A DNA stretch of 54,917 nt from a virus. Its lineage: Duplodnaviria > Caudoviricetes. A model generated the notes under the pieces. The model made no database searches. It was given only the letters and a program-made list of their open reading frames with translations, and was not told the origin of the DNA. Shown here piece after piece: positions 1 to 54,917 of the stretch (positions are counted from its first letter, which is position 1; every line of letters begins with the position of its first letter). The stretch is taken from positions 1 through 54,917 of the IMG/VR virus record IMGVR_UViG_3300020388_000022. One strand, written 5' to 3'. Position numbers and translations under genes: made by a program.

Positions 1-3000
1 GTACCTTCAGTAGTGAATACTCATCTGGAGATGTAATGATAGGTGCGGGTATGGCCTATAACGTAGGTAATACTGCTATTGTAAGTACTTTTGCTAATTT
101 CAGCAGTGTAAGAACAGGTCTTAAAATTAATAGAGGTTCAATTGCATTTGCTGGAACCTCAAGTGCAAGTGCAACTGCAGTTGGAAGTTCTTTAACTACA
201 GTAGATACATTTTCTCATAACACTGTAACTGGTGATACCACTACTACTGGTGGATTAACACTTAATGGTCATATACAACAAAACAACGCAAACGAAATAA
301 GAGGTAAAGATACGGGTGGAAATGTTCGTACTATTATGCGAATAAACAGTTCTAACCAATTAGAGTATGGTTGGTCAGCTAATGGCCCAGTTAAAATTAT
401 GGGTGGTGGTTCTTATACTACACGAATATTTATAGGAACAGATGGTAACACTGCTGTAACTGGTAATTTGTCATCAAGTGGCGATATGACTGTTGGAGGA
501 AACTTAATAGTCAATGGTACAACTACTACAATCAATACAGCTAATTTAAATGTAGAAGATAAGAATATAACATTAAATTATCATGCATCTAACGATACTT
601 CAAGTAGTGCAGATGGAGCTGGTATAACAATTCAAGATGCGGTTAATGGAAGTACAGATGCTTCTTTAACTTGGAATGCAGCCGGAGATAAGTTTATATT
701 CTCACATATATTGAGAATGTTTGGCAATATTGAGCTGCCAGATAATGTAAAACTAATTGCTGGTGACTCTAATGATTATTCAATTATGCATCATACTAAT
801 GGACACACTTATGTATCAGGAAGCTCAGTAAGACATGGCTCTAATGCATTTAGAGTAATGAATCTTGCTGATACTGAAACGCAAATAGAAGCTTTAGCAG
901 ATGGTGCAGTAACACTTTACCATAATGGTCAACCAAAAATAGCCACAGCAAGTGGTGGTGTTAATGTTACAGGAACTACAATAATAGATGCTAACGGTGG
1001 TACTGATAATTATTATTTAAAACTCCAAGAATCTGGTGCTGATAGATTTACTATATATGAAAATGGTAATAATGTTTGGTTCAATGGTGGGCCGGGTAGC
1101 ACATTCTTTAGACCAAGACAAAATGGAGGGAGTGGTAACTTTGCAGTTTTAGGAAGTAATGTTGGGGTTGGAGTTTCTTCACCATCAAATGCTCTTTCTG
1201 TAAGCGGTGTTATAACTGCGGGAGGTAATTTTACAGCGGCAGGTGTAGGAGGAACACCAGGAGATGCAAATACTGCAGAAGTTGGTCCGGGTTATATAAA
1301 CTTAGCAAGAGACGATACTGCAAGTGCAAAACAAATATTATTTGGAAAAAACGGTTCAGTCCATTCTTTCTTAGAGACTAGTTCCTCAGGTTTAAATATT
1401 GGCGGTGCTAATGTTGGTATCAGCACTGCACCTACACATAAACTTCATGTAGCAGGTGATATCAGAATTAATAATGGTGGTGCATTAAAACTCTATAATA
1501 CAGCTGGAAATGCTTGGGCAGAATTCAGACTTGATAATACAAGTGACCAAGTAACTCACCAAAGAACACTTAGACTGCAAACAGACTTAGCATATAATTT
1601 AGGTACTCCAAGTTATAGGTATGGTTATGTATATTCTAAGTACGCTCAAGCTTCCGAAGGTTTGACAAGTGATGGTATTTCAAGACAAACTGTTTGGAGA
1701 GCTGTAAATAATTCAGGAAGTAGTGGAACAAGATACGTAAAAATATGTAGAATTACAGCATCACAATCAGCAAGAGCACGTATTGATCTTACGGGAAGAG
1801 AAACAAGCTATGGTGACGGATCTCTACCTGCGTTTGGTCGTCTAGTCGGTCAATTAAATAACGACAATAACTATGACTTTACATATTATAATTACCATAC
1901 AGGAAGTTCACAAGTAGTTACTGAAATTGGTCAAGTTGATGTTGATTCTAATAGTACAGATATATATGTAAGAATAACTAGCTTTGCAGAAGTTGGTGCA
2001 GTAGGTGTAATTTCAGAAGGTACTATCTTACCTACAACAGGAAATACTGGAGCAGCACAGGGTACATCAAGTGCTCCTACGGGCTATACAGCAATTACCG
2101 CTCAGAAAATACTGCTGGAAAATACTGCTGGAAATGTCGGTATTGGAACAACCAGTCCTGGTGGTAAACTTGATGTACGTGGAGATTTACACGTAGGTTC
2201 TGGAGGTAATAAGGCAAGATTAAAATCTGATGGTACACACACCTATTTAGATGCTATACCTAGCAATAGTGATATAATATTTAGAAATGCTGGATCAGTC
2301 GAAAAAATGAGACTAGTCAATACTGGCGTGCTTCAATTAACATCAGCTATAAATGGGTATTTAAATGCTACTACTGTAGGCATGGAACTAGACATAAATA
2401 GAAACCCTGAAACTGGTGCTTTTAAAAATACCGGACTTAGTCACGCAAGAATAATAATGAGAGGTGATACTGCAGCAAACGGAGGCTCTAATATTAAATT
2501 TGTTACTTCTCCAGCTGTTAATACTGTTGGAACAACAAAAATGACTGTTGCAGGCGATGGGCACGTTGGTATCGGAACAACTGGTCCACAAACACTTCTT
2601 CATATTGAAGGAAGTACAAATAGCTATAACTCTGCTCCTCTTATATATTTCGGAAGCACAAGTACAGCAAATGCAGCAGTAAGAGACTGGGCTATTGGAC
2701 CAGCAGACTCAAACTATGGTAATTTTCATATATTCCAAGGGGCTTCTACAGGAGCAAGTGCAGTTGGTACTTCTCAGATTGCGCTTACAATAGATTCAAA
2801 TAAGCAAGTTGGTATCGGACCGGGTATGCAGTCTCCAGCAGCTGCTCTAGACGTTCAAGGTTCAAGCGCTTTGTTTATGACCAGAACTTCTAGTGGTCTA
2901 GCAACTTACATAGAAAATGATGGTGGATATGCCGCACTATACTTATATCAAATAGGAGGAAGCCCTAAAGTAGCAATTCATGGAAATGGAAGTTCTTATT

Positions 3001-4658
3001 TTAATGGCGGAAACGTTGGTATTGGAACAGCCAGTCCAGGTAAAAAACTAGAAGTAAATGTAGGAAGTGGCAATACTGATGGTATTAGAATTACTGGCAG
3101 CTCCGCAAATACTTCTCTTATAATTAACAACACTGGTAGTAATGGTGTTGCTTGGGATATATCCTCAACAGGTGCAGGACATGGATATGGAGAAGGAGCC
3201 TTACACTTTGGAGTAGGTTTTGGCCATCCAAAGATGAAAATAACTAGTGACGGCAAAGTTGGTATTGGCTTAAACCATCCCTCAGAAAAGTTAGTTGTTA
3301 ATGTTAATAGCGCAGGCATTAAAGCGGGTCTAATATTAAACAATCAACATGGATATGGGGTTGGCGCTGGCGTAGCTGCAACAGCATTACAGTTTGCTAG
3401 AGATAATGCACCAGATAATGGACAAACTGTTATTAGTGGACAAATTTATTCTGGTAATGAAAATGAACAAACAAGTAACCCTTGCATGATGGCATTTTCA
3501 ACTAAGTCAGGTACATCGCCATATACTCTAACAGAGCATATGCGAATAGCCTCAACTGGCAATGTTGGTATAGGAACTACTAATCCTCAGCAAAAATTAG
3601 ATGTTGCAGATAATACAGACGTTTCAGCAAGAATAGGTAGAGCTAACATTGGTCATTCAGGCCATAATGATTATGCAGGATTTTCACACCGAGATCAACT
3701 TGGATCTACTCAGTATGCATTATTACAAAGTTCTTCAGGACAAACTTTTTTAAATTCAACATCAGGTCAGGTGTTGAATTTCAGAATAGGTAACTCTCAG
3801 AAAGCAACAATAACTAGTAGTGGTCTTAATATGGCTTCAGGTACTGATATTCAGCATAACGGTACTGTAGTACTAAATGGCAGTAGATATATTGGAAATG
3901 TAGATAGATTATATTTAGGTAGTACAAATAATTTTAATGGTAATTTTTTATCCGGTGATGCAAATTGTGTAAAGGTAAATGATGGCTGTGATATTGAATT
4001 ATTTAATAGCTCTGCTACATCAAATGGTAGTGTGCATTTACCTAGGCAAGGTTACTTAACATTCTTTGGTGATGGAAATATAGCTCATTCTATTGGTGCT
4101 CAGAATAGTGATTCATTAAGAATTAACTCTTATGGCCAAGTAAATATTAATCTTGACTCTAATGGTAATGATGCAAGTGCAAACTTTACAATTGGAAGAC
4201 ATGCTGGTGCAAGTAATGCATTTGGTACAAGTGATGTATTATTTAGAGTATTTGAAAATGATGGAGATGTAGTTGCGAAGGGTGATGTTACAGCATTTGG
4301 TTCTTTCTCGGATAAAAGATTAAAAGAAAATATAAAAACAATTGAGAAACCTATTGAAAAGATAATGACATTATCAGGTGTTACATTTAATTATAAAGAT
4401 AGCGGTAAAAAATCAACAGGTCTTATTGCACAAGATTTAGAAGAAGTCTTGCCAGAAGCAGTATATGAAACAGAAAACATAGGTGCTCCACCTGCTGAAG
4501 ACCCAGCAAATGATAAAGGAGAAAATAAAGTTAAGGCTATTAGATATGGTAATACTGTAGGTTTATTAGTTGAAGCAATAAAAGAGCAACAAAGTATTAT
4601 AAATAGATTAGAGAAAAGAATTAAAACCTTGGAAGGAAAAAAGAATGGCAATAAATAA
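1..4658 (+). CDS. Long tail fibre/adhesin with C-terminal intramolecular chaperone (peptidase S74); 5'-truncated by the window
   Basis: Frame is open from position 3, upstream of the ATG at 36. G/S/T/N-rich, about 8 GNVGIGTTxP-type repeats, C-terminal SDKRLKENIK...IAQDLEEVLPEAV...LLVEAIKEQ signature. Confidence 0.88.
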   Translation, partial: TFSSEYSSGDVMIGAGMAYNVGNTAIVSTFANFSSVRTGLKINRGSIAFAGTSSASATAVGSSLTTVDTFSHNTVTGDTTTTGGLTLNGHIQQNNANEIRGKDTGGNVRTIMRINSSNQLEYGWSANGPVKIMGGGSYTTRIFIGTDGNTAVTGNLSSSGDMTVGGNLIVNGTTTTINTANLNVEDKNITLNYHASNDTSSSADGAGITIQDAVNGSTDASLTWNAAGDKFIFSHILRMFGNIELPDNVKLIAGDSNDYSIMHHTNGHTYVSGSSVRHGSNAFRVMNLADTETQIEALADGAVTLYHNGQPKIATASGGVNVTGTTIIDANGGTDNYYLKLQESGADRFTIYENGNNVWFNGGPGSTFFRPRQNGGSGNFAVLGSNVGVGVSSPSNALSVSGVITAGGNFTAAGVGGTPGDANTAEVGPGYINLARDDTASAKQILFGKNGSVHSFLETSSSGLNIGGANVGISTAPTHKLHVAGDIRINNGGALKLYNTAGNAWAEFRLDNTSDQVTHQRTLRLQTDLAYNLGTPSYRYGYVYSKYAQASEGLTSDGISRQTVWRAVNNSGSSGTRYVKICRITASQSARARIDLTGRETSYGDGSLPAFGRLVGQLNNDNNYDFTYYNYHTGSSQVVTEIGQVDVDSNSTDIYVRITSFAEVGAVGVISEGTILPTTGNTGAAQGTSSAPTGYTAITAQKILLENTAGNVGIGTTSPGGKLDVRGDLHVGSGGNKARLKSDGTHTYLDAIPSNSDIIFRNAGSVEKMRLVNTGVLQLTSAINGYLNATTVGMELDINRNPETGAFKNTGLSHARIIMRGDTAANGGSNIKFVTSPAVNTVGTTKMTVAGDGHVGIGTTGPQTLLHIEGSTNSYNSAPLIYFGSTSTANAAVRDWAIGPADSNYGNFHIFQGASTGASAVGTSQIALTIDSNKQVGIGPGMQSPAAALDVQGSSALFMTRTSSGLATYIENDGGYAALYLYQIGGSPKVAIHGNGSSYFNGGNVGIGTASPGKKLEVNVGSGNTDGIRITGSSANTSLIINNTGSNGVAWDISSTGAGHGYGEGALHFGVGFGHPKMKITSDGKVGIGLNHPSEKLVVNVNSAGIKAGLILNNQHGYGVGAGVAATALQFARDNAPDNGQTVISGQIYSGNENEQTSNPCMMAFSTKSGTSPYTLTEHMRIASTGNVGIGTTNPQQKLDVADNTDVSARIGRANIGHSGHNDYAGFSHRDQLGSTQYALLQSSSGQTFLNSTSGQVLNFRIGNSQKATITSSGLNMASGTDIQHNGTVVLNGSRYIGNVDRLYLGSTNNFNGNFLSGDANCVKVNDGCDIELFNSSATSNGSVHLPRQGYLTFFGDGNIAHSIGAQNSDSLRINSYGQVNINLDSNGNDASANFTIGRHAGASNAFGTSDVLFRVFENDGDVVAKGDVTAFGSFSDKRLKENIKTIEKPIEKIMTLSGVTFNYKDSGKKSTGLIAQDLEEVLPEAVYETENIGAPPAEDPANDKGENKVKAIRYGNTVGLLVEAIKEQQSIINRLEKRIKTLEGKKNGNK

Positions 4659-4920
4659 ATCAGTAAAAATTGAAAGAGTAGAAGTTTTTCCTGCGACAAG
4701 TGATGATGTGAATAGTAATAAAGGACATCCAAGTGTGCACGTTATTAGTACAATAACATTTGTCGGTACAGGACAAAATTTGTCAGATAAAGATTTACCT
4801 TTAGTGCAGTCTGCACATAAAATATTATATTATTATTCAGACGAAGATAAACTAACTAAGACATCCACAGCTGGAGAAGATACATTAGTAAGATTAATTG
4901 CTAATGGTGTTTGGAGTTAA
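4645..4920 (+). CDS. Hypothetical protein downstream of tail fibre (possible fibre accessory)
   Basis: 91-aa ORF overlapping the tail-fibre stop; no recognised motif. Confidence 0.55.
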   Translation: MAINKSVKIERVEVFPATSDDVNSNKGHPSVHVISTITFVGTGQNLSDKDLPLVQSAHKILYYYSDEDKLTKTSTAGEDTLVRLIANGVWS

Positions 4921-4921
4921 T

Positions 4922-5884
4922 ATGGCAAAACCAAATAGTAAAGATACATTTAAAGATTATTGTTTAAGACAATTGGGTGCACCTGTTATAGAAGTAAATA
5001 TAGACGACGACCAATTAGATGATAGAGTAGATGAAGCTCTACAATATTATCAAGAGTATCATACAGATGCAACTGAAAGATTTTTCTTAAAACATAAAGT
5101 CACTGGTTCTAAATTAGCATTTAGTGGATTATCTGGTACATTCGTAGTAGGAGATACTGTAACTGGTAGTACATCTGGTGCAAAGGCTGTAGTAGCAAAA
5201 ATAGATGGTGCTGCACTACTATATAAGGTAGTAAAAGATGATAGTTTATCATTCCAAGCAAATGAAACTATCACAGGAGACACCTCAGGGGCCACAGCAA
5301 CGATAACCACTATTACAATAGGTGACTTTGAGAATAAATATATTACTACAAATGAACTAATTCAACAAGTTGTTCAGGTTATGCCAATAAGAGATTCTGT
5401 ATCATCAAATGATATGTTTGATGTTAGATATCAAATACACTTACACGATCTATATAACTTAGGATTTATGGGAAGCTTAGCAGAATACGTAATGAGTATG
5501 CAATATCTTGATATGTTAGATAAAGTAATTGATGCTGATAGCAAATCTATTGGGTTTGAAAGACATAAAAATAGATTAACAATATTTATGGACTGGGACG
5601 AAGAATTATTAATTGATGACCACATCATAGTTGAGTGTTATCGTATAATTGACCCAGACACATTTACAGATGTTTATAACGACTATTATTTAAAAAAATA
5701 TGCAACCGCACTTATCAAAAGACAATGGGGTCAGAACCTATTAAAGTTTGAAGGTATGCAAATGCCAGGTGGAGTTACCTTTAATGGTAGACAAATATAC
5801 GATGATGCAACTGCAGAATTAGAAAAGCTCGAAGAAGAAATGCGACTAAATTGGGAACAACCAGTTGATTTCTATAGTGGATAA
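4922..5884 (+). CDS. gp13: Neck protein gp13
   Basis: YCLRQLGAPVIEVN, KRQWGQNLLKFEGMQMPGGVTFNG; likely start MAKPNSK at 4922; synteny. Confidence 0.93.
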   Translation: MAKPNSKDTFKDYCLRQLGAPVIEVNIDDDQLDDRVDEALQYYQEYHTDATERFFLKHKVTGSKLAFSGLSGTFVVGDTVTGSTSGAKAVVAKIDGAALLYKVVKDDSLSFQANETITGDTSGATATITTITIGDFENKYITTNELIQQVVQVMPIRDSVSSNDMFDVRYQIHLHDLYNLGFMGSLAEYVMSMQYLDMLDKVIDADSKSIGFERHKNRLTIFMDWDEELLIDDHIIVECYRIIDPDTFTDVYNDYYLKKYATALIKRQWGQNLLKFEGMQMPGGVTFNGRQIYDDATAELEKLEEEMRLNWEQPVDFYSG

Positions 5885-5887
5885 AAT

Positions 5888-6805
5888 ATGCCTAGAAATG
5901 TATACTTTTCACAGGCCGTAAAATCTGAACAGAATCTTTACGAAGACCTGATAATTGAATCACTAAAAATATATGGACAAGATGTCTTTTATATTCCTCG
6001 TGTGCTTGTTAATAGAGATAATATATTAGGTGAAGATGCTGCATCAAAATTTGATGATGCATATCTAATAGAAATGTATATCGAAAATGTTGATGGCTTC
6101 GAAGGTTCAGGTGATCTATATTCTAAGTTTGGTTTAGAAATTCAAGATGATGTTACTTTTGTAGTATCACGAAGAATGTGGAATCAAGGTATTGGAAAGT
6201 TTAGTTCAAACCAAATAAGCCCTAGACCACAAGAAGGTGATTTAATCTTCTTACCAATGACAAACACATTCTTTGAAATAGAATTTGTAGAACACGAAGA
6301 CCCTTTTTATCAATTAAAGAATTTACCAACATATAAACTCAAGTGTACTAAGTTTGAATATAGTGACGAGAAGTTTGATACAGGCTTAGCAGAAATTGAT
6401 AATGAAATTGCAGAAGATAGTTATAAAGTAACTATAGATGTTAATACTACAAATACACAATTCCCAGAGTTAGGTGAAATAGTCAGACAGACTGTTTCTA
6501 CAGGTGTTCAAGTATTTGGTGAGGTAGTTGAAAGGACTAAAACCTCAGCAACAAATGGACAAATTAAAATACAAAATATTGGAGTCACAGGCTCTAATGA
6601 TGCTAAAGACTTTTTGGTCGATGCATCAAAACCACTTGTCGGAGATACTTCTACAGTAAGTGTCACAATAACAAAAATATATGGATTAGCTGATGCGACA
6701 GGTGAGGCATTTATAGATGATGGTGCCGCAGAAAATATAACCTATGAAGCCTTTGAATCTGGCTTTATGGATTTCAGTGAAAGTAATCCATTTGGAGAAC
6801 CATAA
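5888..6805 (+). CDS. gp14: Neck protein gp14
   Basis: EDLIIESLKIYGQDVFYIPR, SKFGLEI, RPQEGDLIF, C-terminal DFSESNPFGEP. Confidence 0.93.
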   Translation: MPRNVYFSQAVKSEQNLYEDLIIESLKIYGQDVFYIPRVLVNRDNILGEDAASKFDDAYLIEMYIENVDGFEGSGDLYSKFGLEIQDDVTFVVSRRMWNQGIGKFSSNQISPRPQEGDLIFLPMTNTFFEIEFVEHEDPFYQLKNLPTYKLKCTKFEYSDEKFDTGLAEIDNEIAEDSYKVTIDVNTTNTQFPELGEIVRQTVSTGVQVFGEVVERTKTSATNGQIKIQNIGVTGSNDAKDFLVDASKPLVGDTSTVSVTITKIYGLADATGEAFIDDGAAENITYEAFESGFMDFSESNPFGEP

Positions 6806-7560
6806 TGTTCGGAGATCATTTTTATCATGCTACAATGCGAAAATCCGTAGCAGTATTTGGTACACTATTTAATGACCTAAAGGTTATAAGAAAGAATGCT
6901 GGTGGTGGTGTATTAAATCAAATAAGAGTACCATTAGCGTATGGACCTAAAGAAAAGTTTTTAGCTAGACTGGATCAGGCTACACAATCAGATGCATCCA
7001 TTGCAATTAAATTACCAAGAATGGCATTTGATATTACAAGTTTAAGCCTAGATACTACAGCAAAACTCAATAGAAGAAATCAGATAGCAGAAGATAACAT
7101 TAGTGATGTTACAAAAAGAAAAGTAATTAAACACTATACTGCTTATGATATTGGAATGTCATTATATATTATGGCAAAGAACCAAGATGATGGTTTGCAA
7201 ATCATGGAACAAATATTACCATATTTCCAACCAGAGTATTCAGTCACAATTAAACCTGTAGATAACTTTGACCACAAACAAGATGTTCAAGTTATTTTAA
7301 ATGATGTTGGTATAGAAGATAATTACGAAGGTGATTTTACAGAACGAAGAGTATTAACATATACACTTAACTTCACAATGAAGATGAAGTTCTATGGACC
7401 TACAGGAGATTCAAATCTTATTAGAGAAGTTAAACTTGACTTTCACGATAAAGATAATATTACTAGAACATTTGAAGAAATGGATTTCACAATTAATCCT
7501 ACTTCAGCAAAAGAGAGTGATACTCATACCGTAGTAACTACAATTACAGAAGGCGGATAA
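6805..7560 (+). CDS. gp15: Tail sheath stabiliser/terminator gp15
   Basis: FGTLFNDL, VPLAYGPKEKFLARL, QIMEQILPYFQP. Confidence 0.93.
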   Translation: MFGDHFYHATMRKSVAVFGTLFNDLKVIRKNAGGGVLNQIRVPLAYGPKEKFLARLDQATQSDASIAIKLPRMAFDITSLSLDTTAKLNRRNQIAEDNISDVTKRKVIKHYTAYDIGMSLYIMAKNQDDGLQIMEQILPYFQPEYSVTIKPVDNFDHKQDVQVILNDVGIEDNYEGDFTERRVLTYTLNFTMKMKFYGPTGDSNLIREVKLDFHDKDNITRTFEEMDFTINPTSAKESDTHTVVTTITEGG

Positions 7561-7964
7561 TGAGCAAAGATAAGATTATGAAAAATTTGGAAAAGAATGT
7601 CCCTGCGATACAGGAAAATAAACCTATATCGATCAATAAAGATGTAAAAGATGATTATGATTTTTCTAGGAGAACGTATAAAGATTTAATTAACGTTGGT
7701 ACTAGGTCCTTAGATGTTTTGGCTGAACTCGCGCGTGAGAGCGAGCACCCACGAGCCTTTGAAGTTTTATCTAAAAGTATCAAAGATATCGGTGATACTA
7801 CCGAGAAACTAATGAAACTACAGAAAGATAAAGAAGATTTAAAGAAAGTTCAAGACACAGCAAAGAAAGTTACTAATAATAATGTATTCGTTGGTAGTAC
7901 TACCGACTTACAAAGATTGTTATTAGATAAGGACAATGTGATAGATGCAAAGAGTAAAGAATAA
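7560..7964 (+). CDS. gp16: Terminase small subunit gp16
   Basis: DDYDFSR, ESEHPRAFEV, NNVFVGSTTDLQ; precedes gp17. Confidence 0.92.
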   Translation: MSKDKIMKNLEKNVPAIQENKPISINKDVKDDYDFSRRTYKDLINVGTRSLDVLAELARESEHPRAFEVLSKSIKDIGDTTEKLMKLQKDKEDLKKVQDTAKKVTNNNVFVGSTTDLQRLLLDKDNVIDAKSKE

Positions 7965-9561
7965 CGAATTTGGATATTTAGGAAATCCCTCAGTAAAACG
8001 TGATGGGGTTGAGGCTTCTTTTACAAAAGAAGAAATAAAAGAATATGCCAAGTGCATGAAAGACCCAGTATACTTTGCCAAGAATTATATTAAAATTATT
8101 TCATTAGATGAAGGCTTAGTACCTTTTAATCTATATCCTTATCAGAAAAAAATGTTTAAACATTTTAATGATAATAGATTTAGTATTGTTTTGGCATGTA
8201 GACAATCAGGTAAATCTATTTCATCAGTTGTTTATCTCTTATGGTATGCAGTCTTTCACCCAGAAAAAACAATAGCAATCTTAGCAAACAAAGGTGCGGT
8301 TGCAAGAGAGATGTTAGCTCGTATTACTCTTGCCTTAGAGAATCTTCCATTCTTTTTACAGCCAGGTTGTAAAGCATTAAATAAAGGTAGTGTTGAATTT
8401 AGTAATAATAGTAAGATCATAGCATCGGCAACATCTGGTAATTCTATAAGGGGTTTATCTATTAATTTATTATTCTTAGATGAGTTTGCCTTTGTAGAAA
8501 ATGATGCTCAGTTCTATACATCAACATATCCAGTTGTAACGGCTGGTAAAGATACACAAATTATTATTACTTCTACAGCAAATGGTATAGGTAATGTCTA
8601 TCATAAATTATGGGAAGGAGCTTCACAGGGTACAAATGATTTTAAACCATTTAGAGTTGATTGGTGGGATGTACCAGGAAGAAATAAAACTTGGAAGAAA
8701 CAAACAGTAGCGAATACTTCGGAATTACAGTTTGAACAAGAGTTTGGTAATACATTTCATGGAAGAGGTAATACACTTATTGGAGCAAATCATTTATTGG
8801 CACAAAAGAGTAGAGACCCTATGTGGTATAAAGAAAATGTATATGTATATGAGGAACCACAAGAAGGCCATGAATATGTAATGACCGTAGATGTTTCTAA
8901 GGGTAAAGCACAAGACTATAGTACATTTAATATTATAGATGTTACCACAAAACCCTTTGAGCAGGTATGCGTATTTCGTGATAATAATATATCGCCAATG
9001 CTATTACCAGATATAGTATTTAAATATGCAAGAACTTATAATGACGCTTATGTTATTATAGAAAGTAATGACCAAGGAAGTATTGTTTGTAATGGATTAT
9101 ATTATGAATTAGAATATGAAAATATGTTTGTTGAATCTACAGTGAAGGCTAATGCTTTAGGGGCGACAATGACCAAAAGAGTAAAGCGAATAGGTTGTTC
9201 TACTGCAAAAGATTTAATCGAACAAAATAAAATTAAGATACATGATGCGCAAACAATAGTCGAAATGAGTACCTTTGTTTCAAGAGGTTCTAGTTGGATG
9301 GCACTACCACCAAATCATGACGATCTAATGATGAATTTAGTATTATTCTCGTGGTTTGTCACAACTGATATATTTGAATCGTTAACTAATATTGATATGA
9401 AAAATATGTTATATAAAGAAAGATTAAAAGCAATACAAGATGATATGTTACCATTTGGATTTATTGAGGATGGTAGTTCTAACAATGATAAATATATAAA
9501 AGACGAAGAAGGAAATATCTGGTTCGAGGAAAAACAATGGAAAGGTTCAACGACTTTTTAA
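7945..9561 (+). CDS. gp17: Terminase large subunit gp17
   Basis: Walker A RQSGKS, Walker B LFLDEFAF, ITSTANG, nuclease VDVSKG and HDDLMM. Confidence 0.96.
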   Translation: MQRVKNNEFGYLGNPSVKRDGVEASFTKEEIKEYAKCMKDPVYFAKNYIKIISLDEGLVPFNLYPYQKKMFKHFNDNRFSIVLACRQSGKSISSVVYLLWYAVFHPEKTIAILANKGAVAREMLARITLALENLPFFLQPGCKALNKGSVEFSNNSKIIASATSGNSIRGLSINLLFLDEFAFVENDAQFYTSTYPVVTAGKDTQIIITSTANGIGNVYHKLWEGASQGTNDFKPFRVDWWDVPGRNKTWKKQTVANTSELQFEQEFGNTFHGRGNTLIGANHLLAQKSRDPMWYKENVYVYEEPQEGHEYVMTVDVSKGKAQDYSTFNIIDVTTKPFEQVCVFRDNNISPMLLPDIVFKYARTYNDAYVIIESNDQGSIVCNGLYYELEYENMFVESTVKANALGATMTKRVKRIGCSTAKDLIEQNKIKIHDAQTIVEMSTFVSRGSSWMALPPNHDDLMMNLVLFSWFVTTDIFESLTNIDMKNMLYKERLKAIQDDMLPFGFIEDGSSNNDKYIKDEEGNIWFEEKQWKGSTTF

Positions 9562-10973
9562 CAGAAAAAGTAGATAAGAAAGAAATGCAAAAATTGCATG
9601 TGGTTATTCTCGGCTTGGGTGACGAAGAAGGAACCTTTGCAGATATCGTACAAAAACTATCTAAGAAATATAATATAACACATACTATGGTAGATGTCAA
9701 TGAGGCTTACATAGCTTCTAGTGATATTGAGATTGGTGAAGTATTAGTTAAAAATATAGATGGTAAAGATAAAGATGCTACTTTAAACATGCATGAATCT
9801 TTAGTATTTGTTAGAGCTGGAGCTGTTAAGAATTTGACATCTCAAGCATTGGTATCGACATTACAAACAATCGGATTCTTTCTTATAAATGATTTAGAAG
9901 CTATGTTATTATGTGATAATAAGATGGCATCAACGGTTGCTTTGGAAAGAAATAATATTCCTGTACCAAGAACAGCAATTATTAATAATATAAAGAGTGT
10001 AGAAGATGCTCATAAAAAGATTGGTGGTAAGTTCCCTGTTATAATTAAAACACTAAAGGGTACTCAAGGTATTGGTGTTTCAAAGGTAAATGATATGAGT
10101 TCATTAACTTCTGTAGTACAATCTCTATGGAAATTTAATGCTGATCTACTTATACAAGAATTCTTTAACCTGAAATCAGACATTAGAACTCTTTTAGTTG
10201 GTAATAATATTATTGCAAGTGCTGAAAGAAAGAAAGTAGATAATAAAGAGTTTAGAAATAACGTACATTTAGGTGCAGAAACATTACCCTATACACTATC
10301 AGACGAAGAGAAAAGATTAGTAATCAATGCTGCAAGAACCAGTGGTGCTCACTATTGTGGTGTAGATCATTGTAAGATTAATAATAAGTTTTATATATTA
10401 GAAATCAATGGTTCACCTGGTATAAGATCACACTTTATGGGTTATAACCCAGAAGATAATAAGCCAACTGGTAAGAAAGTGAGTGATGTAGATGTATTAG
10501 AAACAGTATTATTATGGTTTAGTGATGAAGCAAACAGACGACCATTCATGCGACAAGAAGTAGGATATATAGAAAGTATCATGTTAGATGGTTACGATAA
10601 GAATTTAATTAGAGCAAAGTTTGATACTGGTAATTCAGCATCAGCAACTATGCTTCATGTAGATAAATTAAAAATTGAAGGCGATAGAGCTATATGGACC
10701 AAGAATGGTTTAACATTTGATAGCGAAATTGTTGATCTATCAACACCTAGAAGAGGCGGTAAGCCATTTGATACTAGGCCAGTGATAGAACATGGTATAA
10801 CCTTCAATAATAAAAAATATAATATAGAAATAGGACTTACAGAAAAAGACACAGCTAGTGAAATGTTGGTAAACAGAAAAACTATGACTAAATTAAGAGT
10901 TGCGGTCAATCCAAATAGGAGATATATCGTTAGTGATTACGCTCCACCAGATGACGATTACACTAGAGACTAA
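9537..10973 (+). CDS. RimK-family ATP-grasp ligase fused to a C-terminal retropepsin-like (RimB-type) protease
   Basis: PVIIKTLKGTQGIGV, LIQEF, DIR, FRNNVHLG, GVD, LEINGSPG (RimK); AKFDTGNSAS and MLVNR in the C-terminal domain. Confidence 0.85.
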   Translation: MERFNDFLTEKVDKKEMQKLHVVILGLGDEEGTFADIVQKLSKKYNITHTMVDVNEAYIASSDIEIGEVLVKNIDGKDKDATLNMHESLVFVRAGAVKNLTSQALVSTLQTIGFFLINDLEAMLLCDNKMASTVALERNNIPVPRTAIINNIKSVEDAHKKIGGKFPVIIKTLKGTQGIGVSKVNDMSSLTSVVQSLWKFNADLLIQEFFNLKSDIRTLLVGNNIIASAERKKVDNKEFRNNVHLGAETLPYTLSDEEKRLVINAARTSGAHYCGVDHCKINNKFYILEINGSPGIRSHFMGYNPEDNKPTGKKVSDVDVLETVLLWFSDEANRRPFMRQEVGYIESIMLDGYDKNLIRAKFDTGNSASATMLHVDKLKIEGDRAIWTKNGLTFDSEIVDLSTPRRGGKPFDTRPVIEHGITFNNKKYNIEIGLTEKDTASEMLVNRKTMTKLRVAVNPNRRYIVSDYAPPDDDYTRD

Positions 10974-10992
10974 GTGTTAAGAAACCTTTAAT

Positions 10993-11000
10993 TATAAATA
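10993..11000 (+). promoter_or_regulatory. T4-type late promoter TATAAATA (gp18-gp19)
   Basis: Exact late consensus, intergenic, upstream of the sheath gene. Confidence 0.85.
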
Positions 11001-11064
11001 ATAGTATTGAATATTCGTATTATGAAAAACATATTAACTAACTCAAAAAATAGAGGATAAAGCG

Positions 11065-12795
11065 ATGGCATTTCAAGTATCACCCGGCGTCAGAATAAAA
11101 GAGGTTGACGCCACCAATGTTGTTCCAGCTACATCGAGTTCAATCGGTGGATTTGTTGGTGCATTCAATTGGGGACCGGTTGAGAAAGTTACCCTGGTAG
11201 GTTCCGAGAACCAATTAGCAGAAACTTTTTATCAACCAGACGACAGTACAGCGAAATACTTTCTACCAGCTGCAGGATTTCTAAAATATGGAAATGCTCT
11301 AAAGGTAGTACGTGTAGTTGACAGTTCAGCAAAGAACGCTCACTCAGAGGGTGCTAGCACAAACAGTCAATCCGCAGTAACTGTAAAAAATGACGATAAT
11401 TATCTTTCACAAGTTGACGGTTTAAACGCCGCCATCAATTGGGTTGCTAAATTTCCTGGATTACTAGGAAATAGCTTAAGAGTAGAAATATGTCCAGTAT
11501 CAGGCAGTGATTCTGTATTTAACGCATGGGCTTATGCGGGTCAATTTGATTCAGCACCAGGCACAAGCGTTGATGCAAATGCTGTCAATAAAGCAGGTGA
11601 TGAAATTCACGTTGTTGTTTTAGATAAAGATGGTTTAATTACAGGAACTCGAAATACAGTTCTTGAAAGATACTCTCATGTATCACAACTATCTGACGTC
11701 AAAGACGCTTCAGGAGCATCATTACATTATAAAGATGTTATTAATAACTCATCTGATTGGATTAGATGGGCTAACCATGACAGTTCAAGCTTTACAGATG
11801 CAGGTAAAACATTAGCAGCAGGGTCAAACCAATTATCAAATGCTACAGTAGATACACATACAAGTGTATTAGTATTTGAATTCTTGGATGGCGTTGATGG
11901 TAATGCACCTACCACTGGAAATATAGCTACAGGGTATGATTTCTTCAATGACAGTAATGTCGAAGAAGTTAGCCTTCTGTTTGCATCAGCAGATGCGAAT
12001 GGAGCAATAACAATAGCCAATGATCTAATCGGAATTGCAACAGCAAGAAAAGATTGTATGGCATTTGTGTCACCACCATTAGAAGATACAATTAATAATG
12101 TATCAACACCAGTAGATAACGTATTAGCATTTGCTAATTTGTTAACAGATAGTTCATACGGCTTCTGTGATTCAGGCGCACTATATGTGTACGATAAGTA
12201 CAATGATAAATTCAGATATATAGCAGCTTCTGGACACATGGCAGGACTATGCGCAAATACTGATAATGTTGCTGATGCATGGTTTAGTCCAGCAGGATTA
12301 ACCAGAGGAGCACTCTTAGGCGTAGTAAAATTAGCACACAATCCAGATTCAACTGGAAGGGATAAACTTTATAAAGGTAGAGTAAACCCAATAGTATCAA
12401 TGCCTGGACAAGGTATTATATTATTCGGTGATAAAACACTTCTAAAAAGACCTTCTGCGTTTGATCGCGTAAATGTGAGAAGATTATTTATTGCATTAGA
12501 AAAATCAATTAGTACAGCCGCTAAAGGGCAACTATTTGAATTTAATGACGAATTCACAAGAGCACAGTTCTTAAACTTAGTAGAGCCGTTCTTACGTGAC
12601 GTAAAAGGAAGACGAGGTATCACAGACTTTAATGTGGTATGTGATGGAAGTAATAACACTTCACAAGTAATAGATAGTAACCAATTTGTAGCTGATATAT
12701 TTATCAAACCTGCAAGAAGTATTAACTTCATAACACTATCATTTATTGCTACAAGAAGTGGTGTAGAGTTCAGCGAAATCGCTGGACAAGTTTAA
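11065..12795 (+). CDS. gp18: Tail sheath protein gp18
   Basis: MAFQVSPGV, FNWGP, WFSPAGLTRG, FDRVNVRRLF, IKPARSINFITL. Confidence 0.96.
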   Translation: MAFQVSPGVRIKEVDATNVVPATSSSIGGFVGAFNWGPVEKVTLVGSENQLAETFYQPDDSTAKYFLPAAGFLKYGNALKVVRVVDSSAKNAHSEGASTNSQSAVTVKNDDNYLSQVDGLNAAINWVAKFPGLLGNSLRVEICPVSGSDSVFNAWAYAGQFDSAPGTSVDANAVNKAGDEIHVVVLDKDGLITGTRNTVLERYSHVSQLSDVKDASGASLHYKDVINNSSDWIRWANHDSSSFTDAGKTLAAGSNQLSNATVDTHTSVLVFEFLDGVDGNAPTTGNIATGYDFFNDSNVEEVSLLFASADANGAITIANDLIGIATARKDCMAFVSPPLEDTINNVSTPVDNVLAFANLLTDSSYGFCDSGALYVYDKYNDKFRYIAASGHMAGLCANTDNVADAWFSPAGLTRGALLGVVKLAHNPDSTGRDKLYKGRVNPIVSMPGQGIILFGDKTLLKRPSAFDRVNVRRLFIALEKSISTAAKGQLFEFNDEFTRAQFLNLVEPFLRDVKGRRGITDFNVVCDGSNNTSQVIDSNQFVADIFIKPARSINFITLSFIATRSGVEFSEIAGQV

Positions 12796-12806
12796 GGAGA
12801 TAAAAA

Positions 12807-13331
12807 ATGGCAATTTTAGGCGTAGACGATTTTAAATCAAAACTCGTAGGCGGTGGCGCAAGAAGTAATCTCTTTAAGGTTACATTGAACTTTCCAGCCT
12901 ATGCACAAGGAGATGTAGAATTATCATCTTTCATGTGTAAAGGATCACAGCTTCCAGCTTCAGCAGTAGCTAAATTAGAAATACCTTTCAGAGGTAGAAA
13001 TTTAGCAGTTGCAGGAGATAGAACATTTGAAGATTGGACCGTTACAATTATTAACGATACAGGATTCGAAGTTCGCGATGCGATGGAAAGGTGGATGGAT
13101 GGTATATCCGGTCATTCAGTCAATACTGGTTTAACAAATCCTTCAGATTATAAAGCTGATGGAGTAGTTGAGCAATTAGACAAAGATGGCACAGTCATAA
13201 AGAAATATGACTTTAGAGGTGTTGTACCAAACAACATAGCAGCTATAGACTTAGCTTACGACGGAACAGGTATAGAAGAATTTGCAGTAACCTTTGGTTA
13301 CGACTATTGGGAATCCAATACAACTTCTTAA
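12807..13331 (+). CDS. gp19: Tail tube protein gp19
   Basis: GGGARSNLF, PFRGR, AGDRTFEDWTVTIIND. Confidence 0.95.
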   Translation: MAILGVDDFKSKLVGGGARSNLFKVTLNFPAYAQGDVELSSFMCKGSQLPASAVAKLEIPFRGRNLAVAGDRTFEDWTVTIINDTGFEVRDAMERWMDGISGHSVNTGLTNPSDYKADGVVEQLDKDGTVIKKYDFRGVVPNNIAAIDLAYDGTGIEEFAVTFGYDYWESNTTS

Positions 13332-13336
13332 TACCT

Positions 13337-13370
13337 TATAAATATATTAGAGGGGCAGGCAAACTGCCCC
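13337..13370 (+). promoter_or_regulatory. Late promoter (TATAAATA 13337-13344) followed by GC hairpin GGGGCAG-gcaaa-CTGCCCC
   Basis: Exact consensus; perfect 7-bp stem at 13352-13370 without a U-tract. Confidence 0.75.
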
Positions 13371-13390
13371 AATAATATGAGAAATTTAAT

Positions 13391-14932
13391 ATGGCAGACG
13401 AAAAAGATTTAATACAAGAAGGTAAGAATGACGGTGTTTCTTTTTTCGGATTTGAAATCCGCAGAAAAAAGAATGACAAACCTTTAAGACCTTCATTTGT
13501 ACCAAAGACAGAAGAAGATGGCGCAGGAATAATTACAACCGGCGGACATTTTGGTGCATACTTAGACGTTGATGGTGATAAAGCTAAATCAGAAATTGAT
13601 TTAATTTTTAAATATAGAGATATTGCTACTCAACCAGAATGTGATGCAGCAGTAGAAGATATCGTAAATGAATCAATTGTAGGTGATAACGAATCAGCAC
13701 CAATTGCAATTGTTTTAGACGAATTAGAAGAATCTGATAAGATCAAAGAATCTATAAGACATGAGTTTGATGTAGTAACTAGACTACTTAACTTTAATCA
13801 ATATGCACATGATATATTCAGAAAGTGGTATGTTGATGGTAGATTACCTTATCACATTATAATAGATAAAGAACAGCCAAAGGCTGGTATAAAAGAATTA
13901 AGATATATTGACCCAACTAAACTTAGAAAAGTAAAAGAAGTTGAGGAAGATACAGACCCAGAAACAGGTGCAAAAGTTGTTAAGAAGATAGATGAGTACT
14001 TCATGTATCAAGACAATGCAATGGGTAAATACAATCAAGGGGTAAAGATATATTCAGATGCAATCGCGTATTGTACATCTGGAGTGATGGACCCACAAAG
14101 AAAAAGAATATTATCATATTTGCAAAAGGCTGTTAAACCAGTCAATCAATTGCGAATGATGGAAGACTCTCTTGTTATATACAGAATATCAAGAGCACCA
14201 GAAAGAAGAATATTTTATATTGACGTAGGTAACTTACCTAAGGGTAAAGCTGAAGAATATCTAAAGGGTATTATGAATCAATATAGAAACAAATTAGTAT
14301 ATGATGCTAAGTCTGGTGAAGTCAAAGATGATAAGAAACATATGTCTATGTTGGAAGATTTCTTCTTACCACGAAGAGAAGGTGGTAGAGGAACTGAGAT
14401 ATCAACACTAAGTGGTGGTGAGAATCTTGGACAGATAGATGATATTTTATATTTCCAAAAGAAACTGTATAAGAGTTTAAATGTACCAGTCAATAGACTA
14501 GAACAAGAAGCTCAATTTAGTTTGGGAAGATCAAGCGAAATAACCAGAGATGAAGTTAAATTTAAAAAGTTCATTGATAGGTTAAGAAAAAGATTTTCAG
14601 ATTTATTTATGCAATTACTGAAAACTCAATTATTATTGAAAGGTGTTATTGGAGCCGATGATTGGAAAACAATGAAAGAAAAAATTACTTTTGATTTCAT
14701 TGAAGATAATTACTTTTCAGAATTAAAAGAGTCAGAAATGATACGTGAAAGGTTTGAAATGTTAAATACACTAGATGAATATATTGGTACATATGTATCT
14801 AATTCATGGGTAAGAAAGCATATTCTAAGATTCAACGAAGATGATATAGAACAAATGCAGAAAGAGATCGATGCTGAGAAGAAGCAAGGCGATACCTTTG
14901 ATCCAGATCCAGATGATCCAAGATTTGGCTAG
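13391..14932 (+). CDS. gp20: Portal vertex protein gp20
   Basis: YRISRAPERRIFYIDVGNLPKGKAEEYL, EDFFLPRREGGRGTEI. Confidence 0.97.
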   Translation: MADEKDLIQEGKNDGVSFFGFEIRRKKNDKPLRPSFVPKTEEDGAGIITTGGHFGAYLDVDGDKAKSEIDLIFKYRDIATQPECDAAVEDIVNESIVGDNESAPIAIVLDELEESDKIKESIRHEFDVVTRLLNFNQYAHDIFRKWYVDGRLPYHIIIDKEQPKAGIKELRYIDPTKLRKVKEVEEDTDPETGAKVVKKIDEYFMYQDNAMGKYNQGVKIYSDAIAYCTSGVMDPQRKRILSYLQKAVKPVNQLRMMEDSLVIYRISRAPERRIFYIDVGNLPKGKAEEYLKGIMNQYRNKLVYDAKSGEVKDDKKHMSMLEDFFLPRREGGRGTEISTLSGGENLGQIDDILYFQKKLYKSLNVPVNRLEQEAQFSLGRSSEITRDEVKFKKFIDRLRKRFSDLFMQLLKTQLLLKGVIGADDWKTMKEKITFDFIEDNYFSELKESEMIRERFEMLNTLDEYIGTYVSNSWVRKHILRFNEDDIEQMQKEIDAEKKQGDTFDPDPDDPRFG

Positions 14933-14948
14933 TTGAATAATAAAATTT

Positions 14949-14956
14949 TATAAATA
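14949..14956 (+). promoter_or_regulatory. T4-type late promoter
   Basis: TATAAATA upstream of prohead core genes. Confidence 0.8.
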
Positions 14957-14973
14957 ATAAGTAAGGAAAAATA

Positions 14974-15135
14974 ATGAGTATAGAAAATTTAGTAGATAAT
15001 CTAAAAAATGGTGATAACATCGAAGCTAAAAAGAATTTTGATTCTGCAATAGCTTCTAAATTAACCGATGCTTTAGATGCTAAGAAGATTGAATTAGCAG
15101 CCAATATGGCTAAAAGCAATAAAGAAACAGAGTAA
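14974..15135 (+). CDS. Small prohead core protein (gp67-like), 53 aa, not in ORF track
   Basis: MSIENLVDNLKNGDNIEAKKNFDSAIASKLTDALDAKKIELA...; AAGGA RBS; lies between gp20 and gp21; TAATG coupling to gp21. Confidence 0.75.
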   Translation: MSIENLVDNLKNGDNIEAKKNFDSAIASKLTDALDAKKIELAANMAKSNKETE

Positions 15136-15794
15136 TGAAACTAATTACAGAACACATAGATCAAGAGTTAGAAATAATTTGCGAAGCCAAGAAATCTGGC
15201 GAGAAAGATTACTTCATAGAAGGAGTCTTTATGCAAGCTAACCAAAAAAATAAAAATGGTCGTATATATGATAAAGAGGTGCTTGAAGCAGCTGTTAACA
15301 AATATGTGACCGAACAAGTTAAAACTGGGAGAGCCGTTGGAGAATTAAACCATCCAGATGGACCAACTGTAAACCTAGATAAAGTTTCGCACAAGATCAA
15401 TTCTCTACAATTTAGAGGAAATGATGTTGTAGGAAAAGCATCAATACTTAAAACCCCTATGGGTAAGATCGTTGAAGGTCTACTCGAAGGTGGAGTTAAG
15501 CTTGGTGTATCAAGTCGTGGTATGGGAAGTCTTGTTCAAAAGAATGGTACCCAACATGTAGGTAACGATTTTATGTTAGCTACTGTTGATATCGTCCAAG
15601 ACCCAAGTGCACCTTCAGCCTTTGTTAATGGAATTATGGAAGGAGTAGAATGGGTATGGGACAATGGAATCATTAAGCAGCAAGATATTGAATTAATTGA
15701 GACTGAAATAAAAAGCGCTACAAGCAAAAATCTACCTGAGGTAGAAATTAGAGCCTTTAAGAATTTCCTCTCTAAAATAAACTCTCAAAGATAG
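15135..15794 (+). CDS. gp21: Prohead protease gp21
   Basis: NKNGRIY, GELNHP, LGVSSRGMGSL, DIVQDPSAPSAFV. Confidence 0.96.
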   Translation: MKLITEHIDQELEIICEAKKSGEKDYFIEGVFMQANQKNKNGRIYDKEVLEAAVNKYVTEQVKTGRAVGELNHPDGPTVNLDKVSHKINSLQFRGNDVVGKASILKTPMGKIVEGLLEGGVKLGVSSRGMGSLVQKNGTQHVGNDFMLATVDIVQDPSAPSAFVNGIMEGVEWVWDNGIIKQQDIELIETEIKSATSKNLPEVEIRAFKNFLSKINSQR

Positions 15795-15805
15795 GAGAAT
15801 AAAAA

Positions 15806-16966
15806 ATGTCAGAAGATGTTAAAAATCTAGTAGACAGTGCAGCAGATGCAGTAGAAGTCCAAGAAGAGAGTCAGGAAGAAATCGTAGATAATGAAAATTT
15901 GAACGAGGAAGCTGACGAAGCTCTAGACGAAGCCGCAGCCAAGAAAGAAATGCATGACGAAGAAGAGGAAGAAGAAGAGGAAGTGAAAGAAGAAGCTCCT
16001 CAAGTCAATATTCCGAAAACTAAAGCAGGCACAATTCAGGCAGCTGTTGAAATGTTAAAGAAAGCTAGAAAAGAAGACGCACAAAAGCTATTCGCAAAAA
16101 TGGTAAAAGTGGACGAAACATCCGAGGAAGATTCTGTCAAATCAGTTGATGATGCTATGAAAAAAGTCAAGCCAGTTAAAGCACCTGGTACAAAAGGTGT
16201 AGATAACAAGCATGGCGAAGTCGTTAAGGCTAAAGTAGAATCAGTAGATTTTGACGAAGATTTAGATGCATTGATAAAAGAAGAAGCAACGCTATCCGAT
16301 AATTTTAAAGGAAAAGCAGGAGCTATTTTTGAAGCAGTGTTAACATCTAAATTAACTCAGGAAGTTGATAGATTAGAAAACGAATATGCTAGTAATTTAG
16401 AAGAGGAAGTATCTGATATGACTAAAGACATCGTAGAGAAAGTAGATGGTTACTTGAACTATGTTGTTGAACAATGGATGTCAGAAAATGAAGTAACAGT
16501 AAGTGCAGGGCTTAGAACTGAAATTGCTGAAGACTTTATGACTTCACTTCAAAGAGTGTTCACTGAACACTATATAGAAGTTCCAGAAAGTAAAGTAGAC
16601 TTAGTTGATGAACTCAACGAACAGGTTACTGAACTAGAGGAAAATCTTAACAAATCAACACAGGATAATATTGACCTACATTCAAAAGTTCAAGATTTTG
16701 AAAAAATTGAAGTAGTAAGAGAACATTCTGTAGGGCTTGTAGATACAGACGCTGAGAAATTAGCATCATTAGTCGAAGATATAGAATTCGATAATAGAGA
16801 TAACTTTGAAATGAAAGTTAAAACTGTTAAAGAATCTTACTTCAAAGATGGTGTTGAGGTTGAAGCTGATGAAGCAGACAGTCTTTTAGGAGAAGGAACA
16901 GTCGATATAGACGTTTCTGATACTATGACCGCCTACACTCAAGCAATAACAAAATATACAAAATAA
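15806..16966 (+). CDS. gp22: Prohead scaffold protein gp22
   Basis: Acidic coiled coil, IFEAVL, VDGYLNYVVEQW, F.EHYIEVPESKVD. Confidence 0.93.
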   Translation: MSEDVKNLVDSAADAVEVQEESQEEIVDNENLNEEADEALDEAAAKKEMHDEEEEEEEEVKEEAPQVNIPKTKAGTIQAAVEMLKKARKEDAQKLFAKMVKVDETSEEDSVKSVDDAMKKVKPVKAPGTKGVDNKHGEVVKAKVESVDFDEDLDALIKEEATLSDNFKGKAGAIFEAVLTSKLTQEVDRLENEYASNLEEEVSDMTKDIVEKVDGYLNYVVEQWMSENEVTVSAGLRTEIAEDFMTSLQRVFTEHYIEVPESKVDLVDELNEQVTELEENLNKSTQDNIDLHSKVQDFEKIEVVREHSVGLVDTDAEKLASLVEDIEFDNRDNFEMKVKTVKESYFKDGVEVEADEADSLLGEGTVDIDVSDTMTAYTQAITKYTK

Positions 16967-16989
16967 ACATATTATAGGAGAATATAAAA

Positions 16990-18318
16990 ATGTTTAATGC
17001 AGACGCAAATTTAATGGAAAAATGGGGTCCAGTTTTAGAGCACGACAGTGCACCTGAAATTACGGATCGTTATAGAAAAGCTGTTACAGCTAGACTATTA
17101 GAAAACCAGGAAATTGCTTTACGTGAAGAAAGAGCTCAAGCACAAGGAAATTTTATTTCTGAAGCAGCAGCAGCTAACAAAACAGGATCTGGAGTTGCAA
17201 ACTTCGACCCGGTTTTAATTTCTTTAGTACGAAGAGCAATGCCTAACTTAATTGCTTATGATATCGCTGGCGTTCAGCCAATGAGTGGTCCAACAGGACT
17301 TATCTTTGCAATGAAATCAAGATACTCCACACAAGGTGGAGCAGAAGCTCTATTCGCAGAAGCTGATACAGACTTCTCAGGAACAGGTACTCACCAAGCA
17401 GACCCAACAGGTCTAGTAGGCGTAGCTGATTCTGGAGATGCTGGCGTAGATATTTCTGATGAAGCAGACACAGTATCAACATTCGGTAGTGGTATAGCCA
17501 CAGCTGATGCTGAAAGATTAGGAGTCGGTGAATCCGGTGACGGTTCTTTCGGTGAGATGGCTTTCTCAATCGAGAAGTCAACTGTTACTGCTAAGTCAAG
17601 AGCTCTAAAAGCTGAGTACACAATGGAATTAGCTCAAGACCTTAAAGCAATCCACGGGTTGGATGCTGAAGGTGAATTGGCTAACATTCTATCTGCTGAA
17701 ATCCTCGCGGAGATCAATAGAGAAGTTGTTAGAACAATTTTAACAAAAGCTATCATTGGTGCTAAACAATCTAACTTAGCACTTAAAGGTGTATTTGACT
17801 TACAAACAGATTCAGACGGAAGATGGATGGTTGAGAAGTTTAAAGGATTAATCATGCAGATCGAAAGAGAAGCAAACGAAATCGCTAAAGGAACAAGAAG
17901 AGGTAAAGGTAACTTTATCCTATGTTCTAGTGATATCGCTTCTGCTCTAGCAGCTGCTGGTCTTTTAGATTATACACCAGCTCTTTCAGTAAGTCTGAAT
18001 GTTGATGACACAGGTAATACATTTGCTGGTGTTCTTAACGGTAGAGTTAAAGTATATATTGACCCATATGCAGCAGGAGACTTTGTATGTGTAGGTTATA
18101 GAGGGGCTAACCCTTACGACGCAGGTATGTTCTATTGTCCTTACGTTCCTTTAACAATGGTTAAAGCGGTAGGTGAGAATGATTTCCAACCAAGAATCGG
18201 TTTTAAAACTAGATATGGTATGGTAGCAAACCCATTCGTAGCGGCAGACGGCGTTGGTACTAACCGTGCTAATCCGTACTTCAGAATCTTCAGAGTTGAC
18301 GATATGATGAAATCATAA
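16990..18318 (+). CDS. gp23: Major capsid protein gp23
   Basis: LVRRAMPNLIAYDIAGVQPMSGPTGLIFAM, ELAQDLKAIHGLDAE, FYCPYVPL, FKTRYG; ISE/A maturation site. Confidence 0.98.
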   Translation: MFNADANLMEKWGPVLEHDSAPEITDRYRKAVTARLLENQEIALREERAQAQGNFISEAAAANKTGSGVANFDPVLISLVRRAMPNLIAYDIAGVQPMSGPTGLIFAMKSRYSTQGGAEALFAEADTDFSGTGTHQADPTGLVGVADSGDAGVDISDEADTVSTFGSGIATADAERLGVGESGDGSFGEMAFSIEKSTVTAKSRALKAEYTMELAQDLKAIHGLDAEGELANILSAEILAEINREVVRTILTKAIIGAKQSNLALKGVFDLQTDSDGRWMVEKFKGLIMQIEREANEIAKGTRRGKGNFILCSSDIASALAAAGLLDYTPALSVSLNVDDTGNTFAGVLNGRVKVYIDPYAAGDFVCVGYRGANPYDAGMFYCPYVPLTMVKAVGENDFQPRIGFKTRYGMVANPFVAADGVGTNRANPYFRIFRVDDMMKS

Positions 18319-18339
18319 GTCTAACTTTAGATTTATTTT

Positions 18340-18369
18340 AAGGGGAGCTTCGGTTCCCCTTTCTTTTTT
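18340..18369 (+). terminator. Rho-independent terminator after gp23
   Basis: AGGGGAGC-TTCG-GTTCCCCT followed by a T-rich tract. Confidence 0.9.
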
Positions 18370-18370
18370 G

Positions 18371-18378
18371 TATAAATA
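18371..18378 (+). promoter_or_regulatory. Late promoter for gp3
   Basis: TATAAATA ending 5 nt before ATG 18384. Confidence 0.8.
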
Positions 18379-18383
18379 TAGAT

Positions 18384-18851
18384 ATGGCTACATTAACTAC
18401 AAACAAAAACTTTTTAAGCCCAGTAGGGTTTTCATTTAAAATTAATAGTGATACTTATCCAAACCTAGAATACTTTTGTGTAAGTGCAAATTTACCAGAC
18501 GTTAGTTTAAACGTTAACGAACAACCTTTTAGAGGAACAACTGTAAAATACACTGGTGAAACATTAGGGTTCGGTGATCTATCTATTAGAGTGAATCTTT
18601 TAGAAGATTTAGAAAATTATATTGAGACATTTAATTGGATGCATAATATAATCAATAATGATTCTGCAGAAGGATTCCAAGAAGATGGTACATTATTAAT
18701 ATTAAATTCACACAACAACGTTGCAAAAGAAGTTCACTTTAAAGGATTGTTTCCAACCTCATTAGGTGGTATAACATTTGATGCTCAAGGTGACTTTCAA
18801 TACGCATCGTCAGATATAACATTTGCTTATACATCATTTGAATTTAAATAA
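18384..18851 (+). CDS. gp3: Tail tube terminator/completion protein gp3
   Basis: NKNFLSPVGF, YFCVSANLP, F..LFPTSL; follows gp23 as in marine T4-likes. Confidence 0.88.
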   Translation: MATLTTNKNFLSPVGFSFKINSDTYPNLEYFCVSANLPDVSLNVNEQPFRGTTVKYTGETLGFGDLSIRVNLLEDLENYIETFNWMHNIINNDSAEGFQEDGTLLILNSHNNVAKEVHFKGLFPTSLGGITFDAQGDFQYASSDITFAYTSFEFK

Positions 18852-18883
18852 CAGTTTACTTTTTACTAAAACTGTGTTATAAT
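18852..18883 (+). promoter_or_regulatory. Early/middle sigma70-type promoter for uvsY
   Basis: GTTTACT-17 nt-TATAAT with TGTG extended -10. Confidence 0.8.
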
Positions 18884-18890
18884 ATATACT

Positions 18891-19337
18891 ATGAATAATT
18901 TACAAACAATACTAGATATGTGGAAGAAAGATTCCATTATAGACGAAATGGCACTCGATGAGTCATCAAGGGACTCTGCCAAACTTCACGGTAAGTACTT
19001 AGAGATATATTCAGTTAATAAGTTGAGGCTGAAAAAGCAAGAAGCTGAATTTAGGGTACTACTTAAAGACAAATGGTTGCATTATAATGGCAAGATGTCG
19101 AAAGAAGATATAGACGAAAAAGGCTGGGATTACAATCCACTTGGTGGCCTGACTGTATTAAAAGGTGATATGGATTATTACTATGATTCAGACCCTATCA
19201 TTCAAGAAGCAAAGGCTAAAATAGAATATACTGAAGAGATATGTAGCGTTCTAAAAGAGATATTAGAAAATGTTAAATGGAGACATCAGAATATTAAGAA
19301 CATAATCGAGTGGAGAAAGTTTACTAGCGGAATCTAA
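18891..19337 (+). CDS. uvsY: Recombination mediator UvsY
   Basis: WKKDSIID, LHGKYL, IKNIIEWRKF; precedes uvsW. Confidence 0.92.
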   Translation: MNNLQTILDMWKKDSIIDEMALDESSRDSAKLHGKYLEIYSVNKLRLKKQEAEFRVLLKDKWLHYNGKMSKEDIDEKGWDYNPLGGLTVLKGDMDYYYDSDPIIQEAKAKIEYTEEICSVLKEILENVKWRHQNIKNIIEWRKFTSGI

Positions 19338-20848
19338 TGGAAACATTGGTTATAAAAAAGCTTAATGAAGCGTTCATGCATATCAAATGCGAACCAAGTG
19401 TTGAGCGAGAATTATCAGAACATTTCTGTTTCTTTGTACCAGGATATAAGTTTATGCCTGCGTATAGAAATCGTATGTGGGATGGTAAGATAAGATTATA
19501 TGACCAAAGAAAGAAAACACTATATACAGGTTTATTTAAATATCTTAAAGAATTTTGTGAATTAAGAAACTATACTATTGTTCCAAAGATCAGTGAAAGA
19601 TATGGTGCAATAGATCAAACAGAAAATCACGATATAGATTCTTATTTAGAAGAGGTTGATCTTACAGCAGGTGGTAAAAAGATTATACCTAGAGATTATC
19701 AGATAGATGCTTTAAAGAAAGCAATGACTGATACTAAATCATTATTATTATCACCAACAGCATCAGGTAAAAGTTTAATTATATATCTTGCAATAAGATA
19801 TTTCCTAGAGTTTTATAGTCAAAAAATATTAATCTTAGTACCAACCACATCTTTAGTTGAACAAATGTATTCAGACTTTGGAGATTATTCTAGTACAGAT
19901 GGTTGGAATGTAGATGAACATTGTCATAAGATATACTCAGGTCGTGAAAAGTTTGATATTAACCAAAGAGTTATTATTAGTACATGGCAATCAGTTTATA
20001 AATTACCACAACAATGGTTTGCAGGTTTCGGTATGATAGTTGGAGACGAGGCCCATAATTTTAAAGCAAAATCACTTACAGCTATAATGGAGAAATGTAC
20101 TGAGGCTCAATATAGAATAGGAACAACTGGTACATTAGATGGTACACAAACTCATCAGTTAGTATTAGAAGGTTTATTTGGTCCAGTATATCAGGTAACC
20201 ACAACAAAGAAACTAATGGATAGTAATGATCTATCACAATTAAAAATTAAAATATGTTTATTAAAATATAAAGATGAAATATGTAAGATGATGAGTGGAC
20301 AAAAGTATCAAGACGAGATAGATTTCATTGTGAAATATCCAGATAGAAATAACTTTATTACTCAATTAGCATTAGAAACATGTCGAGAAGGTAATACATT
20401 AATTCTCTTTCAGTACGTTGAGAAGCACGGTAAGCCCCTACATGCCCTTTTAAATGAAAAGATGAATGTTACTAAGGGTAAAAGACAGTTATTTTACGTT
20501 TCTGGCGAGACAGATGTTGATACTCGTGAGCAAATAAGAGCCATTACAGAGAAAGAAGATGATGCCATAATCGTTGCCAGTATGGGCACTTTCAGCACAG
20601 GTATCAATATAAAGAGGCTACATAATATCATATTTGCTTCACCCTCTAAAAGTCAGATCCGTGTACTACAATCTATTGGTCGAGGATTAAGAAAGTCAAA
20701 TGATGGTCTAGACACAAATGTATATGATATAGCAGATGATCTACATTGGAAGGCCAGAAAAAATTACACACTACAGCACGCAGCTGAAAGAATTAAAATA
20801 TACAGTAAAGAGAAATTTAACTACAAGTTGTTTGATTATATGTTATAA
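19337..20848 (+). CDS. uvsW: SF2 DNA helicase UvsW
   Basis: WDGKIRL, PRDYQ, SPTASGKS, DEAH, LQSIGRGLR. Confidence 0.96.
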   Translation: METLVIKKLNEAFMHIKCEPSVERELSEHFCFFVPGYKFMPAYRNRMWDGKIRLYDQRKKTLYTGLFKYLKEFCELRNYTIVPKISERYGAIDQTENHDIDSYLEEVDLTAGGKKIIPRDYQIDALKKAMTDTKSLLLSPTASGKSLIIYLAIRYFLEFYSQKILILVPTTSLVEQMYSDFGDYSSTDGWNVDEHCHKIYSGREKFDINQRVIISTWQSVYKLPQQWFAGFGMIVGDEAHNFKAKSLTAIMEKCTEAQYRIGTTGTLDGTQTHQLVLEGLFGPVYQVTTTKKLMDSNDLSQLKIKICLLKYKDEICKMMSGQKYQDEIDFIVKYPDRNNFITQLALETCREGNTLILFQYVEKHGKPLHALLNEKMNVTKGKRQLFYVSGETDVDTREQIRAITEKEDDAIIVASMGTFSTGINIKRLHNIIFASPSKSQIRVLQSIGRGLRKSNDGLDTNVYDIADDLHWKARKNYTLQHAAERIKIYSKEKFNYKLFDYML

Positions 20849-20856
20849 ATAATAAT

Positions 20857-21252
20857 ATGGAAGATAGTAAAGTTAATATAAGACATTTCAAACTAACTAA
20901 TGGAGAAGAAATAATAGCTCTTGTTCAAAGAAATTTAGATGGAGCTTGGTTATTAGAAAGACCAGTATGTATTAACAATGCTATGTTAGGTGGATATTCA
21001 TTCGCACCTTGGTTTCCATTCTCAAGTGCTAAAACATTTAAGATAATGAAAAATCATGTTCTACAACACGTACCAATTGCAGATAAAGTGCAAGACACAT
21101 ATATTAAGTTTGTATTAAATCAACCAGAGGTTGCTACGCCGACTAATAAAAGTGATGAAGAACTACTAAGTGAATATGAACAACGATTAACTGATAAGTA
21201 CGCTGAAGAAGGTGTACCACTAGATGATAAGAAAGAAAAGACGATACATTAA
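20857..21252 (+). CDS. Conserved T4-like hypothetical protein (small beta-barrel)
   Basis: FKLTNGEEIIA and PWFPFS; late promoter TATAAATA at 20844-20851; resembles ORF 35810. Confidence 0.7.
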   Translation: MEDSKVNIRHFKLTNGEEIIALVQRNLDGAWLLERPVCINNAMLGGYSFAPWFPFSSAKTFKIMKNHVLQHVPIADKVQDTYIKFVLNQPEVATPTNKSDEELLSEYEQRLTDKYAEEGVPLDDKKEKTIH

Positions 21253-21286
21253 TTTTATATCTTCTCTCACCCCAGGTGACTTTATT

Positions 21287-21322
21287 ATTATATCACATAA
21301 ATCGTGATTTGTAAACGGTTTT
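21287..21322 (-). promoter_or_regulatory. Antisense early-type promoter
   Basis: Minus strand reads AAAACCGTTTACA-17 nt-TATAAT with TGTG extension (-35 at 21315-21310, -10 at 21292-21287). Confidence 0.65.
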
Positions 21323-21337
21323 TTTTAAATATTTCTA

Positions 21338-21366
21338 TTTACATTTACTAAAAACTGTGTTATAAT
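21338..21366 (+). promoter_or_regulatory. Early/middle promoter for gp55
   Basis: TTTACA-17 nt-TATAAT with TGTG extension. Confidence 0.8.
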
Positions 21367-21389
21367 ATAGATTACTATGGAGAAGATAA

Positions 21390-21968
21390 ATGTCTATTAA
21401 ACCAAAAGAAAAACCACATTACGTGAACAATAAAGATTTTTCTCAAGCAGTTATGGATTATGCAGTAGAATGCAGAGACTGTAAAGAAAAAGAAATTCAA
21501 GTTCCAAAGGTTACAGATTACATCGCAAGATGTTTTATTAAAATTGCCGAAGGGCTATCTCATAGACCAAACTTTGTAAGGTATACTTATAGAGAAGAAA
21601 TGGTTATGGATGCTGTTGAAAATTGCTTAAGAGCAATAGGTAACTATAATATCGAAACAGCCACAAGAACTGGAAAGCCAAATGCATTCTCGTACTTTAC
21701 GCAAATATGTTACTTTGCGTTTATTCGTAGAATCACAAAAGAGAAAAGACAACAAGATATTAAATTTAAATTCATTGAGAAAATGGGTATTGAAGATTTT
21801 GTTGCTATGGGTATGGACGAAGCAGGTGCTGAACAAACAGCTGCATATGTTGATACACTAAAACAAAGAATTAGTCAAGTAAGAGTACAAGATACTAAGA
21901 TTAAAGAATTTGCAAAGAAAGAAAAAGAAAGAGAAAAACTAGAGTTATTTTATGAGAAAACTAAGTAG
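21390..21968 (+). CDS. gp55: Late transcription sigma factor gp55
   Basis: HYVNNKDF, IAEGLSHRPNFVRYTYREEMVMDAVENC, NAFSYFTQICYFAFIRRI. Confidence 0.95.
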   Translation: MSIKPKEKPHYVNNKDFSQAVMDYAVECRDCKEKEIQVPKVTDYIARCFIKIAEGLSHRPNFVRYTYREEMVMDAVENCLRAIGNYNIETATRTGKPNAFSYFTQICYFAFIRRITKEKRQQDIKFKFIEKMGIEDFVAMGMDEAGAEQTAAYVDTLKQRISQVRVQDTKIKEFAKKEKEREKLELFYEKTK

Positions 21969-22119
21969 TAAACAAAGAGACTATCAGATCAGACGAAGAA
22001 AGAAAAGGTTTGGTCATGAATTAAAAAGAAAAGAAAAAAGAATCTTATTAAAAAGAGCTTATACAAATCAAGCAATTAAGATGCGAAGACAATTAAGAAA
22101 ACTGAGAATGTCACTATGA
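21952..22119 (+). CDS. Very basic 55-aa protein, not in ORF track
   Basis: MRKLSSKQRDYQIRRRKKRFGHELKRKEKRILLKRAYTNQAIKMRRQLRKLRMSL; fills the gp55-gp47 gap, ATGA overlap with gp47. Confidence 0.6.
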   Translation: MRKLSSKQRDYQIRRRKKRFGHELKRKEKRILLKRAYTNQAIKMRRQLRKLRMSL

Positions 22120-23177
22120 AGATAGCAATATTAAATGATACGCATTGCGGTACTAGGAATTCGTCTGATATATTTTTAGACTATCAAGGAAGATTTTATA
22201 CAGAAGTATTTTTTCCTTATTGTAAAGAACATAACATAAAACAGATTTTACATCTAGGTGATTATTATGAGCATCGTAAGTTTGTTAATTTCAAAGCTTT
22301 AAATACGAATCGTAAACACTTCTTAGAGCCAATGAAAGAACTTGGTATGTCAATGGATATTATTCCTGGCAACCATGATGTTTATTTCAAGAATACAAAC
22401 GAGCTATGTTCATTAAAAGAACTCTTAGGTTACTTTACTTCTAATGTCAACATCTGCATGAAGCCAACTGTATTAGATTACGATGGTTGTAAAGTTGCAG
22501 TGTTACCTTGGATTAATAAATCTAATTATGAAGAATATACCAAATGGGCAATGAATTGTAATGCAGCTATTCTTGGAGCTCACCTAGAGTTAAAAGGATT
22601 TGATATGATGCCAGGAATGCCTAATCCACATGGTATGAATGCTGATGTATTCTCAAGGTTTGAGTCTGTATTAAGTGGTCACTTTCATACAAAATCAAGT
22701 AGAGATAATGTTCACTATCTTGGTGCTCAGTTTGAAATGACATGGGCTGATGTTGACGATCCAAAATACTTTCATGTATTAGATACAGAGACAAGAGAAA
22801 TAGAAGCAATAAGAAATCCTATAACTATATTTAAAAAAGTTGTATATGATGATTCAAAAACAGATTACGATAAAGTCGATGTGAAACAATTTGAAAAACA
22901 ATTCATTAAATTAATAGTTATAAATAAAAATGACTTATATATGTTTGACAAATTCATAGATAGGTTACAGAGCATAGATACATATGAACTCAAGATAGCA
23001 GAAAGCTTTGATGAGTATCTGGGAGAAAGCGTAAATGACGAGAAAATATCCCTAGAAGATACTACAGAACTACTTGATTCTTATGTTGAAGCAGTTGACA
23101 CAGACTTAGATAAAGAACATATCAAAGTTGAGTTAAGAAAGCTTTATACCGAAGCTCAGAACTTAGAGGTAGTATAA
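22116..23177 (+). CDS. gp47: Recombination nuclease gp47 (Mre11/SbcD-like)
   Basis: DTHCG, LGD, GNHD, SGHFH phosphoesterase motifs. Confidence 0.95.
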   Translation: MKIAILNDTHCGTRNSSDIFLDYQGRFYTEVFFPYCKEHNIKQILHLGDYYEHRKFVNFKALNTNRKHFLEPMKELGMSMDIIPGNHDVYFKNTNELCSLKELLGYFTSNVNICMKPTVLDYDGCKVAVLPWINKSNYEEYTKWAMNCNAAILGAHLELKGFDMMPGMPNPHGMNADVFSRFESVLSGHFHTKSSRDNVHYLGAQFEMTWADVDDPKYFHVLDTETREIEAIRNPITIFKKVVYDDSKTDYDKVDVKQFEKQFIKLIVINKNDLYMFDKFIDRLQSIDTYELKIAESFDEYLGESVNDEKISLEDTTELLDSYVEAVDTDLDKEHIKVELRKLYTEAQNLEVV

Positions 23178-23418
23178 TGGAAATAATGATCGTATGCACT
23201 GCATTAGTTATTCCAACAATTATACTAAGTTATATTATGGTGAAACATTGGAAGCTATAATACTAATACCAATCCTTTGGGTCTCTATGGCAGCACTTTT
23301 TATATTTCTAATAAGAGATGTATCAGGTACTAAAGGTATAGAGAAAGAACAATATTATGGAAGAAAAACTGGTACTAAGTACACAGCTAAATCAAGTAGG
23401 AAAGACTATATAGTATGA
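23177..23418 (+). CDS. One or two small membrane proteins between gp47 and gp46
   Basis: 27-aa hydrophobic ORF from ATG 23177 (MEIMIVCTALVIPTIILSYIMVKHWKL) and an overlapping ORF ending 23418 with a TM segment; starts uncertain. Confidence 0.45.
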
Positions 23419-25130
23419 TACACTTTAAAACATGTTCGTGGAAGAACTTTCTATCCACGGGAAACGACCCTATAAAAATCCAATTAGATAGAACACCAAC
23501 CACATTGATCGTAGGTCAAAATGGTGCAGGTAAATCTACTCTCTTGGATGCATTATCTTTTGGTTTGTTTGGCAAACCGCATAGAGATATTAATAAGGGT
23601 CAATTAATTAATTCAATTAATGGCAAAGGCTCAGAGGTTGAGATTGAGTTTGAAATTGGAGGATCAGATTTTAGGATTGTTCGTGGTATCAAACCAAACA
23701 AATTTGAAATCTGGCAGAATGGAAATCTAATTAATCAGTCATCTAATGTTCGTGATTACCAAAAGTTCTTAGAACAAAATATTCTAAAACTAAATCACAA
23801 ATCGTTTCATCAGGTTGTGGTTCTTGGATCCAGTTCTTTTGTACCTTTTATGCAATTACCTGCATGGTCAAGAAGGCAAGTCATTGAGGACCTTTTAGAT
23901 ATTAACATATTTTCTAAAATGAATATGCTATTAAAAGAAAGAAATGCAAAGATACGCGAAGAGCTTAACGATATTAATCACATGATAGATATTGCAAAAA
24001 CAAAGCTTGATGGCCAAAGCAAATATATTAAAAACCTTGAAGAATTAAACGAAGATCAGATAGAGAAAAAACACGAAAGTATAAATATTCACAATGACGA
24101 AATTAAAAAGTTGTTTGAAGAAAGCAAGAGTTTAAGTAAAGACCTTGTGAGTATGTTATCTGTTGAAGAAAAAAAGAACAGAGACCTATTAAAGAAGTCG
24201 TCACAATTAGAATCTTATGGCTTAAATTTTAAGACTAAGATGATTGACCTAGTCAAGGAAAGTAAATTCTATGAGGAACACGACCAATGCCCGACGTGCG
24301 ATCAAGAAATCGAAGAGTCAAAGAAGGCAGAGAAGATTGCATTTGTTAAAGAAAAGGCAAAAGAACTTCAAATAGCCGAGTTAGATTTAGGAAAAGAAAT
24401 CTCTATATTAAAACGAGAACTATCTGAAGTAACAAATCATATTAACGAATTAAAGCAAAGACAAAATAAAATCAATTCTAATAATGATTCTATTACTCTG
24501 TTGCAAAAAGAAATTGATAAAGTTCAAGCTGAGATAACTAAACTATCTGGTCAAACAGGTGATATCTCAAAAGCAAAGAAAGATTTATCTTCCATGAGAA
24601 AGGGTAAAGATAAAGCAACTGAAAAGAAGCTTGAGTATGTTGAAGAACGTACCTATAACGAAGTCATAGGAGAGATGCTGAAAGATACTGGTATTAAAAC
24701 AAAAGTAATCAAACAATACTTACCTGTTATGAATAGATTAATAAATCAATACCTTCAAGTATTAGACTTCTTTGTATCTTTCCATTTAGACGAAAACTTT
24801 GACGAAACGATTAGATCAAGACATAGAGATAGTTTCAATTATGCATCGTTTAGTGAAGGCGAGAAACAAAGAATTGACTTATCGTTATTATTTACTTGGA
24901 GACAAATAGCTAAGATGAAGAACTCAGCATCTAGTAATCTCTTAGTTCTTGACGAAACATTTGATTCTAGTTTAGACCATGATGGTATTGATAATCTAAT
25001 GAAGATACTAAATACCCTAGACGATAATAGTAATACATTTATTATTTCACATAAGGGTGATGTGCTACAAGATAAGTTTAGATCAAAGATTGAGTTCTTT
25101 AAGCACAAAAACTTCAGTAAAATCAAATAG
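23415..25130 (+). CDS. gp46: Recombination ATPase gp46 (Rad50/SbcC-like)
   Basis: GQNGAGKS, CPTC zinc hook, FSEGEKQRIDL, LDETFDSSLD. Confidence 0.96.
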   Translation: MIHFKTCSWKNFLSTGNDPIKIQLDRTPTTLIVGQNGAGKSTLLDALSFGLFGKPHRDINKGQLINSINGKGSEVEIEFEIGGSDFRIVRGIKPNKFEIWQNGNLINQSSNVRDYQKFLEQNILKLNHKSFHQVVVLGSSSFVPFMQLPAWSRRQVIEDLLDINIFSKMNMLLKERNAKIREELNDINHMIDIAKTKLDGQSKYIKNLEELNEDQIEKKHESINIHNDEIKKLFEESKSLSKDLVSMLSVEEKKNRDLLKKSSQLESYGLNFKTKMIDLVKESKFYEEHDQCPTCDQEIEESKKAEKIAFVKEKAKELQIAELDLGKEISILKRELSEVTNHINELKQRQNKINSNNDSITLLQKEIDKVQAEITKLSGQTGDISKAKKDLSSMRKGKDKATEKKLEYVEERTYNEVIGEMLKDTGIKTKVIKQYLPVMNRLINQYLQVLDFFVSFHLDENFDETIRSRHRDSFNYASFSEGEKQRIDLSLLFTWRQIAKMKNSASSNLLVLDETFDSSLDHDGIDNLMKILNTLDDNSNTFIISHKGDVLQDKFRSKIEFFKHKNFSKIK

Positions 25131-25213
25131 TGACTCGCTGGTCACAGAGTTATGTGACAATTGTGTGACAATGCCAAAAAACCGTTGACATTTCTGTCAA
25201 GACCTGATACTAT
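25131..25213 (+). promoter_or_regulatory. Strong sigma70 promoter with upstream TGTGACAA direct-repeat operator
   Basis: TGTGACAATTGTGTGACAAT at 25153-25172; TTGACA 25185-25190, 17 nt, TACTAT 25208-25213. Confidence 0.8.
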
Positions 25214-25244
25214 ATACATAATGATAAAAAGATAAGGAGAATCA

Positions 25245-27470
25245 ATGAAAGGCATATTACCAAAATTATTAGCAAAAGAAAATATCACCATTCAACATGG
25301 TAACTACCATACTGCTTGGTTTGATATTAAAGACCGTGTATTAGGATTACCTATGTGGAAAGATATGGGTAAAGATGTTTATGATCTATTAATAGGTCAT
25401 GAAGTTGGTCATGCATTAGAAACACCATACGAAGGTTGGCATGATAATCCAGAGAATCTGGAAGGTTGCCCTAGGTCTTATATTAATGTTGTAGAAGATG
25501 CTAGAATAGAAAGAAAAGTCAAGTCAAGATATCCTGGTCTAGTTAGATCATTTGAAAAAGGTTATGCTCAGTTATGGGATAACGAATTCTTTGGTGCACC
25601 TAATGAATTACCTTCATGGGACGAAGTTAAACTTATAGATAAAATTAATCTTGAAGCTAAAGTTGGTGCTCACCTTGATGTACCATTTAATCCTGAAGAG
25701 CAAGTCTTTATGGATAGAGCTATGACAACAGAATCTTTTGATGAAGTAGTTCAGTTAGTAAGAGATATATTAGCTTACACACAAGAAAATCAACCAGAAC
25801 TTTTACAACCACCAGAGCCAGAAGAAAGCGATAGCAACGATATACCTAATGACGGTGATGAAGATGATATGCCACAAGGCCATGATGATATGATGCCTTC
25901 TGAGTCTAGTCAAGAAGACGAAGCACAAACAGAAGGTGAAGGTCAAACAGAGGATGGTGAAGAAGCTGAAAAAGAAACTAATTCAGTAAACAATGATTCA
26001 ACTGATGGACAAGGTAATGAAGAAACAACTGCTGCTTCACATGGTGGAGATAGTGATGAGTCAATAACTGACAAAAACTTTAGAGCGAATGAAGATAAAT
26101 TAATTGAAGATGCATCACTTGATGGTAGACTTATTGTCGGTAATCAAATTGACAAAGATATGTTAAAAGACATCTTTATACCTTACAAAAAGATTGAAGC
26201 TGGAAGAGCTCCTCTAGGAACTAGTAGATGGTCAAAAGAAGAATGGGAATCACATGATATTCAAAGCTTCAATGAAGTAGAGTTTGTTTCTTACATGAAA
26301 GATGTAAAAAGAAGCGTAAACTATGCAGTCAAAGAATTTGAGCAAAGAAAAGCAGCATTCAGATATACAAGAGCACAGACTGCAAAAACTGGTTCTTTAG
26401 ATGTAAACAAACTTTGGTCTTACAAAACTAACGAAGATATTTTTTCAAGAGTAACTAAATTAGCAGATGCTAAGAATCATGGAATGTTTATGTTAATAGA
26501 TTTCTCTGGTTCAATGTCAGGTGTTATGGATAGAGTAATAGATCAGCTAATTCATTTAGTTGTATTCTGTAAGACAGTAAATATTCCATTTGATGTTTAT
26601 GGCTTTACTACAGGTAATCCAAACTTTAAAGAAAATAAAAGAGATTCATATAGAGAAGGCCAAGTACATCACGAAGGTCTAGCACTTTGTCAACAAATAT
26701 CTAGTGAGCTAGGTAAAAAAGATTATACTGAAGCTCTTAAATTTTTATTCCATAGAAAGAATCAAGAAGCTTCTTGGAGAGGAATGAGAATTTGTGAATA
26801 TGGTTCACCTTACGAAGATTGGGGTTCAACACCTTTAAACACTTCTCTTGTTGCAATACATGATAAACTATTTAATATGATCAGTTCTAAGGGAATTGAT
26901 AATATGAATTTAGTTGTACTCTCAGATGGTGATACAAATCAGCTTAGAATATCTAATGATATACCAGAAAAGTTTGCTAGTACAGCAACAAATAATGGTG
27001 CTAGTATGTGGGCAGCTGATTACAGAATCAGAATGGGCAAAGGGATTGTCGAGTCACAAAGATCAGGTGTTCAAATGACAAAAGAGATGCTTAACTACTA
27101 CAGAAAATTTGGTATCACAACTCTTGGTTTCTTTCTTGCAAATGACAGATATGCATATAACTACAAGTTATCAGATGTCTGCTACGATAAGAATAACCAC
27201 GACAGATATGAGAACGAAGAGTTTACAAAAGATGCTCACAAACAAAATACAAAAAACAAATGTGTTATTTATAATGATACACTTGGTTATGATGAATTCT
27301 ATATTGTACAAACTTTTAATAAGTCTGTTATGAATATAGAAAATGAAGATTTTGAAGTCCAAGAAGATGCTACAAAAGCTCAAATTACTACAGCTTTCAA
27401 AAAGCATTCTAAAGGCAAGAAATTAAACAAAACACTACTGACTAACTTCGGTAAGGCGGTAGCAGTTTAA
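25245..27470 (+). CDS. HExxH metallopeptidase-like / VWA (CobT-like) protein
   Basis: HEVGHA, NVVEDARIE, acidic linker, MIDAS DFSGSM, STPL, LSDGD. Confidence 0.85.
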   Translation: MKGILPKLLAKENITIQHGNYHTAWFDIKDRVLGLPMWKDMGKDVYDLLIGHEVGHALETPYEGWHDNPENLEGCPRSYINVVEDARIERKVKSRYPGLVRSFEKGYAQLWDNEFFGAPNELPSWDEVKLIDKINLEAKVGAHLDVPFNPEEQVFMDRAMTTESFDEVVQLVRDILAYTQENQPELLQPPEPEESDSNDIPNDGDEDDMPQGHDDMMPSESSQEDEAQTEGEGQTEDGEEAEKETNSVNNDSTDGQGNEETTAASHGGDSDESITDKNFRANEDKLIEDASLDGRLIVGNQIDKDMLKDIFIPYKKIEAGRAPLGTSRWSKEEWESHDIQSFNEVEFVSYMKDVKRSVNYAVKEFEQRKAAFRYTRAQTAKTGSLDVNKLWSYKTNEDIFSRVTKLADAKNHGMFMLIDFSGSMSGVMDRVIDQLIHLVVFCKTVNIPFDVYGFTTGNPNFKENKRDSYREGQVHHEGLALCQQISSELGKKDYTEALKFLFHRKNQEASWRGMRICEYGSPYEDWGSTPLNTSLVAIHDKLFNMISSKGIDNMNLVVLSDGDTNQLRISNDIPEKFASTATNNGASMWAADYRIRMGKGIVESQRSGVQMTKEMLNYYRKFGITTLGFFLANDRYAYNYKLSDVCYDKNNHDRYENEEFTKDAHKQNTKNKCVIYNDTLGYDEFYIVQTFNKSVMNIENEDFEVQEDATKAQITTAFKKHSKGKKLNKTLLTNFGKAVAV

Positions 27471-27544
27471 TGACCCATTGGTCACACATTGTCACACAAT
27501 TGTCACACAAAACCGTTGACAAATGTGACAATACGTGATACTAT
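27471..27544 (+). promoter_or_regulatory. Second operator-bearing sigma70 promoter (operator inverted)
   Basis: ATTGTCACACAATTGTCACA at 27488-27507; TTGACA 27516-27521, 17 nt, TACTAT 27539-27544. Confidence 0.8.
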
Positions 27545-27582
27545 AGATATATAAATTAATGATGAAAGGAGTGAATTATATT

Positions 27583-28728
27583 ATGAAATTTAGTGAAATG
27601 AAAATATCAACACAAAAGATTGTGAGTGAATTAGGAAAAAGGTTTCCAGATCAAACACAATTTAGAAAATCAGCAATCGTAGATATTGCTAAAGAACACG
27701 GTTATACCGGAAAAGACTTTTATAGTCTAATGCAACCAGAGAACAGAGTTAAGATAGGTACTTATGACCTAGCATCTGTTCTAGCAAGTGCTCCAAAACA
27801 AGAAGCACAACCTATGCCAGCAAATGCTATGGCAATGCAATCTGTAGTAAATGATGAAAAAACATATGCTTCAGTTGATGAAACATTTGTACCATGGGGT
27901 TCATATTCTGATATTGTAAAAATTATCAAGTCTAATATGTTCTATCCAACATACATATCCGGTCTATCAGGTAATGGTAAAACATTCATGGTAGAACAAG
28001 CATGTGCTAAACTCAAGAAAGAGTTTATTAGAGTACAGATTAATCCAGAAACTGACGAAGACGATTTAATCGGTGGATTCAGACTGATCAATGGTGAAAC
28101 AGTATTTGCCAAAGGTCCAGTTCTAAAAGCAATGGAGAATGGTGCAATACTTCTTCTTGACGAAATCGATAGAGCAACTAATAAGATCATGTGTTTACAA
28201 GGTATCTTAGAAGGAAAGCCAGTTCTAGTCAAAAAGACTGGTGATGTAATCAAACCTGCTCCAGGGTTCAATGTTATTGCAACAGCAAATACACTTGGAA
28301 AAGGTTCCGAAGATGGAAGATTTACAGCCGCATCTATTATTGATGATGCATTCCTAGAAAGATTTACTGTTACTGTAAACCAAAAGTTTCCAAGTGTAGC
28401 AGTCGAAAAGAAAATTGTTGAAAGACATATGTCTAAGTTCGATGCAAATGACGAGGACTTTTCAGATAAGCTCGTTCAATGGGCAGATGTTATTCGTAAA
28501 ACTTTTTATGATGATGGTGTAGATGAGTTAATCTCTACAAGAAGGCTCTGTCATATTGTACAAACATTCTCTATCTTTAATAATAGAATGAAAGCAATTG
28601 AGCTATGTATCTCAAGGTTTGACGAAGATACAAAAGATGCTTTCCTTGATCTTTACACAAAGGTTGATGAAGGTGTCATTAGCCAGATCGATGGTACTAA
28701 CATTGAAGAAAACACAGGAGGAGTATAA
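27583..28728 (+). CDS. MoxR/CobS-like AAA+ ATPase
   Basis: GLSGNGKT, LLLDEID, ATANT.GKG, AFLERF, ISTRRL; likely start 27583 after AAGGAG. Confidence 0.9.
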   Translation: MKFSEMKISTQKIVSELGKRFPDQTQFRKSAIVDIAKEHGYTGKDFYSLMQPENRVKIGTYDLASVLASAPKQEAQPMPANAMAMQSVVNDEKTYASVDETFVPWGSYSDIVKIIKSNMFYPTYISGLSGNGKTFMVEQACAKLKKEFIRVQINPETDEDDLIGGFRLINGETVFAKGPVLKAMENGAILLLDEIDRATNKIMCLQGILEGKPVLVKKTGDVIKPAPGFNVIATANTLGKGSEDGRFTAASIIDDAFLERFTVTVNQKFPSVAVEKKIVERHMSKFDANDEDFSDKLVQWADVIRKTFYDDGVDELISTRRLCHIVQTFSIFNNRMKAIELCISRFDEDTKDAFLDLYTKVDEGVISQIDGTNIEENTGGV

Positions 28729-29021
28729 TGCTGATGAAGGTTAGAAAATCAGAAATAGATTACAAATTTAACGAGGATGCTCTGATACAAGAGCTCCAAG
28801 AATATATTAATAAAACTTACGAGGGTCACTACTCAAAGAATCAATTCCAATCAACGGAATTTATTAATGACTGTGGCCATGGTATGGGGTTTGCTTTAGG
28901 CAATGTTTTAAAGTACGCTCAACGGTATGGAAAGAAAGACGGGTATAACCGAAAGGACTTACAGAAAATTCTTCACTATACTTTAATCGCTTTGCATGTA
29001 CATGATGAAAATAATTGTTGA
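28728..29021 (+). CDS. DUF3310-like protein
   Basis: HY...GFALGNVLKYAQRYGKKDG...DLQKILHY. Confidence 0.75.
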   Translation: MLMKVRKSEIDYKFNEDALIQELQEYINKTYEGHYSKNQFQSTEFINDCGHGMGFALGNVLKYAQRYGKKDGYNRKDLQKILHYTLIALHVHDENNC

Positions 29022-29046
29022 CATTCAAAGCAAACTGTGTTATAAT
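29018..29046 (+). promoter_or_regulatory. Early/middle promoter for gp45
   Basis: TTGACA-17 nt-TATAAT with TGTG extension. Confidence 0.8.
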
Positions 29047-29069
29047 ATAGTAATTATGGAGAAAAAACT

Positions 29070-29750
29070 ATGTCTAATGTTTTAAGTGATGATACAATAA
29101 ATGTATTAAAGAACTTTGCAACTATTAATCCTAATCTGGTCTTTACACCAGGTCAAAAGGTTAAAACAATATCTGAGTCTAAAACTATTTTAGCTCAAGC
29201 AGATATTACAGAAGATATGCCAAAAGAATTTGGAGTTTATGACTTAAACGAATTCTTATCAGTATATAATCTTGTTGATACACCTACACTGACCTTTGAA
29301 GATAAGTCAGTTTTAATTAATGGTTCAAACAACCAGGTTGTAAGATATTTCTTTTCAGAAATTGAAATACTTACTACACCTCAAAAAGATATACAGATGC
29401 CAGATGCTGAACTAGGATTCACGCTTACTGACGAGATTTTAAATCAAATCAGAAAAGCTGCTGCAGTTCTAGGTCATACAGAATTATCACTTACTGGTGA
29501 TAATGGTGTAATCACTGCTTCTGTGGTGGATACTAAAGATTCCACAAGCAACTCATTTAGTTATGAACTAGATCGTGATAATGCTTGTAAAGAAGATTTT
29601 AACTTTATCGTTAGTATTCCAAATTTAAAATTATTACCAGGCGATTACTTTGTGAGTATATCATCAAAGTTAATATCTAATTGGACCAATAACAATTATC
29701 CAATAGAATATTTTATCGCATTGGAGAAAAACTCAAGCTTTGGTGTATAA
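29070..29750 (+). CDS. gp45: Sliding clamp gp45
   Basis: LKNFATINPNL, FGVYDLNEFLS, NLKLLPGDY, YFIALE. Confidence 0.95.
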   Translation: MSNVLSDDTINVLKNFATINPNLVFTPGQKVKTISESKTILAQADITEDMPKEFGVYDLNEFLSVYNLVDTPTLTFEDKSVLINGSNNQVVRYFFSEIEILTTPQKDIQMPDAELGFTLTDEILNQIRKAAAVLGHTELSLTGDNGVITASVVDTKDSTSNSFSYELDRDNACKEDFNFIVSIPNLKLLPGDYFVSISSKLISNWTNNNYPIEYFIALEKNSSFGV

Positions 29751-29857
29751 ATACATTAGAGCAAATAAATCTTCATTTTTATATAATGAAGATAGAGTGG
29801 GTAACGCCGATGGTCGGGTTACTCAATTTAGTCTAAACTTTGCAAAGGAGAAAAAAA

Positions 29858-30127
29858 ATGGCTGACGAAAATATGAACGTAGAAGGAACAGAAGAAGCTG
29901 TTCAATTAAGTCTTAGAGATATTGCTACCGTAGTGAACCTTATTGATATGTGTTCAAGACGTGGTGGTTTTGAAGGGGCTGAGCTGGAAACAGTTGGTGG
30001 TTTAAGAACAAGAATTGTTACTTTCTTAAATGCCGCTCAAGAGGCTCAAGGTCAAGATGGCGTTGAAGGCGATCTTAACCCAGTAGAAGATGTTGAAGCT
30101 GTAGAAGCTGAAGGATCTGCTGACTAA
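29858..30127 (+). CDS. Acidic hypothetical protein under a late promoter (TATAAATA 29746-29753)
   Basis: AAGGAG RBS before ATG 29858; IDMCSRRGGFEGAELETVG. Confidence 0.7.
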   Translation: MADENMNVEGTEEAVQLSLRDIATVVNLIDMCSRRGGFEGAELETVGGLRTRIVTFLNAAQEAQGQDGVEGDLNPVEDVEAVEAEGSAD

Positions 30128-30137
30128 AATTACAATA

Positions 30138-30230
30138 GGGGTCGCAAGACTCGGGCAGGGACAGGGACCCACCAATTCAAAAAAGAACAATTATTTAAGC
30201 TTTAAATTGAATAAAGCGTCCCATCCCGCC
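30138..30230 (+). ncRNA. Candidate structured RNA element
   Basis: GC-rich island: GGGUC-GCAA-GACUC hairpin plus long-range stem GGC-a-GGGA-ca-GGGAC / GUCCC-a-UCCC-GCC; folded by eye only. Confidence 0.4.
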
Positions 30231-30252
30231 AATTTTATTATAGGATTATATT

Positions 30253-30525
30253 ATGGAAATAAGCGAAAAACAACAATTACTTGACTCCCTGTTAAAGGGT
30301 ATTGTTCAAGTAACATTCAAAAAAATAGATACAGGCGAACTAAGAGTCATGCCTTGTACTCTCAATGAAACAACTTTAGAAGCTAATGGATTTGAAGTTT
30401 CTATCAAAATGAATGCCGATTCAGATCATTACGCTGTATGGGCATTAGATAAAAATGCATTTAGAAGCTTTAGATTAAGCACAGTAACTGAATGGAAATC
30501 ATTAACAAATTGGGAGCCAAAATGA
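30253..30525 (+). CDS. WYL_2/SH3-like beta-barrel protein
   Basis: VTFKKIDTGELRVMPCTL and VWALDKNAFRSFRL pattern. Confidence 0.7.
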   Translation: MEISEKQQLLDSLLKGIVQVTFKKIDTGELRVMPCTLNETTLEANGFEVSIKMNADSDHYAVWALDKNAFRSFRLSTVTEWKSLTNWEPK

Positions 30526-31460
30526 CAAACGAATTTTTATGGGTTGAAAAGTACAGACCTAACAAACTAGATGATATTGTACTACCCGCAAATCTCTACA
30601 AAACATTTGATGAAATGTTATCAAATGGAGAGATACAAAATATGTTGTTTACTGGTACAGCTGGTGTAGGTAAAACCACAGCAGCCAAAGCTATAGCAAA
30701 CATATTAAATTTAGATTATATAATAATCAATGGATCCGAAGAAGGTAACATAGACACGCTTAGAAATAAGATCAAACAATTTGCGTCAACAGTTTCTTTA
30801 TCGGGTGGGCACAAGCTGGTAATTTTAGATGAGGCTGATTATCTGAATCCGCAGTCCACCCAACCTGCATTACGTGGGTTTATAGAAGAATTTAGTGGCA
30901 ATTGTAGATTTATATTTACATGCAACTTTAAGAATCGTATTATTGAACCACTACATAGTAGATGTTCTGTAATTGATTTTTCTATACCAAAAGGCGATAA
31001 GCAAAGATTGGCTTCAGTCTTTATGGCAAGGTGTATGCATATATTAGATAGTGAAGGTGTCAAATATGATACACAAGTATTATCAGAATTTATTATCAAA
31101 TACTTTCCAGACTATCGTAGAATACTTAATGAGTTACAACGATATGGTCAAAGTGGTCAGATAGATACTGGAATTCTAGTAAACGTTTCTGACGTATCAA
31201 TAGAAACATTGGTTAATCATCTAAAGATTAAAGACTTTAAGAACATGCGTAAATGGGTTATTGAGAACATTGACATTGAACCAACAGCTATATTTAGAAA
31301 GCTTTATGATTCAATGAATGATTATGTAGACCCGCAATCAATTCCTCAGTTAGTTCTCATACTAGCTGATTATCAATATAAAGACAGTTTCGTTGCTGAT
31401 CATGAACTTAACATGGTTGCATGCTTAACTGAAGTAATGGCAGGTGTAAAATGGAAATAA
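30522..31460 (+). CDS. gp44: Clamp loader large subunit gp44
   Basis: LWVEKYRP, GTAGVGKTT, ILDEAD, PLHSRC; start MTNEFL at 30522. Confidence 0.95.
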   Translation: MTNEFLWVEKYRPNKLDDIVLPANLYKTFDEMLSNGEIQNMLFTGTAGVGKTTAAKAIANILNLDYIIINGSEEGNIDTLRNKIKQFASTVSLSGGHKLVILDEADYLNPQSTQPALRGFIEEFSGNCRFIFTCNFKNRIIEPLHSRCSVIDFSIPKGDKQRLASVFMARCMHILDSEGVKYDTQVLSEFIIKYFPDYRRILNELQRYGQSGQIDTGILVNVSDVSIETLVNHLKIKDFKNMRKWVIENIDIEPTAIFRKLYDSMNDYVDPQSIPQLVLILADYQYKDSFVADHELNMVACLTEVMAGVKWK

Positions 31461-31645
31461 TATTTCAAGCACTATTTATTATAGGTATGGCATACTTTGC
31501 TTATATGTCATGTCATGTAGTAGAAGAAAAAAAGAAAGGCAAATACATTCCATTACCATGGGAGAAAGATGGTTTCTTTAGAAAAACAAAAAAGAAAATA
31601 TTTGACAAAGCAAATATTCAATATCGTGATGGAGACAATACATGA
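31451..31645 (+). CDS. Small membrane-anchored hypothetical protein
   Basis: N-terminal hydrophobic helix; overlaps gp44 and gp62. Confidence 0.6.
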   Translation: MEIIFQALFIIGMAYFAYMSCHVVEEKKKGKYIPLPWEKDGFFRKTKKKIFDKANIQYRDGDNT

Positions 31646-32028
31646 ATCCATTTGAATATGTAAATGCAATCAATAAGACCAAGAAAGATGTTATGGTTGA
31701 TGATCTTGCAGAGAAAGAGTATAACCCGTTTATAATTAATCGTGCGTTATCTTTCTTTAGTGATACAATACTTTATGCTAACGAAATGAATAAGTATCAT
31801 CACCTAGACAACCGTCTTCAATTTGATTTTTTTATAAATATAATAAGAAGTAAAAATAGATTCTCCAAGTGGTTTAAACCAACTGAGATTGAGAATCTTG
31901 AGCTCATCAAACAACATTACGGCTACAGTAACGAAAAAGCTAAAGCCGTTTTATCTTTATTTAGTAATGATGATATTGACGAGTTAAAACAAAGGATGTA
32001 TAAAGGTGGAAGAACAAAATCAAATTAA
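31642..32028 (+). CDS. gp62: Clamp loader small subunit gp62
   Basis: YNPFIINRALS, ANEMN, RFSKW, YGYSNEKA. Confidence 0.92.
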   Translation: MNPFEYVNAINKTKKDVMVDDLAEKEYNPFIINRALSFFSDTILYANEMNKYHHLDNRLQFDFFINIIRSKNRFSKWFKPTEIENLELIKQHYGYSNEKAKAVLSLFSNDDIDELKQRMYKGGRTKSN

Positions 32029-32428
32029 TTGGTCCTCAAATGATATGCTCGAAGTATCATTGAATGAACCAGACGACTTTCTTAAAATACGAGAAACACT
32101 TACAAGAATAGGTGTAGCGTCACGTAAAGATCAAAAGTTATATCAGTCATGTCATATATTACATAAACAAGGCAGGTATTTTATAGTTCACTTCAAAGAA
32201 CTATTTCTATTAGATGGCAAACCAAGCAACCTAATGGAAAATGACTTACATCGTAGGAATACAATTGCTACGTTGTTAGCTGACTGGGGTTTAGTTAGTT
32301 TAATTAATCCAAGTCAAGTAACGGAATGTGCTCCATTGAGACAGATAAAGGTTATACCTTTTAAAGAGAAAACTCAATGGGAGCTATGTCCAAAATATAA
32401 TATAGGAAATACTCAAACTAAGGAGTAA
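32006..32428 (+). CDS. regA: Translational repressor RegA
   Basis: PDDFLKIRETLTRIGVAS, LYQSCHILHKQGRYFIVHFKELF. Confidence 0.96.
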   Translation: MEEQNQINWSSNDMLEVSLNEPDDFLKIRETLTRIGVASRKDQKLYQSCHILHKQGRYFIVHFKELFLLDGKPSNLMENDLHRRNTIATLLADWGLVSLINPSQVTECAPLRQIKVIPFKEKTQWELCPKYNIGNTQTKE

Positions 32429-32433
32429 ACCTG

Positions 32434-32504
32434 TATAAATATAATGAGGAATGCGGTATTGAACCGGTTCCCACAACCTTGCTATATAGGAGGAAATTAA
32501 AATG
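32434..32504 (+). promoter_or_regulatory. Late promoter plus ROSE-like RNA thermometer leader of hsp20
   Basis: TATAAATA 32434-32441; hairpin 32448-32471; CCUUGCU 32477-32483 can pair with SD AGGAGG 32488-32493. Confidence 0.6.
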
Positions 32505-32957
32505 GTAAGAAATACATTGAACGTACCACGTTCGTTATTCGTAGGCTTTGACAGCATATTTGATGATCTGGAAAGAATCCATCAGAGTGCTAGAACCGGA
32601 GCTGATAACTACCCACCACATAACATAGTTAAAATCGACGAGGAGAAATTCTTAATCGAGTTAGCAGTGGCAGGTTTTAGTAAAGACGATTTTGAAATAG
32701 AGTTGAAAGACGGTATTTTAAAAGTTAGAGCTGAAAAGAAAGAAGACGCGAGAGAATACGCATTTAAAGGTATCTCGTCCCGCAAATTTGAGAAGAGCTT
32801 CCGCCTCTCAGAATATTGCGTAATAGACGGTGCTGATTATCAAGATGGAATACTAGTAGTGTATGCTAGAGTAGAGATTCCTGATGAACAGCGTCCTAGG
32901 AAGATTCAAATAGGGTCTGCTGGGGCATCAACAAGAAAACAGTTCCTTAAAGGGTAA
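32502..32957 (+). CDS. Small heat-shock protein Hsp20 (IbpA-like)
   Basis: FVGFD, YPPHNI, IELAVAGF, KGISSRKF, DGIL, RPRKIQI. Confidence 0.95.
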   Translation: MVRNTLNVPRSLFVGFDSIFDDLERIHQSARTGADNYPPHNIVKIDEEKFLIELAVAGFSKDDFEIELKDGILKVRAEKKEDAREYAFKGISSRKFEKSFRLSEYCVIDGADYQDGILVVYARVEIPDEQRPRKIQIGSAGASTRKQFLKG

Positions 32958-33009
32958 TTGTTATATTAGAGAAAACTCAGTAGATTTAAAAATTTACTGG
33001 AGAAATGAA

Positions 33010-33138
33010 ATGAAACTTTTAATGACCATGGTGTCAGAAAGTTATGTGAAGGCTCTATTGGAATCACTGGAATTAGCATTGGTAGGACTAATTTGTTTAG
33101 TCACCGCACCTTTAATAATCTGGCTATCAACAATTTGA
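33010..33138 (+). CDS. 42-aa membrane peptide, not in ORF track
   Basis: MKLLMTMVSESYVKALLESLELALVGLICLVTAPLIIWLSTI; GGAG RBS. Confidence 0.5.
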   Translation: MKLLMTMVSESYVKALLESLELALVGLICLVTAPLIIWLSTI

Positions 33139-33155
33139 GCAACACAAAACAAACC

Positions 33156-33175
33156 GGGGTGGGTCAAACCACCCC
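33156..33175. terminator. GC-rich hairpin (terminator or stabiliser)
   Basis: GGGGTGG-gtcaaa-CCACCCC; U-rich tail only on the minus strand. Confidence 0.55.
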
Positions 33176-33190
33176 AACCTTAAATGAAAA

Positions 33191-33225
33191 AAACCGTTTA
33201 CATTTGCAGTAAACTGTGTTATAAT
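33191..33225 (+). promoter_or_regulatory. Early/middle promoter for gp43
   Basis: AAACCGTTTACA-17 nt-TATAAT, ending 7 nt before ATG. Confidence 0.82.
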
Positions 33226-33232
33226 ATATTAT

Positions 33233-35752
33233 ATGTCAAAGTTCTATACAAACATTTCACGATATGGAAATATGATCCTACTTCGTGGATATGAATACAA
33301 CAAAAAGATTACAGAAAAAATTAAATACGAACCTACTCTCTATGTGAGTACAAATCGTCCTACGACTTGGAAAGCCTTAGATGGTACACCAGTCAGTGAA
33401 GTCAATTTTGACTCCATGCGATCTGCAACCGAGTGGGTTAAAACAAATAAAGATACCGCCGGGCGTCATATCTTTGGTAACAACAGGTATATCTCAACTT
33501 TCATCAATGACTATTTTCCAGGTCAGATCGAGTTTGATCGTAACAAAATAAATGTTACTACGATCGATATCGAAGTTGCGTCAGATGATGGCTTTCCAGA
33601 GCCAGATAAAGCTGAGAATCCTGTTATCTCTATTGCGACTAAAAACAATATTGATAATACTTACCATGTATGGGGCCTTGGTGAGTATGATGTAGAAAAA
33701 TCTCTAATGAAAACTCATAGAGTTGTGTATCACAGATATCACTCAGAGGCTGACTTACTGATTAACTTCATTACATTTATATCTCAACCGTCTATGATGC
33801 CAGACGTTATTACAGGTTGGAATACTAGATTCTTTGATGTTCCTTACTTAGTAAATAGAATACACAAATTGCTCGGTGAAGCATATGTTAAAAGACTAAG
33901 TCCATGGGGTCAGATAGAACGTAGAGATGTTACGGCCATGGGTAGAACACAAACATCCTATGAGCTGAAAGGTATTTCTAACTTAGATTACCTTGACCTA
34001 TTCAAGAAGTTTGGATACTCTTATGGCCCACAAGAATCCTATAAGTTAGATCATATTGCTCATGTTGTTCTTGGTGAAAAGAAACTAAGCTATAAAGAAT
34101 ATGGTTCCTTACATACTCTATACAAACACAACTACCAAAAGTTTATTGACTATAATATTAAAGACGTAGAGTTGGTTGATCGCATTGAAGATAAGATGGG
34201 ACTAATTACTCTTTGCATGACAATGGCTTATAAAGGTGGTGTAAACTATAATGACACATTTGGTACAACTGCAATATGGGACACTATCATATATCGTAAG
34301 TTGCATGAAAACAAAATCGTTGTACCTTTCATAGAAGATAAGGTCAAGACACATTACCCTGGTGGTTATGTTAAAGACCCACACGTTGGTATACATGAGA
34401 ACCTTGTCAGCTTTGACTTGAATTCACTATACCCTTCTATTATTATGCAATACAATATGTCACCAGAAACTATTGCTGAAGGTGAACTATCTAAAGTTGA
34501 CATAGAAGAAGTACTCACTAAATCTCAAAGACCAGATAATCATGGTAAAGCTTTGGCTGCCAATGGTCAGATATTCAATACGAATAAGGTTGGAATCATT
34601 CCTTTAATTATTGACGAGATGTATCAAGAACGTGTTGGTATAAAAGATGATATGATTACAGCTCAAAAAGAATTACAGAAGGTAGATAAGAATGACAAAC
34701 AAAAACTATATGAAATCGAACGAGACATCTCTATTGCAGAGAACAGACAAATGTCTATCAAGATATTGCTTAACTCTCTTTATGGTGCTCTTGGTAATAG
34801 GTACTTTCGTTTCTTCGATCAACGAGTGGCAGAAGCCGTTACCCTTACAGGACAACTTACAATACGATGGGCCGAATATGCACTTAATACCTACCTCAAT
34901 AAAGCAATGCGAACTGAGAAATGGAAAGACTTTGTTGTCGCCATCGATACCGACTCGTTGTATGTATGCCTAGACGACCTGGTACAAGCAATCAAACCTA
35001 ATAATACAATTGACTTCCTAGATAAAGTGTCATCTGAAAAGCTAGAGCAAGTATTGGCTCAAGCCTATGACGAACTATATGGAATGTTTGGTGGTGTATC
35101 TAATCGTATGGTTATGAAACGAGAAGTGATTGCCGATCGTGGTATTTGGACAGCCAAGAAAAGATACATACTCAATGTACTAGATAATGAAGGTGTTCGC
35201 TATGCCAAACCTAAACTTAAAGTTATGGGTATTGAAGCAATCAAGAGTTCTACACCAGAACCATGTCGTGATGCACTCAAACAAATATTTAAAGTTATCA
35301 TGTCCGAGAATGAAGTAGAAGTTCAAAAGGCAATAGAACAATTTAAGAACTATTTCAAAACTCTTGAGCCTAATGCTATTGCATTTCCAAGAGGTGCATC
35401 CAAAGTAAAAGAATACAGAGATGCTAGTAGTATATACAAGAAAGGTACACCGATGCATATTCGTGCAGCCTTACTCTACAATAGAATGATACAAGACTTA
35501 TCGTTGTCCAAGAAATATACTCAAATCAAAAATGGTGACAAGATTAAATTCATGTATCTTCGTACACCAAACGCAATCAAAGAAAATGTAATTGGCTTTG
35601 TTGACTTTCTACCAGAGGAATTTAACTTGCATAAATACATAGACTACGAACTACAATTCCAGAAAACATTTCTGGATCCAATAGAACCGATACTCGATGC
35701 TGTTGGTTGGAGTTCGGAAGAAGTAAATACCCTGGAGGATTTCTTTGGGTAA
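33233..35752 (+). CDS. gp43: Family B DNA polymerase gp43
   Basis: DIEV exonuclease, SFDLNSLYPS, KILLNSLYGALGN, DTDS, KKRY; C-terminal clamp motif LEDFFG. Confidence 0.97.
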   Translation: MSKFYTNISRYGNMILLRGYEYNKKITEKIKYEPTLYVSTNRPTTWKALDGTPVSEVNFDSMRSATEWVKTNKDTAGRHIFGNNRYISTFINDYFPGQIEFDRNKINVTTIDIEVASDDGFPEPDKAENPVISIATKNNIDNTYHVWGLGEYDVEKSLMKTHRVVYHRYHSEADLLINFITFISQPSMMPDVITGWNTRFFDVPYLVNRIHKLLGEAYVKRLSPWGQIERRDVTAMGRTQTSYELKGISNLDYLDLFKKFGYSYGPQESYKLDHIAHVVLGEKKLSYKEYGSLHTLYKHNYQKFIDYNIKDVELVDRIEDKMGLITLCMTMAYKGGVNYNDTFGTTAIWDTIIYRKLHENKIVVPFIEDKVKTHYPGGYVKDPHVGIHENLVSFDLNSLYPSIIMQYNMSPETIAEGELSKVDIEEVLTKSQRPDNHGKALAANGQIFNTNKVGIIPLIIDEMYQERVGIKDDMITAQKELQKVDKNDKQKLYEIERDISIAENRQMSIKILLNSLYGALGNRYFRFFDQRVAEAVTLTGQLTIRWAEYALNTYLNKAMRTEKWKDFVVAIDTDSLYVCLDDLVQAIKPNNTIDFLDKVSSEKLEQVLAQAYDELYGMFGGVSNRMVMKREVIADRGIWTAKKRYILNVLDNEGVRYAKPKLKVMGIEAIKSSTPEPCRDALKQIFKVIMSENEVEVQKAIEQFKNYFKTLEPNAIAFPRGASKVKEYRDASSIYKKGTPMHIRAALLYNRMIQDLSLSKKYTQIKNGDKIKFMYLRTPNAIKENVIGFVDFLPEEFNLHKYIDYELQFQKTFLDPIEPILDAVGWSSEEVNTLEDFFG

Positions 35753-35760
35753 GAAAACAG

Positions 35761-35789
35761 TTTACAAATACAGTAAAGTGTGTTATAAT
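35761..35789 (+). promoter_or_regulatory. Early/middle promoter
   Basis: TTTACA-17 nt-TATAAT with TGTG extension. Confidence 0.8.
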
Positions 35790-35809
35790 ATATCAATTAT
35801 GGAGAAAAA

Positions 35810-36106
35810 ATGAAGAACGTACAATTAATAAGATTAACATCTGGAGAAGAACTTCTAACAGATGTCGACCTAAATGGTATTGATACAGAGACAGTTATTT
35901 TAAAAGATGCTCTTTGTCTTATACCAGCAGGTGAAGGTAAGATAGGATTTATGCCTTTCATGCCATACACAAAAGCGAAAGATGGCTTAGAACTAGATAT
36001 GAAGCATATTATGTTTATGGTAGAACCAAACGATATGCTATTAGAACAACATAGGAATGCTACTTCAGAACTAGCAGTTCCAGCAGAAAAGAAGATTATA
36101 ACATGA
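35810..36106 (+). CDS. Conserved hypothetical protein (small beta-barrel)
   Basis: LIRLTSGEELL and PFMPY; resembles ORF 20857. Confidence 0.7.
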   Translation: MKNVQLIRLTSGEELLTDVDLNGIDTETVILKDALCLIPAGEGKIGFMPFMPYTKAKDGLELDMKHIMFMVEPNDMLLEQHRNATSELAVPAEKKIIT

Positions 36107-36513
36107 GTAAAGACTGGGTAAAAGATATTGAACTAATGCACGATAAGTATGGAGTTAAAACATGGATGGAAGATCATAAAAACGATTCAGACAGACTACG
36201 TAAGTATCTTGAGTTTAGAATCAACTTCATAAAAGAAGAATTTGATGAAACAGAAGCAGCTTTAATTAATATGGATGCTGAAGAAATCGTCGATGGTCTT
36301 ATTGACTTATGTGTTGTTGCAATAGGTACTCTTGATGCATTTGGAATTGATCCATATAAAGCATGGGACGAAGTACTCTATGCGAACATGAGAAAGAATG
36401 TAGGTGTTAAACCAGAAAGACCTAATCCAATGGGGTTGCCTGATTTAGTTAAACCAGACGATTGGGAAGCACCTTCACATAAAGGTAACTATGGTAAGCT
36501 TAACAATATTTGA
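36103..36513 (+). CDS. All-alpha NTP pyrophosphohydrolase (PRA-PH/MazG-like)
   Basis: FIKEEFDE, EEIVDGLIDL, VLYANM, KPDDWEAP. Confidence 0.8.
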   Translation: MSKDWVKDIELMHDKYGVKTWMEDHKNDSDRLRKYLEFRINFIKEEFDETEAALINMDAEEIVDGLIDLCVVAIGTLDAFGIDPYKAWDEVLYANMRKNVGVKPERPNPMGLPDLVKPDDWEAPSHKGNYGKLNNI

Positions 36514-37408
36514 TTCGATATACGATAATAAAACAAATAAGAGAATGAACTATAACTCATTTGATGAGTTTGAACAAGTCTTATATAAATTATCCGAATC
36601 AACAAAATATCCAACCAAGAAAGATGCACCGCTTATAAGTCCAGCTACATATATACCCGATACAACTCGAGGTAATGATAATGTATTAGGTTGGGGTATG
36701 TGGTGTGCTCTTGATATAGATGATTTTGATGGTGATATTGAACAGATTAAAAAAGCTTATGGTGACTATAGATTTGTATGTTATTCAACAGCATCTTCTA
36801 CAAAGAAGCAACCAAAGTTTAGATTGGTCTTTCCATTAAACAAAGATGTTGATAAAGAAAAGATTAAACATTTTTGGTTTGCACTAAACAAAGAAGTCGG
36901 TGATGTCGCCGATGCACAAACAAAAGACTTATCAAGAATGTATTATGTACCAGCTAAGTATGAAAATGCATTTAACTTTATCTTTTCACAAGATGGTAAT
37001 ATCATGGATCCAGACTTTCTTATGGACAAACATCCTTATGTAGTTCCTAACGAAAACTTCTTTGATAGATTACCTGAAGCAATTAAGAAAGGATTAATTG
37101 AGCATCGTAAAGGTCAACTCAATAACACAAACTATACTTGGAACAATTATCACGATTGCCCTTTTGTTAATCAAAAGCAAGTAGATGAATATAAAACAAT
37201 CAATGGCACAGGTTGGTATGCAAAGATGTATCAGATCATGTGTACAATTGCAGGTAATGCTATGGGTAAAGGTTATCCAATCACCGCAAGAGAAGTAGAG
37301 TATCTTTGTAGAGAACTCGACGGTGATACCGGCAATTGGTATCTCAAACGAGATATGTATAAAGAAGCTGAAAGAGCAATTGAGTTTATCTTTAGAAATA
37401 ATATATAA
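36491..37408 (+). CDS. Archaeo-eukaryotic primase (AEP)-like protein
   Basis: ALDIDD, YSTASS, PKFRLVFPL, D.QTKDLSRMYYVP; helical C-terminal domain. Confidence 0.7.
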   Translation: MVSLTIFDSIYDNKTNKRMNYNSFDEFEQVLYKLSESTKYPTKKDAPLISPATYIPDTTRGNDNVLGWGMWCALDIDDFDGDIEQIKKAYGDYRFVCYSTASSTKKQPKFRLVFPLNKDVDKEKIKHFWFALNKEVGDVADAQTKDLSRMYYVPAKYENAFNFIFSQDGNIMDPDFLMDKHPYVVPNENFFDRLPEAIKKGLIEHRKGQLNNTNYTWNNYHDCPFVNQKQVDEYKTINGTGWYAKMYQIMCTIAGNAMGKGYPITAREVEYLCRELDGDTGNWYLKRDMYKEAERAIEFIFRNNI

Positions 37409-37423
37409 ATATAGGAGAGAATT

Positions 37424-37687
37424 ATGAAAATGTTAGCAGATAATGTATTGGTAACAGAGGTACCAACTGAAAGTAAAAGTACTGGTGGTATTATATTAAC
37501 CGAATCAATAGACAATGCAAGTAAACCAGGATTGGTTTTAGCTGTAGGTTCAGGTGCAAATGGTCAAATTCAAAGTGGACAAAGAGTCTTTCTTGAGTGG
37601 GGCGAAGCAATGCCAGTCAATGTAGAAGGCAAAGCCGCCGTCATAATTAAATCTGAATATATCAGAGCAATTATAGGAGAAGAATAA
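37424..37687 (+). CDS. groES: GroES-like co-chaperonin
   Basis: LADNVLV, mobile loop ESKSTGGIIL, GLVLAVGSG; late promoter at 37404-37411. Confidence 0.88.
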   Translation: MKMLADNVLVTEVPTESKSTGGIILTESIDNASKPGLVLAVGSGANGQIQSGQRVFLEWGEAMPVNVEGKAAVIIKSEYIRAIIGEE

Positions 37688-38106
37688 TGTACAGATATAA
37701 AGTAGAAGTCACAAGAATCGTAGATGGAGATACAGTTGATGTAGACCTAGACCTAGGATTTGGAATGGTTTATAAAAAGCAAAGAGTAAGAATGATGGGT
37801 ATTGATACTCCAGAATCTCGTACTCGTGATTTAGAAGAAAAATTTTATGGTAAGCAATCAAAGGCTAACCTCATTAAAATATTAGATGGCAAAGAGGTAC
37901 AATTAATATCTCACGATAAGGGTAAGTTTGGTAGAATACTAGGTGAACTCTTTATTGGTGATTCAGTGTATAGTGTTAATCAACAACAAATAGATGAGCA
38001 TCATGCAGTACCATACTTCGGTCAATCCAAAGACGACACAGAACAGGGTCATCTATGGAACAGAGCTGCACTAAATGAACAAGGTATCATTTACGAAGCA
38101 AAATAA
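37687..38106 (+). CDS. Thermonuclease (SNase-like)
   Basis: RIVDGDTVD, RVRMMGIDTPES, GKFGRILG. Confidence 0.9.
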   Translation: MYRYKVEVTRIVDGDTVDVDLDLGFGMVYKKQRVRMMGIDTPESRTRDLEEKFYGKQSKANLIKILDGKEVQLISHDKGKFGRILGELFIGDSVYSVNQQQIDEHHAVPYFGQSKDDTEQGHLWNRAALNEQGIIYEAK

Positions 38107-38111
38107 AACAG

Positions 38112-38140
38112 TTTACATTTGCTTAAAAATGTGTTATAAT
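38112..38140 (+). promoter_or_regulatory. Early/middle promoter heading the DNA-modification cluster
   Basis: TTTACA-17 nt-TATAAT with TGTG extension. Confidence 0.8.
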
Positions 38141-38163
38141 AGAATAATTATTATGGAGATATT

Positions 38164-38496
38164 ATGAAAGAATCATTAAAAGTGTTACAAGAATGTGCAG
38201 AGCTTCAAGCTAAGAAATCACAAGACTATCAAAGTGACGAATCAACTGTTACTCAAGCCATGCATTATCGTAGAGGTGTAGATACCATACACGATATTAT
38301 TCTCGGTAAAGTTGTTCGTGCAACATCATTATTAGAATCAGGCAATGAACCTAACTTTGAAAGCATAGAAGATACTTATAAAGATATGATTAACTATTGT
38401 TCTTTTGCAGTTGCTTATGCCAGAGGTAAAATGGAAGGTCAAGACCCTAACAGAGATATGTTTAACAAGAAGGTGAAAGATGTATCGGATCAGTAA
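38164..38496 (+). CDS. Nucleotide-modification-associated domain protein (Nmad1/DUF1599-like)
   Basis: LQAKKSQDY...K..R...ESIEDTYKDMINY pattern; adjacent to gp42. Confidence 0.65.
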   Translation: MKESLKVLQECAELQAKKSQDYQSDESTVTQAMHYRRGVDTIHDIILGKVVRATSLLESGNEPNFESIEDTYKDMINYCSFAVAYARGKMEGQDPNRDMFNKKVKDVSDQ

Positions 38497-39157
38497 TACA
38501 GAAGATATCGCAAATGTTTTTAGAAATCACTTAACTGCTGAAAACTTTGTGCAAGATAAAACTGGTGTAAAAACCATTGAGATCATTGGTGCTAATTTTG
38601 TTGCTGATAAACCAGCAATCTTTGGTGAACCAAATGAAGAATACATTGAGCAAGAGTTGCGTTGGTATGATTCTAAATCTACTAACATTAATGATATATA
38701 CGAAGATAGAGAACCACCACAAGCATGGCAATATTCAGCAAACAAACATGGTGAAATCAATTCTAATTATGGCCATTTGATTTGGTCTAGTAAATACTAT
38801 AATCAATACAATAAAGTATTAAACGAGTTGCTCGAGAATCCAAATTCACGTAGAGCATGTATGGTTTATAATCGACCTAGTATATGGAAAGAATACAAAG
38901 AAAATGGCAAGAATGATTTTATTTGCACAAATGCTGTAACATATTATATTAGACATAATACATTACATGCAACTGTACAAATGAGAAGTAATGATGTGAT
39001 GTTTGGTTATAGAAACGATTATGCTTGGCAAAAACATGTGTTTGATATGCTAAGAGACGATTTGTATTATCAAGGAGTACCACTAGAACCTGGCCATATT
39101 CATTGGCAAGTTCAAAATCTACATGTTTATGAGAGGCACTTCGACCTAGTTAAATGA
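38480..39157 (+). CDS. gp42: dCMP hydroxymethylase (gp42, thymidylate-synthase fold)
   Basis: DKTGVKTIEIIGA, EINSNYG, DFICTN (catalytic Cys), MRSNDVMFGYRNDYAWQ (Asp at the dCMP-specificity position), LHVYERHF. Confidence 0.88.
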   Translation: MYRISNTEDIANVFRNHLTAENFVQDKTGVKTIEIIGANFVADKPAIFGEPNEEYIEQELRWYDSKSTNINDIYEDREPPQAWQYSANKHGEINSNYGHLIWSSKYYNQYNKVLNELLENPNSRRACMVYNRPSIWKEYKENGKNDFICTNAVTYYIRHNTLHATVQMRSNDVMFGYRNDYAWQKHVFDMLRDDLYYQGVPLEPGHIHWQVQNLHVYERHFDLVK

Positions 39158-39333
39158 AACAATTGTGGCACGATTACATGGGCAATTCAAAAGAATGGCA
39201 AGATTCATCTACAGGGTGGGTTAACACTATGACCAAATCAAAAGAAAACAAAGAAGAATACAAAAAGTATTTAGAAGTAACAAAAGATCCAATCCCTTAT
39301 AGAGATTGGTTAAGGGAGATATATGTGGGATAA
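39154..39333 (+). CDS. 59-aa hypothetical protein, not in ORF track
   Basis: MKQLWHDYMGNSKEWQDSSTGWV...; ATGA overlap with gp42. Confidence 0.55.
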   Translation: MKQLWHDYMGNSKEWQDSSTGWVNTMTKSKENKEEYKKYLEVTKDPIPYRDWLREIYVG

Positions 39334-39751
39334 AAGATATATTGGTTTAGCCAAACACATTGCTACCTGGAGTAAAGACCCAAGTACAAAGATTGGTGCA
39401 GTTGCAATTGGTGAAAAAGGCCAAGTACTTGCACAAGGATATAATGGATTCCCTAGAGGTATTACTGATTCTGACGATAGGCTAATGGATAGAGAAACAA
39501 AATACAAATATGTAGTTCATGCAGAAATGAATTGCATATATAATGCTACATATAATGGAGTATCACTTCAAGGTGCTACGATATATATTTATGGTTTACC
39601 CGTTTGTCATGAATGTGCAAAGGGATTAATCCAAGTCGGAATAAAAAGAGTAGTATATAAGTCCGATATGATTCCAGCAAAATGGGCAGAAAGTAATAAA
39701 CAAACAATAGAATTATTTAGTGAGGCAGACATTAGCTATGAGCGCATTTGA
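39323..39751 (+). CDS. cd: dCMP deaminase
   Basis: SKDPSTKIGA, GYNGFPRG, HAEMN, PVCHEC. Confidence 0.93.
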   Translation: MWDKRYIGLAKHIATWSKDPSTKIGAVAIGEKGQVLAQGYNGFPRGITDSDDRLMDRETKYKYVVHAEMNCIYNATYNGVSLQGATIYIYGLPVCHECAKGLIQVGIKRVVYKSDMIPAKWAESNKQTIELFSEADISYERI

Positions 39752-40028
39752 TCCAAAAGAAATACAAAACAGTAAAAGAATTTTTAAATCAGCAACACCA
39801 AAGTATGATATAAGTTGGTATATAAAATGGATAGCATCTATTTTTATTTTATGCGCACTATCAGTGAGAGGTGTTGATGGCTACCAGATGTATGATTTAA
39901 TATTATCTATCTTTGGTATTGCAGGCTGGCTAATAGTTTCAATCTTATGGAAAGATAGAGCTCTATTAGTATTAAATGGTGTTGGCCTTATCTTTTTATT
40001 AAGAAATCTATTTACTGTTTTAGCATGA
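39738..40028 (+). CDS. Small multi-pass membrane protein (DUF6552-like)
   Basis: Three hydrophobic segments; WYIKWIAS, WKDRALLVLN. Confidence 0.65.
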   Translation: MSAFDPKEIQNSKRIFKSATPKYDISWYIKWIASIFILCALSVRGVDGYQMYDLILSIFGIAGWLIVSILWKDRALLVLNGVGLIFLLRNLFTVLA

Positions 40029-40291
40029 CAAAAAGAGAAGAAGCTTTAGTCATAACCATGGAAGAATGTGGTGAGCTTATTCAAGCTTGCAGTAAAGTTA
40101 TCAGAACAAAAGAAGATACCAAATACATGAGAAATCTACAAGACGAAATTGGTGATGTGATGTGTATGATAGAAATTTTAAAAATGAGTGGCTTAGTAAC
40201 CGATAAACAAATAGAAGATCGCATGGAAGTGAAAAAGAAAAAATTAATGAAATGGAGTTTATTATATGAAAATAGTAATACCAACATATAA
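40025..40291 (+). CDS. Small MazG-like NTP pyrophosphohydrolase
   Basis: MEECGELIQACSK...LQDEIGDV. Confidence 0.78.
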   Translation: MTKREEALVITMEECGELIQACSKVIRTKEDTKYMRNLQDEIGDVMCMIEILKMSGLVTDKQIEDRMEVKKKKLMKWSLLYENSNTNI

Positions 40292-41081
40292 AAGACCCGA
40301 CGGTCAATTAGATATTTTAGAAAACGGGTGGATACCTGAAAGTTATTATCATAATGTTTATGTTTGTATCAGAAATACTATAGAAGAGTACGAGAGATAT
40401 AAACACCTAGAAGATAGAGTTACTTTAGTTCCATTAGATTTACCAGAAGATTCTGGCATACCAGAAAAAAGAGATGCAATATGTCGTCACTTTGCTGGTG
40501 AGAAAATATGGATGTGTGATGATGATATTAAAATTGTATCTACACATTTAAGAGACGACAAAGGTTATATTATCAAAGATAAAACATTAAGTCGAGCATC
40601 TTTTAATATGTTAATTTCAACAGCCAATGAATTACTAGATGAACATCCATTTGGTGTAGTAAATACTGGATTCTTTCCACACGATAAAAAGAAACATCCT
40701 ATTGCATTAAATCGTTGGGGTGCATTTAATTCTTTTATTAATTTAAGTAAACTAAATGCAGATGATCTAGGTTATACAAGAGTGAAATATTACGAAGATA
40801 TCGCTGCTTGGTTAAGTGCTATAGATATAGGGTATGACAATTTTTCTATATTTGGATGGTTGTTAATTATCGGAAAAGAAAAGAGTGGTGGTAATGTGGC
40901 AGCAAGAAACGAAGATACAATGGAAGAAGCATCTCAAAAGCTTCATGCATTATATCCAGATCATATTAAACTACAAAATAAAGCAGTAGATAAAAAGAAT
41001 AATAGAAGAGTGTATTTAAAAGTTATGCCAAAAGGCGTACCAAAATATTTAAAAGATTTAGAAGCATCTATTGACATCTAA
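40266..41081 (+). CDS. GT-A DNA glycosyltransferase (T2/T6 beta-glucosyl-HMC-alpha-glucosyltransferase-like)
   Basis: IVIPTYKR, GIPEKRDAI...AGEKIWMCDDD, YYED, SGGN. Confidence 0.78.
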   Translation: MKIVIPTYKRPDGQLDILENGWIPESYYHNVYVCIRNTIEEYERYKHLEDRVTLVPLDLPEDSGIPEKRDAICRHFAGEKIWMCDDDIKIVSTHLRDDKGYIIKDKTLSRASFNMLISTANELLDEHPFGVVNTGFFPHDKKKHPIALNRWGAFNSFINLSKLNADDLGYTRVKYYEDIAAWLSAIDIGYDNFSIFGWLLIIGKEKSGGNVAARNEDTMEEASQKLHALYPDHIKLQNKAVDKKNNRRVYLKVMPKGVPKYLKDLEASIDI

Positions 41082-41099
41082 CTAAAAACGTGTTATAAT
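41071..41099 (+). promoter_or_regulatory. Early/middle promoter for the alpha-glycosyltransferase operon
   Basis: TTGACA-17 nt-TATAAT, ending 9 nt before ATG. Confidence 0.75.
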
Positions 41100-41108
41100 A
41101 TATTAATT

Positions 41109-42479
41109 ATGGTTGATAAGAAAATCGCAATAGTATTCGGCAAAGGCCTTGATGGCTGTGGTGTCGAAAAGTTTGGTTATGAATGGCAAAGATATGATCC
41201 AGAAAATATCGATGTCTTTGCATTAAAAGAAAGAGCATTCAATCGTGGTGGTACACATATCACTGACTATACAGAATTTAAACCAGACGAAATGTCAACC
41301 ATTGCAGAAAGATTAAATAAAGATTATGATATTGTAATTATTAATTCTTATCCAAGTCCATTACATTCACAAAAGACTGTAACTAGTTTTTATCGTGATC
41401 TAATACTAAAAATAGATAAACCAATTCTAGTAAGTATGATGCATGAGATTATACAATCTAATTATGATCGTATACCATTACAGGTTGCGATCTCAAATGC
41501 TGCAGATGTAGTATTTAATTTTTCTACCCATACTAACTATGCAAAAGATATGGCAAGAATACTTACCAATAAAAAATTAGGTGAACGTATTGCTAGAATG
41601 AAATTACCATTAACACTAGATGATTTTCAGAAATGGAGAGTTACACACGATCAAAAGAAAAGAAGATGCATCTATGCAGGTCGTTGGTCATCTATGAAAC
41701 AACCTAATGTTATAATCGAACTATGGGAAAGAGATAAAGACTTTCATTATGCATTACATGGTATTGAAAAATCTATTGGTGCTAAGTTTGATGTTATTGA
41801 CCCTTGTGATTATTTTAGAAAATATACAGGTACATATAACTATGAATCAGAAAGATGCGAATGCTTTGGTGAGTTTGATTACAATCAAGGTATGACACTT
41901 ATATCTGAATCTATGTTTGGTTATAGTGGATTCCATCTTCCAAAGATGCCACATAATTATGGAGATAGATTTGAATATGCTCAGATGGAAATAATTGCAT
42001 GTGGTACAGTTCCTATATTTGATATGCACTATGCAAATCATAATAAAGCAACTGATGGTAGTCTATTTGCAGATCACCCTATTGCAATATGGAATGATCG
42101 TACTAATTTAGATATGACAATAGATTTAATACATACGGTGGCAGATGATTCAACTACTTATTCTCAATACAATAAAGATGGTTTAGAGTTTCTGCATCAA
42201 GAAGCAGAATCAAGTGTAGTTATACCTGGCATGATAGAACATATTTGCACTATGGGTAAACAAGAAGATAAATGGAATACACAAGACTTACTCAGAGAAG
42301 TCTACAAGACAGAAGAAGCATACGAAGAGTTTAATTATCTTTTAAATAATAAGATAGCAGCTCTTGGCGTAAAAGAAATAGACAATGGTGATCTAAGTTA
42401 TTTTGAAAAGAAAGCTAGATTAATACACAAGAACATAAGTGAATTGAATACACAATCATTGGAGGATTTCTTTGGATAG
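41109..42479 (+). CDS. DNA alpha-glycosyltransferase (T4 alpha-gt-like, GT-B)
   Basis: GKGLDGCGVEKF, IINSYP, YAGRWSSMK, GIEKS, FEYAQMEIIACGTVPIF; C-terminal SLEDFFG. Confidence 0.85.
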   Translation: MVDKKIAIVFGKGLDGCGVEKFGYEWQRYDPENIDVFALKERAFNRGGTHITDYTEFKPDEMSTIAERLNKDYDIVIINSYPSPLHSQKTVTSFYRDLILKIDKPILVSMMHEIIQSNYDRIPLQVAISNAADVVFNFSTHTNYAKDMARILTNKKLGERIARMKLPLTLDDFQKWRVTHDQKKRRCIYAGRWSSMKQPNVIIELWERDKDFHYALHGIEKSIGAKFDVIDPCDYFRKYTGTYNYESERCECFGEFDYNQGMTLISESMFGYSGFHLPKMPHNYGDRFEYAQMEIIACGTVPIFDMHYANHNKATDGSLFADHPIAIWNDRTNLDMTIDLIHTVADDSTTYSQYNKDGLEFLHQEAESSVVIPGMIEHICTMGKQEDKWNTQDLLREVYKTEEAYEEFNYLLNNKIAALGVKEIDNGDLSYFEKKARLIHKNISELNTQSLEDFFG

Positions 42480-42831
42480 TATAGTAATAGATATTGACGA
42501 TACAATTTGTTATACCAAGCATGCGTATAAAGATGCTAAAACAAAATATGGTGAAGCATTACCAAATTTAAAAGTTATTAAAGGTATACGTAAACTTAAA
42601 TCAAAAGGGTTTAAGATTATATTACATACAGCTAGAAGAATGTTAACCTTTGATGGTGACATAAATAAAATAATAGATGATGTCGGAGACATAACAACTG
42701 ATTGGTTAGAGAGGCATGAGGTGCCCTACGATGAATTGGTTTGGGGTAAGCCTTATAGTTCTACCTTTTATGTCGACGATAAAGCAATGAATTTAAATGA
42801 GTTTATAGAATGGACAGATCATACAATTTAA
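42472..42831 (+). CDS. HAD phosphatase (capsule-biosynthesis BcbF/EcbF-like)
   Basis: DIDDTIC, LHTAR, VPYDEL.WGKP, YVDDKA. Confidence 0.82.
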   Translation: MDSIVIDIDDTICYTKHAYKDAKTKYGEALPNLKVIKGIRKLKSKGFKIILHTARRMLTFDGDINKIIDDVGDITTDWLERHEVPYDELVWGKPYSSTFYVDDKAMNLNEFIEWTDHTI

Positions 42832-44306
42832 TAATACCAGCTGCTGGAGCAGCAACAAGATTAAGACCTCTATCATCTAACACATCCAAAGTGATGGTTC
42901 GTGTTAATGGTAAGCCTTGCCTTGATTACATCATAGAGGCCGTCAACGGTGAAGTTGACGAAGTAATCGTTGTGGATGGAAAGTTCAATGATATTCGCGA
43001 GTATTGTGCACTTAAACATCCAAAGGTAAGGTTTGCTAATCAGCCATCGTTTGATGGACCAAGAGATGCAATTAAAATTGGAATGGAAGCTTTAAAAGAC
43101 CCTTCAAAACCAGTTGTTGTTTGGTTGGGTGATGCAATCATTTTAGAAAAGGGTATGCCTTTAGGTCATGACTTTCTATTAACTAAAAGAGTAACAGATC
43201 AATCAGCATGGTGCATGTGGGATGGTAGAAATTATTATAATAAACCTAAACAACCAGTAGAAGATTGCAATGCTCTTGTTGGTTTATATTCTTTCAGTTA
43301 TGGTAAAGATGCACTTAATGCTTTTAAACATACAGATGGATATGATATATCAGATGCTTTAGAGCATTATACAATGGATTCAGACAATAGGTTTGCCGAA
43401 TATATTACAGATGAATGGTATGACATTGGAGACTTACCAACATATTATAAAACATGTGCAGCTCTACTTAATACAAAAGCTCGTGCATTTAATAACTTAC
43501 ACTTTAATTCTGATTTAGGAACAATAAGAAAACAACCAACCTATCACGATAAAGATTCAATCAGTATTTTAAAACATGAAAAAGAATGGTACGATGAACT
43601 TACACCAGAGCAATCTATGTTTACACCTAGAATATTACCACATCCAGTTGATTTGATTATGTCATACGAAAGTGGTACATTACTAAGTGATTTAATGTTA
43701 TATGATAATATACCAAATAGTCATTGGGATTATATCCTAGACAGAATCTTTAATATTAAATTAAAATATTTTAATGCTAGAGTTACTGATCCAAATTATA
43801 TTGAAAAATTTAGTTCGATATCAAAAAAAATGTGGGTAGATAAAACAAACAAAAGATTAATGGATCAATCTTTAATCTTTCCAACTACACATATTAATTT
43901 GCTAAAAAATTATGCAGAAGAAATATACAAACATACAACCCCTATATTTGGTATGCATGGTGATTTGCATTTCGGTAACATATTATATAATCAACAAACA
44001 GATCAATTTAAACTATTGGATCCAAGAGGAGACTATGGTGGAATGAGCGGTACAGCTGGCGATAACATATATGATTGGGCAAAGCTTGCTCATGATTGTG
44101 TTTATGGTTATAATGCAATTGTTGCAGATGTACCACAGAACGAATATGTGAAAGAAGCATTTATTCGTAAATTAGACGAGTACGATTTACCTAAAGATAC
44201 TATTCTTAAAGGTGGATTATTATTATTGGCCACATGTATACCATTACATTATGATGATGCGGCTAGACAAAAAAGAATGAAAAAGAGGATAATAAATGAA
44301 TTATAG
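42810..44306 (+). CDS. Sugar-phosphate nucleotidyltransferase fused to an APH/choline-kinase-like domain
   Basis: IIPAAGAATRLRPLS..TSKVMV, WLGD, WYDIG; C-terminal HGDLHFGNILY, LLDPRG, YDWAKL. Confidence 0.82.
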   Translation: MDRSYNLIIPAAGAATRLRPLSSNTSKVMVRVNGKPCLDYIIEAVNGEVDEVIVVDGKFNDIREYCALKHPKVRFANQPSFDGPRDAIKIGMEALKDPSKPVVVWLGDAIILEKGMPLGHDFLLTKRVTDQSAWCMWDGRNYYNKPKQPVEDCNALVGLYSFSYGKDALNAFKHTDGYDISDALEHYTMDSDNRFAEYITDEWYDIGDLPTYYKTCAALLNTKARAFNNLHFNSDLGTIRKQPTYHDKDSISILKHEKEWYDELTPEQSMFTPRILPHPVDLIMSYESGTLLSDLMLYDNIPNSHWDYILDRIFNIKLKYFNARVTDPNYIEKFSSISKKMWVDKTNKRLMDQSLIFPTTHINLLKNYAEEIYKHTTPIFGMHGDLHFGNILYNQQTDQFKLLDPRGDYGGMSGTAGDNIYDWAKLAHDCVYGYNAIVADVPQNEYVKEAFIRKLDEYDLPKDTILKGGLLLLATCIPLHYDDAARQKRMKKRIINEL

Positions 44307-45540
44307 TTCTATTATACCACTGATAGGTGGAGAGAGTGTTGCGGTAATGAATGTGTTAAACGGACAATTACCAGAAGAGGTTTTATCTTATACTGGTTTT
44401 GCAGATAACGATAGTCATTACATTAATTATTTAAGAGAAAAGAAAAATTGGAAAGGCGAATATACTTTCCTAGATGAAAACCCCAATCATAAACCGAAGA
44501 AGGTTGATGTAGTAAATACAGTTTGCCCTTGTGCAGGTCTTTCATCACTATCACAACATAGCGTTCGTAATGAAGGTCACAATGACTGGATGTTTGAATC
44601 GTCAAGATTTGTGTTAGGAAAAATACAACCTAAAGTCTTATGGGGTGAGAACGCTCCAAGACTTGCTATGGAACCCGGTAAAGAAGTGGTAGCTCAACTC
44701 AGAGAAATTGGAAAAGAATTTGGTTATACACTAAGTGTTTATAAAACAAAATCATTAGTTCAAGGTTACAGTCAAATAAGAGATCGTGCATTCTATTTCT
44801 TTTGGAAAGGCGATAAGGTACCATTATTAGATTACATATCAAGACCTCACCAAAAAATAGAGGACCTATTAACATCAGTCAAAAACGTTAAAGGCGATCC
44901 TATGAGTGAAGTACCTAATCAAAAGAAACCATCCGACGATCCAGTATATAAGTATTTCTTAAATAAAACTGGAATGACACATGCTGAATTCGTTGCAGCA
45001 TTACCTCAACCAAATATGAATCTATATGACTATATGGATTTTATTGGTAATGAAACTAAAGGTGGTTCTGGTAAGACTTATGCTGGATGGTACGAAGTAT
45101 TAGAACACGTAAGTAAAAACGAAGATGAACTCTCTGGTAGATGGGCAAAGAGTTTACAAAGAATGATCGATAAACAAAAGGCAGGTGGTAGTGTAATGCG
45201 TAAGAGTACACAATTTCCTAAAGACTTTATTGGAGCCTTTGTTGGTCATTATCCATCTATGCTTACACATCCCACAGAAGATAGATTCCTTAGTTATAGG
45301 GAAATGCTATCTATCATGTATTTACCTGAGGATTTTGAATTATTAAATCCAAAGAGATTTACCAACCATATATGTCAGAACGTGCCTGTGAAAACAGCCG
45401 AAGACATGATGGAACAGGTCGTTAAATTCTGTGAGAATAAACTAGATTTAATTGATACTGATTATATTCTACAAGACAACAAAAGAAAAGTCCATGAATA
45501 TGCACAAAACAGTTTACAATTAGACCAGTTTATGATATAA
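44296..45540 (+). CDS. Divergent C5-cytosine DNA methyltransferase-fold protein
   Basis: Motif IV CPCAGLS, VI GENAP, VIII QIRDR, IX RFLSYRE...LPEDF, X CQNVP; motif I reads IPLIGG. Confidence 0.78.
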   Translation: MNYSSIIPLIGGESVAVMNVLNGQLPEEVLSYTGFADNDSHYINYLREKKNWKGEYTFLDENPNHKPKKVDVVNTVCPCAGLSSLSQHSVRNEGHNDWMFESSRFVLGKIQPKVLWGENAPRLAMEPGKEVVAQLREIGKEFGYTLSVYKTKSLVQGYSQIRDRAFYFFWKGDKVPLLDYISRPHQKIEDLLTSVKNVKGDPMSEVPNQKKPSDDPVYKYFLNKTGMTHAEFVAALPQPNMNLYDYMDFIGNETKGGSGKTYAGWYEVLEHVSKNEDELSGRWAKSLQRMIDKQKAGGSVMRKSTQFPKDFIGAFVGHYPSMLTHPTEDRFLSYREMLSIMYLPEDFELLNPKRFTNHICQNVPVKTAEDMMEQVVKFCENKLDLIDTDYILQDNKRKVHEYAQNSLQLDQFMI

Positions 45541-45561
45541 TGACCATATTAAATATAAATA
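45513..45561 (+). promoter_or_regulatory. Tandem early-type and late promoters for bS21
   Basis: TTTACA 45513-45518, 17 nt, TATAAT 45536-45541; TATAAATA 45554-45561. Confidence 0.7.
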
Positions 45562-45577
45562 ATAAAGGAGTGATATT

Positions 45578-45841
45578 ATGCCAAGTATTGATTTACGACC
45601 AAGCAAGAGACATCCAAAAGACAAGCGTCCTTCAAGACCTATGCCTTTTGATGTAGCTTTAAGAAAATTTAAGAAAGCCTGTGAGAAAGCAGGTATCGTG
45701 CAAGAGGTTCGTAGAAAAGAATTCTATGAAAAACCAACTGCAAAAAGAAAAAGAAAAAAGGCCGAGGCAAGATCAAGACATCTTAAGCAATTAAGAATGG
45801 ATCGAGCAATGGGCTTTCCAGAAAGAAGGAGGACTAGATAA
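45578..45841 (+). CDS. rpsU: Phage-encoded ribosomal protein bS21
   Basis: [40 protein letters not shown]. Confidence 0.95.
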
Positions 45842-46893
45842 TGTCTATAATGGATAAATTGAAAAAGAATAGTAAAGTAAAAAGTACTGATATATTATCA
45901 GAATCTATACTGTTCGGAGAAAAGGATATGATTCCTACAGATGTGCCTATGGTAAACGTTGCTTTATCAGGAGATATGGACGGAGGCTTGTCATCAGGTC
46001 TTACAGTATTGGCAGGGCCATCTAAACATTTTAAGACAAGTTTTGCTTTACTTATGGGTTCAGCCTATATGAAGAAATATCCAGAAGCTGTTATGCTTTT
46101 CTATGATTCAGAATTTGGTTCTCCACAGAACTATTTTGAATCTTTTGGTATTGATACAGATAGAGTATTACATACACCAATTCAAAACGTTGAAGAATTA
46201 AAATTTGACTTAGTTAGCCAATTAGAAAATATTGAAAGGGACGATAAAGTAATTATTGTAATCGATTCAATTGGTAACTTAGCATCCAAAAAAGAATTAG
46301 AAGATGCACTGAATGAAAAATCAGTTGCTGATATGACAAGAGCTAAAGCATTGAAGGGATTGTTCCGTATGGTCACTCCTTATCTCACTATGAGGAACGT
46401 CCCTTTGCTTGCTGTTAACCATACATATCAAGAAATAGGATTATTTCCTAAAGCAATTGTATCAGGTGGTACAGGTATTTATTACTCAGCTGATAACATT
46501 TGGATTATTGGTAGACGTCAACAGAAAAAAGGTACTGATGTTACAGGATATCACTTTATAGTTAATGTAGAGAAATCAAGGTTTGTAAAAGAAAAATCTA
46601 AAATCCCAGTTGAAGTTACTTGGGAAGGTGGTATTGCATCCTATGGTGGATTACTTGATGTAGCCTTAGCAGGTGGATATGTAACTAAACCAAATGTTGG
46701 TTGGTATGCAAGAGTCGATAAAGCTACAGGTGAGATTGAAGATGGTAAGGTTAGAGAAAAAGATACTAAGACTAAAAAGTTCTGGGATCCAATCTTTAAA
46801 GATACAGACTTCAAAGAATTTGTAAAATCTTATTATTCTATTGGCCATAAGCCATTGCTTGACATTGACTTAGACATGGCCATGGAGGAATAG
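45841..46893 (+). CDS. uvsX: RecA-like recombinase UvsX
   Basis: AGPSKHFKT, FYDSEFG, DSIGNLAS, SGGTGIYYSAD. Confidence 0.96.
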   Translation: MSIMDKLKKNSKVKSTDILSESILFGEKDMIPTDVPMVNVALSGDMDGGLSSGLTVLAGPSKHFKTSFALLMGSAYMKKYPEAVMLFYDSEFGSPQNYFESFGIDTDRVLHTPIQNVEELKFDLVSQLENIERDDKVIIVIDSIGNLASKKELEDALNEKSVADMTRAKALKGLFRMVTPYLTMRNVPLLAVNHTYQEIGLFPKAIVSGGTGIYYSADNIWIIGRRQQKKGTDVTGYHFIVNVEKSRFVKEKSKIPVEVTWEGGIASYGGLLDVALAGGYVTKPNVGWYARVDKATGEIEDGKVREKDTKTKKFWDPIFKDTDFKEFVKSYYSIGHKPLLDIDLDMAMEE

Positions 46894-46977
46894 ATGATGA
46901 AGATATGGAAAATGTTTCATAGGTTTATGAAATCTGGAAGAATAAATAAAGTTGTTAAGATGATAGATAAAAGATGA
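46894..46977 (+). CDS. 27-aa basic peptide, not in ORF track
   Basis: MMKIWKMFHRFMKSGRINKVVKMIDKR; GGAGG upstream, ATGA overlap with the next gene. Confidence 0.4.
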   Translation: MMKIWKMFHRFMKSGRINKVVKMIDKR

Positions 46978-47297
46978 TAACTGAAGCAGATTATACATTT
47001 ATAGAAAACCCTTCGCATCCACTACATGGTGTTAAATACCTAAGTGGTGATTTTAAAGATGTGACGGTAATTTATGGAACAGTAAAAATCAAGGAAACTC
47101 CTGAGCTTGGAATGGCGAGCTTAGGTTTTACCTTTCAGATATTGGATCCAGCAGATCACACAGTAGATGAACTAAACGAAAGTGAAAGTTTTAAAGATTA
47201 TATGGGTAGAGTATTACAGCATATAATTGAAAATAATTTAGAGGATATGAAAATTGGAACAGCTACAAACACACATACTGAGCCACCTTCTCAATAA
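46974..47297 (+). CDS. Hypothetical protein at the T4 gp40 position
   Basis: 107-aa ORF between uvsX and gp41; gp40 identity is positional only. Confidence 0.6.
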   Translation: MITEADYTFIENPSHPLHGVKYLSGDFKDVTVIYGTVKIKETPELGMASLGFTFQILDPADHTVDELNESESFKDYMGRVLQHIIENNLEDMKIGTATNTHTEPPSQ

Positions 47298-48636
47298 CGA
47301 AGAGTATTGCAGAAGAGTAATTCCTTTTATCAAGAAGGAATATTTTGAAGGTTCACACAAAACAGTTTTTGATCTAATCGTTGCATTTGTTGGTGCACAT
47401 AATAAATTACCAACAAGCAAAGTATTAGAATTAGAACTCAGAAAGATCAATGCACACGAAGATGTATTGAATCAAGCATCTGTATTAATTACAGAGATCA
47501 ATAATAAGTCAGACGTTGATACTGACTATCTTATACAAGAATCAGAAAGATGGTGTAAAGAACGTGCAGTTTATAACGCTATCATGGAATCTATACAAAT
47601 CATAGATGGTAAAGATGGAGAAAGAAGTGAAGGTGCTATACCTGAAATACTATCTTCTGCATTGGGTACATCGTTTGACCAAGCAATTGGCCATGACTAT
47701 GTTGATAACTCGGAAGAACGATTTGACTTTTATAATAAAAAAGAAGATCGTACACCATTTGATTTAGATTACTTTAATAAAATTACAAAAGGTGGATTAC
47801 CTAACAAGACTTTGAATATTGCTCTTGCCGGGACTGGTGTTGGTAAATCTTTGTTTATGTGTCATTGTGCTGCATCAGTCCTGGAACAAGGCAAGAACGT
47901 ATTATACATTACAATGGAAATGGCAGAAGAAAGAATTGCAGAAAGAATAGATGCAAATCTTATGAACCTACCTATTGAAAGATTAGGCTCATTACCTAAA
48001 AATGTATTTGATGAAAAGATACAAAAGATTGCAAAATCATCTATTGGTAAACTTATAATAAAAGAATATCCAACAGGTGCTGCACATACTGGTCACTTTA
48101 GAGCTTTACTAAATGAATTAAAGCTTAAGAAAGATTTTAAACCAGATATAATATACATTGATTACCTTAACATTTGTTCTTCCAGCCGCATGCGTGGGTT
48201 AGGTGGAAGTATAAATAGTTATTCGTATATCAAAGCAATCGCGGAAGAACTTCGTGGATTGGCTGTGGAATTCAATGTTCCAATAGTTTCGGCTACACAG
48301 ACGACGAGGTCTGGATTTAGTAATACTGACGTCGGACTAGAGGATACATCTGAATCATTTGGTTTACCAGCAACTGCTGACTTGATGTTTGCTATAATAA
48401 GCACAGAAGAGTTAGAAGAATTAGGGCAGTTACTGATAAAACAATTGAAAAATCGATATAACGATCCTACAAAATATCGCAGATTTGTGATTGGAGTGGA
48501 TCGATCTCGTATGAAACTTTATGATGTGGAAGAGTCGGCTCAGTCTGATATTATGTCAGACATGATTCCCGATAAACCAATAAACAAATTTGGCGAAAGA
48601 GAACAACCAGACTCTTTCACAGATTTTAAAGTATAA
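47254..48636 (+). CDS. gp41: Replicative helicase gp41 (DnaB-like)
   Basis: AGTGVGKS, YITMEMAEE, IDYLNI, SATQTTR, SESFGLPATAD, QLKNRY; TTG start. Confidence 0.96.
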   Translation: MEQLQTHILSHLLNNEEYCRRVIPFIKKEYFEGSHKTVFDLIVAFVGAHNKLPTSKVLELELRKINAHEDVLNQASVLITEINNKSDVDTDYLIQESERWCKERAVYNAIMESIQIIDGKDGERSEGAIPEILSSALGTSFDQAIGHDYVDNSEERFDFYNKKEDRTPFDLDYFNKITKGGLPNKTLNIALAGTGVGKSLFMCHCAASVLEQGKNVLYITMEMAEERIAERIDANLMNLPIERLGSLPKNVFDEKIQKIAKSSIGKLIIKEYPTGAAHTGHFRALLNELKLKKDFKPDIIYIDYLNICSSSRMRGLGGSINSYSYIKAIAEELRGLAVEFNVPIVSATQTTRSGFSNTDVGLEDTSESFGLPATADLMFAIISTEELEELGQLLIKQLKNRYNDPTKYRRFVIGVDRSRMKLYDVEESAQSDIMSDMIPDKPINKFGEREQPDSFTDFKV

Positions 48637-48656
48637 TAAAATAAGGGAGAAAACTT

Positions 48657-48830
48657 ATGGATATGATTAAGAATTGGGTATTAAGCAGATGGTCTGAAAG
48701 GACCACTTGGGACGGCGGTGTTATCATCGGCGTTAGTTTATCATACATCCTTCTAGGAGGATTAGTTGATTGGCTAGCTTATGTTGCCTTAGCTTATGGT
48801 GTATACACACTAGTAAAAGCAGAATTATAA
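48657..48830 (+). CDS. 57-aa two-TM membrane protein, possibly holin-like; not in ORF track
   Basis: MDMIKNWVLSRWSERTTWDGGVIIGVSLSYILLGGLVDWLAYVALAYGVYTLVKAEL; GGGAG RBS. Confidence 0.6.
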   Translation: MDMIKNWVLSRWSERTTWDGGVIIGVSLSYILLGGLVDWLAYVALAYGVYTLVKAEL

Positions 48831-48839
48831 CATAATCAT

Positions 48840-48863
48840 GGGGAGCGTTCAGCTCCCCTTTTT
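48840..48863 (+). terminator. Rho-independent terminator
   Basis: GGGGAGC-gttca-GCTCCCC followed by TTTTT. Confidence 0.88.
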
Positions 48864-48866
48864 AAT

Positions 48867-48927
48867 TGTGACAATTGTGTGACAATTTCAAAAAACCGTT
48901 GACAAACCTCTTAAACTATGATACTAT
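48867..48927 (+). promoter_or_regulatory. Third operator-bearing sigma70 promoter
   Basis: TGTGACAATTGTGTGACAAT 48867-48886; TTGACA 48899-48904, 17 nt, TACTAT 48922-48927. Confidence 0.8.
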
Positions 48928-48958
48928 AATCATATATCATTAAGAAAAGGAGTTAATA

Positions 48959-49177
48959 ATGAGCAATATAATAAATGAACAAATACTTGAGGATCTAGCT
49001 CAAGAGATAGACAATATGTCTGGTAGATGTATTGTAAACGAGGTGTTAGGTAGATCAGCACCTTATAGTAATAATCCACCATCATCTGATTCGTGGGACG
49101 AATTTTTCGCTTTTGCTGATATGAATAGTTTTAAAAACAGGCTAATGAAAAAAAGGTTTGAGGAGATGTGCAGATGA
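48959..49177 (+). CDS. Small early hypothetical protein
   Basis: AAGGAG RBS; first gene after the promoter. Confidence 0.65.
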   Translation: MSNIINEQILEDLAQEIDNMSGRCIVNEVLGRSAPYSNNPPSSDSWDEFFAFADMNSFKNRLMKKRFEEMCR

Positions 49178-49320
49178 ATGAATACGAAATTAGAGACAAG
49201 GTTGGTGCTCCAACCATAGCTGAAGAGCTAGAAGCAGAAGCAAGAGCACAAAGAAATGAATGTGTATGCGGTACAATAGATTGTGCAACCGAATACTCAT
49301 GTCACACAATGGGATGGTAA
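49174..49320 (+). CDS. 48-aa Cys/His-rich protein, not in ORF track
   Basis: MNEYEIRDKV...ECVCGTIDCATEYSCHTMGW; AGGAG RBS, ATGA overlap. Confidence 0.55.
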   Translation: MNEYEIRDKVGAPTIAEELEAEARAQRNECVCGTIDCATEYSCHTMGW

Positions 49321-49321
49321 T

Positions 49322-49501
49322 ATGAAAGCAATATTAAACGAAAAAGAATATAAAGAGTTCACTCAAAAAGTGGATATCTGTAGTACTAAGGGAACTGAGG
49401 TTCCTCATGTAGTAACACATAATAAAGAATCCAAGACCTTTGAAGTAGAACTTCTAGGTAATCCAGATTTATCACATTTAGATAGTTTAACGGAAGTGTG
49501 A
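49322..49501 (+). CDS. Small hypothetical protein
   Basis: MKAILNEKEYKEF...; tightly packed between neighbours. Confidence 0.55.
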   Translation: MKAILNEKEYKEFTQKVDICSTKGTEVPHVVTHNKESKTFEVELLGNPDLSHLDSLTEV

Positions 49502-49677
49502 TGGAAGTTATGCTAATTATATTCTTTATTTGCGTTATAGGTTGTGGTTACACATCTTTCCAATTAGGATATAAACAAGGCGTAAGAACTGGTGCAGAAA
49601 ATACTGTCGATGTCTTACACGAAAATAAAATCATTCGCTATAATCACAAAGGCGAAATCAGACCTTACAACAAGTAG
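49501..49677 (+). CDS. 58-aa membrane-anchored protein, not in ORF track
   Basis: MEVMLIIFFICVIGCGYTSFQLGYKQG...; TGATG coupling. Confidence 0.55.
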   Translation: MEVMLIIFFICVIGCGYTSFQLGYKQGVRTGAENTVDVLHENKIIRYNHKGEIRPYNK

Positions 49678-49703
49678 TTGACAAAAACTGAAATCTCTGT
49701 TAT

Positions 49704-49711
49704 TATAAATA
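49704..49711 (+). promoter_or_regulatory. Late promoter heading the putative internal-protein operon
   Basis: Intergenic TATAAATA upstream of 49734. Confidence 0.8.
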
Positions 49712-49733
49712 GATTAATACAAATGGAGATAAC

Positions 49734-50843
49734 ATGATTAGGTTTAAATCTTATATATACGAAGCCAGTCTAGCTGGTAATACAACTAAACATAAAAGAA
49801 AAACGGCTAATAAAAGTTCAGGTGCTTGGTATCAATATATAGAATTGAATCCAGACTTAAAAACATTAAAAATGGAAGCTCCATCTTTTCTTTATCAATT
49901 AGATGGTACTTTATCTGGTGAAGAAATTAAAAAAGGTGAAGAAGTAGAAATAATTGGTCGTGAAGAAAAAACATTAACAGCAAACTCAAGAGGTTCTTTA
50001 TTAGCACATATAAAATATAAAAGAAAAGAATATAGAGTACCTCTTACAAAAATATTAAAGCCATCAGGTAAAGAAGTTAAACCTATTGAAGCAAACCTTG
50101 ATGATAAAGAAAAACCAGGTGTCTTTGCAAACTTCAAAGCAGGTCATGGTCACGAATCACAATTCGTTCAAAGATGGATTAATAGTTCTGGAACCCTATG
50201 GGAATTCCAATATAAAGGTAAAGAATATAAAATTACTTATATAGGTGCACCTCAAACTAAAACAAGAGGTAATCCAAAAACAGATGTTGCAATAGAATTA
50301 GATAGTAAAATACCAGGTTATGGTGATAAACTTTATTATAGTTTAAAAGATGAAAATGCAACATACTTTGAAAATTGGATGTTACCTTCTAGGTTTGAAA
50401 AATTATTTGGTAAAAAATCTAAAGCCTATATTGAAGATGCTTATAAGCAATTAAATAAAAATAATAAGATAGGTGGTTCAGGATATAAATCAATAACCGT
50501 TTGTTCTTTTGTTAAAAGCAAACCATACAATGGTCCTAAGTTAGATACAAAACAAAACATAGAAGCACTATCAGGTGCAGGTAAATTTGGTAAAACTGAT
50601 GCAACTGCAAATATCTTTTTTGCCGGTGCAGTACCAGATACCATAGCAGAAATAATTGAAGCTTCTAGTACAGTAAAAGATATGGCCAAAAAGGCAGACC
50701 TTGGTATATCATTTAGAGGCTCAAACGATATTAAAACTTCTTCTATCTTTATTAAGAATGATGAAGGTGGTTGGGATATAAGAGAAAATTGGATAGACCA
50801 AAAAGGATTTAAACTAGATAAGAGCATGGGCCAAAGTAAATGA
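49734..50843 (+). CDS. Hypothetical protein, possible PD-(D/E)xK nuclease
   Basis: GHGHE...NPKTDVAI...YYSLK pattern; N-terminus MIRFKSYIYEA. Confidence 0.55.
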   Translation: MIRFKSYIYEASLAGNTTKHKRKTANKSSGAWYQYIELNPDLKTLKMEAPSFLYQLDGTLSGEEIKKGEEVEIIGREEKTLTANSRGSLLAHIKYKRKEYRVPLTKILKPSGKEVKPIEANLDDKEKPGVFANFKAGHGHESQFVQRWINSSGTLWEFQYKGKEYKITYIGAPQTKTRGNPKTDVAIELDSKIPGYGDKLYYSLKDENATYFENWMLPSRFEKLFGKKSKAYIEDAYKQLNKNNKIGGSGYKSITVCSFVKSKPYNGPKLDTKQNIEALSGAGKFGKTDATANIFFAGAVPDTIAEIIEASSTVKDMAKKADLGISFRGSNDIKTSSIFIKNDEGGWDIRENWIDQKGFKLDKSMGQSK

Positions 50844-51475
50844 AAAATTTTACAAACTATTTTGAAGAGGCTCGCAATATGGTTTTTAAACCTCAGGCTG
50901 AATTAAAACCAGCTAAATACGAGAACCTAGAAATATTTGTAGAAGGTTGGCAAGAAATACAATTACCGACGCCACCAAATGAAGAAGTTGAAATTGATAA
51001 AGTTATCTTAGCAGTACAACAATCTACTGATCAAGATAGAGCAGAATATAAAAATTGTGATGAAGATGCATCATATTATATAAAAGAGTATATGGACAAG
51101 AAAGGTTTAGAATATGAAATGAAAAATATAGAATACATTGAAGAGCAATGCGTTCCTATTATTAGACATTACAAAAATTATTATAATAGACCAAGACCAT
51201 ATCAAGTAGCAAAGAAGATGAATAAAGTATTAAATAGATTTAGTACTGATTCTGCAAGTACACCTGCATATCCATCAGGTCATACTACACAGCCATTCAT
51301 CGTTGCATATCATTATGGAAAACTATATCCAGAGCATAGAGATCAACTCTTAGAGGCTGCTAAAATATGTGGATATGGAAGAGTAATCGCAGGTTTACAT
51401 TATCCATCAGACTATGAGGCTGGTGTATTACTTGCAAAGAAACTTATGGAACATATGAACCATGATAAATTTTAA
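50840..51475 (+). CDS. PAP2-family phosphatase
   Basis: KNYYNRPRP, PAYPSGH, GRVIAGLHYPSD. Confidence 0.88.
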   Translation: MKNFTNYFEEARNMVFKPQAELKPAKYENLEIFVEGWQEIQLPTPPNEEVEIDKVILAVQQSTDQDRAEYKNCDEDASYYIKEYMDKKGLEYEMKNIEYIEEQCVPIIRHYKNYYNRPRPYQVAKKMNKVLNRFSTDSASTPAYPSGHTTQPFIVAYHYGKLYPEHRDQLLEAAKICGYGRVIAGLHYPSDYEAGVLLAKKLMEHMNHDKF

Positions 51476-52700
51476 TACTTATTTAACCGAAGCAAAAAAT
51501 ACTCACATGACACACATTGAGGATTTAGTGCTAGACGGTGGAGTTAAGGGGGCCCGCCAGGCTATTCTTGCACTGAGATCGATGCGAGATATGTTGAGCG
51601 GTAATGTGAAAGCACCAATAGACATTACCACAAAGTGGGACGGGGCTCCCGCCTTATTCGTAGGAACTGATCCAAGTGATGGTCAGTTCTTCGTAGCGAA
51701 GAAAGGTATTTTTGCCAAAACACCTAAAGTGTATAAGAATCATGACGATATTGATGCAGATACATCTGGTGACCTTAACAAAAAGCTTAAGTTGGCATAC
51801 GATAAGTTAAAAGACCTTGGTATTAAAGACGTAATACAAGGCGACTTTATGTTTGAAAAGAAAGATTTAAAAGACGAAAAGATAAATGGTGAAACACATA
51901 CAACCTTTCACCCAAATACAATTGTCTATGCCGTTCCTAAAACATCTAACTTAGGTAAAGCAATTAATAAAGCTGATATCGGAATTGTTTGGCATACTAA
52001 ATATTCAGGAACAACATTTGAAAATATGACAGCAGAGTTTGGTGTAGATATTGTAAAAGATATTCCAAAGAAAACATCAAAGGTATGGATGGTTGATGCA
52101 ACCCTTCGTGATCTCTCTGGTACTGCAACATTAACAGATAAGGAAACAACACAATTAAATGCGAACTTATCAGCAGCTGGTGCTACATTTAGAAAAATAT
52201 CAGCTGGTGTATTAAAAGATATAGAAGAAAATAAAGAACTTAACTTAATCTTAAATATATACAATAATGTTGCAGTAAGAAAAGGCACGAGAATAAAAAA
52301 TACTAAATCTCATGCTACTGGTTTAATACAATATGTGAAGAGTAGGTATGCAAAAGAGATAGATAAAAGGTCGTCAGATAAAGGAAAACAAAAACAAAAA
52401 GACAATCGTGATGAATTATTAAAGTTTTTTAGTTCAAGTAATGTAAAAAACTTAAAATTAATCTATGATTTACAGAATTATTTGATTAATGGCAAATTAA
52501 TTATTATAAATAAACTAAACGAACTATCAAAAATTGATACATTCGTTAAAACAAAATCCGGGTTTAAAGTTACCGGCGTAGAAGGCTTTGTAGCTATAGA
52601 CCAAACGGAAGGTGGAGCTGTTAAATTAGTTGATAGAATGGAATTCTCAACTAATAATTTCAGCGCTGATATTATAAAAGGCTGGGATAATCCTGGCTAA
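51462..52700 (+). CDS. DUF6267-like protein with ligase-type nucleotidyltransferase motifs
   Basis: KNTHMTHIEDL, TKWDGAP (KxDG), QGDFMF, EGFVA, VKLVDR. Confidence 0.72.
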   Translation: MINFNTYLTEAKNTHMTHIEDLVLDGGVKGARQAILALRSMRDMLSGNVKAPIDITTKWDGAPALFVGTDPSDGQFFVAKKGIFAKTPKVYKNHDDIDADTSGDLNKKLKLAYDKLKDLGIKDVIQGDFMFEKKDLKDEKINGETHTTFHPNTIVYAVPKTSNLGKAINKADIGIVWHTKYSGTTFENMTAEFGVDIVKDIPKKTSKVWMVDATLRDLSGTATLTDKETTQLNANLSAAGATFRKISAGVLKDIEENKELNLILNIYNNVAVRKGTRIKNTKSHATGLIQYVKSRYAKEIDKRSSDKGKQKQKDNRDELLKFFSSSNVKNLKLIYDLQNYLINGKLIIINKLNELSKIDTFVKTKSGFKVTGVEGFVAIDQTEGGAVKLVDRMEFSTNNFSADIIKGWDNPG

Positions 52701-52719
52701 TGGGAAACCGAGGATATAA

Positions 52720-54102
52720 ATGTCGATACAATCATTTAGTGATTATGTAGTTGAGTCGAGTAAAGAAGTAACCTTTACTTTTGGAAGATATAATCCACCA
52801 ACTATTGGTCATGAAATATTATTTAATAAACTGAAAGCAGTTGCCCGTGCTGGCAACTATCGCGTGTATGCTTCACAAACAGAAGAAGCAAAAAAGAATC
52901 CTTTACCATATAAAGATAAAATAAAATTTCTAAGAAAAATGTTTCCAAAACATGCTAGAAATATAATACAAAACACTAGTGTTAAAAATGTATTTGATGT
53001 TCTAGTTAATTTATATGATGAAGGCTTTAAAAGAGTAACAATGGTTGTTGGCTCTGATAGAGTAAAAGAATTTGAGATATTAATAAACAAATACAACGGA
53101 CTAAAGGGAAGACACGGTTTTTATAAACTAAATCTTAACGTAGTAAGTGCCGGTGAGAGAGACCCGGATTCAGATGGTGCCGATGGCATGTCAGCCTCGA
53201 AAATGAGAATGGCCGCTCAACAGAATGACTTGAAGTCATTTAGCGATGGATTACCGAAAAACTTTAAAGGGACTGAAGATTTATTTAATGCTGTACGTAT
53301 AGGTATGGGATTAACAGAAAGTAAATCTTTCAGGAAGCACATAGAACTTCCACCTGTTTCTGAAACAAGGGAAGAATATGTAGAAGGCAGTCTCTTTAAG
53401 GTTGGTGATCTAATTCAAATAAAAGAAGATGGAGCTCGAGGTAAGATTATACATTGTGGTTCTAATTATTTAATGATCGAATCAAACAATATAAGAAAAA
53501 GAGTTTGGTTAGATGCTGTAGAAAATATACAAGAGTATAATGAAATAGGTACAGCTAAGACATTAAGAAAATATCTTAAAATGACTCCACAAAGAGAAGG
53601 TCAAGACCCAGATATAAAAGATAGAAAGGGCACACAACCAAAAGGTTATTTTGCTAAAGATGCAGAAGGTAAGAAGATGGCTAAGTCTACAAAGGCTGCA
53701 AGAGATAGACACTTTAAGAAAGGTGCAAAGATGGACGATGATAATCCAGCAGCTTATAAGCCAGCACCAGGTGATGCTACAGCAAAAACAAAACAATCAA
53801 AACACACTAAAAAATTCAAACAAATGTATGGAGAGATGGCAGATCATCTCACGTTTGAAGATTTTATAATTAACGAACAAGACGCTGATTCAGCTCTCAA
53901 AAAGAAAGCTGATAAGTCTGGTATGCCTTTAGGAATACTTAAACAAGTATTTAAGAGAGGAGTAGCAGCATGGCGTACAGGACATAGACCAGGAACGAAT
54001 TCAGTACAATGGGGATTAGCACGAGTTAATTCTTTTGTAACAAAATCATCTGGAACATGGGGTAAGGCTGATAAAGATTTAGCCGCTAAAGTAAGAGGAT
54101 AA
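52720..54102 (+). CDS. Cytidylyltransferase-like (HxGH-superfamily) protein with extra C-terminal domains
   Basis: TFGRYNPPTIGHE, VVGSDRV, SAGERDPD, MSASKMR; C-terminal RGVAAWRTGHRPG...WGLARVNSF domain. Confidence 0.82.
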   Translation: MSIQSFSDYVVESSKEVTFTFGRYNPPTIGHEILFNKLKAVARAGNYRVYASQTEEAKKNPLPYKDKIKFLRKMFPKHARNIIQNTSVKNVFDVLVNLYDEGFKRVTMVVGSDRVKEFEILINKYNGLKGRHGFYKLNLNVVSAGERDPDSDGADGMSASKMRMAAQQNDLKSFSDGLPKNFKGTEDLFNAVRIGMGLTESKSFRKHIELPPVSETREEYVEGSLFKVGDLIQIKEDGARGKIIHCGSNYLMIESNNIRKRVWLDAVENIQEYNEIGTAKTLRKYLKMTPQREGQDPDIKDRKGTQPKGYFAKDAEGKKMAKSTKAARDRHFKKGAKMDDDNPAAYKPAPGDATAKTKQSKHTKKFKQMYGEMADHLTFEDFIINEQDADSALKKKADKSGMPLGILKQVFKRGVAAWRTGHRPGTNSVQWGLARVNSFVTKSSGTWGKADKDLAAKVRG

Positions 54103-54106
54103 AAAA

Positions 54107-54917
54107 ATGAAATTTAAAGATATAAGAGAAAAATATAGAAGTAAGTTCCCGACTTCTCTCGTTGCAGCAGCAGTTAAGATTGCTCTTGACATGGGCGGCA
54201 ATATGACAGGGGCGTATAAAAAAATTGAAGCTATGAAACGTGGGTTAGGGGACGATCCTGCAGTGAAAGATGCTTTAAGATTAGCAAATGAGTCAGTAAG
54301 TGAAGACTTTGCTCCAAGAGCTTTAAACTCTCTAGGTGCAAAAAATTATTCAATGACTTTCACTAAAGCTCAACCAAAAAGTTTAGCTAAGTTTTTGAGT
54401 ATGATAAAAGGTCAAGAGAAATTTGGCGCTGGAATAAAAGTAAAAAATGTTAAGAAAGGCGTAAAAGGTTCTACCATTGTGAATTTCACATCAGGTAGCA
54501 ATTTACAAATTACAGCTCTTCAAAATGCTTTGAATAAAATAATGGACCAATTTAATGAATCTTTTTCTAATACACAAGAAAGTCTTGCAGCTCTTGAAGA
54601 AAAAGTAATTACCTTTGGTTATACCTTTTTTGATACAAAGAGCTTAAACTCTTTTATGAAAAAAGCACTTAAGTTAAAAGGACTTACAATTATAGATAGT
54701 GACAAAAAAGCAGGTGGTCATTTCGTAGTTAAAGTACAAGGTGAAAAGAACGTTGTAGCTCAAGCTAATTCATTAGCAATTCAAGCTCAAAGTGAATCTG
54801 TAAAAAAGCTTGAAGCCACTTCACAAAATGAATCTGTAGAAGTGGTAACTGAAGCATATTCTAAAAATTTAACTGATAAAGATGTAGATGCTCAATTTAA
54901 ATCCATGAGAGACCCTG
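54107..54917 (+). CDS. Partial ORF running off the window; probable internal head protein
   Basis: Open frame MKFKDIREKYRSKF... to the window end, with several hydrophobic-x-E sites (ANES, FNES, LEEK, VTEA). Confidence 0.6.
   Translation, partial: MKFKDIREKYRSKFPTSLVAAAVKIALDMGGNMTGAYKKIEAMKRGLGDDPAVKDALRLANESVSEDFAPRALNSLGAKNYSMTFTKAQPKSLAKFLSMIKGQEKFGAGIKVKNVKKGVKGSTIVNFTSGSNLQITALQNALNKIMDQFNESFSNTQESLAALEEKVITFGYTFFDTKSLNSFMKKALKLKGLTIIDSDKKAGGHFVVKVQGEKNVVAQANSLAIQAQSESVKKLEATSQNESVEVVTEAYSKNLTDKDVDAQFKSMRDP

Follow-up and report, generated by a model that had tools for sequence, protein, structure and literature searches.

T-even phages, with gp42, alpha-gt and beta-gt in T4 and a second glycosyltransferase (GT) in T2/T6, draw on host UDP-glucose and, to our knowledge, lack sugar-activation genes. 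The locus described here raises the question of why a gene cluster of this general type should, unlike theirs, couple a kinase/phosphatase/nucleotidyltransferase set to its alpha-gt homologue. The window, i.e., the whole stretch of 54,917 nucleotides that was analysed, comes from a record about 30 % complete. Within it, a gene set fills the entire slot from DNA polymerase to UvsX and is best explained as a module for DNA hypermodification in a marine myovirus of the T4-like (Kyanoviridae-like) type, this slot being a plastic one. The nine genes that the initial annotation had listed at 38164-45540 are all real ORFs at that place, each with a family match; they are co-oriented on the + strand and mostly overlap. 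The extent given there is right as to gene content but not as to the upstream boundary, since a second MazG/PRA-PH pyrophosphohydrolase, upstream of 38164, belongs to the module and marks its start. The features are:

36103..36513, + strand, PRA-PH/MazG-type nucleotide pyrophosphohydrolase, candidate dCTPase (PF01503 E 9e-10; phrog_671 E 9e-21)
38164..38496, + strand, Nmad1/DUF1599, nucleotide-modification-associated domain 1 (PF07659 33.7 bits, cut-off 25; phrog_1485)
38480..39157, + strand, T4 gp42-type dCMP hydroxymethylase, thymidylate-synthase fold (phmmer match to T4 enzyme 1b49)
39154..39333, + strand, 59-aa ORF, no family assigned
39323..39751, + strand, dCMP deaminase (PF00383 E 6.5e-19; phrog_174 E 5e-44)
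39720..40028, + strand, DUF6552 small hydrophobic protein (PF20189 E 1.4e-18; hydrophobic stretches in the translation)
40025..40291, + strand, small MazG-like NTP pyrophosphohydrolase (phrog_4856 E 6e-19)
40266..41081, + strand, GT-A glycosyltransferase, TET-associated (TAGT) / T2-T6 second-sugar type (PF20691, phrog_842)
41109..42479, + strand, GT-B glycosyltransferase, T4 DNA alpha-glucosyltransferase homologue (PF11440; phrog_2888 8e-67)
42472..42831, + strand, AfhF- / EcbF-BcbF-like HAD phosphatase (TIGR01689, phrog_1238; TTG start)
42810..44306, + strand, sugar-1-phosphate nucleotidylyltransferase fused to an APH/MTR-kinase-fold kinase, AfhE-like (PF00483, structure models)
44296..45540, + strand, C5-cytosine methyltransferase-fold protein (PF00145 E 3.7e-15)

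Predicted synthesis of hmC and the DNA glycosyltransferase homologues

Judged by its residues, the thymidylate-synthase (TS) homologue is a genuine gp42-type dCMP hydroxymethylase, which should turn dCMP into 5-hydroxymethyl-dCMP. As an orthologue of the T-even enzyme, it matches T4 dCMP hydroxymethylase 1b49 over residues 18-224 (phmmer, E 7.1e-70), and both proteins contain the catalytic Cys (FICTN) and the motif MRSNDV.FG.RNDYAWQK. The flavin-type chains 9iqu/9iqc reach only 8e-9 and read MRSQN at this motif. Excerpts of PMC13326640 treat the residue at ThyA position 169 as diagnostic, with Asn in 5-hydroxy-dCMP synthases. The window protein retains Asp there, and the gp42-type Asp signature is found in 21 of the 21 related loci that have the gene, while PM2 and RB69 read SQN. 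An identity as the 5-hydroxy-dCMP synthase of arabinose phages is ruled out by this Asp and by the match to T4 gp42.

As in T4, a dCMP deaminase and MazG-type pyrophosphohydrolases lie beside gp42. In a survey of 31 related viral loci, the deaminase was found in 22 and the upstream PRA-PH/MazG gene in 16; the Nmad1/DUF1599 gene is syntenic in relatives. The MazG-like protein at 40025..40291 scores 21.4 bits against Pfam MazG, just below the cut-off of 22. The 59-aa ORF has no Pfam or PHROG match, nor a tblastn match in any of the 31 loci.

Also in T-even fashion, the window encodes both an alpha-gt homologue and a glycosyltransferase of the PHROGs family named after the T2/T6 second-sugar enzyme. 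The latter, a GT-A protein with a DxD motif (CDDDI), scores 32.7 bits with PF20691 (cut-off 27.5) and E 6e-21 with phrog_842, and occurs in 11/31 loci if the 23 % match of locus L022 is included. The alpha-gt homologue aligns with T4 alpha-gt 1y6f in two stretches (E 1.7e-18), its closest deposited relative being gp306 of Bacillus phage G (30 %). It is present in 15 of the 31 loci, and ten others contain a GT-B-like family of 414-430 aa instead; the transferases are thus exchangeable across loci while the HAD/fusion pair is constant. Unlike in the T-even enzyme, only one of the three glucose-contacting His residues of T4 alpha-gt (named in PMC6024577) aligns with a His in the window homologue, the other two being replaced. 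According to excerpts of PMC8256090, those alpha-gt and TAGT-type enzymes that have been characterised take their donor, UDP-Glc or UDP-GlcNAc, from the host, which counts against a dedicated sugar.

The phosphatase and the nucleotidyltransferase-kinase fusion

Directly behind alpha-gt, the HAD start overlaps the alpha-gt stop by 8 nt, HAD and fusion overlap by 22 nt, and fusion and C5-methyltransferase (C5-MTase) gene by 11 nt (from coordinates). The initial annotation had seen in the HAD protein a likeness to capsule-locus BcbF. It does match TIGR01689 (EcbF-BcbF, E 1.6e-25), but at 89.5 bits it falls under the family cut-off of 162. It also matches phrog_1238 (2e-21), contains a DIDDT motif and is 28 % identical to RB69 gp51 and 35 % identical to a Citrobacter HAD protein which clears the TIGR01689 cut-off. 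Its predicted substrate group is the terminal phosphate of a sugar bisphosphate.

The fusion comprises a nucleotidylyltransferase half (residues ~1-225) and a kinase half (~227-498). In the full model (pLDDT 88.1), the N-terminal half matches RmlA/GalU/LicC. The C-terminal half (pLDDT 92.5) best matches 5-methylthioribose kinase, then APH(2''); alone it has no significant Pfam kinase domain (ABC1, E 0.0057). HGDxHxxN and DPRG are invariant across 25 sequences. 5-Methylthioribose kinase is itself a C1-kinase of a 5-substituted pentofuranose.

An hhalign comparison of the fusion-family profile with the fusion of Proteus phage PM2 (RB69-type) gave 98.6 % and E 1.2e-15 over 366 columns, covering both domains; the PM2 protein is 40 % identical to RB69 gp52. 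By homology, the window fusion and HAD are remote full-length homologues of AfhE and AfhF, which backs the earlier suggestion that the genes behind alpha-gt are dedicated NDP-sugar makers. Since, however, pairwise alignment with the characterised Afh proteins gives only 22-28 % identity, sugar specificity is not transferable from them. The primary papers on the Afh pathway are reportedly those of He et al. and Mahler et al. 2025; the proposal that a phage makes its own donor for DNA sugars is said to date, for RB69, from 2018, with the biochemistry following in 2025-26. Excerpts of PMC13326640 describe AfhE as a sugar-5-P 1-kinase joined to an NDP-sugar pyrophosphorylase, and AfhF as a HAD phosphatase; in phages of the RB69, HY126 and DLP3 type they work with an A5P isomerase, a 5-hydroxy-dCMP synthase and GT-B arabinosyltransferases towards arabinosyl-5-hydroxycytosine. 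They also report that HY126 AfhE and AfhF were shown to produce UDP-arabinose and that the two proteins make UDP-arabinofuranose in RB69-type phages.

It could be asked whether the pair merely raises the supply of an ordinary donor, e.g., from glucose-6-P via glucose-1,6-bisP and glucose-1-P to UDP-glucose, the DNA then bearing ordinary hmC with one or two glucose units, like that of T2/T4/T6. The transferases are homologous to T4 alpha-gt and the T2/T6-type second GT, the N-terminal half of the fusion resembles glucose-1-P nucleotidylyltransferases, and neither the window nor five related records yielded an isomerase or epimerase for an unusual sugar. Yet we consider this unlikely: the sole biochemically anchored relatives make UDP-arabinofuranose (excerpts of PMC13326640), the top match of the kinase fold is a pentofuranose C1-kinase, two of the three glucose-contacting His are replaced, and strict conservation of a three-activity bypass is hard to explain because hosts already make UDP-glucose.

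Conservation of the gene neighbourhood

Recurrence in the 31 related loci places the cluster's linkage far beyond chance. The HAD gene is present in 27, and gp42 stands beside the HAD/fusion pair in 21; of the ten remaining loci, nine are truncated on the upstream side. The last of them, L022, carries a TET/JBP dioxygenase instead (E 1.3e-22), and its fusion nests within the gp42-linked clade (SH-aLRT 100). The same order, TAGT-HAD-fusion-TET, is found in the cultured Stenotrophomonas phage DLP_6.

Bacterial homologues of the pair reside, together with GT2 enzymes and ABC exporters, in loci for capsule and O-antigen, where a BcbF-type HAD accompanies a 'capsular biosynthesis protein'/WeoK. The fusion family matches a Citrobacter 514-aa protein (99.6 %, E 3e-24, 370 columns), itself the partner of a true BcbF-family HAD. 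In Pasteurella multocida, BcbE/BcbF/BcbG are linked to a fructose side chain, according to excerpts of PMC13552107. Unlike the window proteins, the bacterial ones serve surface polysaccharides and form a separate clade (SH-aLRT 100). Their setting invites the reading that HAD and fusion serve the glycosylation of a non-DNA target, e.g., proteins of the virion or the surface of the host, and owe their base-modification neighbours to inherited synteny; all close relatives come from one phage lineage, so the linkage might indeed be inherited. Such a role is nonetheless highly improbable. The pair adjoins TS homologues or TET in phages unrelated to one another, namely the siphovirus 9183 of Enterococcus, DLP_6 of Stenotrophomonas and vB_Psh_XG4 (XG4) of Pseudoalteromonas, it serves DNA arabinosylation in RB69-type phages (excerpts of PMC13326640), and in the window it is translationally coupled to alpha-gt. 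The gene-neighbourhood survey proposed in the initial annotation found the phage pair travelling with gp42 or TET and DNA glycosyltransferases, without virion genes.

The C5-MTase-like gene adjoins the fusion in 27/31 loci and in XG4. Its catalytic motifs P-C, ENA, QxRxR and QNVP are kept in 19/19 homologues, and motif I is atypical, PL(I/V)GG. An intact gene of this kind, with no obvious substrate in hmC DNA, would fit a scheme in which the substrate of kinase and nucleotidyltransferase is the base or nucleotide and not a free sugar; hmC might, e.g., be phosphorylated or nucleotidylated to provide the leaving group in a hypermodification that adds no sugar and involves the C5-MTase-fold enzyme. 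Kinase-activated 5-hydroxymethylpyrimidines are established in thymine hypermodification, but that route relies on P-loop kinases, not on the APH fold (excerpts of PMC8256090). Moreover, the homologues of the fusion activate sugars (excerpts of PMC13326640) and two glycosyltransferases lie directly upstream of the pair, so that we give this scheme very little credence.

Proposed pathway and related systems

Taken jointly, synthesis of hmC by gp42, of a dedicated NDP-sugar by fusion and HAD, and subsequent glycosylation of hmC constitute the explanation that we regard as likely. By homology to AfhE/AfhF, the kinase half of the fusion would take a host sugar with a terminal phosphate and phosphorylate it at the anomeric hydroxyl, the small HAD phosphatase would then strip the terminal phosphate, and the nucleotidyltransferase half would convert the sugar-1-phosphate to the NDP-sugar. 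One or both transferases would attach its sugar to hmC in DNA, with a possible second-sugar role for the TAGT-type enzyme. The same order of chemistry, with an anomeric kinase, a small HAD that removes the terminal phosphate and nucleotidyl transfer, operates in the ADP-heptose route (HldE kinase, GmhB phosphatase, HldE adenylyltransferase), an analogy only, since kinase fold and sugar differ.

A phage-made DNA sugar donor is no longer without precedent, the Afh module having come first. Both systems employ a homologous two-domain fusion with a small HAD phosphatase, lie in the DNA polymerase/UvsX slot next to a TS homologue and follow the same plan, in which the phage itself makes the NDP-sugar that glycosylates cytosine. 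They differ in the base enzyme (a hydroxymethylase with Asp at ThyA-169 in the window, a flavin hydroxylase with Asn in Afh), in the transferases (alpha-gt and TAGT types versus the gp3 or gp46:47 types of RB69) and in the C5-MTase-like gene attached in the window. Unlike in Afh, neither the window nor five related records, of which one is 91 % complete, yielded a SIS arabinose-5-P isomerase, and none turned up in XG4, DLP_6 and 9183, with RB69 as positive control; this is weakly informative because the 5hoC-type phage PM2 is without one too.

With phage C5-MT/TET (5mYOX)/GT clusters, the window shares a TAGT-type GT-A and a C5-MTase-fold gene, and L022 and DLP_6 pair the HAD-fusion with a TET/JBP enzyme. 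Passages of Pyle et al. (10.1101/2023.12.21.572611) mention 'APH phosphotransferase', methyltransferases and dCMP deaminase as neighbours of GTs near ThyS/5mYOX; 'kinase', 'phosphatase' and 'nucleotidyltransferase' have 0 occurrences each in the preprint. In the passages searched of this work and of Burke et al. 2021 (PMC8256090), such clusters rely on the host sugar-nucleotide pool, with epimerases in some, and a kinase/phosphatase/nucleotidyltransferase module is not analysed. Unlike these clusters, the window would obtain hmC from gp42, before replication; no TET was found in it or in three related records.

The sugar is probably a furanose of D-arabino configuration, which could be arabinofuranose from host arabinose-5-P or fructofuranose from fructose-6-P. 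The label 'self-contained' once given to the pathway says more than the sequence shows, as the host has to supply the sugar-phosphate precursor and the record is incomplete. The combination of gp42, two DNA glycosyltransferases and a sugar-donor enzyme pair makes it plausible that the DNA of this phage carries an undescribed glycosyl-hmC, which, like other glycosylated cytosines, would be expected to shield that DNA against restriction as well as against CRISPR nucleases.

The cluster and its base-forming enzyme

The cluster described in the initial annotation is confirmed. It is made up of eleven ORFs in one orientation and a further ORF of 59 aa, with overlaps of a few bases between most of them, and family scans bear out each of the gene labels proposed, with matches to DUF1599/Nmad1, a TS fold, dCMP deaminase, DUF6552, a small MazG-like protein, a TAGT-type GT-A glycosyltransferase, a T4 alpha-gt homologue, a small HAD protein, a 498-aa NTP_transferase-bearing protein and a C5-MTase. 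The positions referred to here are as follows.

Positions of the cluster, its main genes and neighbouring features
38164-45540, + strand: the co-oriented cluster
38480-39157, + strand: gp42, a TS homologue
40266-41081, + strand: TAGT-type GT-A glycosyltransferase
41109-42479, + strand: alpha-gt homologue
42472-42831, + strand: HAD protein, AfhF-like
42810-44306, + strand: nucleotidyltransferase-kinase fusion, AfhE-like
44296-45540, + strand: C5-MTase-like gene
37424-37687: GroES-like co-chaperonin gene, just 5' of the cluster
45578-45841: ribosomal protein S21 gene, between the C5-MTase-like gene and uvsX (PF01165, E 1e-18)
3-4658: very long ORF (>1,540 aa) running off the 5' end

On the 5' side the cluster is accompanied by genes for DNA polymerase, a PRA-PH/MazG pyrophosphohydrolase, a primase-like protein, GroES and an SNase-type endonuclease, and on the 3' side by S21, UvsX and a DnaB-like helicase. 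The S21 gene is also kept in many related loci. A near-identity DNA search of the cluster against deposited phages gave no match. By UvsX (73 %), the best deposited relative is Phage C48C1, classed in Kyanoviridae, where the slot between polymerase and UvsX holds different cargo and no gp42. This slot (L035, 10141-12041) contains a nucleotide-sugar epimerase, UDP-glucose dehydrogenase and a DNA methyltransferase; in a related phage, then, sugar-nucleotide genes of a different kind occupy it.

Over residues 18-224, the TS homologue (225 aa) aligns with T4 dCMP hydroxymethylase (1b49; phmmer, E 7.1e-70, 238 bits). The catalytic Cys is common to both (FICTN in the window, aligned with FMCTN in T4), and the stretch MRSNDV.FG.RNDYAWQK is nearly identical. 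The Asp at the ThyA Asn177 position, associated with cytosine specificity, is present in RNDYAW as in T4, the T4 D179N mutant chain 6l18 reading RNNYAW. A homologue of this fold might instead be a 5-hydroxy-dCMP synthase. According to the available text of PMC13326640, the DNA of RB69-type phages contains arabosylated 5-hydroxycytosine (5hoC), not hmC, and the TS homologues of these phages act as 5-hydroxy-dCMP synthases, with Asn at the E. coli ThyA Asp169 position as their hallmark; the part of PMC13390438 available confirms RB69-type DNA as being without the methylene bridge. At this position the window enzyme has Asp (MRSND). The residue is Asp too in all 21 related viral loci with gp42 and in Pseudoalteromonas phage vB_Psh_XG4 (XG4), while RB69 and Proteus phage PM2 read MRSQN. 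The PDB chains 9iqu and 9iqc, which bear the SQN stretch, match the window enzyme at only 8e-9. On the retained Asp, the idea of a 5-hydroxy-dCMP synthase was rejected and, since this residue comes together with the likeness to T4 and the poor match to 9iqu/9iqc, the window phage should, as judged from these residues, make true 5-hm-dCMP.

The HAD-fusion pair as a probable sugar-donor module

Relatives of the fusion occur in 17 deposited phage records, and its environmental family numbers 253 proteins at E <= 1e-5 among 8,000 candidates scored. The AlphaFold model of the whole protein has a pLDDT of 88.1, its N-terminal half matching RmlA, GalU and LicC. Since a fold search with the full-length protein returned nucleotidyltransferase matches only, the C-terminal half was folded separately (pLDDT 92.5, pTM 0.90). 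It adopts an APH/choline-kinase fold, with 5-methylthioribose kinase as top match (E 4.5e-6), followed by APH(2''), macrolide phosphotransferases and glucosamine kinase; Pfam run on this half gave nothing beyond ABC1 (E 0.0057).

Both members of the pair are related to proteins of the UDP-arabinofuranose (Afh) pathway of RB69/HY126-type phages. A 25-sequence fusion profile aligns with the 553-aa PM2 fusion over 366 columns spanning both halves (hhalign, 98.6 % probability, E 1.2e-15), and the C-terminal half of the PM2 protein is 40 % identical to RB69 gp52. BLASTP of the window fusion against the split RB69 proteins gives matches at the GxGTR region and at the HGD..N..DPRG loop. The window HAD is 28 % identical to RB69 gp51 (111 aa, E 2e-6), and both match TIGR01689; it also matches phrog_1238, named ‘phosphoheptose isomerase’, the name that RB69p051 has in its record. 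The RB69 module was first proposed in PMC6024577, as far as its available text goes, and the accessible part of PMC12838424 describes Shewanella phage Thanatos with a homologue and a UDP-xylose pyrophosphorylase. In HY126, according to the portion of PMC13326640 available, AfhE combines arabinose-5-P kinase and UDP-arabinose pyrophosphorylase, and AfhF strips the 5-phosphate. This biochemistry, together with the homology to AfhE and AfhF, supports the initial interpretation of the HAD and the fusion as dedicated donor makers.

That interpretation had also likened the pair to the capsule-locus proteins BcbE and BcbF. For the HAD, the likeness stands as a match to TIGR01689 (EcbF-BcbF), and the score of 89.5 bits lies under the curated cut-off of 162 (RB69 gp51: 49.5), so that by this profile the window protein is an EcbF-BcbF relative, not a family member. 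HADs of Citrobacter and Phaeobacter, at 166.5 and 166.7 bits, are true members. In Citrobacter, the partner of one such BcbF-type HAD is a 514-aa protein, to which the fusion profile aligns at 99.6 % probability (hhalign, E 3e-24). Judged by hhalign E-values and TIGR01689 scores only, bacterial relatives would be at least as close to the window pair as the Afh type. The fusion tree was dropped as proof of such proximity because its deep nodes do not resolve and branches are long. An attempt to link the fusion to BcbE by name also failed: the name is absent from the 120 listed homologues of the Citrobacter protein, and the Pasteurella paper, in its available part, contains no domain description.

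In comparison with the known systems, the window shares with Afh the nucleotidyltransferase-kinase fusion and the HAD and differs from it in having no 5-hydroxy-dCMP synthase (the Asp being kept) and no detected SIS isomerase (arabinose-5-P isomerase). An alpha-gt homologue is common to the window and the T-even glucosyl-hmC phages; however, the latter rely on host UDP-glucose and have no sugar-activation genes, whereas in the window the HAD and the fusion are coupled directly behind alpha-gt. Like the phage C5-MT/TET/GT clusters, the window has TAGT (PF20691) and C5-MTase (PF00145), both above cut-offs, but TET/JBP (PF12851) is absent from the window and from three related records and is present only in the record of one viral relative (L022). 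Pyle et al. (preprint) surveyed about 25,000 GT contigs and name ‘APH phosphotransferase’, methyltransferases and dCMP deaminase among the neighbours; its available text contains no analysis of a donor-synthesis module. A search of the literature outside subscription papers and supplements found no paper joining the pair with a gp42-type hydroxymethylase.

Gene neighbourhoods in related and unrelated phages

A gene-neighbourhood survey had been proposed with the initial annotation, and its outcome agrees with the pathway suggested there: the HAD and gp42 stand beside the fusion in most loci, with a single TET locus (L022) instead.

Genes near the fusion in 31 related viral loci (fusion identity to the window 48-85 %)
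HAD: 27/31; three others cut at the locus end; L019, with 577 nt upstream, has none
gp42: 21/31; nine of the ten others cut short upstream
dCMP deaminase: 22/31
C5-MTase-like gene: 27/31; two others cut; absent from L022 and L033

The upstream stretch of L019 (1-577) is without the HAD gene, though the nearest kin of this locus have one there. L022 is the single locus with ample upstream sequence but no gp42; it contains a TAGT-like GT, the fusion and the HAD, then a TET/JBP dioxygenase (PF12851, E 1.3e-22). Transferases differ between loci while the pair is constant: alpha-gt is found in 15 and TAGT in 11 of the 31, and a 414-430-aa family with weak GT-B signals (GT4xx) in 10 other loci as well as in XG4 and L041. 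A quick ML analysis places the marine fusions, that of L022 among them, in a single clade (SH-aLRT 100) to which XG4 is sister (95); the deeper branching is not resolved, PM2, Stenotrophomonas phage DLP_6 and Enterococcus phage 9183 being long branches. L041 (PBVB01000110.1), a 28-kb contig of a Flavobacteriaceae MAG, has the module in its entirety, encoding PRA-PH, Nmad1, gp42, deaminase, GT4xx, HAD, fusion, C5-MTase-like protein and UvsX. It was the sole locus from a scan of bacterial contigs and was rejected as a bacterial relative, since the contig turned out to be phage DNA that had been binned into the MAG; this binning is at most a weak hint of the host group (Flavobacteriaceae).

Two cultured phages outside this lineage also have the pair. 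In DLP_6 (L038, KU682439.2; locus 7733-12023) gene order is as in L022. Its HAD, 48 % identical to that of the window, is an unannotated ORF between AAY80_028 and AAY80_029. The fusion is AAY80_029, named ‘ModA’ in the 2017 paper, and AAY80_030, annotated as ‘SNF2 DNA repair protein’, encodes a TET/JBP homologue with 54 % identity to the L022 protein. The DLP6 paper holds no usable statement on DNA modification. Phage 9183 (L039, 5890-10842), a siphovirus of a Gram-positive host, encodes in a row dTMP kinase, a TS homologue of the Asp (cytosine) type, dUTPase, HAD, fusion and a 406-aa protein that shares 27 % identity with GT4xx of XG4. This row of TS homologue, HAD, fusion and GT4xx-like protein suggests that phage 9183 may have an uncharacterised glycosylated pyrimidine.

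The C5-MTase-like ORF overlaps the fusion stop codon by 11 nt. All 19 homologues compared retain the motifs PC, ENA, QxRxR and QNVP, which correspond to C5-MTase motifs IV (PC), VI (ENV), VIII (QxRxR) and X (GNxVP-like); motif IV of XG4 reads VC. Motif I of the family reads PL(I/V)GG, the first Gly of FxGxG being absent. A search run without a positive control found no such protein in DLP_6, the L022 record, 9183, PM2 or RB69. When C is replaced by hmC, no C5 should be left for a C5-MTase to methylate.

Sugar identity and significance

The SIS isomerase (PF01380) was not found in the window, whose 54,917-base record is estimated to be about 30 % complete, in any of five related records (one of them 183 kb and 91 % complete) or in XG4, DLP_6 and 9183, the RB69 control being positive (5e-12). 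Since PM2, a 5hoC-type phage, also lacks it, this absence discriminates poorly. The window alpha-gt homologue matches 1y6f (E 1.7e-18) and PF11440 (37.1 bits, cut-off 25). Of the three His contacts to glucose in T4 alpha-gt, residues that the available text of PMC6024577 names, one is aligned with His, in a low-confidence part of the alignment (QHDH to MHE-I, FSHSD to FNFST); this pattern is a weak hint that may argue against glucose.

Fructose is suggested as a comparison by P. multocida type B, where mutation of bcbE or bcbG abolishes the fructose side chain, BcbF being a predicted partner (PMC13552107, available part). A further lead, E. coli K4 fructosylation (kfoE), was abandoned, the review giving no fold and the Citrobacter-type E. 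coli loci not being chondroitin loci. The latter are a kps region with a gene of the CDP-glycerol glycerophosphotransferase family and an O-antigen-like region. As homologues are also present in differently composed loci of E. coli and Phaeobacter, membership of the family does not fix the sugar. Fructofuranose-6-P and arabinofuranose-5-P both have the D-arabino configuration, and fructose-6-P occurs in every host, Gram-positive included.

The novelty of the cluster is below that first envisaged because arabinosyl-5hoC phages are already known to have such a donor-making pair. The cluster is nevertheless a distinct variant on account of the true hmC synthase, the lack of a detected isomerase, the T4- and TAGT-type transferases and the linked MTase-fold enzyme. 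A tentative and, taken as a whole, rather unlikely proposal is that a widespread marine T4-like lineage and XG4 carry a new base, furanosyl-hmC, either arabinofuranosyl-hmC, which had earlier been attributed in error to RB69, or fructofuranosyl-hmC; an ordinary host sugar phosphate would give the NDP-furanose with no phage isomerase involved, the cassette would be interchangeable between pre-replicative gp42 and post-replicative TET routes, and the C5-MTase-fold enzyme would take an active part in the pathway.

Whether a given restriction, type IV or CRISPR system can cut a phage genome depends on its glycosylated cytosines. In the accessible literature, the AfhE/AfhF-type pair has so far been linked with the 5-hydroxycytosine of Straboviridae. 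In the window a pair of this kind accompanies a genuine hmC synthase; elsewhere its neighbour is a TET dioxygenase (sister loci) or a TS homologue (a phage of a Gram-positive host). The cultured phages XG4 (with Asp-type TS, HAD, fusion, GT4xx and C5-MTase-like genes), DLP_6 and 9183 are carriers in which the chemistry can be addressed directly, and the strictly linked C5-methyltransferase-fold enzyme deserves attention. The occurrence of the pair beside gp42, TET and a TS homologue in separate phages suggests a portable “sugar-donor cassette”, by which DNA glycans are diversified whatever the origin of the hydroxyl handle.
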